Origin: Betaproteobacteria bacterium
GTDB lineage: Bacteria; Pseudomonadota; Gammaproteobacteria; Burkholderiales; SG8-39
Direction of reading: 5' to 3'
Assembly (NCBI GenBank): GCA_029863065.1
Contig: JAOTWE010000002.1
Span: forward strand, 1-45,891
DNA length: 45,891 nucleotides
In this document: piece by piece, positions 1-45,891 of the stretch
Layout of the letters: every line of letters begins with the position of its first letter
How positions within the stretch are numbered: position 1 is the first letter of the stretch
Notes under the pieces: generated by a model
The model's input: the letters and a program-made list of their open reading frames with translations, nothing else
Told to the model about the DNA's origin: nothing
The model's database searches: none
Translations under genes and position numbers: made by a program

Positions 1-3000
1 CTGCGCGTCGGTAAGACCGCCGCGCACCTGGTCGCGCCCCGCTGTGCTGACGAACCGTAGCTCGGCGTCCTGCTCCCAGTACCAGTCCGAGGAAAGCTGG
101 GTCAGGCCGCGGAAACGCTCCTCGCTTTCGCGCAGCGCGTCCTCCGCCTCCAGGCGTTTACGAATGTCGCGCGAAATAGCGACGATCAGCGCGCCGGTCT
201 CCAAATGCAACACACGGCGCGTCGACTCGAAGGGGATGGTGGAGCCGTCCTTGCAGCGGTAGACGCTGTTCATGCCATGGATCGTGCTCGGATCCGCGAC
301 GAACCCTTCGTAGGTCTGTTGCAGCTCTTCGCGCGAAGTCGGCAGCAGGTCGTGCGGCCCCATGGCGAGCATCTCCTCGCGCGTGTATCCCAGCGTGCGG
401 CACGCCGTCTCGTTGACGTCCACGTAGCGCATCGTCTTGTAGTCGACCAGCAGGATCATGTCGCCCGAGGCTTCCATGCCGGCGCGGAACCGGCGCAGCT
501 CATCCTCACTCCGCTTGCGCTCCAGGAACTGACCGATCCGGTTGCCGATCTCGCCGGCCGCCACCAGCAGGTGCTCGTCGGGCCGGCGGATTGTACGGCT
601 GGCGAAGGTGAGCACGCCGAGCGCCCTGCCCGCCGCCTTCACCGGGAACATGAACGTCCCGCGCATCGGCGTACGCCAGAGCGCATGCTTCGCCGTGCGG
701 GGGTCATTGCTCGCATCGGCAACCCATATCGGTTCGCCGGACTGCCAGACGCGGCCGGCGATGCCCTGTCCCGGCAGGAATACGACTTCGCGCAGGCCGG
801 GCTCCAGGCTCTCGGCGCCGCTGCCCTCCATGCTCCAGAGCGCAGCGAAGCGCATGACGCCGGCGTCCTCGTCTACGCGCCAGAAACGTCCGTGGTCCCA
901 CTCGCTCAGCTCGCAAATCGCGCGGATTACGGCCTGCACACCGGCGAGCGAACTGTCGGCCGCGGCCAGGTGCCGGTTGACCGCATGCTCGAGCTCGAGC
1001 GCGAGAAGCGCAGACTTGCGCACCGTGATGTCGGTGCCCACGCCGCGGTAGCCCTTGAAGGTCCCCTGGTCGTCGAACACCGGCTCGCCGCTGATCGAAA
1101 AGTGGCGCGCGCCGCCGTCCGGCACGGGTCGGCTCAGCTCGAAGTCCTGGAATGGCAGATGCGCGTCGAGCACCGCCTTGTGCGCCATCCAGACCTGCAT
1201 GTCGGGGGCGACGAACGGCAGCTCCCAGCGCCGCTTGCCGATCACCTGCGTGACGGGCACCGTCGATTCTGTGCCAGCGCGAACGCCTTCGCTGCGAACG
1301 GTTATCCGATGCTCGGCATCGGTCTCCCAGTGGAAGTCCGACGACAGGGCAACCAGGTTTCGGAAACGCGCCTCGCTTTCCCGCAGCGCCAATTCGCCGC
1401 GCTTGCGCTCGGAAATGTCCGTTGCCGTGCCGCGATAGCCCTCGAAAGCGCCGTCGGCGCCAAACACCGGCTCGCCGCTCGCCATCACGTAGCGTCGGCT
1501 GCCATCCTCCGCGACGCGCACGTATTCGAAGCCGCGGAACGGCCTGCGCGCCTCAAGCACCGCCCGGTGCTCGTCCCAGCTGCAGCTGAGCGGCGTCAGG
1601 CGCGGGATCTCCCAGCGGCGCAGGCCGATGGTCTGGGTCTGGTCCGCGCGCCACTTCGCGTCGCTCTGCCCGCCTACAAAGCTGGTGAAGCGCAGTTCCG
1701 CATCCTGATCCCAGAACCAGTCCGTGGAGAGCTTGGTAAGGCTGCGAAAGCGCTCCTCGCTGTCACGCAGCGCGCTCTGCACCGCGGCGCGCTCCCGCTC
1801 GCGATCGGCGTTGTCGAGAGCGAAAGAGATGTTCTGCGCCATGCGCTCGGCCAGACCGACCAGCTCCAGATCGAACCAGCCGGTTTCGGCGGCGTACAAG
1901 GTGATCAGCCCGACGACCTCCCCGTTTCGACACAGCGGCACGCTTGTCACGGCGGCGATGCCCGCCTCGCGCGCCGCAGCGTGCCAATGCGCCAGCGCGG
2001 GATCGGCAAGATAGTCGTTGCTGACGGTCGTGCACTTTTCGCGCGCCGCCGTCGCGGCCGGGCCGCGCGACTCCGGCCGCTCGGGGTCGACCGATACGCG
2101 CGCGTTCTCCAGATACGCCGCCGAGCCGCCGGCATGGGCCGCCACCTCGAGCCACCCGGTGGCCCGGTCCACGAGCCGCACCGCGGCGAGCTTGAGACCT
2201 CCGTGCTCCACGAGCAACTCGCAAATGCCCCGGAAAAGCGCCTGTTCGTCCTTAATCTTGAAGATCGCCTCGTTGGCGCTGCTCAGCGCGGAGTACATGC
2301 GGCGCAGGCGCTCCGCGGCGAGCTCGGCGTGCTTGCGTGAAGTGATATCCCGGGTAATCCCCAGCAGCAGATTCCTGCCTCTCGCCTCGTCGCGCAGCGG
2401 CACGGCATGGGTTTCCACCCAGCGGCGCGCGCCTTTCAGGCCGACGATCTCGAATTCCAGGCTGGCGCGCTCGCCCCGGCATACGCGATCCGTGAGATCC
2501 TTGAAGCGCTGCCGATACGCGGGCACAATCAACGCGTAAACGCATTGCCCGGCAACCACGTCGAGGCTTTCGGCCTCGATCATGGCGAGCCCCGCAGGAT
2601 TCATCTCCAGCAGCCTGCCCTCGGCGTCGAGCAGCTTCACGCATTCCGGCTCGGCGCCGACGATGGCGCGCAGGCGCGCCTCGCTGTCGCGCAGCCGCTC
2701 CTCTGCCCGCACGGCGTCGGTTACGTCCTCGAACGCGGCGATGTCGTACATAGGGCGACCCTGCGCGTCGCGCTCGAGCGAAACCGTCAGCTGCACCCAA
2801 ATCGTCGCACCATCCTTGCGCAGATAGCGCTTGCGAGTGGTGAATTGCGGAATCACCCCGGCGCGCAGCTGTTCGCCCAGCTCCGCGGTGGAGTCGATCT
2901 CCTCGCGGTGCGAGAGCTCGCGCACCGCGCGCCCGATGAGTTCCCCCGGCGCATAGCCCAGCATGGCGCAGAGGCGCTGGTTCGCGAGCTGGAAACGCCC

Positions 3001-3861
3001 TTCGAGATCCACGTGTGCCAGGCCGACGGGCGAATTTTCGAAGGTGGCGGCGAAGCGCTCGCGGTGCTCCTCTTCCTGCGTGACGTCGCGGTAGCTGCAG
3101 ACGATGGCGGCGACCTCGGCGTCGCCGAGGCGATTGGCGAGCGAGCTTTCCAGCACGCGCAGCTCCCCGCCCTTGTGCCGGAAGCGCGCGCGCAGCGTGG
3201 CAAACGCCCCGGGTTGCGCGCTCAGCCCGACGAACGCCTTCCGCGCCGCCTGGCGGTCCTCGGACCGCACGAAGCTCAGGCCCGAGCAGCCCAGGATCTC
3301 GGCCGAGTTGTAGCCGAGAACGCGGCGCATCGCGGCGCTCGCGTACTGAATGCGCCCCTTCGCGTCGAGCAGCACCAACGCCTCCGAACTGGACTCGAGC
3401 AGCGCGCGATAGCGTGATTCCGTGGCGCCCTGCTCGCGACCGGCCTCGCGGTGCAGCGAGGCGAGCCGCAGCACGCGCCGCAGCGTCGCGGCATCGAGCT
3501 CGTCCTTCGGGATCACATCATAGGCACGGCGCTTGAGCGCCTCGTCCACCAGCGATGCGTGGCCGTTGCCCGAGATCACGATCACCGGGCCGCTTGCCGC
3601 GGCGCGCATGCGCTCGAGCGTATACAGGCCTTGGCTATCGGGCAGATCGAGATCGAGCAGCGTGATCTGCACGTCCAGCGACTGCACCAGTTCTAGGCCT
3701 TCGGCAAGGGTGTGCGCGTGCACGATCTGGGCGCCGCCGAGCCGCGCCTGCGCCAAGTGCGCCAGCAGCAACTCGGCGTCGTTCGCATCATCCTCCACCA
3801 TCAGAATGCGAAGCGGCGCCGAGCGTGGCCCGTCGGCCTTGAGCGCTGCGCTGGTGCTCAT
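1..3861 (-). CDS. Multidomain sensory protein, 3' end outside window: REC, then three PAS, GAF, two PAS, GAF, PAS and a partial PAS. Output domain not visible.
   Basis: Absent from the ORF track because there is no stop inside the window. Manual reverse-complement translation from ATG 3859-3861 (ATGA overlap with the stop of 3858..6326) stays open to position 1 (1287 codons). It starts MSTSAALKADGPRSAPLRILMVEDDANDAELL...ITLLDLDLPD (receiver). PAS-like starts follow (SRYRALLESSSEALVLLD, ERFAATFENSPVGLAHVD, SEARLRAIVGAEPECVKLLD), GAF-like blocks (GIAGRVWQSGEPIWVADA) and three SE(E/A)RFR..LS.DW.W.QDAELRF modules. Confidence 0.85.
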   Translation of the reverse strand, partial: MSTSAALKADGPRSAPLRILMVEDDANDAELLLAHLAQARLGGAQIVHAHTLAEGLELVQSLDVQITLLDLDLPDSQGLYTLERMRAAASGPVIVISGNGHASLVDEALKRRAYDVIPKDELDAATLRRVLRLASLHREAGREQGATESRYRALLESSSEALVLLDAKGRIQYASAAMRRVLGYNSAEILGCSGLSFVRSEDRQAARKAFVGLSAQPGAFATLRARFRHKGGELRVLESSLANRLGDAEVAAIVCSYRDVTQEEEHRERFAATFENSPVGLAHVDLEGRFQLANQRLCAMLGYAPGELIGRAVRELSHREEIDSTAELGEQLRAGVIPQFTTRKRYLRKDGATIWVQLTVSLERDAQGRPMYDIAAFEDVTDAVRAEERLRDSEARLRAIVGAEPECVKLLDAEGRLLEMNPAGLAMIEAESLDVVAGQCVYALIVPAYRQRFKDLTDRVCRGERASLEFEIVGLKGARRWVETHAVPLRDEARGRNLLLGITRDITSRKHAELAAERLRRMYSALSSANEAIFKIKDEQALFRGICELLVEHGGLKLAAVRLVDRATGWLEVAAHAGGSAAYLENARVSVDPERPESRGPAATAAREKCTTVSNDYLADPALAHWHAAAREAGIAAVTSVPLCRNGEVVGLITLYAAETGWFDLELVGLAERMAQNISFALDNADRERERAAVQSALRDSEERFRSLTKLSTDWFWDQDAELRFTSFVGGQSDAKWRADQTQTIGLRRWEIPRLTPLSCSWDEHRAVLEARRPFRGFEYVRVAEDGSRRYVMASGEPVFGADGAFEGYRGTATDISERKRGELALRESEARFRNLVALSSDFHWETDAEHRITVRSEGVRAGTESTVPVTQVIGKRRWELPFVAPDMQVWMAHKAVLDAHLPFQDFELSRPVPDGGARHFSISGEPVFDDQGTFKGYRGVGTDITVRKSALLALELEHAVNRHLAAADSSLAGVQAVIRAICELSEWDHGRFWRVDEDAGVMRFAALWSMEGSGAESLEPGLREVVFLPGQGIAGRVWQSGEPIWVADASNDPRTAKHALWRTPMRGTFMFPVKAAGRALGVLTFASRTIRRPDEHLLVAAGEIGNRIGQFLERKRSEDELRRFRAGMEASGDMILLVDYKTMRYVDVNETACRTLGYTREEMLAMGPHDLLPTSREELQQTYEGFVADPSTIHGMNSVYRCKDGSTIPFESTRRVLHLETGALIVAISRDIRKRLEAEDALRESEERFRGLTQLSSDWYWEQDAELRFVSTAGRDQVRGGLTDAQ
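61..137 (-). repeat. Intragenic paralogous repeat encoding a PAS-module start (ESEERFRGLTQLSSDWYWEQDAE). Near-copy of 5859..5935.
   Basis: By-eye alignment of 61-137 with 5859-5935 gives about 9 mismatches in 77 nt. More diverged copies lie at about 1324-1390 and 1693-1771. Confidence 0.7.
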
Positions 3862-6326
3862 GCGGCGATCGACGCCGGCGCAAGCCAGCGAGCGTTCTGC
3901 TCCGCGCTGCAGGGCCGGCCGTAGTGATAGCCCTGCGCCTGGTCGCAGGCGTGGCGGCGCAGGAAAGCGACCTGCCGCTCGGTCTCGACGCCTTCGGCCA
4001 CCACGGTGAAGCGCAGGTTGTGCGCCATGTCGATGACCGCGCGCACGATCGAGGCGGCCTGAGCATTGGTGGCGGCATCGCGCACGAAACTGCGATCGAT
4101 CTTGAGCGCGGTGAGGGGCAGGCGCGTAAGGTAGGACAGGCTCGAGTGGCCGGTACCGAAGTCGTCGACGGAGATCCGCACGCCCGCGTCGCGCAGCCGG
4201 TTGAGCAGGCGCACCGCCTGGTCCGGATCCTCCATCAGGCAGCTCTCGGTAATCTCCAGCTCGAGCAGCGCCGGCGCCACGCCGGCGGCGGCGAGTGCGC
4301 CCGAGACCAGTTTGTCGAGATCATGCCGGCGAAACTGCTTCGCCGACAGATTCACCGCGACGGGCACTGGCACGAGACCGGCGCGTTGCCAGCGCCCGAT
4401 CTGCGCGCAGGCCTCCTTCAGGACCCACTCGCCCACCGGCGCGATGAGGCCCGATTCCTCGAGCGCGGCGACGAATTGACCTGGCGGCACGAGGCCGCGC
4501 GTCGGATGGTTCCAGCGCAGCAAGGCCTCGAACCCGGTCAGTGCGCCGCTCGCCAGCTCCACCTTGGGCTGGTAATGCAATACGAATTCGCTGCGTTCGA
4601 TGGCGTGCCGCAGGTCGTTGTTGAGCTGCATCCTTTCCGCGGAGCGCAGGTTCATCTCGGCAGTGAAGAAGCAGAAGGTGTTGCGCGTGGACTCCTTGGC
4701 CCGGTACATCGCCATATCGGCGTTGCGCAGCAGGTCCTCGGCGTCATCGCCGTCGCCCGGGAACGTGGCAATGCCGATGCTCGCGGTGGCGAAGGCTTCG
4801 CTGCCGGCGAGGTGATAGGGCTCGGCGAGCGTTTCCAGCACCTTCTGCGCCACCATCGCGGCGTCGTCCGCATGCGCGAGATCGGCCAGCACCACGGCGA
4901 ACTCGTCGCCGCTGATGCGGCCCACGGTGTCGCCGGGCCGCACGCAGCGCGTCAGGCGTCGCGCCACTTTGGCAATCAGCAGGTCGCCGGCGTAGTGACC
5001 GAGCGTGTCGTTCACTAGCTTGAAACGGTCCAGGTCCACGAACAGCACGCCGACCCTGCGGTCGTGGCGCCGCGCCTGGGTGAGCGACTGCGCCAGCCGG
5101 TCGTGCAGCAGCAGTCGGTTGGGCAGCCCGGTCAGCGTGTCGAACTGCGCCAGCTGCGCCAGGCGCTGCTCCGAGAGCTTCCTTTCGGTGACGTCGGACA
5201 CGAATCCCTCGAGCGCCACCACCTCGCCGCGCGCGCCTGGCACGCCCACGCCGCGCTCCCAGATCCACTTCTCGGCACCCTCGGCCGTGCGAATGCGGTA
5301 TTCCATGACGTAGGGCAGATTCCGGCGCAGCGCCTCCTGGGTCGAGAGCCAGCAGCGCTCGCGGTCTTCCTCGTGCACCAGGCTGCCGTAGGACACGCGG
5401 CCGCTGGTGAAGTCGTCGGGGGCGTACCCGGTGAGCACGCGGGTGCCCTCGCTCACGAACTCCATGGTCCAGTGCTCGTCGTTGCGGCAGCGGTAGGCCG
5501 CGCCGGGCAGGCTGGCAATGAGGGTGGAGAGCCGGCGCTCGCTTTCGCGCAAGTCGAGCATCGCCTGGTGACTCGCGGTGACATCGCGCGCGATCCCGCG
5601 ATAGCCGCGGAACACGCCGTCGTCGCCGAAAATGGGTTCGCCCGATACGCTCACGTAGGACGCGCGGCGCTCGTCCACCGCGCGCTTGATAATGAAGTCG
5701 CGGAACGGCTGGCGCGCAGCGAGCACCGCTTGGTGTGCCGCCCAGTCGCCCTCGAGCGGCTCGGTGCCGGGCAGCTCCCAGCGCCGCAGCCCGACGTGCT
5801 GCTCGGGCGTGATGCCGCCGCGCGCCTCGGCATCGCCGCCGGTATGCGCGAAACGCAGTTCGGCGTCCTGCTCCCAATACCAATCCGAGGACAGCTGCGT
5901 CAGCCTGCGGAAATGCTCTTCGCTTTCGCGCAGCGTTTTCGGCGCCGGAGCACCGGCGACGACCCTTTTGGTCACGACGCCCGCGCGCGCCAGCGCCTGG
6001 GGCAGTTCATCGGCAAAGGCTTCCTTCGACACCACCGCGTCGATGCCGGCGCGCTCGGCTTCGGCGAGCAGTTCCGGGGTGGGAAAGAGCGCGAGGGCGA
6101 TGACGCGGAGCAACGGATTGCTGCGCTTGAGACGGCGCGCCAGGTCCAGCCCCGCGAGCCCCAGGTCGACGAGCACGACATCGCCAGCGGCGTGTACGTA
6201 ACCCGGCAGGCTCTCGATGAAGCGCATGGCGGCGCCGGCGAAGCCGGGGTTGCCGTCGAGGACGATGATGCGGGCGGGCGAGGCGCTCGGTGCCATGGCG
6301 AGCACTGTAGGTGCCCGCCGCGGCAC
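3858..6326 (-). CDS. Atypical receiver-like domain, two PAS domains, GGDEF (SGDEF variant) and EAL: c-di-GMP turnover protein.
   Basis: 822-aa ORF. Motifs: DTLTGLPNR, RPGD I-site five residues before GRISGDEF, FEALLRW, ELEITES, DDFGTGHSSLSYL, AEGVETE, QGYHYGRP. Start could be GTG 6326 or ATG 6296. Confidence 0.9.
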   Translation of the reverse strand: MPRRAPTVLAMAPSASPARIIVLDGNPGFAGAAMRFIESLPGYVHAAGDVVLVDLGLAGLDLARRLKRSNPLLRVIALALFPTPELLAEAERAGIDAVVSKEAFADELPQALARAGVVTKRVVAGAPAPKTLRESEEHFRRLTQLSSDWYWEQDAELRFAHTGGDAEARGGITPEQHVGLRRWELPGTEPLEGDWAAHQAVLAARQPFRDFIIKRAVDERRASYVSVSGEPIFGDDGVFRGYRGIARDVTASHQAMLDLRESERRLSTLIASLPGAAYRCRNDEHWTMEFVSEGTRVLTGYAPDDFTSGRVSYGSLVHEEDRERCWLSTQEALRRNLPYVMEYRIRTAEGAEKWIWERGVGVPGARGEVVALEGFVSDVTERKLSEQRLAQLAQFDTLTGLPNRLLLHDRLAQSLTQARRHDRRVGVLFVDLDRFKLVNDTLGHYAGDLLIAKVARRLTRCVRPGDTVGRISGDEFAVVLADLAHADDAAMVAQKVLETLAEPYHLAGSEAFATASIGIATFPGDGDDAEDLLRNADMAMYRAKESTRNTFCFFTAEMNLRSAERMQLNNDLRHAIERSEFVLHYQPKVELASGALTGFEALLRWNHPTRGLVPPGQFVAALEESGLIAPVGEWVLKEACAQIGRWQRAGLVPVPVAVNLSAKQFRRHDLDKLVSGALAAAGVAPALLELEITESCLMEDPDQAVRLLNRLRDAGVRISVDDFGTGHSSLSYLTRLPLTALKIDRSFVRDAATNAQAASIVRAVIDMAHNLRFTVVAEGVETERQVAFLRRHACDQAQGYHYGRPCSAEQNARWLAPASIAA
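5859..5935 (-). repeat. Paralogous PAS-start repeat, partner of 61..137.
   Basis: Encodes RESEEHFRRLTQLSSDWYWEQDAE. Roughly 88% nucleotide identity to 61-137 by eye. Confidence 0.7.
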
Positions 6327-6394
6327 CAGTTATCGGGCACTTCCCTAAGAGGTGTAAGGAAATCCCCGAGTGAGGCTTAACTATTTGTAAGCTT

Positions 6395-7045
6395 TCACGT
6401 TTCCGGCGGCACCAAGCCCGATCGCATGGCGTAGCGCACGAGCCCGGCGACGTCGCGAATGCCCAGGCGCTCCATGATCTGCGCGCGGTGGGTCTCCACC
6501 GTCTTCACCGACAGGTTCAGGTCAAACGCGATTTCCTTCGTGCTGCGGCCTTCGGCGATGCGCTTGAGGACGTCGCGCTGGCGCGGGGTCAGCGGGTCGG
6601 GTCCGACGCCCACGCCGACGCGTTGCACGTAGCCATCGACCACCTGCCGCGAAATCGCCGGGCTGAGGTACGTGTCGCCGCGCATCACGCATTTGAGGGC
6701 GAGCTCCAGTTCGGAGGTGGCGGAGTCCTTGATCAAATAGGCCGCCGCCCCGGCGCGCAGGGCGAGCAGCACGTACTCCTCGCTGGTATGCATCGAGAGG
6801 ATGATGATCTTCGCTTCCGGCTGGCGCTCGCGCAGGCGCGCCGCCGCCTCCAGTCCGTTCATGCCCTTCATGGCGATGTCCATCAGCACCACGTCGGGGC
6901 GCTCACGCTCCGCGGCCGCCAGCGCCTCGGCGCCGTCGCTCGCCTCGGCCACCACGTCGACGTCGGCGATGTCCTGCAGCAGCGAGCGCATGCCCGCGCG
7001 TACCAGGGCGTGATCGTCGACCAGCAGGATGCGCAGCGCCGCCAC
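6395..7045 (-). CDS. NarL/FixJ-family response regulator (REC plus LuxR-type HTH).
   Basis: RILLVDDHALVRAG..VVLMDIAMKGMNG..; C-terminal LTPRQRDVLKRIAEGRSTKEIAFDLNLSVKTVETHR. GTG start directly abuts the upstream stop (TGAGTG). Confidence 0.92.
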   Translation of the reverse strand: MAALRILLVDDHALVRAGMRSLLQDIADVDVVAEASDGAEALAAAERERPDVVLMDIAMKGMNGLEAAARLRERQPEAKIIILSMHTSEEYVLLALRAGAAAYLIKDSATSELELALKCVMRGDTYLSPAISRQVVDGYVQRVGVGVGPDPLTPRQRDVLKRIAEGRSTKEIAFDLNLSVKTVETHRAQIMERLGIRDVAGLVRYAMRSGLVPPET

Positions 7046-8503
7046 TCAGGCCGCCCCCACCGGAAACGAGGCCACGATCACCGTGCCCTGACCGGGCGCG
7101 GAATGGATCTGCAACGTCCCGCCCGCCAGCGCCACGCGCTCTTCCATGCTGACCACGCCGAGGCTCTCGCCCGCCGCCGCCCGGCGCTGCGCCGAAGTGA
7201 CGTCGAAACCGGCGCCATCGTCGCGCACTGACAGCGCGAGCCGCTCGCCGGCAAGGAACAGGCGCAACCAGACGTTCGCCGCCTTCGAGTGGCGCACGAT
7301 ATTGTTGATGGCCTCCTGCGCGACGCGGAAGCAGGCGGTTTCGATGTCCGCCGACAGCTTTACCGGCACTTCCTGGATCTCGAAGTGCGGCGCCAGACCG
7401 CCAAGCTTGGCCTGCCGGTCGAGGTGCGAGCGCAGTGCGGCAGCCAGGCCCAGGTCATCGAGCTGCAGCGGCCGCAGGTTGACCGACAGCTGGCGAACGC
7501 GCTCGATCGTGTGGCGGGTGGTCTCCAGCGCCTCGCCGACGCGCGTCGCGAGCGCGGCGCCGTCGCGACCGCGCGCCAGCGCCTCCAGGTTGAGCTTCAG
7601 CGCCGTGAGTCCCTGGCCAATGTCGTCGTGCAGCTCGCGCGCCAAGTGCCGGCGCTCGGCTTCCTGCACTTCGAGCAGGCGCCGCGACAGTCCCTGCAGG
7701 CGCTCGCGCGCGGCGCCGAGCGCGTCCATGGCGCGCTTCAGCTCGGTGACGTCGCGGCCCACCGACTGGATCTCGGCGAGCACGCCGTCGTCAGCGAAAA
7801 TGCCGCGGGCCGCCCAATGCGTCCAGCGCGGGGCGCCGCTCGCGTCCCTCACCTGCGTGTCGTGCTCATACGTCGGGGTGGCACGCGCGACTCCGGCGAC
7901 GTAGACCTGCAATCGGGCGCGCTCCTCCGGCAGGACGTGCTCGAGAAGCCTCCTGCCAAGCAGCTCCTCCGGCGTGCAGCCGTAATAGCGGCAGTAGGCG
8001 CCATTGACGAATGTTACCGTCAAGTCCGGCAGCATGCGGACGATGAGCTCGGACTGGTCTTCGACGATGGCGCGATAGCGCCGCTCGGAGAGCTCGAGCG
8101 CGCGCTGCGTCGCCAAATGCTTGCGGCGCTGCCCGCTCTCCTCGACCGCCCGCGCCACCGCCGGCCCAAGGCGATTGAGGTTGCCCTTGAGCACGAAATC
8201 GGTGGCGCCGATGCGCAGCGCTTCGACCGCGCGCTCCTCGCCGAGTGCGCCCGATACCAGGATGAAGGGCAGCAGGGCATCGCTGCCGCGCACCCGGGCC
8301 AGGGCGTCGAGCCCGGTGTAGTCGGGCAGGCTGTAATCGGCGAGCACGATGTCGTAGCGATCCGGCGCGAACAGGCGCTCGAATTCCGCGCGCCCGGGAG
8401 CCGTGTCGGCGGCGCAATCGAGCCCCGCGGCGGCGAGCGCAGCCAGCGCCAGCTCGGCGTCCGCCGGCGAGTCCTCGAGCAGCAGCACGCGCAGGCGCGC
8501 CAT
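7046..8503 (-). CDS. Hybrid sensor kinase: N-terminal REC, PAS, HisKA_3 (NarX/DegS type), HATPase_c.
   Basis: RVLLLEDSPADAEL..VLADYSLPD (receiver); ERRYRAIVEDQSELIVR (PAS); EAERRHLARELHDDIGQ (H-box of HisKA_3); QEAINNIVRHS..VRDDGAGF..GESLGVVSMEERV. Confidence 0.9.
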   Translation of the reverse strand: MARLRVLLLEDSPADAELALAALAAAGLDCAADTAPGRAEFERLFAPDRYDIVLADYSLPDYTGLDALARVRGSDALLPFILVSGALGEERAVEALRIGATDFVLKGNLNRLGPAVARAVEESGQRRKHLATQRALELSERRYRAIVEDQSELIVRMLPDLTVTFVNGAYCRYYGCTPEELLGRRLLEHVLPEERARLQVYVAGVARATPTYEHDTQVRDASGAPRWTHWAARGIFADDGVLAEIQSVGRDVTELKRAMDALGAARERLQGLSRRLLEVQEAERRHLARELHDDIGQGLTALKLNLEALARGRDGAALATRVGEALETTRHTIERVRQLSVNLRPLQLDDLGLAAALRSHLDRQAKLGGLAPHFEIQEVPVKLSADIETACFRVAQEAINNIVRHSKAANVWLRLFLAGERLALSVRDDGAGFDVTSAQRRAAAGESLGVVSMEERVALAGGTLQIHSAPGQGTVIVASFPVGAA

Positions 8504-8507
8504 GCGC

Positions 8508-8951
8508 TCAGTTGCGCACCGCCGGCGGCGGCTCGTTGATCAGCATCCAGAACAGCCCGAGGTCGCGCACGGCGCGCAGGAACTTGTCGAACTCGACCGG
8601 CTTCACCACGTAGGCGTTGACCCCCAGCTCGTAGCTGCGCACCAGATCCTGCTCCTCGCGCGACGACGTCAGGACGACCACCGGAATGATACGCAGCCGC
8701 GGGTCCGATTTCACCGTGCGCAGCACTTCCAGCCCGTCTACCTTGGGCATCTTCAGGTCGAGGAGCAGCAGCACCGGGTCGCCGTCTTCCCGGCGGGCGT
8801 ACTTGCCGCGCTTGTAGAGGTAGTCGAGCGCCTCGGCGCCGTCGCGCGCTACCGCCACGGAGTTGGTGATGTTGTGCTCGGCGAGCGCGTTCAGCGTCAG
8901 CTCGACGTCCTGCACGCTGTCCTCAGCCAGCAATATGCGCGCTGCCCTCAT
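8508..8951 (-). CDS. Single-domain CheY/Rcp1-like response regulator.
   Basis: 147 aa: RILLAEDSVQDVEL...LLLLDLKMPKVDGLEVL...VVVLTSSREEQD..GVNAYVVKP. The start lies 29 nt inside the 3' end of the upstream kinase gene. Confidence 0.9.
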   Translation of the reverse strand: MRAARILLAEDSVQDVELTLNALAEHNITNSVAVARDGAEALDYLYKRGKYARREDGDPVLLLLDLKMPKVDGLEVLRTVKSDPRLRIIPVVVLTSSREEQDLVRSYELGVNAYVVKPVEFDKFLRAVRDLGLFWMLINEPPPAVRN

Positions 8952-11661
8952 GTGCCGCCTCCGCCTGCGTCAGTGTGAACGTGAATGCCGCGCCCTTGCC
9001 CGGCTCGCCCACGGCCCAGATGCGGTGTCCGTGCCGGTGCACGATGCGCCGCGCGGTCGCCAGGCCGATGCCCGTGCCCTCGAATTCCTCGTCGCGATGC
9101 AGCCGCTGGAACACGCCGAACAGCTTGTCCTTGAAGCGCGCATCGAAGCCGACGCCGTTGTCGCGCACGGTAATCTCCACGGCGCCCCGCTCCCCGGCGC
9201 GCGCTTCCACGGCGATGCGCGCCATGGGCTGCGCGCGCGAGTACTTGAGCGCGTTGGACAGAAGATTTTGCAGGACAATGCGCAGCAGCGAGGCGTCGGC
9301 CATCACTTCGGGCAAATCGTCGATCGCCCACAGCACCTTGCGCTTGCCGGATTCAGCGCCCAATTCACGGATCAGGTCGCGCACCAGCGCACCGAGATCC
9401 ACGCGCTGCAGCGCGAGCTCCTGGCGTCCGGTGCGTGACAGGGTGAGCAGGTCGTCGATCAGCGTCCCCATGCGCCGGGCGGCGGCGGCAATCGTGGCGA
9501 TGTAATGCGCCGCCTTGGCGCTCGGCGGCGCCACCTCCTTCTCCAGCAGTCGCAGGAAACCGTCCACGTGGCGCACCGGCGCGCGCAGGTCGTGCGACAC
9601 CGAGTAGCTGAAGGCCTCGAGCTCCAGGTTCGCCGCTTCCAGGTCCGTCGTGCGCTGGCGCACGCGCTCTTCCAGCTCGCGCGTCAGCGCGCCGAGCTTG
9701 TCGCGCTCGGCGAGCTTGTCGAGCGCGAAGGAAATGTCGTCGGCCATGCGCGTCAGCAGCTCCACCATCGATGGATTGAAGAAGTCCACGGCATCGGCGT
9801 GCACCGTCAGCGCGCCGATGACGCTGCCGCCCTCGGATAACGGAAATGAAGCGGTCGATCTGGAGCCGATACGCTCGCGAATGGGTCGCGCGACCGCCTT
9901 CGTCGGGTCGCCGTCGGCGTCGTTCGCGACCGCCACAAGGTTCGTGCGCACCGCCGTCGCGGTCACTGTGACGGCGAGGGGGTCCGACGGGTCGAGCGGG
10001 AACGTCACATCGCGCATAACGCCGCTTCTCGATCCCGCAAATACGTGTGGCACGATGCGCCGCCGCGCGTGGTCGACGAGCGCGATCGAGGCTACCAGGA
10101 AATGCATGCGCTCGACGCAGATACGGCAAACCTCGCGGAACAGCTCCTCGCGCTCGCGTACCCGCACCAGGGTCTCGTTCACCTCGGAGAGCGCCGCGAA
10201 CATGCGCTGCGTGAGCTCCAGGCGCCTTTCGGCGCGCAAGCGCTCGCTGATCTCGTTAACGAGGACCAGGCGGGTGCGGCGGCCCTCCCAGTCGAAATCG
10301 TTGCTGAAAATCCCGACGTCGATGCTTTCGCCACCCTTGGTGAGATGCCGCCACACACCGTACTGGCGCGGACCCTGCGCGGTGCGGTCCAGATTCAGGA
10401 AGCGCTCGCGTTCCTCGGCCGGCCGGATGTCAAGCACGGTCATGGCCAGGAACTCCTCGCGCGCGTAGCCATAGCGCCGGACGGCAGCATCGTTCACGGC
10501 CACAAACCGCAGGTCGGCCTTGTCGTAGATCCACATCGGCTGCGGATTGGTCTCGAAGAGCAGGCGGTAGCGCCGCTCGCTCGATTCGAGCGCCATCAGC
10601 GCGCGCTCCGTGCGCTCGCTGCTGCGGTTCAGTTCGGTCGCCACCGCGGCGAGCTCGCGCGGCCCGGTGACCGGAAGGGGGGCATCGCCGCGCCCAGTGG
10701 CGCGCATGCGCAGCGCCTCCGCGATCAGCGCAATCGGCCGCGCCAGCCGGCGCGCGAACGTGACCGCGAGCGCGATGACCAGCGCGATCACCAACGATGC
10801 CAGCAGCACGACCTTGGTCGTTCGCTCCTGCACAGGCCCGATCACCTGCTCGGCCGGTATGCTGGCGAGTACGATCCAGTCGGTCGCCGCCACGCGCTGG
10901 AATCCCCAGATGCGGTCCGCGTCGGCCGCGTCGCGCTCGCGCACGGTGCCCGCAGGGGCGGCGCGCACGTGCGCCATGATCTCGCTGCCCGCGAGGTCAC
11001 GGCCGATCCACGCTTCTGGCTCGCTGCTCCTTGCGATCACCACGCTGTGGTCCAGCAGCGCCACGGTCGTACCTGCGGGCAGCCCGCTCTTCAGGGGAAG
11101 CAGGTCCAAGCTGGCGAGATCGATCGCCATGCTCACGGTGCCGGCGACAGTGCCGTCCTCGCCCACCACCGGCTGTACGGCGGCCACCATCCAGCGCCTG
11201 CTGACCCGGCCGATGATCGGCCGCGACAGCGCGAAGCTGCCCGTCGCCAGAACTTCACGCGGCGGCAACTCGTCGACAATGCCCAGGACGCGGTCAGCCG
11301 GCGGCGGTATGGCGCCGCACAGGATGCGTCCCTCGCGGTCCACGACCAGGAAGTTGGCCGCTTTCGGGTAAAGGTCGAGCAACTCGCGCAATCCCGGATC
11401 GCAGCGCGCCGGGTCCATGGCACGAACGAGCGGCCGCCAGGCGACCGCCTGCAGCACGGCGCGCGTATCGGCCACGAAGCGCGCGGCGCGGTCGGCGTGA
11501 TTTTCGGCCAATCTGCGGATATCGGCCTGGGCTTCCGTCAGCTCGCGTTGCGCCTGCGCATACAGCAGATAGGCGGTAATCGCCGCCAGCGGCAATACGA
11601 GCACGGCGACGAGCAGCGCGAGCTCGCCGTGGATGCTTTGCGGCCGTAGCCGGAATGCCAT
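8923..11661 (-). CDS. Membrane sensor histidine kinase: TM, Cache-like periplasmic domain, TM, HAMP, PAS, GAF, HisKA, HATPase_c.
   Basis: 912 aa. N-terminal TM LALLVAVLVLPLAAITAYLL; second TM VVLLASLVIALVIALAV followed by HAMP; SERRYRLLFETNPQPMWIYD (PAS); FSYSVSHDLRAPVRHVDGF (H-box); NLLSNALKYS, VRDNGVGFD, GTGIGLATARRIV. Confidence 0.9.
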   Translation of the reverse strand: MAFRLRPQSIHGELALLVAVLVLPLAAITAYLLYAQAQRELTEAQADIRRLAENHADRAARFVADTRAVLQAVAWRPLVRAMDPARCDPGLRELLDLYPKAANFLVVDREGRILCGAIPPPADRVLGIVDELPPREVLATGSFALSRPIIGRVSRRWMVAAVQPVVGEDGTVAGTVSMAIDLASLDLLPLKSGLPAGTTVALLDHSVVIARSSEPEAWIGRDLAGSEIMAHVRAAPAGTVRERDAADADRIWGFQRVAATDWIVLASIPAEQVIGPVQERTTKVVLLASLVIALVIALAVTFARRLARPIALIAEALRMRATGRGDAPLPVTGPRELAAVATELNRSSERTERALMALESSERRYRLLFETNPQPMWIYDKADLRFVAVNDAAVRRYGYAREEFLAMTVLDIRPAEERERFLNLDRTAQGPRQYGVWRHLTKGGESIDVGIFSNDFDWEGRRTRLVLVNEISERLRAERRLELTQRMFAALSEVNETLVRVREREELFREVCRICVERMHFLVASIALVDHARRRIVPHVFAGSRSGVMRDVTFPLDPSDPLAVTVTATAVRTNLVAVANDADGDPTKAVARPIRERIGSRSTASFPLSEGGSVIGALTVHADAVDFFNPSMVELLTRMADDISFALDKLAERDKLGALTRELEERVRQRTTDLEAANLELEAFSYSVSHDLRAPVRHVDGFLRLLEKEVAPPSAKAAHYIATIAAAARRMGTLIDDLLTLSRTGRQELALQRVDLGALVRDLIRELGAESGKRKVLWAIDDLPEVMADASLLRIVLQNLLSNALKYSRAQPMARIAVEARAGERGAVEITVRDNGVGFDARFKDKLFGVFQRLHRDEEFEGTGIGLATARRIVHRHGHRIWAVGEPGKGAAFTFTLTQAEAAHEGSAHIAG

Positions 11662-11800
11662 TGCGCCGACCCACTCCCTTCCCGGAGCGCAGCGCGCCCC
11701 TCTGCTGCGATTGTCGCCCGATCGGTTGAAATCGGCTCGCGCCCACCCCGCGTAAACAGGCCAATCGCGTCACCTATTTAACATTCGCGGTGGCAGTAGA

Positions 11801-11836
11801 CAAAAAGCATGGCCCGCCGGTACGACCGTGTGGGCC
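11801..11836 (-). terminator. Candidate intrinsic terminator downstream of tRNA-Ala.
   Basis: Minus-sense RNA GGCCCAC-loop-GCGGGCC (one mismatch) followed by AUGCUUUUUG. Confidence 0.4.
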
Positions 11837-11847
11837 TTGGAAATCCG

Positions 11848-11923
<76 letters not shown>

Positions 11924-12036
11924 GTGGGAAGTCGCGGATTTTACAGCAGATCCGGCCTTCCGGGACGATGCGCGGGCGCATTGCAGCAGCGCCCGCGCAG
12001 CCGCTATGATGGCTGCGCCTTTGCGGGGTATCTCCA

Positions 12037-12777
12037 ATGCAGATCAGTCCGCCGTTCGGCTACACGGAGGTGGTTCCGCTCCTAAAGACGCACCGCGTGC
12101 GCCTGTTGCGCGCGGGCGAGGTGCCGCCGTTCGCGCGCGCGCTGAATGCGATCCCGATCAGCTACACGGAATTCGCGCCGGCCGCGCGCGACTATCCCAT
12201 CGTCTTCACCTCCGGCGACGGCGGCAAGACCTATGCGCCGGTCGCGGTACTCGGCATGAGCACGGGCGAGAACCTGTTCCGCGCCGAGGAAGACTGGGCG
12301 AAGGACGTGTACGTGCCGGCCTACGTACGCCGCTACCCGTTTTGCATGGCCCGGGTCAGGCTGCAGGACGTCGAGCGGCGCGACCGGCTGATTTGCGTCG
12401 AAAAAGCTTGCGTCGACGACTCCGGCGGCGAACCGCTGTTCGACGACCAGGGCGAGCCGCTCGCCAAGTGGCGGAATTTGCAGCGCCTGCTCGTCGAGTA
12501 CGAGGCGGACCTAGAACGCGGCCGCGAGCTGTGCGCGATCCTCGGCGACTATGCCCTGCTGCAGCCATTCAGCATGCAGGCAACGCTCAACGCCGGCGGC
12601 CAGATGCAGCTCACGGGCATGCACCGGGTGGATGAAGCGAAGATCGAGCACCTCAATGCCAGCCAGTTCAAGAACCTGGCGAACAAGGGCATCCTCGGGC
12701 GCATTTACGCCCACCTGCTGTCATTGGAGAACTTCAAGCGCCTGCTGCAGCGGCGCGCCGGCGGCACGCCGGCCTGA
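12037..12777 (+). CDS. SapC-family protein.
   Basis: 246 aa with SapC-like blocks EFAPAARDYPIVF...PVAVLGMSTGENLF...YVPAYVRRYPF. Confidence 0.8.
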   Translation: MQISPPFGYTEVVPLLKTHRVRLLRAGEVPPFARALNAIPISYTEFAPAARDYPIVFTSGDGGKTYAPVAVLGMSTGENLFRAEEDWAKDVYVPAYVRRYPFCMARVRLQDVERRDRLICVEKACVDDSGGEPLFDDQGEPLAKWRNLQRLLVEYEADLERGRELCAILGDYALLQPFSMQATLNAGGQMQLTGMHRVDEAKIEHLNASQFKNLANKGILGRIYAHLLSLENFKRLLQRRAGGTPA

Positions 12778-12781
12778 GCCC

Positions 12782-13222
12782 TCAAGATCGCGGTTGGGGC
12801 GCGCGCGCTTCCGGCGCCGGAATGAAGACATTGACGGAATTGAGCGCTGCGATCTGCAATTGCACTTCCCAGTAGTAGAAGTGCAGATAGCTGAGCAGCA
12901 GCACCACGATCAGCAACACCTCCCGCACCATCCGCCGGCGTTCGTGCTCGCGGTAGCCTTGCGGCTGGCCGCCCGCAGCCTGCTTGAGGAATTCCAGGAC
13001 TTGGGCGTGCGTCTGCAGCTTTCTGCCGGCCAGTTCTTCGAGGTAGCGGTGCAGCGACGCAGGCGAATTGTACGTGTCGTCGCCGTCCGCAGCGCCGCCG
13101 GCCTGCGTTTTCGCTTTCGATTGCGCGCGCCGGCCGGCTTCTTTCAGCCACTGCGGCAGCAGATCCCCGTCGTTTGCGTCGTTGTCGCTCAGCGCGAACT
13201 CCCGGATTGAACCGTATGGCAC
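12782..13222 (-). CDS. Hypothetical tail-anchored membrane protein (acidic N-terminus, one C-terminal TM).
   Basis: 146-aa ORF with GTG start. TM segment VLLIVVLLLSYLHFYYW. Lies 41 nt downstream of the response-regulator gene on the same strand. I recognise no family. Confidence 0.45.
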   Translation of the reverse strand: MPYGSIREFALSDNDANDGDLLPQWLKEAGRRAQSKAKTQAGGAADGDDTYNSPASLHRYLEELAGRKLQTHAQVLEFLKQAAGGQPQGYREHERRRMVREVLLIVVLLLSYLHFYYWEVQLQIAALNSVNVFIPAPEARAPQPRS

Positions 13223-13263
13223 TGTGACACAACGGTCCGGACGCGGCTTATCCGCATGTCCGG

Positions 13264-14043
13264 CTACGCGGCCCCGACCTGCTTCAGGACACGCCGGATA
13301 ACGTCCGCGAGAATGTTCTTGGTGTAGGGCTTGGTGATGTAGCCGTCGGCTCCCAGCAGCAGGCCCTTGCCGATGTCCTCGGCTTGGTTCTCGGCGGTGA
13401 GCATGACGATCGGCAGCGAGCCGAGCACCGCGTGGCGCCGCATCTTGGAGAGAAGGTCAAAGCCGTTGCCATCCGGCAAGATGACGTCGAGCAGCAGGAG
13501 GTCGGGGGCGCCTTCATCGAGCATGCTGTGGAGGAACTCGTTCACCGACTTGGCGACGCGAACCTTGTAGCCGGCCATGCTTACCCTGAGATCGGCGAGC
13601 GCAAGCTGATCGGGATCGTCCTCGACGATCAGCACCACGCAGTCGGCGGGCGGCTTGCGCGGCGCCGGGCGGCGGCTGAGGCGATCCGCCGATATGTAGG
13701 CGCCGGTGCGCGCCAGCGCGGCGCTCGCCGAAGCGCCGTCGCGCCTCATGCGCGCCTGGTCCAGACCGAGCGTGCGGTCGGCTTCGAGCGTCGAGAAGGT
13801 CGAGCCGCCCTCCAGTCCTTCGCTGGACGCCTCGATAAGGCCGAGATCTTCCATTTCCGTCAGCCATTCGTCGAGCACGTTCCTCGGGTAGCGGCGCAGC
13901 AGTTCGCCCACCACGCCGTCCTGGCCGTGGAAGTCCATCAGCCACAGAATGCGCCGGTAGTCCTCGGGCACCGCCATGTCCTGGCTTTCCCAGGCTGCCC
14001 GGCCGGCCACGGTCAATCGAAAGGTGCGCGCTTTTTCTGCCAT
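13264..14043 (-). CDS. Response regulator with a C-terminal REC and an uncharacterised N-terminal domain of about 100 aa.
   Basis: C-terminus VVLIVEDDPDQLAL..LLLLDVILPDGNGFDLL..IVMLTAEN..GADGYITKP. The N-terminus (YRRILWLMDFHGQDGVVGELLRRYPRNVLDEWLTEMEDLGLIE) looks winged-helix-like, which is only an impression. Confidence 0.8.
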   Translation of the reverse strand: MAEKARTFRLTVAGRAAWESQDMAVPEDYRRILWLMDFHGQDGVVGELLRRYPRNVLDEWLTEMEDLGLIEASSEGLEGGSTFSTLEADRTLGLDQARMRRDGASASAALARTGAYISADRLSRRPAPRKPPADCVVLIVEDDPDQLALADLRVSMAGYKVRVAKSVNEFLHSMLDEGAPDLLLLDVILPDGNGFDLLSKMRRHAVLGSLPIVMLTAENQAEDIGKGLLLGADGYITKPYTKNILADVIRRVLKQVGAA

Positions 14044-14151
14044 TTCTTAGGATCGTACTGTATTGCGGAAAGGCGCGATTATGCGCCGAAGCCCGGCCGC
14101 CGCGGCAAGCGCAGTGCGGGGCGCCGTTCGGCGCCGCGTTAACATGCCAGC

Positions 14152-14853
14152 ATGACGCACGCCGGCCGCATGCTGTCCATCACCGGATTCAGTGATCCAG
14201 TCAGCTCCATAACCCATCTGGGCGGCGCGGTGGTGTTCGCAATTCTGGCCGCGGCGCTCTTGCGCCGCAGTGGCGGCGACCGCGCGCGCGTGATTTCGCT
14301 ATCCGTATTCGCGGTGTCGTGTGTGCTGCTGCTCGGCCTGAGCGGCGCATATCACCTGTTGTCTCCCGATACTGCCGGCCGGGCGGTGCTCAAGCGCCTG
14401 GACCATGCCGCAATCTTCGTGCTGATCGCGGGAAGCTTCACGCCGGTGCACACTATTCTGTTCCGCGGCGCATTGCGCTGGGGCATGCTGTCAGGCATCT
14501 GGGCAGCCGCGACCGCCGGCGTCATCGTCAAGACCGTCTATTTCGACGTCATGCCGGAATGGCTCGGGCTGACGATGTACCTGGGGCTGGGCTGGCTCGG
14601 CGTGATTTCCGCGACGGCGCTGGCGCGCCGGTACGGCTGGCGCCCACTGCAGCTCGTGCTCTGGGGCGCGCTCGCCTACACCGCCGGGGCGCTGACCGAA
14701 TTCCAGCGCTGGCCGCTGCTCATGGCGGGGATCGTCGGGCCGCACGAGATGTTCCATCTCGCGGTGCTCGGCGGCATCGCCTGCCACTGGGCCTTCATCG
14801 CCGGTATCGCCTCGGGCAAGGCGAAGTGGGCCGTGTTGGATTCGAGCCGATGA
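14152..14853 (+). CDS. Hemolysin III / PAQR-family integral membrane protein.
   Basis: 233 aa, 7 predicted TM segments. Family-like motifs SAYHL...RLDHAAIFVLIAGSFTP...HEMFHLAVLGG. Confidence 0.85.
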   Translation: MTHAGRMLSITGFSDPVSSITHLGGAVVFAILAAALLRRSGGDRARVISLSVFAVSCVLLLGLSGAYHLLSPDTAGRAVLKRLDHAAIFVLIAGSFTPVHTILFRGALRWGMLSGIWAAATAGVIVKTVYFDVMPEWLGLTMYLGLGWLGVISATALARRYGWRPLQLVLWGALAYTAGALTEFQRWPLLMAGIVGPHEMFHLAVLGGIACHWAFIAGIASGKAKWAVLDSSR

Positions 14854-14860
14854 ACATGGC

Positions 14861-17800
14861 ATGATGCATTTGGAGGGTCGAATCCGCAAAACCGGGCAGC
14901 AACCGCGCGTAACGCCGCCCACGCACCCCGATCGGCAAGGGGGCCGGGGACTGTGGTCCTCAGGGATCGTGCTAGCGGCGGGAATGGCCCTGTCAGTCAC
15001 CGCGTATTTCTTCGCCCGCGCCGTGATCGAGCGCGAGGCGTACTTCAAGTTCGAGTCCGCGACGCTCGCCTTGGAAGCCGCCGCCACTACGCGCATGCGC
15101 AGTTACTCTGACTTGCTGTTCGGCGTGCAAGGTTTGTTCCAGGCTCATCCCGGGACCTCGCGCGCCGACTTCGACAACTACGTCTATAGCCTGGACCTGC
15201 CCGTACGCTATCCCGGTGTTCGTTCGATTTCCTTTGCCCCCCGCGTGCCGGCCTCCGAGAAGGAAAAATTCGCATCGCAGTTGCACAGCGACCCGGAGCT
15301 CATCCGGCGCGGGTATGAGAATGTCGCGATCAGGCCCGCGGGGGAGCGTCCCGAACACTTCGTGATCACGTACGTCGAACCGCTGCACTCCAATAAGAGG
15401 GCGCTGGGTTTCGACCTCGCCTCCGACCCCAAACGAATGGCCCTGGTGAAGCGGGCTCGCGACACGGGCATGCCGGCCCTGTCGGGGCCGCTTACGCTGG
15501 AACTCGACCCGACGCGGAGCGAGATCGGGCTGGTGATGCGCCTCGCGCTGTATCGCAAGAATGCGTTTACACCGGATGTCGAGCGACGCCGTGAGGCTTT
15601 TGTCGGTGTCGCGAACGTGACCTTCATGGTGAGCAATCTGGCGCAGCACACACTGTCGGGCCAAGGTCATCACTTGTTCACGTTCACTATCCAGGATACC
15701 GGCTTCGTCGACAGCGACCCGAAACCGGCGCCGGTTGAGTTGTACTCAAATGCCGCGCTGCTGCCTGAACGAACCGGTCCGTTTCTTGAGAATTCTGTCA
15801 ATGTTGATCTGGGTCAGCGCCGCTGGCAGCTGAAATTCGGCGCGCCGCAGGAACTCTTCTTGCGACCCGCCGATCGGGCGTTGCCCTGGATCGCGCTCGC
15901 CGCGATGCTGGGGTTAAGCCTGCTGTTGAGCGGCTTGATCCGCTCGCTGGCCGGCTCCCGGGAGCGGGCCAACAGGCTGGCCGCGCGGATGACGGCCGAC
16001 TTGCAGGAGAGCCAGGCCAGGCTCAGCGAAGAGCAGCGCAGGACGCAGGAACTGATCGAGGTGCTGCCCAACCCGATCTATTTCAAAGGCACCGATGGCC
16101 GCTATCTCGGCGTAAACAAGGCGTGGGAAGCCTACTTTGGCGTGCCGCGCCAGGAATTCCTGGGCAAGACCGTGCACGACCTTTATCCCGACGACCCCGA
16201 AACCGCGCGGCGGCTGGACGCGGATGATCGGGCGCTGTGGAGCCATGGCGGACCCAAGTCCTACGAAACGACCATCAGGACCCCCGACGGAAAGGTGCGT
16301 AACACCATTTACTACAAGGCCACCTTTGCCGACAGCGACGGCGCCGTTGCCGGCTTGATCGGCACCATCGTCGATATCACCGAGCGCAAGCAGGCCGAAA
16401 TGCGGCTGGCGCTGGAGCATGCGGTGGCCCGCTTGTTGTCGGATACCGATCGATCGGACGAAAAGATTGCGCAAATCATCCAAGTCGTCGGTGAAGCGCT
16501 GGGCTGCGCCTGCGGCGCATACTGGCACGCGGACCAGCAAGCTCAGGTGATGGTGTGCGCCGAAACCTGGACTATTGCGTCCGCCGCGATCGAGCAGTTT
16601 GCGGCGGGCAACCGCACCTTGAGGCACCCGCTACACCTGCCTGGCGGACTGTTCATGCGCGTGTGGAGCAGTGGCCGGCCGGTATGGGTTGACGACGTGA
16701 CTCAGGACATGTCATTCCGGCGCGCGCCGCTCGCGGCAGGAGCGGGATTGCGCGGAGCTTTCGCCTTTCCGGTCCGCTCCGGCACCGACACGCTCGGCGT
16801 CATGGAGTTCTTCAGCCAGGCCAGCAGTGCGCCCGATGAGGCGCTGTTGCGGAGCACCGTCGCGATCGGTACTCAGATCGGTGTGTTCCTGTCGCACAAG
16901 CAGGCGGAGGAGCGCATCCGCCATCTCGCGAATTACGATGAGCTCACTGGATTGAGCAACCGCAACATGTTCTATGAGCGCATGAGCCACGCGCTGGCGA
17001 AGGCGCGCCGCGACAACAAGCCGTTGGGGATCCTGTTTCTCGACCTCGACCGTTTCAAGAACATAAACGACTCGCTCGGTCACGGCGCCGGCGACAGCGT
17101 GCTCAGGGAAGTCGCGCGACGGTTGCGCGAGTGCCTACGCGAAAGCGACATCGTCGGCCGTTTCGGGGGGGACGAGTTCGTAGTGCTGCTCGAGACAATG
17201 CCGCAGCCGACGCATAGCGCCGTCGTGGCGCAGAAGATCCTCGCCGCGATTGCCAGACCGTTCGCCGTCGAGGGACAGGACTTTCACCTCACCGCGAGCA
17301 TCGGCATCAGCACGTACCCTGCTGACGGCGAGGACGCGCAGGGCTTGCTGACGAACGCGGACATCGCGATGTACCGCGCCAAGGAACAGGGAAAGAACAA
17401 CTATCAGTTCCACTCGGCACAGATGAACGTTCATACTCGGGAACGCATGGCGCTGGAATCCGGCCTGCGCGGCGCCCTCGCGCGCAACGAGTTCGTGCTT
17501 CATTTCCAGCCCAAGGTCGATCTCGAAAGCCAACGCATCGTCGGCACGGAGGCGTTGGTGCGCTGGCGGCATCCTGACATCGGCTTGATCCCGCCCGCGC
17601 AGTTCATTCCGATGGCGGAGGAAACCGGCCTGATCGTTCCGATCGGCGAATGGGTTCTGAAAGCGGCCTGTGCGCAGAGCAGATTCTGGCGGGACCAGGG
17701 GCTGCCGCCGCTGCGCATCGCGGTGAACCTGTCGCCGCGCCAGTTCGCTCATGACGCGCTGTTGCAGGACGTGGAAAGGATGTTGAGCGAACACGAGCTG

Positions 17801-18247
17801 GATTTGGCGGCGCTGGAACTCGAGGTCACCGAGAGCATGGTGATGCACAATCCGGAGCGCGCGGCGCTGCTGCTCGACAAGCTGAAGACCGCGGGCGTCA
17901 CCGTCGCCATCGATGACTTCGGCACCGGCTACTCGTCGTTGAGCTATCTGAAGCGCTTCCCGATCGACAGCCTGAAGATCGACCGCTCGTTCATCAAGGA
18001 CCTGCCCCTGGACAGCGAGGATGCCGCGATAACTCAGGCGATCATCGTCATGGCGCACAGCCTGGGGCTGAAGGTCATCGCCGAAGGCGTCGAGACCGAG
18101 GAACAGGCCGCCTTTCTGCGCGCCAACGGATGCGACCAAGCGCAGGGATACTACTTCAGCAAGCCCCTGCCGGCGAACGAATTGGCCCGCCTCATGATGG
18201 AAGACGCGGGTTCGGCCAAACCACGGAAAGTCGAGTCGGACATCTGA
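14861..18247 (+). CDS. Membrane CHASE, PAS, GAF, GGDEF, EAL signalling protein.
   Basis: 1128 aa. TM, then CHASE-like periplasmic region (YSDLLFGVQGLF...PGVRSISFAPRV...ITYVEPL..N..ALGFDL), second TM, PAS (NPIYFKGTDGRYLGVNKAWE), GAF, RESD I-site plus GRFGGDEF, EALVRW, EVTES, DDFGTGYSSLSYL, AEGVETE. Exact start uncertain. Confidence 0.9.
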   Translation: MMHLEGRIRKTGQQPRVTPPTHPDRQGGRGLWSSGIVLAAGMALSVTAYFFARAVIEREAYFKFESATLALEAAATTRMRSYSDLLFGVQGLFQAHPGTSRADFDNYVYSLDLPVRYPGVRSISFAPRVPASEKEKFASQLHSDPELIRRGYENVAIRPAGERPEHFVITYVEPLHSNKRALGFDLASDPKRMALVKRARDTGMPALSGPLTLELDPTRSEIGLVMRLALYRKNAFTPDVERRREAFVGVANVTFMVSNLAQHTLSGQGHHLFTFTIQDTGFVDSDPKPAPVELYSNAALLPERTGPFLENSVNVDLGQRRWQLKFGAPQELFLRPADRALPWIALAAMLGLSLLLSGLIRSLAGSRERANRLAARMTADLQESQARLSEEQRRTQELIEVLPNPIYFKGTDGRYLGVNKAWEAYFGVPRQEFLGKTVHDLYPDDPETARRLDADDRALWSHGGPKSYETTIRTPDGKVRNTIYYKATFADSDGAVAGLIGTIVDITERKQAEMRLALEHAVARLLSDTDRSDEKIAQIIQVVGEALGCACGAYWHADQQAQVMVCAETWTIASAAIEQFAAGNRTLRHPLHLPGGLFMRVWSSGRPVWVDDVTQDMSFRRAPLAAGAGLRGAFAFPVRSGTDTLGVMEFFSQASSAPDEALLRSTVAIGTQIGVFLSHKQAEERIRHLANYDELTGLSNRNMFYERMSHALAKARRDNKPLGILFLDLDRFKNINDSLGHGAGDSVLREVARRLRECLRESDIVGRFGGDEFVVLLETMPQPTHSAVVAQKILAAIARPFAVEGQDFHLTASIGISTYPADGEDAQGLLTNADIAMYRAKEQGKNNYQFHSAQMNVHTRERMALESGLRGALARNEFVLHFQPKVDLESQRIVGTEALVRWRHPDIGLIPPAQFIPMAEETGLIVPIGEWVLKAACAQSRFWRDQGLPPLRIAVNLSPRQFAHDALLQDVERMLSEHELDLAALELEVTESMVMHNPERAALLLDKLKTAGVTVAIDDFGTGYSSLSYLKRFPIDSLKIDRSFIKDLPLDSEDAAITQAIIVMAHSLGLKVIAEGVETEEQAAFLRANGCDQAQGYYFSKPLPANELARLMMEDAGSAKPRKVESDI

Positions 18248-18257
18248 AGTCGCTGAG

Positions 18258-18331
18258 TGGGCCGGCTTGGATTCGAACCAAGGACCAAGGGATTATGAGT
18301 CCCCTGCTCTGACCGACTGAGCTACCGGCCC
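18258..18331 (-). tRNA. tRNA with anticodon CAT. Probably tRNA-Ile2 (lysidine-modified) rather than elongator Met. Not an initiator (G1:C72). No encoded CCA.
   Basis: Hand-folded: GGGCCGG TA GCTC AGTCGGTCA GAGC A GGGGA CTCATAA TCCCT TGGTC CTTGG TTCGAAT CCAAG CCGGCCC A. Anticodon arm and variable loop resemble E. coli ileX as I remember it. Confidence 0.88.
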
Positions 18332-18334
18332 GCG

Positions 18335-18358
18335 TGAAAGGGGGGCTGCGCCCCCCTT
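18335..18358 (-). terminator. Hairpin after the rpoD stop (candidate terminator).
   Basis: Minus-sense RNA AAGGGGGGC GCA GCCCCCCUU followed by UCACGC, a short U run. Confidence 0.45.
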
Positions 18359-18368
18359 CAGATCCCCC

Positions 18369-20645
<2,277 letters not shown>

Positions 20646-20680
20646 TCTTGCCTCGCCCTCGCCCATGGACCACCGGGCCG

Positions 20681-20714
20681 GAAAAAAGGGGGCGATTCTA
20701 CCTCATTCCGCCCC
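20681..20714 (-). terminator. Terminator-like hairpin plus U6 between dnaG and rpoD.
   Basis: Minus-sense RNA immediately after the dnaG UGA: GGGGCG GAAUGAGGUAGAAU CGCCCC C UUUUUU. It sits about 35 nt upstream of the preferred rpoD ATG. Confidence 0.5.
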
Positions 20715-22469
20715 TCAGGACCTCTGAGCTTTCAACTGATGCAGCTCTTTGACCCGCAGATGCAGCTCGGCGTTCAACGCCGGATTGGCCTCCACCTGGC
20801 CCTTGAGCACCTCGATCTCGCGATGCTTGCGGCGGATACGCAGGGCAATCTGCAGCTGGCGGAATTCCTGCGTCGCCGATTCCGGGGTCAGGCCCTGCTC
20901 GATGGCCGACTCCTGCGCCTGGAACACGGCTTTCTCGAACTGCGTTCCCTGGTAGCGCTCGACCAGCACCGCGCCGCTCATGGCTTCGGCGTCCGCCAGT
21001 TCCGCCGCCAGCGCCCTGAGCGCCGCCGATTCCGGGGCGCCGGGGTCGAGCAGCTCTTCGTCCAGTTCCTCGGCGAGCGCTGGATGGGTCACCACGCAGC
21101 GCAGCAGGTGCTGCTCCTCAGTCTTGGGAATAGGCGCCTGCGCCTTGCCGAAGGCGGGACGGCGTGGCCTGGCTTCGCGGTCGGCGGCGTAGAAGCTCTC
21201 CGCGTAATCAGGCGCGATCTGCGCGAGCTCCGCCACGGCGCGGATCAGTTGCTGGCGCAGCGCCGGCGCGGCCAGGCGCTGGATCAGGGGCTTGGCCGTG
21301 ACCTGGAATCGCGCGCGCCCTTCGGCGGCGCCAAGGTCGGACTGCGCGCGCAGCTCTCCCAGCAGGAATCCCGAAAGGGTCTGCGCCTGCGCGATCAGCC
21401 GCTCGAGCACTTGCCTGCCGTTCGCGCGCACGAAGCTGTCCGGATCCTCTCCCTCCGGCAGGAAAAGAAAGCGCAGCGCCGTGGTGTCGGTGGCGAGCGG
21501 CAGGCTCACTTCGAGGGCGCGCCAGGCAGCCTTGCGGCCGGCGCTGTCGCCGTCGAAGCAAAACACGAGTTCGCTGCCGCTTTCGCGCAGCTCGCGCAGC
21601 AGCCGGGTGACGTGCACCGGCGTCGTCGCCGTGCCGAGCGTCGCCACCGCGTAGCCCAGGTCGTGCTGCGCGAGCGCGAGGACATCCATGTAGCCCTCGA
21701 CCACCAGCGCGCGCTTCGCCTCGCGGATCGCATCGCGCGCGTGGCCGAGCCCGTAGATTTCCTGGCCCTTCTGGAACAGCGGCGTTTCCGGTGAGTTCAG
21801 GTACTTCGGCTCGCCTTCGCCCAGCACGCGCCCGCCGAAGCCGACGACCGTGTCGCGGCGATTGAAGATCGGGAACATGACGCGATCGCGGAAGCGGTCG
21901 TAGCGCTTGCCCTCGCCCTCGATCACCAGGCCGCACTCGACGAGCGCGGCGTTGTCGTAGTCGGGGAAGGCGCGCTTGAGCGCCTGCCAGTCGTCGGGCG
22001 CAAAGCCGACGCCGAAGCGCGCCGCCGTCTCGCCGCTCAAGCCGCGGCGCTTCAGGTAGTCGATCGCCCGCGGCGCGCGCCTGAGCTCGGCGCGGTAGAA
22101 GTCCATCGCCCGCTGCATGAGCGCGGCGAGATCGGTCTCGCGCTCCTTCCTTTTCGCCTCGTCCGGCGTGCGCGGCTGCCACTCGGGCACCTGCATGCCG
22201 ACCAGCGAGGCGAGCTCCTTGATGGCGTCGACGTAGCCCATGCTGCCGTAATCCATCAGGAAGCCGATGGCATTGCCGTGCTTCTGGCAGCCAAAGCAGT
22301 GGTAGAACTGCTTCGCCCCGCTCACCGTGAAGGAGGGCGTCTTTTCGTTGTGGAACGGGCACAGCCCGGAGAAATTGGCGCCCGCCTTCTTCAGCTGCAC
22401 GTAGCGCCCGACCACCTCGACGATGTCGATGCGGTTGAGGAGATCCTGCTTAAACGAATCCGGGATCAC
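20715..22469 (-). CDS. dnaG: DNA primase.
   Basis: 584 aa. Zinc-ribbon motif CPFHNEKTPSFTVSGAKQFYHCFGCQKHGNAIGFLM. TOPRIM region VVEGYMDVLAL...FCFDGDSAGRKAA. GTG start. Confidence 0.93.
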   Translation of the reverse strand: MIPDSFKQDLLNRIDIVEVVGRYVQLKKAGANFSGLCPFHNEKTPSFTVSGAKQFYHCFGCQKHGNAIGFLMDYGSMGYVDAIKELASLVGMQVPEWQPRTPDEAKRKERETDLAALMQRAMDFYRAELRRAPRAIDYLKRRGLSGETAARFGVGFAPDDWQALKRAFPDYDNAALVECGLVIEGEGKRYDRFRDRVMFPIFNRRDTVVGFGGRVLGEGEPKYLNSPETPLFQKGQEIYGLGHARDAIREAKRALVVEGYMDVLALAQHDLGYAVATLGTATTPVHVTRLLRELRESGSELVFCFDGDSAGRKAAWRALEVSLPLATDTTALRFLFLPEGEDPDSFVRANGRQVLERLIAQAQTLSGFLLGELRAQSDLGAAEGRARFQVTAKPLIQRLAAPALRQQLIRAVAELAQIAPDYAESFYAADREARPRRPAFGKAQAPIPKTEEQHLLRCVVTHPALAEELDEELLDPGAPESAALRALAAELADAEAMSGAVLVERYQGTQFEKAVFQAQESAIEQGLTPESATQEFRQLQIALRIRRKHREIEVLKGQVEANPALNAELHLRVKELHQLKAQRS

Positions 22470-22472
22470 GGC

Positions 22473-22525
22473 AAAAGGGGACAGACCCCATTTTCAACAA
22501 GAAAATGGGGTCTGTCCCCCTTTTT
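22473..22525 (-). terminator. Very stable hairpin (about 23 bp with one bulge) with flanking A/U runs, between yqeY and dnaG. Candidate attenuator or bidirectional terminator.
   Basis: aaaaggggacagaccccattttc aacaa gaaaatggggtctgtccccctttt. It begins right after the yqeY stop and ends 3 nt before the dnaG GTG. Confidence 0.6.
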
Positions 22526-22971
22526 CAAGCGCTGAGCTTCGTTTTCACGAGCGCGGACACTGTTCCCATGTCAGCGCGCCCGGCCAGGCGGGGTTTCAGC
22601 AGGGCCATGACCTTGCCCATGTCCTTGACGCCGCTGGCGCCGGCTTCGCCCACGGCCGCGGCGATCGCCTGCGCGATCTCGGCGTCGCTCATCTGCTGCG
22701 GCAGGTAGGCCGAAAGCACGCCGATCTCGAATTTCTCCTGGTCGGCCAGGTCCTGGCGTGCGGCCTTCTCATACTGGGCAATGGATTCGCGGCGCTGCTT
22801 CACCATCTTGTCGATGATGCCGAGGACGTCGGCGTCCGAGAGTTGCAGCCGCTCATCCACTTCCTTTTGCTTCAGGGCGGCGAGCAGCAGCCGGATGGCC
22901 GACAGGCGCGCCGCGTCCTTGGCGCGCATCGCCGCCTTCATGTCTTCTTGCACTCGTTCCTTCAGGGTCAT
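22525..22971 (-). CDS. yqeY: GatB/YqeY-domain protein.
   Basis: 148 aa: LKERVQEDMKAAMRAKD..RLSAIRLLLAALKQKEVD...LSAYLPQQMSDAEI. Confidence 0.85.
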   Translation of the reverse strand: MTLKERVQEDMKAAMRAKDAARLSAIRLLLAALKQKEVDERLQLSDADVLGIIDKMVKQRRESIAQYEKAARQDLADQEKFEIGVLSAYLPQQMSDAEIAQAIAAAVGEAGASGVKDMGKVMALLKPRLAGRADMGTVSALVKTKLSA

Positions 22972-22980
22972 GAGAGTTCC

Positions 22981-23016
22981 AGAAACGCAAACGCCCCGGC
23001 GGGCTGCACCGGGGCG
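22981..23016 (-). terminator. Hairpin plus U-rich tail downstream of rpsU (candidate attenuator).
   Basis: Minus-sense RNA CGCCCCGG UGCAGCCCG CCGGGGCG UUUGCGUUUCU. Confidence 0.45.
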
Positions 23017-23041
23017 CGGATCGGGATCGGAGGATTCGGGC

Positions 23042-23254
23042 CTAGTACATCTTCGCCGGCAGCATCTGGCTGCGCAAGCGCTTGTGATGGCGCTTCACCG
23101 CCGCGGCGAGCTTGCGCTTTCGCTCGGAGGTCGGCTTTTCATAGAATTCGCGCGCGCGCAGCTCGGTCAATAGCCCCGTCTTCTCGACGGTGCGCTTGAA
23201 GCGGCGCATCGCCACCTCGAAGGGCTCGTTTTCCTTGACGCGTACGGTCGGCAT
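23042..23254 (-). CDS. rpsU: 30S ribosomal protein S21.
   Basis: The last 70 codons of track ORF 23042..24910 read [70 protein letters not shown]. The rest of that ORF is antisense shadow. Confidence 0.95.
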
Positions 23255-23257
23255 GCC

Positions 23258-24319
23258 ATGTCCCGAAATTCGGAAAGGGCGAAATTGTATCAGAATCCCC
23301 CCGTGCTGATCCTTGGCATCGAGACCTCGTGCGACGAAACCGGTGTGGCGTTGTACGACGCCGCCGCCGGGCGGCTGCTCGGGCACGTGGTGCATTCCCA
23401 GGTCGAAATGCACCAGGCCTATGGCGGCGTGGTGCCGGAGCTCGCCTCGCGCGACCACGTGCGCCGGCTGGTGCCGCTCGCCCGTGGCCTCCTGGCGCGA
23501 ACCGGCCGCGAAGTCGCCGAGCTCGGCGCGATCGCCTACACGCAGGGCCCGGGCCTGGTCGGCGCGCTGCTGGTGGGCGCGTCCTTCGCCCACGCGCTCG
23601 CCGCGGCCCTCGGCGTACCGGCCATCGGCATCCATCACCTCGAGGGCCACTTGCTGTCGCCCCTGCTCTCGTCCCGCCGGCCCGTATTCCCGTTTGTCGC
23701 GCTGCTCGTCTCGGGCGGCCACACGCAGCTGATGCGCGTCGCCGGCGTCGGCCGTTACGAGCTGCTGGGGGAAACGCAGGACGACGCGGCGGGCGAGGCT
23801 TTCGACAAGACGGCGACGCTGCTCGGCCTGGGTTATCCCGGCGGGCCGGCGCTCTCGAAGCTCGCCGAGCACGGCCACGCCGGACGCCACCGGCTGCCGC
23901 GGCCGATGATCGCCAGCGGCGACCTCGAATTCAGCTTCAGTGGCCTGAAGACCGCCGTGCTGCTGCTCGTCAAGGGCGCCGACCCGAACGAGCAGTTCCG
24001 CGCCGACGTGGCGCGCGCGTTTCAGGACGCCATCGTCGAAGTCCTGGTGGCGAAGTGCGCGCTCGCCATGGAACGCACCGGGCTCACGCAACTGGTGGTC
24101 GCCGGCGGCGTCGGCGCCAACCGGCCGCTGCGCGCCGCGCTCGACGCCCGGGGAAAGTCGCAGGGCTTCGACGTGATTTACCCCGAGCCGGAGCTGTGCA
24201 CCGACAACGGCGCCATGATCGCGCTCGCCGCGGCGCTGCGCCTGCAGGCGGGCCTCGCCGTCGGCAATGCGCACGGCTTTACGGTGCGTCCCCGCTGGGA
24301 TCTGGCGGCGGCGGGCTAG
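23258..24319 (+). CDS. tsaD: tRNA N6-adenosine threonylcarbamoyltransferase TsaD (Gcp/YgjD).
   Basis: [17 protein letters not shown]...HLEGHLLSP...[10 protein letters not shown]...AGGVGAN. The true start is probably GTG 23303 ([13 protein letters not shown]), which would leave a 48-nt divergent spacer to rpsU. Confidence 0.92.
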
Positions 24320-24917
24320 CCTTGTCGCCCACGCGGCGCTCGGCGCCGGACAGCAGCCGCCGCAGGTTGTCCTTGTGCCGCCAGGCCATGAGCACGGCGA
24401 TGGCGACGACGGCCGGGAAGACCGGCTGCAGGCCGAACAGCCAGAAGGTGTAGAACGGCGCGAACACCGCTGCCACCAGCCCCGCGAGCGACGAGATGCG
24501 GAAGAACGCGAACATCGCCGCCCACGTGGCGAGCGTGGCGAGGCCGAGCCAGACGTTGAACGCGAGCAGCACGCCCGCGGCCGTCGCCACGCCTTTGCCG
24601 CCGGCGAAGCGGTGAAAGACCGGAAACAGATGGCCGAGGAATACCGCCACGCCCGCGAGCGGCACGACCAGACCGCCGAGCGCCGACTGGCCGGTCCAGA
24701 GCTGAGCGAGGACAACCGCCAGCCAGCCCTTGCCGCCGTCGCCGAGCAGCGTGAGCGCGGCGACGAGCTTGCGGCCGCTGCGCAGCACGTTGGTGGCGCC
24801 GGGATTGCCGGAGCCGTAGCTGCGCGGATCGGGCATGCCCGCAAGCCGCGAGAGCACGATGCCGAAGGACACCGAGCCGATGAGGTAGGCGCCAAGGACG
24901 ACGAGCGCACTCTGCAT
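24279..24917 (-). CDS. plsY: Glycerol-3-phosphate acyltransferase PlsY.
   Basis: 212 aa: [15 protein letters not shown]...[12 protein letters not shown]...GDGGKG...[20 protein letters not shown]. Confidence 0.92.
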
Positions 24918-24942
24918 GACCCGAATGTTACCCGCGCGCCCC

Positions 24943-24948
24943 TATAAT
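24943..24948 (+). promoter_or_regulatory. Perfect TATAAT hexamer 9 nt upstream of the likely folB ATG. Candidate -10 box.
   Basis: cccctataatcgcgcgaccATG. I found no convincing -35. Confidence 0.3.
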
Positions 24949-24957
24949 CGCGCGACC

Positions 24958-25308
24958 ATGGACGCCATTCTGATCCGCGACCTGCGCGTCGAAGCGCTGA
25001 TCGGCATTCACCAGCGCGAGCGCCACGTGGCGCAGACGGTGTCCGTCGATCTGGAGATCGGCATTCCCGGCACCGCGGTGTTCAAGAGCGACCGGGTGGC
25101 CGACACCATCGACTACGAGCAGGTGGCGCTGCGCATCAAGGCGCTCGCCTCCAGCGGTCACTTTCGCCTCGTGGAGACGCTGGCCGAGCGCATCGCGCAA
25201 CTGCTGCTCGAGGAATTCCGCGCCCCCTGGGTGAAGGTGAGCGCGGCGAAGGTCGGCGTGCTCGCCAATGCCAAGCTGGTCGGCGTTTCGATCGAGCGCA
25301 AGCGCTAG
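24958..25308 (+). CDS. folB: Dihydroneopterin aldolase.
   Basis: [34 protein letters not shown]...DYEQV...VETLAERIA fits FolB. The track ORF begins at 24916, but that ATG overlaps the plsY start codon, so 24958 is preferred. Confidence 0.85.
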
Positions 25309-25778
25309 TCCGCGAGCGCCACGTCCACCAGCTGCGGCGAGAGCGCGCGCACCAGCTCGCCGGGAGCGATGCCGACGAGGAAACCGCGCCGCCCACCGTT
25401 GATGTAGATCTTCGGCAGTTCGAGGATCGACCGCTCCAGGTAGATCGGCAGCTTCTTGCGCGTGCCGAAGGGCGAGGTGCCCCCCACCTGGTATCCCGAG
25501 TGGCGCTGCGCCGCGTCCGGCCGGCACGGCTCGATCCGCTTCACGCCGGCCTGGCGCGCGAGGTTCTTCGTCGACACCTTGCGATCGCCCTGCATCAGCA
25601 CGAGAAGCGGCTTGCCCGCCTCGTCCTGCATGACCAGGGTCTTTACCACCTCGCGCTCGGGCACGCCGAGCGCGCGCGACGACACCTCGGTGCCACCGTG
25701 CTCGACGTATGCGTACTCGTGCTCCGTGTAGGCGACGCGATGCGCCTTCAGGAACACGGTCGCCGGCGTGTCAGCCAC
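25305..25778 (-). CDS. ybaK: Cys-tRNA(Pro)/Cys-tRNA(Cys) deacylase, YbaK family.
   Basis: 157 aa: VFLKAHRVAYTEHEY...VKTLVMQDE.GKPLLVLMQGDRKVSTKNLA...GYQVGGTSPFG. Confidence 0.85.
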   Translation of the reverse strand: MADTPATVFLKAHRVAYTEHEYAYVEHGGTEVSSRALGVPEREVVKTLVMQDEAGKPLLVLMQGDRKVSTKNLARQAGVKRIEPCRPDAAQRHSGYQVGGTSPFGTRKKLPIYLERSILELPKIYINGGRRGFLVGIAPGELVRALSPQLVDVALAD

Positions 25779-26700
25779 GCGGATGGTGCTTCGCGTGCAG
25801 CGCCTTCAGGCGCTCGCGCGCGACGTGCGTGTAGATCTGCGTGGTGGAAATGTCGGCGTGCCCGAGAAGCATCTGCACCACGCGCAAATCCGCCCCATGA
25901 TTGATGAGGTGCGTGGCGAAGGCGTGGCGCAGCACGTGCGGCGAGAGCGGCTTGCCGGGAACCGCCTGGCGGCCGTAGCGCTTGAGCAGGTGCCAGAACG
26001 CCTGCCGCGTCATGCCCGCGCCGCGATCGGTGACGAACAGCGCGTCGCTCGCTTTCTTCTTCAGCAGCGCGGGCCGCGCCTGCGCGAGATAGCGCTGCAC
26101 CGAGGACACCGCCTCCTCGCCGAGCGGCACCAGGCGCTCCTTCGACCCCTTGCCGAGCACGCGTACCACGCCGGCGTCAAGGTTGGCCTCGAACACCTTC
26201 AGCGCCACGAGCTCGGAGACGCGCAGGCCCGAGGCGTAGAGCACTTCCAGCATGGCGCGATCGCGCAGCCCGCGCGGCGCCGCGATGTCCGGCGCGGCGA
26301 GCAGCGCCTCGACGTCGGCTTCGGAGAGGCTCTTCGGAAAGCGCGGCGCACGCCGCGGCGGATCGAGCTTCAGCGTCGGGTCGGCGGTGATCAGGCGCTC
26401 GCGCAGGCAATGGCGGTAGAAGCGCTTCAGCGTCGAAAGCATGCGCGCAGCGCTCGTCGCCCTGCCGCGGCGCGCGGCGAGAAAGCCGAACAGGTCCTGC
26501 TCGCGCGCCTGCACCAGCGCGCGCCCATTCAGGAATGCGGCGAGCTGCGCCAGGTCGCGCCGGTAGGACTCGAGCGTGTTCTTCGCCAGGCCGTCCTCGA
26601 GCCACAAGGCGTCGCAGAACGCGTCCACCCACTTCGCGTCTGCGTCGCTCAGGGCTTGAGCGCGAAGGCGTCCGCTTGCGCTTCGTGCAGGAGCAACCAA
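25771..26700 (-). CDS. xerD: Site-specific tyrosine recombinase XerD. The 5' end is uncertain.
   Basis: VDAFCDALWLEDGLAKNTLESYRRDL...RDRAMLEVLYASGLRVSELV...LSPHVLRHAFATHLINHGADLRVVQMLLGHADISTTQIYTHV. There is no in-frame ATG near the expected N-terminus. Candidates are TTG 26700 and CTG 26652. Confidence 0.85.
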   Translation of the reverse strand: MVAPARSASGRLRAQALSDADAKWVDAFCDALWLEDGLAKNTLESYRRDLAQLAAFLNGRALVQAREQDLFGFLAARRGRATSAARMLSTLKRFYRHCLRERLITADPTLKLDPPRRAPRFPKSLSEADVEALLAAPDIAAPRGLRDRAMLEVLYASGLRVSELVALKVFEANLDAGVVRVLGKGSKERLVPLGEEAVSSVQRYLAQARPALLKKKASDALFVTDRGAGMTRQAFWHLLKRYGRQAVPGKPLSPHVLRHAFATHLINHGADLRVVQMLLGHADISTTQIYTHVARERLKALHAKHHPRG

Positions 26701-27131
26701 CGCTTGGCCTCGATCAGGTAGCCATCCGTGGCGTGCGCAAAGCCGCCGATGCCGTCGGCGGCGACGACGCGGTGGCAGGGGATGACAATCGGCAGGCGAT
26801 TGTCGCCACAGGCCTGGCCTACGGCGCGCGCCTCGCCGCCGAGCTCGCGCGCCAGCTCGCCGTAGGTGCGCGTGCGGCCGCGCGGAATGGCGCGCATCGC
26901 TGCCCAAACGCTTTTCTGAAACACCGTTCCCTCGATGGCGAGCGGCAGGTCGAACGCCGCGTCCGCATCCTCGCGATAGCGCTCGAGCTGGCGCGCCGCG
27001 CGCTCGGCGAGGGCGTTTTTCGGCTTGACCACGGGTGCCGAGGGCGGCAGGTAGCGGATTTCGGCGATGCGCTCTTCGCGCGCCACCACCGCGACCTTCA
27101 TCTTCGGAAAAGCAACGACTACGTCGTACAT
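26649..27131 (-). CDS. ogt: Methylated-DNA-protein-cysteine methyltransferase (Ogt type).
   Basis: The last 160 codons of track ORF 26649..27896: GTVFQKSVWAAMRAIPRGRTRTYGELA...IVIPCHRVV (PCHR active site). Confidence 0.88.
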   Translation of the reverse strand: MYDVVVAFPKMKVAVVAREERIAEIRYLPPSAPVVKPKNALAERAARQLERYREDADAAFDLPLAIEGTVFQKSVWAAMRAIPRGRTRTYGELARELGGEARAVGQACGDNRLPIVIPCHRVVAADGIGGFAHATDGYLIEAKRWLLLHEAQADAFALKP

Positions 27132-28123
27132 AGCTTCTCGATCTTCGCCAGGAGATCGTCCGGCACTTCGATGCCTTCCTGCGCCAGGCGCTTTTCGGCG
27201 GCGAAGCGCCGCGCACCCGGCAGTCGCACGCCCTCGTCGGCGAGCATGGCGCGCACCACGGTCTCGACGCGCTCCAGGTACTTGTCGGTGCCGGCGAGCG
27301 CCGCCGGATCGATGGCGAGGAACGCCTGGCCGATGCGCGGCTTGTTGCCCTGCTCGGCGAAGAACGAATCCGCCTCGGGTCCGATCGCCGCGCCGGTGAG
27401 CGCGGCGCACATGAGCTCGAAGGCGAGCGCGAGCATCGCGCCCTTCGACCCGCCGATGGGAAAAAGGCTGCCGCGCTCGATGGCTTCCTTCGGGTCGGTC
27501 GTCGGCTTGCCGTCTCGGTCGAGCGCCCAGCCCTCGGGGATGCGCTCGCCCTTTTGCATTGCCACCATGATCTTGCCGCGCACCACGGTGGTGAGCGCCA
27601 GGTCGACGACGATCGGATCGGCGCCCTTGCGCGGAAAGGCGAAGGCGACCGGATCGGTGCCGAACAGCGCCTTCCTCCCGCCCCAGGCGGGGATCGCCGC
27701 CGGCGAATTGGTGAACGCGACACCCACCAGTCCCGCCGCCGCGACCTCCAGGAGGTGGATACCGAGCACGCCGACGTGCGCGCTGTTGCGGATGCCGGCA
27801 AAGCCGATGCCGTTCTTGTGCGCTCGTCCAATCACCTCCTTGATCGCCAGGGCGCAAGACTCGTAGGGCAGGCCGTCGGCATTGTCGATCAGGCATACGG
27901 CGGCCTTCTCGGCGGCGATCGCCGGGCGCGCGGCGCCGTCGGCGCGGCCGTTTCTCAGCATCGAGCAGTAGAACGGCACGCGCGACACGCCGTGCGTGGG
28001 CAGACCCTGCTGCTCGGCACGCAGCAGATGCTGCGCCGCGGTGTCGGCCATGATTTCGTGCGCGCCCGCGTTCAACAGCGCCTGCTTCGCCAGACGGAAC
28101 AGTTCGCCCGGATTCTTCTTCAT
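27119..28123 (-). CDS. Ldh_2-family (malate/L-lactate/sulfolactate dehydrogenase-like) NAD(P)-dependent oxidoreductase.
   Basis: QQGLPTHGVSRVPFY, LFGTDPVAFAFP, PIGGSKGAMLALAFELM. Preferred start is ATG 28123 (MKKNPGEL). Confidence 0.85.
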   Translation of the reverse strand: MKKNPGELFRLAKQALLNAGAHEIMADTAAQHLLRAEQQGLPTHGVSRVPFYCSMLRNGRADGAARPAIAAEKAAVCLIDNADGLPYESCALAIKEVIGRAHKNGIGFAGIRNSAHVGVLGIHLLEVAAAGLVGVAFTNSPAAIPAWGGRKALFGTDPVAFAFPRKGADPIVVDLALTTVVRGKIMVAMQKGERIPEGWALDRDGKPTTDPKEAIERGSLFPIGGSKGAMLALAFELMCAALTGAAIGPEADSFFAEQGNKPRIGQAFLAIDPAALAGTDKYLERVETVVRAMLADEGVRLPGARRFAAEKRLAQEGIEVPDDLLAKIEKLCTT

Positions 28124-28163
28124 AATGGCGATTCTAACGGCAGGCTTTTCAGGAGGAGGACCC

Positions 28164-28835
28164 ATGGCAAGCATGATCGAACTGAAGGCGGCTGACGGCC
28201 ACAAGCTCGCCGCCTATCGCGCCGAGCCGCAGGGCAAGCCGCGCGGCGCCGTCGTCGTGATCCAGGAAATATTCGGCGTCAACAAGCACATCAAGGCGGT
28301 CGCCGACGGCTACGCGGCGGACGGCTACCTCGTCATCGCGCCAGCGATGTTCGACCGCGAGCAGCGCGGCTACGACACCGGCTATACGCCGCCCGAGATC
28401 GAGACCGGCCGCGCACTCATGCAGAAGATGGACTGGAAGCAGACCATGCAGGACACGGCGGCGGCGGTCGAAGTCGCCAAGGCCGCCGGCAAGGTCGGCA
28501 TCGTCGGTTATTGCTGGGGCGGCACCGTGGCCTGGGTGGCGGCGGCACGCCTGAGCGGTCTCGCCTGCGCGGCACCCTATTACGGCGGTGGCATGCCGGG
28601 ATTCATCGGCGAGAAGCCCAAGTGCCCGACGATGTGCCATTTCGGCGAGCAGGACCAGACGCCGAGCCTGGCCCAGGCCAAGGAAATCGCCAAGGCGCAT
28701 CCCGAGATCACCGCGCACTACTACCCGGGCGCCGGGCATGGCTTCAATTGCGATCACCGCGCGTCCTTCAACGCCGAAGCCTCAAAGCTCGCGCGTCAGA
28801 GGACACTCGAGTTCTTCAGGAAGCACCTCGGCTAA
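28164..28835 (+). CDS. Dienelactone hydrolase-family protein (carboxymethylenebutenolidase-like).
   Basis: AGGAGGAGGA lies 4 nt before ATG 28164. VVVIQEIFGVNKHIKAVADGYAADGYLVIAPAMFDR; nucleophile elbow GIVGYCWGG; GAGHGF. Confidence 0.85.
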   Translation: MASMIELKAADGHKLAAYRAEPQGKPRGAVVVIQEIFGVNKHIKAVADGYAADGYLVIAPAMFDREQRGYDTGYTPPEIETGRALMQKMDWKQTMQDTAAAVEVAKAAGKVGIVGYCWGGTVAWVAAARLSGLACAAPYYGGGMPGFIGEKPKCPTMCHFGEQDQTPSLAQAKEIAKAHPEITAHYYPGAGHGFNCDHRASFNAEASKLARQRTLEFFRKHLG

Positions 28836-28847
28836 CGTGGATCGCAG

Positions 28848-28866
28848 GGCGGGCCCGTGGCCCGCC
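28848..28866. terminator. GC-rich hairpin between convergent genes (candidate bidirectional terminator).
   Basis: ggcgggcc cgt ggcccgcc, an 8-bp stem. No clear U run. Confidence 0.35.
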
Positions 28867-28890
28867 ATGGGTGGGCCGTTGGCCCAACCT

Positions 28891-30597
28891 CTACAGTAGC
28901 GTTTCTCCCGGCCTCACACGGGTAAACGCGACCGGCTTCATGGCGATCGAGAGCCGGGCGTCGCCAAAGCGGGCGCTGGTGTAGGCGGAGCGCTCCAGCG
29001 CGCCGGCAGCTGGGAAATCCTCGCGGAAGTGCGCGCCGCGCGAGTCCTCGCGCGCGAGCGCGGCCTGTGCGACGACGCGGCTCGTCTCGGTGAGGCTCCT
29101 CAGGTTCAGCCAGTCGTGCCAGCTCAAGCTGAAAGCGCGATTGGCGTCGGCGATGCCGGTCGACGCCAGTTCGTCCCCGATCGCCGAGATTTCGGCGAGC
29201 GCCGCGTGCAAGCCAGCGGCGTCGCGGATGATGCCGACCTTCTCCCACATCACGTCATAGAGCCGCTCGCGCAGGGCTTCCAGCGAGCCATGCGACGCGG
29301 CGCGTTTCGGCTCGCAGCGCGCGATCGCGGCGTCGACCGCGGCGCGCTCCGGATCGCGCAGCGCGCCCGCCTTTTTCACCCACGCCGCCATCGTGTCGCC
29401 CGCCACCGCGCCGAACACGGTGGAATTGGCAACGCCGTTGCCGCCCAGGCGATTCGCGCCGTGCACGCCACCCGCGTCCTCGCCGGCGACGAACAGCCCC
29501 GGCAGCGCGGTCGTGCAGTCCGGCGCGAACTCCACCCCGCCCATCATGTAGTGCGCCGTGGGCACCACCTCGACGAGCCCGCCGGCGAGGTCGAACCCGC
29601 AGTCGGCGCAGCGTTCCACCATGCCCTTGAAATTCTTCGCCACGTTGTCCGCGCCAAGATGCGCCATGGAGATGTACAGGCCGCCGTTCGGCGTGAGGTT
29701 CCCCTTGCGCATCTGCGTGTACATCGCGCGCGAGACGAAATCGCGCGTCGCGCGTTCGGCGAGCGGGTCGTAGCCCGGCATGAAGCGCTCCCGCGCGCCG
29801 TTCAGCAGGTAGCCGCCCGCGCCGCGCAGCCCTTCCTCGAGCACCGTGCCGGTCATGCGCGTGTGCGGCCCGGCAAGTAACCCCGTCGGGTGGAACTGCA
29901 CCATCTCCATGTCGCGCAGCGGCAGTCCGGCGCGCAGCGCCATGGCAAGCCCGTCGCAGCTCTTGTCGCCCGAAGGCGTGTGGTAGCGGTACATGGTCGG
30001 CCCGCCGCCGGTGGCGAGCAGCACCGCCTTCGCGCGCACGAATACGTATTCGCCCGTGCGCATGTCGATCATGAGCACGCCGGCGAGCGCCGCACCGTCG
30101 CGAGACTTCACCAGCTCGACCGCGCGGTGCTCTTCGAGCCGGTCGATGCGGCGCGCCCAGACCTGCTCGGCAAGGCGGTTGATGATCTCGATGCCTGTGA
30201 GATCGCCCTTATGCACCGTGCGATCGAACGTCTGCCCGGCGAAGGCTTTCTGGTGCACCGTGCCGTCGGCGTTGCGGTCGAAGAAGCAGCCGAGCTCGTT
30301 CTCGAGCTCGCGCACGCGCTCCACCGCCAGCGTGACCAGCTTCCAGGCGAGTTCCTGGTCGGGCAGCCACTTGCCGCCCTCGATGGTGTCCATGAAGTGG
30401 CGCTCGACCGAGTCCTCACTGGCGAGCGCCACGTTGTAGCCGCCCTGCACCATGCGCGTGCAGCCGCACTTGCCGAGCAGACCCTTGACCGCGACGGTGA
30501 TCGAAAGCGAAGGATCGGCTGCATGTGCGTGCAGCGCGGCGAACAGGCCCGCGCCACCCGAGCCGAGGATCAGGATATCGGTGTCAAGCGAGCGCAC
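28891..30597 (-). CDS. SdhA/FrdA-family FAD flavoprotein with Cys at the canonical covalent-His position.
   Basis: DILILGSGGAGLFAAL; GKCGCTRMVQGG (E. coli SdhA has TRSHTVSAQGG); MVQFHPTG; EEGLRGAGGYLLN; TAHYMMGG; VHGANRLGGNG; REDSRGAHFR. GTG start overlaps the permease gene by 14 nt. Confidence 0.88.
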   Translation of the reverse strand: MRSLDTDILILGSGGAGLFAALHAHAADPSLSITVAVKGLLGKCGCTRMVQGGYNVALASEDSVERHFMDTIEGGKWLPDQELAWKLVTLAVERVRELENELGCFFDRNADGTVHQKAFAGQTFDRTVHKGDLTGIEIINRLAEQVWARRIDRLEEHRAVELVKSRDGAALAGVLMIDMRTGEYVFVRAKAVLLATGGGPTMYRYHTPSGDKSCDGLAMALRAGLPLRDMEMVQFHPTGLLAGPHTRMTGTVLEEGLRGAGGYLLNGARERFMPGYDPLAERATRDFVSRAMYTQMRKGNLTPNGGLYISMAHLGADNVAKNFKGMVERCADCGFDLAGGLVEVVPTAHYMMGGVEFAPDCTTALPGLFVAGEDAGGVHGANRLGGNGVANSTVFGAVAGDTMAAWVKKAGALRDPERAAVDAAIARCEPKRAASHGSLEALRERLYDVMWEKVGIIRDAAGLHAALAEISAIGDELASTGIADANRAFSLSWHDWLNLRSLTETSRVVAQAALAREDSRGAHFREDFPAAGALERSAYTSARFGDARLSIAMKPVAFTRVRPGETLL

Positions 30598-32614
30598 GGT
30601 CCCGCTTCAGCCACTGCAGCAGCACCACGAGCGCGACCAGCGCGAAGCCGATGGCATCGAACATCGCTTTAGGATAAACGAGGAGGAAGCCGGCCACGAT
30701 CAGCATCAGTCGCTCGGCGAGGTTGGTGCGCTTGAGCAACCACCCCTGCAGGCCGCCGGCGAGCGCCGCGATGCCGATCGCGGCGGTGAAGGTCACGAGC
30801 GCGATCGAGCCCCAGTCGGCGTTGCCGAGCGTCTTGATCGAGCCCGTCAGCAGGAGCCCGGTGCCGCTCGGATCGAGCACGAACATGAACGGCACGAGAA
30901 AGGCGGGTGCCGTGTACTTCCAGCACTGCAACGTGGTCTTGTAGGGGTCACCGCCCGTGATGGCGGCCGCCGCGAACGGCGACAGCGCGGTGGGCGGCGA
31001 GACCTCCGACAGCACCGCGTAGTAAAAGATGAACATGTGCGCCGCGAATTCGGGAACCTTCAGTGCGATCAGCGCCGGCGCGGCGATCACCGCGCAGATG
31101 ATGTAGCTCGCGGTCACCGGCACCGCCAGCCCGACGATCCAGACGATGAGCGCGGTGTAGATCGCCGTGAGCAGCAGCGAGTGCCCGGCATAGGCGAGCA
31201 CGATCGAGCTGAACTTGAGCCCGAGCCCGGTGAGCGTCACCACGCCGACGATGAGGCCGGCGCCGGCGCAGGTGGCGGCGACGTTGAGCACCGCGCGCGA
31301 GCCGCCGTCCAGGGCCTTGATGAGTCCCGAGCCGAGGAAGCCGCGCAGCAACGGCTCGCGGCCGCGCAGCCAGTCGTAGGACAGCAGCGCGCAGTCCCGG
31401 TGCAGGAAGCTGGTCACGAGGGCCACCACGGTCGCCCAGAACACCGACAGCTCGGGCGAGAAGCCGAGCAGCATGAAGACGACGATCGACACCAGCGACA
31501 GGAAATGGAACCAGTACTTCTTCGTCAGGCTCCAGGCCGACTCGACCTGCTCGAACAGCACGTCCTTCATGCCGAACTTGCGCACGTCGATCTCGACCAT
31601 GATGAACAGCGCGAGGTAATACAGGCAGGTCGGGATCGTCGCCATCAGCACCACGTCCAGGTACGAGATCTTCAGGAACTCGGCGATGAGGAACGCCGCG
31701 GCACCCAGCACCGGTGGCGAGATGATCGCGCCGAGGCCGCCCGCGGCCAGCAGTCCCCCGGCTTCGTTCTTGCTGTAGCCGACCTTGGCGAGCATCGGCG
31801 CGGCCACCGCGCCGAGTGTCACCGTGGTCGCCACGCCGGATCCCGACGGTCCGCCGAGCAGGAACGAGGCCAGCGTCACCGTGCGCCCCGCGCTGGTCGG
31901 CTTGCCGCCCATCGCGGCAAATGAAAAGTCGATGTAGAACTTGCCCGCGCCGGAAAACTGCAGGAAAGCGCCGTAGATCGTGAACAGGATGATCAGCGTC
32001 GATGAAACCGCGATCGCGGTACCGTAGATGCCCTCCAGCGTCATGTACATGTGGCCCACCAGGCGCGGAATCTCGTAGCCCTTGTGCGTCCAGGGCGCCG
32101 GCAGGTACTCGCCGAAGAAAGCGTACGCCAGGAAGCACGAGGTGATGAACGGCATGATCCAGCCGGTGGTGCGCCGCATCGCTTCCAGGATGAGGACGAC
32201 GAGGACCACACCGAACGCGATGTCCCAATTGTTGGGCAGGATCGAGCGGTCGAAGAAATCGTCGCCGCCCGCGATCAGGTAGACGGTGGTGGCGATGCCC
32301 GCCGCCGCCAGCAGCCAGTCCCACCCCATGACGCGGTGCCGGAAGCGCTTGGCGAGCGGAAAGATCAGGAACGTCAGAAACAGCACGAAGGCGACATGGA
32401 TCGCGCGCAGGTGCTCGGGCCGCACGATGGCGTACGCGGTGTAGAGGTGAAACAGCGACATCGCTACCGCGACCGTGGCGACCAGCCCGGCGAGCCAGCC
32501 CGTGAGCTTGTTGTGGACGCCCTCTTCCCGCTCGATTATCTCCTCGGCGCGCGCCAGCGCCTCGGCGCTGATTTCGGCTGCAGGCTTGTGCAGCAGCGTG
32601 ACGTCTTCGCTCAT
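30584..32614 (-). CDS. TRAP transporter fused permease (TAXI-type small and large membrane components).
   Basis: About 676 aa from ATG 32614 (GGAGGGAG upstream). Polytopic: LFHLYTAYAIV...FLLGGPSGSGVATTVTLGAVAAPML...GLGAIISPPVLGAAAFLIAEF. Confidence 0.88.
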   Translation of the reverse strand: MSEDVTLLHKPAAEISAEALARAEEIIEREEGVHNKLTGWLAGLVATVAVAMSLFHLYTAYAIVRPEHLRAIHVAFVLFLTFLIFPLAKRFRHRVMGWDWLLAAAGIATTVYLIAGGDDFFDRSILPNNWDIAFGVVLVVLILEAMRRTTGWIMPFITSCFLAYAFFGEYLPAPWTHKGYEIPRLVGHMYMTLEGIYGTAIAVSSTLIILFTIYGAFLQFSGAGKFYIDFSFAAMGGKPTSAGRTVTLASFLLGGPSGSGVATTVTLGAVAAPMLAKVGYSKNEAGGLLAAGGLGAIISPPVLGAAAFLIAEFLKISYLDVVLMATIPTCLYYLALFIMVEIDVRKFGMKDVLFEQVESAWSLTKKYWFHFLSLVSIVVFMLLGFSPELSVFWATVVALVTSFLHRDCALLSYDWLRGREPLLRGFLGSGLIKALDGGSRAVLNVAATCAGAGLIVGVVTLTGLGLKFSSIVLAYAGHSLLLTAIYTALIVWIVGLAVPVTASYIICAVIAAPALIALKVPEFAAHMFIFYYAVLSEVSPPTALSPFAAAAITGGDPYKTTLQCWKYTAPAFLVPFMFVLDPSGTGLLLTGSIKTLGNADWGSIALVTFTAAIGIAALAGGLQGWLLKRTNLAERLMLIVAGFLLVYPKAMFDAIGFALVALVVLLQWLKRDRALA

Positions 32615-32630
32615 CGGTGTCTCCCTCCAA

Positions 32631-32662
32631 CAAAAAGCCCCGCCAGCAGGCTGGACGGGGCT
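32631..32662 (-). terminator. Hairpin plus U5 between the binding-protein and permease genes (candidate intra-operon attenuator).
   Basis: Minus-sense RNA AGCCCCGUC CAGCCUGCU GGCGGGGCU UUUUG. Confidence 0.5.
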
Positions 32663-32678
32663 CGGGTGCGGCGCAGCC

Positions 32679-33632
32679 TCAGTTGATCTTGATGCCCTGC
32701 TCCGCGAAGTACTTGACGGCGCCGGGATGCCAGGGAATGGACGAAGCATCCGTCTTCTGGTTCTCGAGCTTGAAGCTGGCCGCTTCCTTGTGCACGCGGA
32801 TCAGCTCGTCGCGGTGGTCGAACACCGCCTTGACGATGCTGTAGGCGGTCTTGTCGTCCATGCTCTGATGGGCGATCAGCAGGTTCATCACCGTGGCCTG
32901 GTGATTGTCCGCCTCCATGCCTTTGTACACGTCCTTCGCGATCACGTCCTTCACGTACAGGTTGCCGTACTTCCTGTTCATCGCCGGCACCAGGTCGGCG
33001 ATGTCGATCATCCTGATCTTCGCGCCGGGCGTGTTGGCGAGGTCGGTCACCGCGGCGGTCGGCAGGCCGCCGACCCAGAAGAAGGCGTCGATCTTGCGGT
33101 CCTTCAGTGCGTTCACCGATTCGGCGACGCCGAGCCGCTCACGCGTCATGTCCTTGTCCTTGTCCAGCCCCGCCGCCTCGATGACGCGGAACGCCATCAC
33201 TTCGGTGGCGCTGCCGCCCGAGCCGGTGGAGACGCGCTTGCCCTTCAGGTCCGAAATCTTCGTCACGCCGGTGCCCTCGACCGAGACCACGTGCATGCGG
33301 TTGGGGTAGAGCACCATCAGCGTGCGCACCGGGACCGGCTTGCCGCTGAACTTGTCCTGCCCCTTGTAGGCGTCGAGCGTGGCGTCCGCCATGCTGAGCG
33401 CGATATAGGGCTTGCCGGTGCCGATCAGCTGCAGGTTGGCGACCGAGCCGCCGGTGACCTCGGCGGTCGCCTGCATGCCGGACACGTACTTCGAGAGCAC
33501 GGCGGCGATGCCGCCGCCCATCGGGTAGTAGACGCCGCCGGTGCCACCGGTCGCAATGGAAATGTTCTGTGCCTGTACTGCGAACGCGAGCGTGCCGGCG
33601 GCGAGCGCCGCGACGCGCAACAGCGATTTCAT
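32679..33632 (-). CDS. TAXI-family TRAP transporter periplasmic solute receptor.
   Basis: Signal peptide MKSLLRVAALAAGTLAFAVQA. ISIATGGTGGVYYPMGGGIA...VANLQLIGTGK..IALSMAD...RVSTGSGGSATE...WHPGAVKYF. AGGAGGAAAGACC precedes the ATG. Confidence 0.88.
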   Translation of the reverse strand: MKSLLRVAALAAGTLAFAVQAQNISIATGGTGGVYYPMGGGIAAVLSKYVSGMQATAEVTGGSVANLQLIGTGKPYIALSMADATLDAYKGQDKFSGKPVPVRTLMVLYPNRMHVVSVEGTGVTKISDLKGKRVSTGSGGSATEVMAFRVIEAAGLDKDKDMTRERLGVAESVNALKDRKIDAFFWVGGLPTAAVTDLANTPGAKIRMIDIADLVPAMNRKYGNLYVKDVIAKDVYKGMEADNHQATVMNLLIAHQSMDDKTAYSIVKAVFDHRDELIRVHKEAASFKLENQKTDASSIPWHPGAVKYFAEQGIKIN

Positions 33633-33679
33633 GGTCTTTCCTCCTGTAGGTGGGGTACTGCCGTAGTGCGCGGCGGATT

Positions 33680-34288
33680 CTACCCCACGCCAAGCCGCCG
33701 TAGCGCCTCGGCGCGCTTCGCTTCCGCGGCGTTACGCACCCGCGAATACAGGCTGCCGCCGAAGCTGTCCATGGCCACCAGCAGGGGGCCGAAGCCCCGC
33801 ACGCGGAATTTCCACAGCGACTCCGGATACAGGTCGTCCAGATCGACGTCTTCGATCGCCTCGACCCAAGTGGTCTCGAGCGCCGCGGCGCCGCCGATGA
33901 TCGCGACGTAGACGCCGCCCAGCTCGCCGAAAGTCGCGAGCGAATTTTCGCGCAGCCCGCCTTTGCCGATGATCATGCGCACGCCGTACTGCTGCATGAG
34001 CGGCCGGCTGAAGCGTTCCATGCGGTCGCTGGTGGTCGTGCCGATGCACAGCGGCGCATAGCCGGCGGGGTGCTGCGCGCTCTTTTCCACCTTGCGCACG
34101 TTGGGCGCGGTGTGGATCACCGCGTGCCCCGAGAGGTCGAAGCGGGTCTTCCTGCCGCGGTCGAACATGTGGATCTGCGTCGCGTCGCGGATGCCGTAGA
34201 GCGTGCCGTTGAGCGTCACCGTGTCCTCGACGCGCAAGGCGCGCGTCCGCGCCTCGCTCACGGGCATGGTGAAATCGTAGTGCGCCAT
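33680..34288 (-). CDS. Fe-S type hydro-lyase (tartrate/fumarate dehydratase family) beta subunit.
   Basis: 202 aa: TLNGTLYGIRDATQ..., AVIHTAPNV, IGTTTSDRME, MIIGKGG. Confidence 0.85.
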   Translation of the reverse strand: MAHYDFTMPVSEARTRALRVEDTVTLNGTLYGIRDATQIHMFDRGRKTRFDLSGHAVIHTAPNVRKVEKSAQHPAGYAPLCIGTTTSDRMERFSRPLMQQYGVRMIIGKGGLRENSLATFGELGGVYVAIIGGAAALETTWVEAIEDVDLDDLYPESLWKFRVRGFGPLLVAMDSFGGSLYSRVRNAAEAKRAEALRRLGVG

Positions 34289-34292
34289 CGCC

Positions 34293-34850
34293 CTAGCCGC
34301 CGAGGAGCTTCTTCTTCAGGTCGTCCTGCACCGGCTTCGGGCCGAGCCAGACGCGCAGCAGCGCCTGGTAGAAGTCCTCGCCGGCGATGGGCGCGCCGGC
34401 GGCCTTGCCGTCCACCGTCATCTGCGTGCCGGTTCCGGGCAGCCAGTCGAGCGTGATCGCCATGCCCTTCTTCGCTTCCTGCATCTGCGCCATGACCGCA
34501 TTCAACTCCGCAATGCGCGGCTCGAGCGCCTTCATCGTCTGCTCGTCGTGATTCGGGCGCATGCCGTCGACCAGCGCCTTGGCGAAGGTATCGGCATCGA
34601 CGTTGCGCAGCATGTGGATGGCGATGCGTTTCGCCCCCGGCTGCATCACCAGGTCGGCGTTCGCATCGCGCACGTAGAGCGCCATGGCGTACACGTCGAA
34701 AATGAAGCGCTGGCGCAGGCCCGCGCCGGTGAGCGCAAGCTCGGAGTCGGCGACGCGCACGCGCTCGTCGAATTTCACGCCCCCCACTTCGGCGGCCTGC
34801 AGCGGCAGGGCGAACACGAGGAACAGCAGCAGCAGCACCCTAGTGGCCAT
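34293..34850 (-). CDS. Secreted chalcone-isomerase-like (Chalcone_3-type) protein.
   Basis: Signal peptide MATRVLLLLFLVFALPLQA. VGGVKFDERVRV..ELALTGAGLRQRFIFDVYAMALYV. The start overlaps the alpha-subunit stop by 11 nt, and the stop is 4 nt from the beta-subunit ATG. Confidence 0.7.
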   Translation of the reverse strand: MATRVLLLLFLVFALPLQAAEVGGVKFDERVRVADSELALTGAGLRQRFIFDVYAMALYVRDANADLVMQPGAKRIAIHMLRNVDADTFAKALVDGMRPNHDEQTMKALEPRIAELNAVMAQMQEAKKGMAITLDWLPGTGTQMTVDGKAAGAPIAGEDFYQALLRVWLGPKPVQDDLKKKLLGG

Positions 34851-35715
34851 ATTCCACCCCCGTTGCGCGTATGGTGGCGCGCGCTCGCCGCGCCGAGTGG
34901 CACTGCATGTTCACCGCCACCGGGTTCATGGTGATGTGCGTGGCCGCGGTCTCGACGTGCACGGCAAAGGCCGTGGAATCGCCGCCCAGCCCCTGCGGCC
35001 CGACGCCGAGCACGTTTACCGCCTCGCTGAGCGCGCGCTCGAGCTTCGCGCCCTCCGCGTCCTCGCAATTCGAGCCGAGCGGCCGCGTCGCCGCGATCTT
35101 CGCCAGGTGCATGCACAGGTCCGCCGTGCCGCCCACGCCCACGCCGACGATGGTCGGCGGGCAGGTCATGCCGCCCGCCTGCAGCACGCAGTCGACGACG
35201 AACACCTTGATGGCATCGATGCCGTCGGCGGGGATCGCCATCTTCAGCCAGGAGTTGTTCTCCGAGCCCGAGCCCTTGGGCACCATCTCGATCACCAGAG
35301 TGCCGGGCGCGGCGGTGAAATCGAGGTTGATCACCGGGATGCCGCGGCCGCAGGAGGTCTGCTCATTGACGCGCGTGGTGGGATGCACGATCGACGAGCG
35401 GAAGCAGTTTTCGCGCGTCGAGCGCGCGCAGCCCGCGCGGATGGCTTCCTTCAGCGCCACGCCGTCGACCTCGACGCCGCGCCCGATCCAGACGTTGTAG
35501 ACCGGGATGCCGGTGTCCTGGCACAGCAGATTGTCGGTGTCCTCGGCGACCTTGATGTTGGCGATCATCGTGCCGAGCACGCGCTTCGCGCCGGCGTTGC
35601 TCTCGCGCTTCGCGAGCGCATCGAACCCCTGCTTGATGTCGGGCGGCAGGCGCTTCAGCGCGCGGATGTAGAGCTCCTTCGCCGTCTCCTCGACGCTCTT
35701 CAGGTCGACTCTCAC
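34840..35715 (-). CDS. Fe-S type hydro-lyase (tartrate/fumarate dehydratase family) alpha subunit.
   Basis: 291 aa: LCQDTGIPVYNVWIG, MVPKGSGSENNS, CPPTIVGVGVGGTADL, GLGGDSTAFAV. GTG start. Confidence 0.85.
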   Translation of the reverse strand: MRVDLKSVEETAKELYIRALKRLPPDIKQGFDALAKRESNAGAKRVLGTMIANIKVAEDTDNLLCQDTGIPVYNVWIGRGVEVDGVALKEAIRAGCARSTRENCFRSSIVHPTTRVNEQTSCGRGIPVINLDFTAAPGTLVIEMVPKGSGSENNSWLKMAIPADGIDAIKVFVVDCVLQAGGMTCPPTIVGVGVGGTADLCMHLAKIAATRPLGSNCEDAEGAKLERALSEAVNVLGVGPQGLGGDSTAFAVHVETAATHITMNPVAVNMQCHSARRARATIRATGVEYGH

Positions 35716-35727
35716 GATCGGAACATT

Positions 35728-36030
35728 CTACAGGGCGAGCGCGAAAGCCAGCCCGGCGGCGAGCGCGCATCCGGCGGCGAGCGCCGCCAGGCCCTTGGCC
35801 CAGTCGCGCCAGGGCAGGAACTCGAGCATCAGCACCCGTACGCCGCCCGCGAGGTGCAGGGCGAGCAGCGTCACCAGGCCCCACTCGGCGAATTTCACCG
35901 CCGGCTGCTCGGTCCACGCGAGGAAGGCATCCAGCTGCAGCGCGCGCGCCAGCACCCAGAAGTGGACCGGCAGAAAGAGCGCGAGCGCTAACCCCGAGAG
36001 CCGGTGCGCGAGCGCGAGCCCGCGGCTCAA
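35728..36030 (-). CDS. SdhC-like (Sdh_cyt) membrane anchor subunit, putative.
   Basis: 100 codons from TTG 36030 (TTGA overlap with the upstream stop). Three TM segments. AHRLSGLALALFLPVHF and LLALHLAGGVRVLMLEF resemble the SdhC HRxSG and H..G.R motifs. Only the C-terminal part of track ORF 35728..36339 is used. Confidence 0.55.
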   Translation of the reverse strand: MSRGLALAHRLSGLALALFLPVHFWVLARALQLDAFLAWTEQPAVKFAEWGLVTLLALHLAGGVRVLMLEFLPWRDWAKGLAALAAGCALAAGLAFALAL

Positions 36031-36365
36031 GCGAACACCCCGCGCACCGCCTGCAGGCCCATGCCGGCGAGCACCACGGCGAAGACGATGAGCGCCAGAT
36101 CGCGTGCGCGGCCACGCCAACCGAACCATTCCGCAAGTACGGCTTTCAGTCCGATCGGCGCGTGCACCGCGACGGCGAGGACGAACACCGAATATAAGGC
36201 GGCCCAGGCAATATTGCCGCGCGTGCGCGCGAGAATCTCGGCGCCGGTGAGGCCGCCCTGTACCGCGTAGATGATGGTCGCGAGGTGCACCAGCACGCAG
36301 ACCGCCAGCACCGCGGCGCTCGCGCGCTGCGCCACCCACAGCAGCGTCTCGGTGCGCCGCGTCAC
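36027..36365 (-). CDS. SdhD-like membrane anchor subunit, putative.
   Basis: 112 codons from GTG 36365 (GTGA overlap with the FeS-subunit stop). Three TM segments. LWVAQRASAAVLAVCVLVHL and VLAVAVHAPIGLKAVLAEW resemble E. coli SdhD FILVRATAIVL.. and LIHAWIGMWQVLTDY. Confidence 0.55.
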   Translation of the reverse strand: MTRRTETLLWVAQRASAAVLAVCVLVHLATIIYAVQGGLTGAEILARTRGNIAWAALYSVFVLAVAVHAPIGLKAVLAEWFGWRGRARDLALIVFAVVLAGMGLQAVRGVFA

Positions 36366-37078
36366 AGTTCGCCTCGCAGCGCGGCGACCGCCACCGCGCG
36401 CTTCAGGCCGGCAATGCCGGCGGTGGGCGAGAGCGCCTTCGGACAGCGCTCCGTGCAGCTCATGTGCGTGTGGCACGACAGGCAGCCCGCGTCGCCGGCG
36501 ACCGCGCGCAGCCGGTCGGCATTCCCGGCATCGCGCTCGTCGTTCACGAGCGTCCAGGCGCGGTTGAGCGCCGCCGGGCCGAGATAGTCCGGATTGCGCG
36601 CCACGACGTCGCAGGCGCTGTAGCACACCGCGCAGCCGATGCATTCGATGCCTGCGTCGGCGAGACCGCGCTTCTCCGATTGCGGCGAGACGCGCGCGAA
36701 TTCGTCGTGGCGCGAGCGATCGCCCTTGAACTGGCCGCCGGCGCGCGCCCACTTGTCGAAGAACTCGCGCATGTCGGCGACGAGGTCGCGGATCACCGGG
36801 AGATTCCTCAGCGGCGCGACTTCCAGCCGACCGCCTCGCGCCACCCTGTCGACGTGCGTGCGGCAGGTCCAGCGCGGCGCACCGTTCACCGTCATGGCGC
36901 AGGAGCCGCACATGCCGACGCGGCAGGCAAAGCGGTAGGCGAGCGTCGGATCGAGCGCGCGCTGGATGTGGCTCACCACGTCGAGCACGGTCTGGCTTTC
37001 GCGGCGCGGCACCTCGTACTCGCGGAAGGCGCCGGCGGCGTCGCCGCGCCAGACACGGACCTTCAGCGTCGCGTTCAT
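36362..37078 (-). CDS. Succinate dehydrogenase/fumarate reductase-type iron-sulfur subunit.
   Basis: 238 aa from ATG 37078 (ATGA overlap). FACRVGMCGSCAMTVNG..RWTC (2Fe-2S), CIGCAVCYSAC (4Fe-4S), CLSCHTHMSCTERCPK (3Fe-4S/4Fe-4S). Confidence 0.88.
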   Translation of the reverse strand: MNATLKVRVWRGDAAGAFREYEVPRRESQTVLDVVSHIQRALDPTLAYRFACRVGMCGSCAMTVNGAPRWTCRTHVDRVARGGRLEVAPLRNLPVIRDLVADMREFFDKWARAGGQFKGDRSRHDEFARVSPQSEKRGLADAGIECIGCAVCYSACDVVARNPDYLGPAALNRAWTLVNDERDAGNADRLRAVAGDAGCLSCHTHMSCTERCPKALSPTAGIAGLKRAVAVAALRGEL

Positions 37079-37770
37079 GCGTACTGCAGGAGGATGCGCG
37101 TCGTCTCTTCCGGCGCGCTCACCATCAGGTCGTGCCCGGTTTTCAGATCGATGAACGACGACCCGGGCTTTCCCCGGTGGCGCTCCTTGATCGCCGCCAG
37201 TGCCGGCATGGCAGGCTCGCGGCAATCGATGTACGCCTTCGGCAAGCCGTTGCCGATGGCGCCGCCCCAGTGCATTCTCTGATCGAAGGTCGCGAACGGG
37301 TGCGGCGTCATGCGCCGCCGGACCCACTCGGTATCTGCCGGATCGGCGAAGCCATAGATGGCGGGATCGGGCGCCGGGATGGTCTTGACACCGCCCTGCA
37401 TCACGGCCGACTTGCGCCGCGTCTCGACTACCTCCGGCGGAAAGACGTCGGACCACGCCTGCCCGTCTTCGACCAGCACGGCATCGAGATAGACGAGCTG
37501 CCGCAGGCGCGCCTTCGCACGCGCCGCGACGCCGGTGATGACGATGCCGCCGTAGCTGTGGCCCACCAGCACGATGTCGGTCAGTTCCTCGGCCTCGAGG
37601 AGCCCGACGACATCCTGGATGTGCGTCTCGAGGTTGACCTCGCTGCTGAGCAGATGCCGCCGCTCGCCCAGACCGGTGAGCGTGGGGCAGAACACGCGAT
37701 GCCCGGCCGCAGCCAGGCGATCCGCGACGCGGCGCCAGCACCAGCCGCCGTGCCAGGCGCCGTGAACCAA
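37075..37770 (-). CDS. Alpha/beta-fold hydrolase (SABP2/methylesterase-like).
   Basis: VHGAWHGGWCW, nucleophile elbow LVGHSYGG, GHDLMVS. The only available start is TTG 37770. Confidence 0.8.
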   Translation of the reverse strand: MVHGAWHGGWCWRRVADRLAAAGHRVFCPTLTGLGERRHLLSSEVNLETHIQDVVGLLEAEELTDIVLVGHSYGGIVITGVAARAKARLRQLVYLDAVLVEDGQAWSDVFPPEVVETRRKSAVMQGGVKTIPAPDPAIYGFADPADTEWVRRRMTPHPFATFDQRMHWGGAIGNGLPKAYIDCREPAMPALAAIKERHRGKPGSSFIDLKTGHDLMVSAPEETTRILLQYA

Positions 37771-37780
37771 TACGTAGGTG

Positions 37781-38950
37781 CTAGGCGGACTCGTACAGCC
37801 TCGTCAGCACGAATTCGCGGTGGCCGAGCGCCTCGGCGGCGGTGAGCCGGCCGTTGGCGGTGCGGAACATGCACTCGAGCAGTTTTTCGCCCGCCTGGTC
37901 CGGCGTCATTTCCTTCCTCAGCAATCCCGAGACGTCGACGTCGATGTGCTCGCTCATCGTGCGCACGGTGCGCGGATTCGCGGAGAGCTTGATCACCGGC
38001 AGGATCGGATTGCCGATGACGTTGCCCTGGCCGGTGGGAAAGAGATGCACCGCGAAACCGGCCGCGGCGCACAGGGTCACCATCTCGGCCGCGGCGGACG
38101 ACGAATCCATGAACCACAGGCCCGGTCCGCTCGGCATTTCCGCCTTGTCGAGCACGCCGTCGACGACACATTTCCGGCCGATCTTCTGGATGTTGCCCAG
38201 CGCCTTCTCCTCGATGGTGGTGAGGCCGCCCTCAATGTTGCCCTTGGTCGGCTGCGAGTCCATGAGATCGCTCGTCTTGTGGCGATCCACGACCTGCTGG
38301 TAGCGGTCGAAGACGAACTGGAACTTCTTCCGTACTTCATCGTTGCGGCAGCGCGCGGCCACGAGCTGCTCGCCGCCGGTGAGCTCGGTGGTCTCGCCGA
38401 ATACCAAAGTGACCTTGTGCGGGTACATCTTGTCGAAGGCGTTGCCGACGGTCGGATTCGCGCCACAGCCGGAGGTGGTGTCGGATTCCCCGCACTTGGT
38501 GGACACCCAGAGGTCCTTCAGCGGCCGCTCCTCGCGCCGCAGCTCGGAGGCCCACTGCACGTATTCCTTCGCCGCCTTGGAGGCGCGCATGATGGTGTCG
38601 TGGTCGCCGTGCTGCTCGATGCCGAATTCGGAAACCGGCTTGCCGGTGGCGCGGATGCCGTCGGCCACTTTTTTCGCCCAGCCGTTTTCGATGCAGATCA
38701 CCACCACGGCGGCGACGTTCGGATTCGAGCCGGCGCCGATCAGCGTGCGGAAGTGCAGGTCGAGGTCGGCGCCGAACTGGAGGCGCCCGTAGGGATGCGG
38801 GATCGCCAGCGCCCCCTTGACGTTGTTGGCCACCGCCTCGGCGGCGGCATTTGACAGGTCATCCACCGGCAGGATGAGAACGTGATTCCTCACGCCGACG
38901 CGCTGGTTTTCGCGCTTGTAGCCCCAGAAGCTCGCTTTCGAGAGGTCCAT
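37781..38950 (-). CDS. UxaA-family hydro-lyase large subunit (GD_AH_C domain; SuyB-like).
   Basis: [49 protein letters not shown] 38950 is preferred; the track start is GTG 38959. Confidence 0.85.
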
Positions 38951-38952
38951 GC

Positions 38953-39234
38953 TCACCACCGCTTGGTTTTCAGGTTCTGGATGTGCGTGTGCTCGCCCCT
39001 GGCGATCGGCGCCACCACCTTGCCGATGTCAACGCCGTACTTGATCACCGTGTCGCCAGGCCTGTAGTCCTTCAGGGCGAGCTTGTGGCCGATCGGGATG
39101 TCGCTCTTCGCCGTGATCTTGATTTCCTTGTCGTCCTCCATGATCCAGCCGGTGAGCTCCTGGCCCTTCTTCACGCCCTCGACGACGACGACGCCGACGC
39201 CGTCGCCTTCTTCATGCACGACGAAATGGATCAT
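38953..39234 (-). CDS. SAF-domain small subunit of the UxaA-family hydro-lyase (SuyA-like).
   Basis: 93 aa from ATG 39234: [27 protein letters not shown]....[42 protein letters not shown]. Confidence 0.8.
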
Positions 39235-39277
39235 GCAACACCTCGCTACGGGAAGCCGATATTCTAGCCGCAGGAAT

Positions 39278-39315
39278 GGCGGCAAGCGAAGCGACCGTAA
39301 CGGTGCCTTGCCGCC
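39278..39315. promoter_or_regulatory. 9-bp inverted repeat in the divergent control region.
   Basis: ggcggcaag (20 nt) cttgccgcc, 44-81 nt upstream of the operon's first ATG (39234) and about 90 nt upstream of 39405. Confidence 0.3.
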
Positions 39316-39404
39316 GTTAGACCTGCGCCAGGGGGATGAACATGCGCTTTATTGCGGTTGCCGTGCTCGCGACGATGCTTACCGAATGGAATTTCCAATC
39401 CGTC

Positions 39405-39899
39405 ATGTTACGGTTCTATAAGTGGCTGCTGCTCCCGTCATGCATTGCCGGCTTAGTCGCCAGTGCCCATGCCCAAATGGTGCCAGCGAAATGGTCTCCA
39501 CAGGTGTGGGTCAATGCAGGTGCCTATTCCGTTCACTTTGACCGCAGTAAGGACTTCCGCGAAGACAACATCGGTCTCGGCGCCGAGGTAGGGCTCGCCG
39601 AGGATCACGCGCTGACGGCCGGCACTTTCATCAACAGTGAAAGGGCAAGAAGCCGCTATGGCGCCTACCAATGGCGTCCGCTGCATTGGCGACCCGCCGG
39701 CGTCAACGTGAGCGCGGGAATCGCTTTGGGTGCTTTCGACGGCTATCCCGGGTTTCGCGACGGCGGCTGGTTCCTTGCCGCGTTACCGATGCTCGCCGTG
39801 GAATACGAGAGGGTCGGCGTGAATCTCTTCATCGTGCCTACGATTTCGAACCGCGTCGACGGGGCGGTATCGGTTCAGTTCAAGCTGCGCCTTTGGTAG
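39405..39899 (+). CDS. Outer-membrane beta-barrel protein, tentatively PagP-like (lipid A palmitoyltransferase family).
   Basis: Signal peptide MLRFYKWLLLPSCIAGLVASAHA. By-eye colinearity with E. coli PagP: SVHFD vs TWHARF, TFINSE vs AFKDSW, YQWRPL vs STWRPL, C-terminal aromatic residue. Not verified by alignment. Confidence 0.45.
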   Translation: MLRFYKWLLLPSCIAGLVASAHAQMVPAKWSPQVWVNAGAYSVHFDRSKDFREDNIGLGAEVGLAEDHALTAGTFINSERARSRYGAYQWRPLHWRPAGVNVSAGIALGAFDGYPGFRDGGWFLAALPMLAVEYERVGVNLFIVPTISNRVDGAVSVQFKLRLW

Positions 39900-40080
39900 T
39901 CAAGAACAGATAGGAAAAGCAATCCGAGGCTGGTGGCCCGGCATGCCATGAAATGCCTCTTCAGGCCACGTAGCCCCCGGCGCGGGCTCGCACATCGAGC
40001 GGATTTGTAGTCCGATGCGAGCGCGCATAGCCCGCTGGTCCGGCAAGCATTCTGGAACAGGGACCGGGTATTCTGCCACC

Positions 40081-41610
40081 ATGGTCAACCGCCGCAGGTT
40101 CCTGCAGGCCCTTGCTGCCGCGGGTGTTTCACGCGCGCTGCCCGGCTGCGCGCAAGAAGCGCAGATGCCCGGCGCCTACCCCTTCGGCCTGGGCGTCGCC
40201 TCCGGCTATCCGCATCCGGGCGGCATGGTGCTGTGGACGCGGCTTCTCGGCGACTTCGGGTCCGCCGCCGTGCCGGTGCGCTGGGAGATCGCGGCGGACG
40301 AGTCGATGCGCCGCATCGTCGCGTCGGGCAGCGTGCCGGCGGAGCCCGACTGGGCGCACTCGGCGCGCGTGGAGGCAAATGGGCTCGAGCCGGATCGCTG
40401 GTACTGGTACCGCTTCATGGCCGGCGACGCCGTGAGCCCGGTCGGGCGCACGCGCACCGCGCCGCGCTTGGACGCAGCCGTAGATCGACTGCGCTTCGCG
40501 TTCGCCTCCTGCCAGCAGTACGAGCAGGGCTACTACGGCGCGCACCGGCACATCGCCGCGGACGCGCCCGATCTCGTCGCGTTTCTGGGCGACTACATCT
40601 ACGAATCGTCGTGGGGTAAGGATCACGTGCGCAAGCACACGGGCAGCGAACCGTACACCTTGGATGATTACCGCGCGCGCTATGCGCTCTACAAGTCGGA
40701 CCCCGACCTGCAGGCCGCGCATGCCGCCTGCCCGTGGATCGTCACCTGGGACGACCACGAGGTGGACAACGACTACGCCGATGACCGGCCAGAGGACGGC
40801 ATGCCGCGCGAGCAGTTCCTCGCGCGCCGCGCCGCCGCCTATCGCGCCTATTACGAGCACATGCCGCTGCCCGAGCGCATGCGCCCGCGGGGTCCCGACA
40901 TGCGCCTGCACACGCAGCTTGGCTGGGGGACGCTCGGGCGGTTCTTTGTGCTGGATACGCGGCAGTATCGCTCCTGGCACCCCTGCCCGCGGCGCGGGCG
41001 AAGCGGCGGCTCGAACACCGTGGATGTGGAAAAGTGTGCGCAGCTCTTCGATGGCGAGCGCTCGATGCTCGGGCGCGCTCAGGAGCGCTGGCTGGAGAGC
41101 GCGCTGCGCGAGTCGCGCTCGCGCTGGAACCTGCTCGCGCAGCAGACACGCATGGCGCAGTTCGACCAGAAGCCCGGGCCGGGCCGGCGCGCCTGGACCG
41201 ACGGCTGGGACGGCTACCCGGCGGCGCGCCAGCGGCTGCTGTCGTTCCTGTCGGTGCGGCGCATCGCCAATCCGGTGGTGCTGGGCGGCGACGTGCACCT
41301 ATTCAATGTGTGCGACCTGAAGCTGGATTTCGACGACCCGGCCTCGCCCGTGGTGGCGAGCGAGTTCGTCGGTACCTCGATCACCTCGCAGGCCGCGACG
41401 CAGGAGCGGTTGAACAAGTTGCTCCCCGACAATCCGCACATGCAGCTGCTCGACAGCCGCTTTCGCGGCTACGTGCGCATGGAAGTGACGCCGCGCGCGC
41501 TGCGCGCGGATCTGCGGGCGATGCAGACGGTACAGGTGCGCGACGCGGCCTGCCGGACGTTGGCGACGTACGAAGTGGCGAACGGCAAGGCGGGGGCGGG
41601 GCGCGCGTAA
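40081..41610 (+). CDS. phoD: PhoD-family alkaline phosphatase/phosphodiesterase with a Tat signal.
   Basis: MVNRRRFLQALAAAGV; PFGLGVASGYPHPGGMVLWTRL; FASCQQYEQGYY; FLGDYIYE; WDDHEVDNDYA. Confidence 0.88.
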   Translation: MVNRRRFLQALAAAGVSRALPGCAQEAQMPGAYPFGLGVASGYPHPGGMVLWTRLLGDFGSAAVPVRWEIAADESMRRIVASGSVPAEPDWAHSARVEANGLEPDRWYWYRFMAGDAVSPVGRTRTAPRLDAAVDRLRFAFASCQQYEQGYYGAHRHIAADAPDLVAFLGDYIYESSWGKDHVRKHTGSEPYTLDDYRARYALYKSDPDLQAAHAACPWIVTWDDHEVDNDYADDRPEDGMPREQFLARRAAAYRAYYEHMPLPERMRPRGPDMRLHTQLGWGTLGRFFVLDTRQYRSWHPCPRRGRSGGSNTVDVEKCAQLFDGERSMLGRAQERWLESALRESRSRWNLLAQQTRMAQFDQKPGPGRRAWTDGWDGYPAARQRLLSFLSVRRIANPVVLGGDVHLFNVCDLKLDFDDPASPVVASEFVGTSITSQAATQERLNKLLPDNPHMQLLDSRFRGYVRMEVTPRALRADLRAMQTVQVRDAACRTLATYEVANGKAGAGRA

Positions 41611-41617
41611 GCGCCCG

Positions 41618-41926
41618 CTAGCCGCCGAAGAAGCGGTAGGTGCCGACTTCCGTCAGCTCCGCCGCCACCGGCGGCTCGTCGCACCTGTCCTTGATCTTGG
41701 CGGTGAATTCCTTGAAGGCCTGCAGCTCGCCGAGCGGGTTGCTGCCGTCGGGCGTTTCCAGCGACACGAGATGCACGAAGCTCACGCCGTCGGCCTGCTT
41801 GAACGAGGCGTAGCGCAGGCCGGAGGGCTGGTCGCGCTGGAGCTGCTCGAACACGTTTCCGATGTAGACCTCGTTTTCCGGCGCCTTGTCGGCCTTGACC
41901 TTGTAACGCACCATGATTCGTCGCAT
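41618..41926 (-). CDS. Small hypothetical protein, possibly with an ABM/Dabb-like ferredoxin fold.
   Basis: 102 aa. GGAGG lies 6 nt before ATG 41926. The family call is weak. Confidence 0.45.
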   Translation of the reverse strand: MRRIMVRYKVKADKAPENEVYIGNVFEQLQRDQPSGLRYASFKQADGVSFVHLVSLETPDGSNPLGELQAFKEFTAKIKDRCDEPPVAAELTEVGTYRFFGG

Positions 41927-41978
41927 TGCCCACCTCCCACCCGCATGTTCCTACATGACTTCGTGCTGCTCAAGCGCA

Positions 41979-42140
41979 CTAGCGCTGCACCAGCAGGTAG
42001 ATGCCGACAATAATGAGGATTGCCGGCCACCACTGGGCGAACAGCGGCCCGACGCGCGGTATCCAGCCGAAGTTCGACAGCAGAAACAGTACGCCGATGA
42101 CAATGAGAACCGAAGCGCTGATTCTGGATTTCGCTCGCAT
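41979..42140 (-). CDS. Small two-TM membrane protein (LiaF-N/DUF5668-like impression).
   Basis: 53 aa from ATG 42140 (GGGAGG upstream): MRAKSRISASVLIVIGVLFLLSNFGWIP...WWPAILIIVGIYLLVQR. Confidence 0.5.
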   Translation of the reverse strand: MRAKSRISASVLIVIGVLFLLSNFGWIPRVGPLFAQWWPAILIIVGIYLLVQR

Positions 42141-42181
42141 ACGCCTCCCTTCGATGGGCTGTCGCCGGACGCCAAGCGGTA

Positions 42182-42448
42182 TCAAGAACCGCCTTTTTCG
42201 AGCCGTTCGCACTCCGCCTCGTAATCCTTCACCAGCACGGCGAGTGCATCATGAAACGCGTTCTGGTGGGTGAGCAGTGCCTCAAGTTTCTTCGCCAGTT
42301 GCTTCTGCTTCATTTCGCCCTCGAGCAGCAGCCAGAACTCGGTGAGCTTCTCGATGTTCGCCTTGGCGTAGTGGTCCATTTCCTTGAGTTGCGCGATGAT
42401 GTTCCTCGATTTCTCCAGCTTTGTCTTCTCGCCTGACTGATCGGTCAT
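42182..42448 (-). CDS. Small charged, probably coiled-coil, hypothetical protein.
   Basis: 88 aa from ATG 42448 (AGGAGG 6 nt upstream): MTDQSGEKTKLEKSRNIIAQLKEMDHYAKANIEKLTEFW... Confidence 0.5.
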   Translation of the reverse strand: MTDQSGEKTKLEKSRNIIAQLKEMDHYAKANIEKLTEFWLLLEGEMKQKQLAKKLEALLTHQNAFHDALAVLVKDYEAECERLEKGGS

Positions 42449-42563
42449 GCTTGCCTCCTGGTGTGGCCCGTTGATTGCACCTGAAATTCGCGTTGAGCGG
42501 CGCACGGTTGCTCGGCGCGTCCGCTCGCAAACGCGAGGTTAGGCCGACGGCTTGCGACGGTGC

Positions 42564-43181
42564 TCATCGCGGAACGGCGGTACCCCAGTAGTTGAAGCTT
42601 GCCGGGCGCCAGCCCGGTATGTACATGGTGTCCAAGCTGTTGATCCGGAATCCTCCCGCCTCGATAAGCGCGGGGATCGGGCGATTCAAATTGCATCCGC
42701 CGCCGAGCCGCTTCCAGATCGGATTGAGGCGGTCCTGCCAGCGGCGGACATTCGCGTCCGGTGCCGCCCCGTGCTCGCAGAAGAGCAATTCGCCGCCGGG
42801 CCGCAGGACCCGGCTGATGTGGCGCAGTGCAGGGGTCGTATCAGGAATGGTGCAGAGCGTGTAGGTCACGACCACGGTGTCCACACTGCCGTCCTCGAGC
42901 GGAATCTCATCGCCCGGCAAGCCGATGAACTCCACCTCGAAGGGGAGCGAAGCCGCGGCCCGTCTTGCCATCTGGGTCATCTCTGGCGACGGATCGAGGC
43001 CCCAGACCTTGCTTACCTTCGAGGAATCATAAAAGGGGAGGTTCAAGCCAGAACCGATGCCAATTTCAAGAACCCGCCCACGGGCGAGCGGCACCACCTT
43101 CTCGCGCTGACGCATGTTCGGCTTCAAGCCGCACGTGAAGTGGACGACTTTGGGGAGGATGTACCTGCTATACAGTCCCAT
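42564..43181 (-). CDS. Class I SAM-dependent methyltransferase (Methyltransf_11-like).
   Basis: Motif I VLEIGIGSGLNLPFY; post-I WGLDPS; LRPGGELLF. GGGAGGA precedes the ATG. Confidence 0.85.
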   Translation of the reverse strand: MGLYSRYILPKVVHFTCGLKPNMRQREKVVPLARGRVLEIGIGSGLNLPFYDSSKVSKVWGLDPSPEMTQMARRAAASLPFEVEFIGLPGDEIPLEDGSVDTVVVTYTLCTIPDTTPALRHISRVLRPGGELLFCEHGAAPDANVRRWQDRLNPIWKRLGGGCNLNRPIPALIEAGGFRINSLDTMYIPGWRPASFNYWGTAVPR

Positions 43182-44046
43182 CGATTCCTCCCGCCGCCGG
43201 CACGACGATCTTCGAATCGTCCCGGTTGCCCCACTCTCCCCACGCCGAGACGTAGTTCCTCACCCGCGGATAGCCGAGCGACTTGAGCGCAATGAAGGTG
43301 CTCGCCGAGCGGTAGCCGCCCTGGCATAGGGGAATCACGGTCTTGTCCGGCGTCACTCCCCGCGACTCATAGAGCCTGCGGATGTCGTCAGCCGGCCGGA
43401 ACGCGCCGCGCGCGTCCAGGTGTTCGCGCCAGAACACATGCACGGCGCCCGGAATTTTGCCGGCGCGGCGCGCCCGCTTTTCCGTGCCCCGATACTCCGA
43501 CTCGCGCCGCACGTCGAGGATGACGGCGCTTTCGTCGCCGATGGCGCGATGGACGTCGAACCGGGTCGCCAGCAGATCCAGATTCATCTTGCCCTTGAAA
43601 GGCGGCGCGGCCGGCGGCGCCTTGGCCGGATCGACTGGCGCCGGTGCCGAAGTCACCCGCGCAAGCTGCCCACCCGCCGCAATCCACGCCTGGGTGCCGC
43701 CATCGAGAAGACGGACATCCGGATGGCCCAGCACCGCGAGGAGCCACACCGCGCGCGCCGAGCGCTCACCCGATTCGTGGTCGTAGATCACCACCGGCCG
43801 GTCCGCGGCGACGCCGCGGGTCCCGAACAGCACGCGAAAGATGGCGAGGAAGGCGTTCAGCGGCGCTTCGGCGGAGTCGTTCAGGCTGACGCCGTAGATG
43901 TCCAGATGCCCGCTTCCCGGAATGTGGCCCAGCGCAAAGTCCTCTGCGGGACGCAGGTCGACCAGGGTCACCGCGCCCAGGCGTTCATTCAGCTCGCGTG
44001 CGCTGATCAGGTAGCGCGGATCGGGAAACCCGCCTCCTACTTGCAC
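43168..44046 (-). CDS. Two-domain rhodanese sulfurtransferase (thiosulfate/3-mercaptopyruvate type).
   Basis: LVDLRP..F..GHIPGS; second domain ILDVRR..EY....GKIPGAVHV; active-site loop CQGGYRS. Confidence 0.85.
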   Translation of the reverse strand: MQVGGGFPDPRYLISARELNERLGAVTLVDLRPAEDFALGHIPGSGHLDIYGVSLNDSAEAPLNAFLAIFRVLFGTRGVAADRPVVIYDHESGERSARAVWLLAVLGHPDVRLLDGGTQAWIAAGGQLARVTSAPAPVDPAKAPPAAPPFKGKMNLDLLATRFDVHRAIGDESAVILDVRRESEYRGTEKRARRAGKIPGAVHVFWREHLDARGAFRPADDIRRLYESRGVTPDKTVIPLCQGGYRSASTFIALKSLGYPRVRNYVSAWGEWGNRDDSKIVVPAAGGIDGTV

Positions 44047-44357
44047 TTCAGATTAGCCGACCAGTCCCTGATCGGCTTCGAGCAATCCTGCTCATTCACC
44101 TGCCGCGAGGCATCGAGATTACGCGCGCCCGCAGGCTCAGGCTCGAGCCCGCGCTCTCGCGCCGCCTGGCTGCCGCCATACTCCGCCGCAACCAGGCCGA
44201 TGCCGATCAGCACCCAGGCCGCCGCGCTGCCGTGACCGCTGTAGCCGGCCGAAACGCTGGTGGTGGTGGACATCGCGCCGCCGCCCGAATTCATCTGCAC
44301 GCTGGCGTGCGTGCAGCCGGCGAGCAGGAAAACCAGGACCAGGCCGAGACGTTTCAT
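44037..44357 (-). CDS. Small lipoprotein.
   Basis: [15 protein letters not shown] lipobox. ATGA overlap with the tsaC stop. Confidence 0.65.
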   Translation of the reverse strand: MKRLGLVLVFLLAGCTHASVQMNSGGGAMSTTTSVSAGYSGHGSAAAWVLIGIGLVAAEYGGSQAARERGLEPEPAGARNLDASRQVNEQDCSKPIRDWSANLKCK

Positions 44358-45289
44358 GTTGTCGCCCGCACCAGCCGATCCCGCACCCCGGCCCATTCCG
44401 GAGTCTCGGGCGGCGCTTCGATGAGGATACTCTCGCAGCCTGCGCCGTCCAACTCGCGCAGCGTGGCATAGAGCCTCTGCGCGTACCCCAAGGGTTCCCG
44501 CGGCATGCGCAACCAGTAGTCCACACGCTCGTCCGGACGCGAGAACGCGAGCACCGCCACCTTGTCGCGCAAGCGCGTGATTTCGCGATCGAGCTCGTGC
44601 GGCGGCACGAGGCGCGCGGGGGTCTTGGGCGCGTAGTGGCGCTCGAGCCCGCCCGAGTGGCGCGGCGAGTCGGCGCGCTTTTCCTGGATCAGTGCGCCGA
44701 GAGCCTGTTCCAGCTCCGGTCGGGAGATCCGCCCCGGCCTGAGGAGCACCGCGCCTTCGCCCGAAAGATCGACGATTGTGGACTCGATGCCCACCTCGCT
44801 CGGCCCGCCGTCGAGAACCAGCTCCGCGTCCTTGCCGAGGTCCGCGCGCACGTGCGCCGCGGTGGTCGGCGAAAGCTGGCCGAAACGGTTCGCCGAAGGC
44901 GCGGCGATGCCGCCGCCGAACGCCTTCAGCAATTCCTGCGCGACCGGATGCGCGGGCACGCGAACGCCAATCGTGTCCTGGCCGCCGGTGACGAAATCGC
45001 CCGCTTTTCTTGATTTCTTGAGGACCAGGGTCAGCGGGCCCGGCCAGAATTTTTCGGCGAGCTTTCTCGCACCTTCCGGAACGTCGCGCGCCCAGGCGAA
45101 CGCCTGCCGGGCGTCGGCGAAGTGCACGATTACCGGATGGTCCGCGGGCCGGCGCTTCGCCGCGTAAAGGCGCGCGACCGCTTCCTTGCTGGACGCATCC
45201 GCGCCCAGCCCGTACACGGTCTCGGTGGGAAACCCGACCAGCCCGCCGCGCTTGAGGATTTCCGCGGCGCGGCGGACGTCCGCGCTCAC
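44354..45289 (-). CDS. tsaC: L-threonylcarbamoyladenylate synthase, long Sua5-type (YrdC plus Sua5 C-terminal domain).
   Basis: [54 protein letters not shown] 45289 forms a GTGA overlap with the purE stop. Confidence 0.88.
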
Positions 45290-45765
45290 AGCTTCAGCGG
45301 CGCGGCTTTCAGGACCGCTTCGGTCTGCTTGCGGCGGAACTCTTCCAGCTTCTTCGCCATGGCCGGATCGGAGAGCGCCAGGAGCGCCACGGCGAAGAGC
45401 GCCGCGTTCGCCGCGCCCGCCTCGCCGATAGCGAAGGTCGCCACCGGGATGCCTTTCGGCATCTGCACCGTGGACAGCAGCGAATCGAGTCCCTGCAAAT
45501 GTTTGGAGGGCATCGGCACGCCGAGCACCGGCAGCGTCGTGTGCGCCGCCACCACGCCGGCGAGATGCGCGGCGCCGCCCGCCGCGGCGATGATCGCCTT
45601 CATGCCGCGCTTCGCCGCGCCGTGCGCCCACTCGGCAACGGCGTGCGGGGTCCTGTGGGCCGACATCGCCTGCGCCTCGTAGGCGACGCCGAATTCCTCC
45701 AGCGTCTTCGCTGCCGCCTTCATGACCTCCCAGTCGTTGGCGGAACCCATCACGATGCCGATCAT
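45286..45765 (-). CDS. purE: N5-carboxyaminoimidazole ribonucleotide mutase.
   Basis: [14 protein letters not shown]...SAHRTP...[22 protein letters not shown]. Confidence 0.93.
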
Positions 45766-45891
45766 GCAAGCTTTCTCCCGGTCAGGCGTTCGAGCGCCTC
45801 GCGGTACTTCTGCGAGGTCCGGGCGATCACCTCCGCCGGGAGCTTGGGCGCCGGCGGCGTCTTGTCCCAGTCGAGCGTCTCGAGGTAGTCG
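45762..45891 (-). CDS. purC: SAICAR synthetase, C-terminal fragment; 5' end outside the window.
   Basis: Manual translation gives ...[42 protein letters not shown], with an ATGA overlap with the purE start. This resembles the long-form PurC C-terminus. Confidence 0.75.

Follow-up and report, generated by a model that had tools for sequence, protein, structure and literature searches.

The window, i.e., the whole stretch of 45,891 nucleotides analyzed from a Betaproteobacteria bacterium, carries twelve tightly spaced co-directional open reading frames (ORFs) on the minus strand between positions 39234 and 28891. All of them were found again in the sequence at the coordinates of a preliminary description of this DNA, whose family calls also hold by Pfam and NCBIfam: GD_AH second and C-terminal domains, Abhydrolase_6, Fer2_3 plus 4Fe-4S, two Sdh_cyt, Fumerase, Chalcone_3 with a signal peptide, Fumerase_C, TRAP_TAXI, TRAP_fused, and FAD_binding_2 plus Succ_DH_flav_C. 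Independent gene calls in a syntenic contig, L095 (93, 389, 230, 238, 112, 100, 291, 177, 202, 318, 676, and 573 aa), equal the lengths of the window ORFs or lie a few residues apart.

Neighboring genes are separated by 2 nt (suyA/suyB), 10 nt (suyB/hydrolase), 12 nt (sdhC/fumA) and 4 nt (CHI/fumB), or overlap by ATGA at 37075-37078 (hydrolase/SdhB-like), GTGA at 36362-36365 (SdhB-like/SdhD-like), TTGA at 36027-36030 (SdhD-like/SdhC-like), 11 nt at 34840-34850 (fumA/CHI), and 14 nt at 30584-30597 (permease/sdhA-like). The junctions thus leave the two real gaps reported before, of 47 nt (fumB/TAXI) and 64 nt (TAXI/permease). The latter gap (32615-32678) does contain a hairpin plus U run, a terminator- or attenuator-like stem-loop on the minus strand with its stem at 32652-32636 followed by TTTTTGTTGG. 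The GC hairpin said to close the unit was found exactly at 28848-28866, where the sdhA-like and dienelactone-hydrolase genes converge. It is a perfect 8-bp GC stem (GGCGGGCC-ACG-GGCCCGCC; folding z-score -2.2), though no U run follows it. As previously described, no regulator gene lies next to the operon in the window; a simple scan revealed no sigma-70-like promoter. From the spacing and the conserved synteny, we infer a single transcript for all twelve genes.

The functional unit, however, reaches beyond these limits to a ComC-like Ldh_2-family oxidoreductase gene (27119..28120, minus strand), a candidate (R)-sulfolactate dehydrogenase. The best NCBIfam match of its product is L-sulfolactate dehydrogenase (205 bits, under the 500-bit cut-off), and it is 44% identical to a Paracoccus Ldh-family gene product paired with a hydroxyacid dehydrogenase. 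A dienelactone-hydrolase-family gene (28164..28835, plus strand; PF01738) is a convergent neighbor conserved in the lineage, holding the same position in L003, L007, L011-L014, and L095-L097. Neither a sulfite exporter nor a sulfite dehydrogenase was found in the window's operon.

The first two genes had been regarded as a UxaA-type pair providing an extra dehydratase. The small SAF-type subunit (38953..39234; 93 aa) has no Pfam match and resembles the N-terminus of galactarate dehydratase; it is 59% identical, at full and equal length, to a small UxaA-family protein encoded beside hpsN/hpsO in Cupriavidus pinatubonensis. The large subunit (37781..38950; 389 aa), with GD_AH second and C-terminal domains, shares 79% identity with SuyB of C. 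pinatubonensis and approximately 65% with Paracoccus proteins, and its matches split in tiers of 62-79% and then at most 40% identity. The C. pinatubonensis SuyAB pair adjoins hpsN/hpsO, and SuyAB function is stated for the organisms carrying the matched pairs (PMC9594981). Judging by these identities, the split pair is an orthologue of the sulfolactate sulfo-lyase SuyAB and not an extra dehydratase, and the cluster would therefore represent an organosulfonate desulfonation pathway. It is very probable that a sulfonate pathway feeds into or ends in SuyAB here.

Four genes encode a complex-II-like enzyme. The SdhB-like iron-sulfur subunit (36362..37078; 238 aa; TIGR00384, 192 bits with a cut-off of 88) has Cys ligand motifs for 2Fe-2S, 4Fe-4S, and 3Fe-4S clusters that are at least 95% conserved among 43 homologues. 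The SdhD-like membrane anchor (36027..36365; 112 aa, as in L095) and the SdhC-like cytochrome b subunit (35728..36030; 100 aa from a TTG start, also 100 aa in L095) match Sdh_cyt, their best NCBIfam matches, both below cut-off, being succ_dehyd_anc and succ_dehyd_cytB, respectively. Conserved residues are H27, Y58, and H68 in the former and H9-R10-x-S12, H23, and H59 in the latter. The SdhA/FrdA-like flavoprotein (28891..30597; 568 aa), assigned by Pfam and alignments and proposed as the catalytic subunit of a 3-sulfopropanoate dehydrogenase, falls under all equivalog cut-offs. The unusual separation of its gene from that of the iron-sulfur subunit, already pointed out in the preliminary description, proved to be a conserved feature, as the order B-D-C...A is kept across related loci.

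Residues of the flavoprotein were mapped by alignment to 1NEK_A, 1KF6-type, and 7D6V chains. Over 70 homologues C46, E254, T246-R247, H236, R285, H349, and R383 are invariant. In comparison with classical SdhA, an invariant Cys stands in place of the FAD-linking His, an invariant Glu replaces the active-site Thr, and an active-site loop (T-R-x-T) with an invariant Arg is inserted, while the catalytic Arg and the substrate-binding His/Arg pairs are retained. Since the latter are kept and the loop changes are family-invariant, the substrate appears to have been altered and the function not lost. On sequence grounds, the SdhA-like proteins are a distinct subfamily. The covalent-FAD His of classical complex II is needed for succinate oxidation, and non-covalent FAD, if present here, would make oxidation of a succinate-like couple unfavourable. 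Moreover, the Glu at the substrate-hydrogen-bonding Thr site is not obvious as an adaptation to an anionic sulfonate.

The two-subunit Fe-S hydro-lyase is of the class I fumarase type. Its alpha subunit (34840..35715; 291 aa; Fumerase), the proposed sulfoacrylate hydratase, scores 285 bits against the 276-bit cut-off of NF004885 ("fumarate hydratase"), aligns with 7XKY_A (M. jannaschii fumarate hydratase alpha; E = 3e-64) and conserves C65, C185, C272, and D67. The beta subunit (33680..34288; 202 aa; Fumerase_C) matches 7XKY_B and 5DNI, has tartrate dehydratase beta as its best NCBIfam match, and conserves R34, T85, S87, R89, and K109. Because no catalytic or carboxylate-binding residue found in true fumarases has been lost, a new substrate cannot be shown by sequence alone.

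Uptake is represented by a TAXI-family TRAP solute-binding protein (32679..33632; 317 aa; TIGR02122, 291 bits with a cut-off of 84), with 1US4 as the closest solved structure, and a fused TRAP permease (30584..32614; 676 aa; TIGR02123, 556 bits against 321). The TAXI-TRAP system is shared by the window, L095, and L096, a NitT/TauT-type ABC system is found instead in L097 and L003, and TctC-type binding proteins take its place in other syntenic operons. The transporters and one gene slot are thus swappable among syntenic operons. The exact 12-gene order recurs in one other metagenome-assembled genome (MAG). In the window the slot holds an alpha/beta-hydrolase gene (37075..37770; 231 aa from TTG), SABP2/hydroxynitrile-lyase-like by Abhydrolase_6 and PDB relatives; its start codon is problematic (230 aa in the L095 call). 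The gene is absent from 80 GTDB-representative loci and present in L095, L096, and L097, so that the ester- or lactone-cleaving step envisaged earlier is not core and belongs to a narrow sub-lineage. A secreted Chalcone_3 (CHI-fold) protein (34293..34850; 185 aa; PF16036, E = 1e-46) is encoded between the hydratase subunits. An N-terminal signal sequence can be read off it, and no PDB relative was found by sequence. It occurs in over 120 clusters, with 71-90% identity, on the same contigs as the flavoprotein, and in 8 of 51 representative loci. Both the alpha/beta-hydrolase and the periplasmic CHI-fold protein are accessories limited to particular lineages, without a place in the proposed pathway.

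The module of SdhB-D-C, Fe-S hydratase alpha-beta and SdhA-like genes was identified in no fewer than 80 species-representative genomes, the pattern being matched more than 599 times. With 70-90% conservation, it extends across hundreds of species sampled from soil, freshwater, the Antarctic, and the open ocean, its carriers being MAGs and isolates of Burkholderiales and Alphaproteobacteria. Among the carriers in culture are Paracoccus versutus, Methylobacterium radiotolerans JCM 2831, Paraburkholderia domus LMG 31832, Massilia niastensis DSM 21313, and Curvibacter delicatus NBRC 14919. Gene context was counted in 51 species-representative loci of at least 15 kb with flavoprotein identity of at least 69%. 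The B-D-C/fumA/fumB core occurs in 46-49 of these, commonly with a solute-binding-protein gene between sdhC and fumA. At least one strict sulfur marker (suyAB, TauE-family, sulfite-oxidase-family, or sulfonate-type ABC permease) lies within 10 kb in 44 of the 51. Homologues of suyA (59-91% identity) were counted in 31 loci and suyB in 30; the ComC-like Ldh_2 is a commoner neighbor (37/51), followed by TauE-family genes (21/51), sulfonate/taurine-type ABC permeases (18/51), and sulfite-oxidase-family Mo enzymes (4/51), the genes for which lie directly between suyB and sdhB in L011, L013, and L073. The simple scheme proposed below gives no function to a conserved ALS/HACL-like TPP enzyme, distinct from Xsc, that occurs in 18 of the 51 loci.

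On plasmid pTAV3 of Paracoccus versutus, the module is located inside a C3-sulfonate island that also has TauE, Ldh_2 together with a hydroxyacid dehydrogenase, hpsN/O/P-like genes, SuyAB, and sulfite oxidase; Methylobacterium oryzae, P. ferrooxidans, and Sulfitobacter show similar neighborhoods. Two modules are often found side by side and form a single operon in the window: one for sulfolactate, with suyAB, a 2-hydroxyacid dehydrogenase, Ldh_2, a GntR regulator, and a separate transporter, and the SDH/hydratase module, which brings a binding protein and a LysR regulator of its own. This arrangement fits sulfolactate as the product of the SDH/hydratase module. In a widespread marine variant, the module stands beside a TauE-family gene and genes for a Zn-alcohol dehydrogenase and a paralogue of succinate-semialdehyde dehydrogenase (SSADH) that scores 630 bits where the cut-off is 646, an association observed in one marine lineage. 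Minimal marine clusters consist of just B-D-C-A, the hydratase, and a TauE-family gene.

Taken together, the locus may be a chromosomal organosulfonate catabolic operon that copies the succinate-fumarate-malate segment of the Krebs cycle for sulfonates. The sequence and context evidence makes a sulfonated analogue of succinate the likely substrate of the module formed by the SDH-like complex and the hydratase, and we give about even chances that this analogue is 3-sulfopropanoate, the sulfonate isostere of succinate. It would be taken up by TAXI-TRAP and converted to 3-sulfoacrylate by the membrane-bound complex-II-like enzyme (SdhA-like flavoprotein, SdhB-like Fe-S subunit, and SdhC/D-like haem b anchors), with electrons passing to quinone. 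The 4Fe-4S hydro-lyase, a class I fumarase paralogue, would add water to sulfoacrylate, giving (2R)-3-sulfolactate, which corresponds spatially to L-malate and which SuyAB, by orthology to the studied enzyme, would cleave to pyruvate and sulfite; the nearby Ldh_2 could interconvert (R)-sulfolactate and sulfopyruvate. According to CIP rules and the L-specificity known for class I fumarases, (S)-malate has its analogue in (2R)-sulfolactate, on which SuyAB acts; the route would thus work without a racemase, in agreement with the gene set of the window. The dedicated uptake and oxidation/hydration route for a succinate analogue put forward previously is supported, and its aside on sulfonated acids was apt, while a C3 sulfonate, with sulfonate replacing one carboxylate, is a likelier substrate than the substituted C4-dicarboxylate suggested. 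PMC11489063 cites a thesis that reports the sequence 3-sulfopropanoate, sulfoacrylate, sulfolactate at the physiological level in Roseovarius nubinhibens, and SSADH-type enzymes are reported to form 3-sulfopropanoate from 3-sulfopropanal (PMC5320631, citing Mayer and Cook, 2009; PMC9594981).

The same architecture could serve a sulfonated C4-dicarboxylate such as sulfosuccinate, which we consider unlikely. The SDH-like enzyme would yield sulfofumarate, and hydration either a gem-hydroxysulfonate collapsing to oxaloacetate and sulfite or sulfomalate, processed by Ldh_2, decarboxylation, and SuyAB. The third anionic group could bind the extra invariant Arg of the inserted loop, the minimal marine clusters would suit sulfite release straight after hydration, and the frequent Ldh_2 and TPP enzyme could serve the sulfomalate branch; a Pseudomonas studied in the 1990s reportedly desulfonated sulfosuccinate aerobically to oxaloacetate and sulfite. 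However, sulfosuccinate is a xenobiotic surfactant residue and fits poorly to a module of such wide distribution, hydration already freeing sulfite would make the in-operon SuyAB superfluous, and the SSADH and alcohol-dehydrogenase neighbors indicate a C3 omega-sulfonate chain. Those neighbors, as makers of 3-sulfopropanoate, also speak against a quinol:sulfoacrylate (or fumarate) reductase using sulfolactate-derived sulfoacrylate as electron sink and excreting 3-sulfopropanoate, a reading we find very doubtful. The FAD-linking His is typically lost in reduce-only family members (soluble fumarate reductases, L-aspartate oxidase), which the flavoprotein resembles in this respect, and its best NCBIfam match is TfrA, the thiol:fumarate reductase subunit. 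Nevertheless, an invariant Cys precisely at the His site suggests a substitute linkage and not plain loss, an uptake system shares the operon, SuyAB would compete for sulfolactate, and the carriers belong to Burkholderiales and Alphaproteobacteria, which are mostly aerobic and ubiquinone-based.

If the UxaA pair were an ordinary dehydratase of sugar acids or hydroxy acids, the route could serve a substituted C4-dicarboxylate free of sulfur (resembling methylsuccinate/mesaconate/citramalate or tartrate), a reading compatible with the family-level annotations, including the "fumarate hydratase" and tartrate dehydratase matches of the hydro-lyase. Given that the UxaA pair belongs to the SuyAB orthogroup and that sulfur-specific markers, among them the sulfite-oxidase-family genes between suyB and sdhB, accompany 44 of the 51 loci counted, it is highly improbable. 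Least credible is a housekeeping complex II, or a second, perhaps sulfite-tolerant, succinate dehydrogenase and fumarase keeping the Krebs cycle going during sulfite production. It is true that every cofactor ligand and catalytic residue of SDH and class I fumarase is intact, but the flavoprotein is far under the SdhA and FrdA equivalog cut-offs (331 bits against 727 for forward SdhA), the His required for succinate oxidation is missing, the substrate loop is altered, a solute-binding-protein gene usually interrupts sdhC and fumA, and accessory plasmids carry copies in at least nine strains. The earlier view of a non-housekeeping complex II is thus upheld.

Regarding the preferred substrate, 3-sulfopropanoate, no published genes for its route were found in the literature, and reviews up to 2026 call its degradation unresolved. 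If our proposal is true, the operon supplies candidate genes for this step of the sulfur cycle.

The window (~68% G+C) is a chromosomal fragment with rpoD, dnaG, tsaD, plsY, folB and xerD on board. All twelve minus-strand ORFs that the preliminary description placed between 39234 and 28891 are present, and every one of its family calls was upheld by Pfam and NCBIfam profile searches. With the best-supported starts, the junctions also lie where they had been reported, namely 4-nt start/stop overlaps at 37075-37078, 36362-36365 and 36027-36030, an 11-nt overlap at 34840-34850 and a 14-nt overlap at 30584-30597; the remaining short junctions are four gaps of 2-12 nt each. There are indeed only two larger gaps, 47 nt 5' of the TAXI gene and 64 nt 3' of it. 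The latter, between the TAXI and permease genes, holds the expected stem-loop (32636-32652) followed by a U run, and the closing GC hairpin is a perfect 8-bp one at 28848-28866, between the last gene and the convergent dienelactone hydrolase (DLH) gene. The start choices, including those for the 100-aa SdhC-like and 112-aa SdhD-like proteins, are backed by the syntenic MAG contig L095, whose gene calls give products equal or nearly equal in length to those of the window. The exact 12-gene order, the recurrence of which had been put forward as a check, was found again in L095, as were the flanks (PhoD / operon / DLH / Ldh_2 / ogt / xerD / folB), and the CHI-like proteins of the two contigs are 83% identical. 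Since individual slots vary elsewhere, the full order is stable inside this sub-lineage, whereas the core alone is general.

Two further stretches of the window deserve mention. The suyA-phoD interval (39235-40014) includes ~0.7 kb of lower G+C and a plus-strand ORF of 187 aa (39336-39899), hydrophobic at its N-terminus, that matches nothing in Pfam or NCBIfam. In L095 and the other two syntenic contigs, L096 and L097, suyA and phoD are only ~40 nt apart, and the interval thus looks like an insertion. The region 5' of rpoD (1-18250) is rich in signalling genes, encoding a PAS-GGDEF-EAL protein, a LuxR-type response regulator and two hybrid histidine kinases, as well as SapC and a haemolysin-III family protein. 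Within it, a 1128-aa GGDEF-EAL-type protein, its family read from the translation, is encoded in lower G+C DNA at 14861-18247; two tRNA genes were located at 11851-11923 and 18258-18331.

The first two operon genes had been described as coding for a UxaA-type dehydratase. They do form an adjacent split UxaA pair, with a small subunit of ~90 aa and a large GD_AH subunit of ~390 aa, but a generic sugar-acid dehydratase is not what the comparison returned. The large subunit shares 79% identity with the protein that C. pinatubonensis encodes next to hpsN and hpsO, and ~65% with Paracoccus proteins, whereas all other split UxaA proteins in the collection searched are at most 40% identical to it; for the small subunit, the C. 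pinatubonensis counterpart has the same length and 59% identity. The enzyme that cleaves the C-S bond in C. pinatubonensis JMP134 and P. pantotrophus is the (R)-sulfolactate sulfo-lyase SuyAB (PMC9594981). On these identities, the window genes are orthologues of the sulfolactate sulfo-lyase genes suyAB, and their product would release sulfite and pyruvate from (R)-sulfolactate. As in those two organisms, which employ a SlcC/ComC sulfolactate racemase system, the split UxaA-family subunits have a ComC-like Ldh_2 gene nearby (27119-28120). However, SuyAB is fed there by DHPS (through HpsNOP), cysteate or imported sulfolactate, while the window suyAB comes first in an operon that also encodes a complex-II-like enzyme and a hydratase of the fumarase kind, and no SlcC is encoded in the window. 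The best model for the Ldh_2 protein is L-sulfolactate dehydrogenase, at 205 bits against a cut-off of 500 bits; it falls below the ComC model threshold, and its designation as ComC-like rests on context.

The flavoprotein of the complex-II-like enzyme (568 aa; 28891-30597, minus strand) aligns end to end with E. coli SdhA, E. coli FrdA and M. smegmatis Sdh2 and contains both the FAD_binding_2 and Succ_DH_flav_C domains of Pfam. Its scores are far under every SdhA, FrdA and NadB equivalog cut-off of NCBIfam, at roughly half the cut-off values. Residue conservation was scored over 70 homologues from Alpha- and Betaproteobacteria. None of the 70 departs from the catalytic R285 or from H236, H349 and R383, which bind the substrate; these four are the equivalents of SdhA H242, R286, H354 and R399. 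Covalent 8-alpha-N3-histidyl FAD, attached to His45 in SdhA and His44 in FrdA, is a mark of membrane-bound succinate-oxidising enzymes. At this position all 70 flavoproteins carry a cysteine instead, Cys46 (window 30453-30462), so that this relative of complex II might carry an 8-alpha-S-cysteinyl flavin; to our knowledge, such a flavin would be new to the superfamily. In addition, the active-site loop (residues 244-256; window 29820-29870) has an insertion of 5-6 residues with invariant T246-R247-x-T249, and the loop threonine (SdhA T254, FrdA T244) is replaced by an invariant Glu254. The SdhB-like protein passes TIGR00384, with the ligand cysteines for the 2Fe-2S, 4Fe-4S and 3Fe-4S clusters all at least 95% conserved. 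The anchors are two Sdh_cyt proteins with NCBIfam scores under the cut-off, and their conserved His, Arg, Ser and Tyr are candidate haem and quinone residues.

Compared with E. coli SdhCDAB and FrdABCD (type C, two anchors), the window enzyme is built from the same parts, i.e. a flavoprotein, an Fe-S subunit with three clusters and a pair of small Sdh_cyt anchors in which His is conserved, and it keeps the catalytic Arg and the His/Arg substrate-binding residues. It differs in its order B-D-C...A, with hydratase and transporter genes interposed, in having Cys for the FAD-linking His, Glu for the loop Thr and an inserted loop with an invariant Arg, and in its sulfonate-catabolism context. Gene context and active-site changes together argue against succinate or fumarate as the physiological substrate. 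SdhA-family flavoproteins have been recruited elsewhere before, in TcuAB (the tricarballylate dehydrogenase of Salmonella) and MfrABE (8-methylmenaquinol:fumarate reductase), where, as proposed here, the flavoprotein desaturates a -CH2-CH2- unit beside a carboxylate and the electrons go to the membrane. TcuB, however, consists of one unrelated Fe-S/haem membrane protein and Mfr resides in the periplasm, while the window system keeps a complete SdhB/C/D set and its flavoprotein starts with a cytoplasmic FAD-binding motif. An L-aspartate-oxidase-like cysteate oxidase was also considered, as NadB models score well, and was ruled out by the constant co-encoding of SdhB/C/D and the hydratase. In addition, the NadB-specific Glu is presumably replaced by Ala in the flavoprotein, judging from a hand alignment with E. 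coli NadB.

The closest relative of the fumA/fumB-like pair is the two-subunit fumarate hydratase of M. jannaschii (PDB 7XKY). The pair belongs to class I, with three cluster cysteines and the CQDTG motif kept in the alpha subunit and the T-T-S-x-R-M and GKGG motifs in the beta subunit. The alpha subunit scores above the NF004885 cut-off (285 vs 276 bits), and the beta subunit is under all NCBIfam equivalog cut-offs. Subunit lengths, cluster cysteines and catalytic and substrate-binding motifs are shared with M. jannaschii FH and TtdAB; unlike these, the window pair lies in a sulfonate operon and is interrupted by a gene for a secreted CHI-fold protein. In marine and alphaproteobacterial clusters ordered B-D-C-A-fumA'-fumB' (loci L002, L044, L063, L068, L070, L072, L076, L079, L084-L089 and L091-L094), this flavoprotein is accompanied by a second type of hydratase; one locus, L080, holds both types. 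The second type shares only ~34% (alpha) and 27% (beta) identity with the window type and has Gly for Q66 and Ala for T86. It may hydrate with another regiochemistry and release sulfite directly.

The CHI-like protein itself (Chalcone_3; 34293-34850) is a secreted product whose gene is translationally coupled between those for two subunits of a cytoplasmic Fe-S hydratase. It is represented by more than 120 protein clusters at 71-90% identity and, in the uncultured Burkholderiales lineage of the window, its gene always lies between both hydratase genes. A sequence search of PDB returned no match for it. In L056 and L077 a homologue adjoins TAXI-TRAP genes instead.

The suyB-sdhB interval is a variable slot across the loci compared. 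It is empty in L007, L012 and L014, holds a TPP enzyme in L003 and a sulfite-oxidase-family gene in L011, L013 and L073, and is occupied by the alpha/beta-hydrolase gene in the window and L095-L097. This hydrolase was found in L095-L097 and in none of the 80 representative genomes, and an exact-sequence look-up gave no record, presumably reflecting a different start call. Its start is peculiar. No canonical start was found upstream of TTG 37770 (window 37770-37810, minus strand), and the sole option in L095 (6033-6070) and L097 (2515-2540) is a GTG one codon further in. The four codons just 5' of the start (S-T/S/A-Y/F-V), encoding a beta-strand ahead of the HG oxyanion motif, are nevertheless conserved in all four contigs with synonymous third-position changes. 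L096 (4838-4875) has its own ATG and 28 extra nucleotides, and the suyB stop of the window, L095 and L097 falls within the stretch that codes for hydrolase in L096. Judging from these sequences, non-canonical initiation, a +1 shift giving a SuyB-hydrolase fusion and a truncated protein are all possible. The sulfite-oxidase-family molybdoenzymes (L011 3589-4680; L013 790-1857; L073 4154-5236; L063 6507-7583) have no obvious signal peptide. The TPP enzyme, of ~540 aa (L003 2189-3817; L060 2703-4355; L085 16214-17815; L091 19969-21582; about 20 other loci), accompanies both cluster types and is closest to acetolactate synthase (ALS) or 2-hydroxyacyl-CoA lyase (HACL). Xsc was ruled out for it, the scores being 156-170 bits where the cut-offs are 620-676; the enzyme may decarboxylate sulfopyruvate.

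The transporter also varies. Both the TAXI binding protein (32679-33632) and the fused DctQ/DctM permease exceed their cut-offs (TIGR02122 and TIGR02123), and they form a TAXI-TRAP system like those with known ligands, such as Thermus TT1099 (PDB 1US4), in combining a TAXI protein with a fused DctQM-type permease. Unlike those systems, it swaps with a NitT/TauT-type ABC system in syntenic operons. TAXI-TRAP genes occur in the window, L011-L014, L095 and L096, the ABC system in L003 and L097, and a TctC-type protein elsewhere; the transporter is a swappable cassette. The organosulfonate literature examined makes no mention of a TAXI system for a sulfonate.

The module extends well beyond this lineage. 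When one genome per GTDB species was scanned, the flavoprotein gave at least 599 matches, the best 80 of which are 69-88% identical; cultured strains among these 80 include Massilia niastensis, Curvibacter delicatus, Parapusillimonas granuli, Imbroritus primus, several Paraburkholderia and Methylobacterium. Strains in culture that carry the module are, for instance, Paracoccus versutus, Methylobacterium radiotolerans JCM 2831, Paraburkholderia domus LMG 31832, Massilia niastensis DSM 21313, Curvibacter delicatus NBRC 14919 and Imbroritus primus LMG 32992. Neighbours within 10 kb were surveyed in 51 loci of at least 15 kb, by placing reference proteins with tblastn and clustering and annotating the leftover ORFs. 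The sdhB/D/C-like genes and both hydratase subunits were present in 46-49 of the 51 loci, and at least one strictly sulfur-related marker in 44. Ldh_2, with L-sulfolactate dehydrogenase as best model, was found in 37 loci, suyA in 31 and suyB in 30, a TauE-family gene in 21, an SsuC/TauC-type ABC permease and the ALS/HACL-like TPP enzyme (not Xsc) in 18 each, a D-2-hydroxyacid dehydrogenase in 15 and a sulfite-oxidase-family Mo enzyme in 4. Regulators were of the GntR-UTRA (20/51) or LysR (16/51) type. The commonest betaproteobacterial order is sdhB-D-C, binding-protein gene, fumA, fumB, sdhA, often with suyAB ahead. Where the hydratase is of the second type, suyAB is often missing and the only gene nearby is one of the TauE family.

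Homologues of the SdhB-D-C / hydratase / flavoprotein cluster also came up when plasmids were searched with the region by megablast, for instance in Methylobacterium, Paracoccus and Sulfitobacter. Annotated next to them are sulfite exporters of the TauE/SafE type, split UxaA hydrolases, dehydrogenases (Ldh-family and hydroxyacid) and YeiH, along with TPP enzymes and ABC or TTT transporters. On pTAV3 of Paracoccus versutus, the cluster lies inside a C3-sulfonate island with hpsN/O/P-like genes, a split UxaA pair, a putative sulfate exporter and a sulfite oxidase. In the assembly collection, 127 index blocks contain a marine cluster of roseobacter type that continues after the module with NIPSNAP, TauE, LysR, TctCBA, an L-2-hydroxyglutarate-oxidase-like flavoenzyme, an SSADH paralogue (630 bits against a 646-bit cut-off) and a Zn-alcohol dehydrogenase. 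On a plasmid of Sulfitobacter sp. THAF37 (L085), a gene annotated as 3-sulfinopropanoyl-CoA desulfinase (1-729) lies ~10 kb from the SDH-like cluster, a hint at co-location of C3 sulfinate and C3 sulfonate catabolism. The locus belongs to a large and as yet uncharacterised family of sulfonate modules that combine complex-II-like and fumarase-like enzymes.

Several C3 sulfonates are isosteres of C4-dicarboxylates: 3-sulfopropanoate corresponds to succinate, sulfoacrylate to fumarate, sulfolactate to malate and sulfopyruvate to oxaloacetate. By this logic, the operon would provide for import, for dehydrogenation by an SDH-like enzyme, for hydration by a fumarase-like one and for desulfonation of sulfolactate by a lyase; the gene for a ComC-like, malate-dehydrogenase-like enzyme lies next door. 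Under the CIP rules, the spatial counterpart of L-(S)-malate is (2R)-sulfolactate, the substrate of SuyAB; a racemase, which the window lacks, would thus not be needed. 3-Sulfopropanoate arises from fermentation of sulfoquinovose or DHPS and from homotaurine, and a 2024 paper stated that no bacterial degradation of it had been reported, one thesis excepted (PMC11489063). As cited there, the thesis concerned Roseovarius nubinhibens and the sequence homotaurine to 3-sulfopropanoate to sulfoacrylate to sulfolactate (PMC11489063). Bilophila wadsworthia is another reported user of 3-sulfopropanoate, whereas Cupriavidus necator H16 reportedly excretes it. Many roseobacters, but no named Roseovarius, are among the matches listed for the protein search with the Sulfitobacter homologue. 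Reviews of 2022 and 2026 still treat 3-sulfopropanoate degradation as unresolved (PMC9594981 among them), and we found no link of SDH-like or fumarase-like genes to sulfonates in the literature on sulfoacrylate, 3-sulfopropanoate dehydrogenase, or sulfolactate together with SDH/fumarase. SSADH-type enzymes are known to convert 3-sulfopropanal to 3-sulfopropanoate (PMC9594981; PMC5320631), and the marine cluster with its SSADH-paralogue and alcohol dehydrogenase genes lends independent support to a C3 omega-sulfonate chain.

For the missing 3-sulfopropanoate pathway, the locus offers a candidate that can be tested directly. The reading that we put forward, and to which we would give slightly less than an even chance as a whole, is that these are the first identified genes for aerobic 3-sulfopropanoate degradation, with a respiratory complex II paralogue acting as a 3-sulfopropanoate:quinone oxidoreductase, possibly with 8-alpha-S-cysteinyl in place of histidyl FAD, and a class I fumarase paralogue acting as a sulfoacrylate hydratase, both feeding SuyAB. 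The preliminary description had proposed a dedicated route for a succinate analogue, and that much stands; its non-sulfur C4-dicarboxylate is now improbable, as orthology and sulfur neighbours point to a sulfonate route ending in SuyAB. A spare SDH and fumarase with a housekeeping role is likewise of low probability, and housekeeping complex II proper was rejected as improbable on the scores, the absent FAD-linking His, the altered loop and the plasmid-borne copies.

The absence of histidyl FAD is a real difficulty for an oxidative role, unless Cys46 makes a thioether link. We assign a low probability to the enzyme working in the reductive direction. It is also conceivable, though unlikely, that the substrate is sulfosuccinate or another sulfonated dicarboxylate. 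The extra loop Arg would fit such a compound with direct sulfite loss after hydration, and so would the minimal clusters consisting of the module and a TauE-family gene and nothing else, but the wide natural distribution of the module and the presence of SuyAB within the operon speak against it. If sulfosuccinate were nevertheless the substrate, the module would account for how a major class of surfactants is biodegraded.

If the 3-sulfopropanoate route is true, respiratory complex II and a class I fumarase would have been duplicated and re-specialised for the sulfonate isostere of their normal substrates, and the TAXI-TRAP transporter would possibly have its first sulfonate ligand. The module, present in at least 80 species-representative genomes with at least 599 matches, provides a concrete, testable gene set for a missing link of the organosulfur cycle, and the flavoprotein with its Cys46 / Glu254 / Arg247 signature would be a marker gene for tracking this flux in metagenomes. 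Widespread in soil, freshwater and marine Proteobacteria, the module could then be a major sink for 3-sulfopropanoate, which would derive from sulfoquinovose/DHPS or homotaurine.
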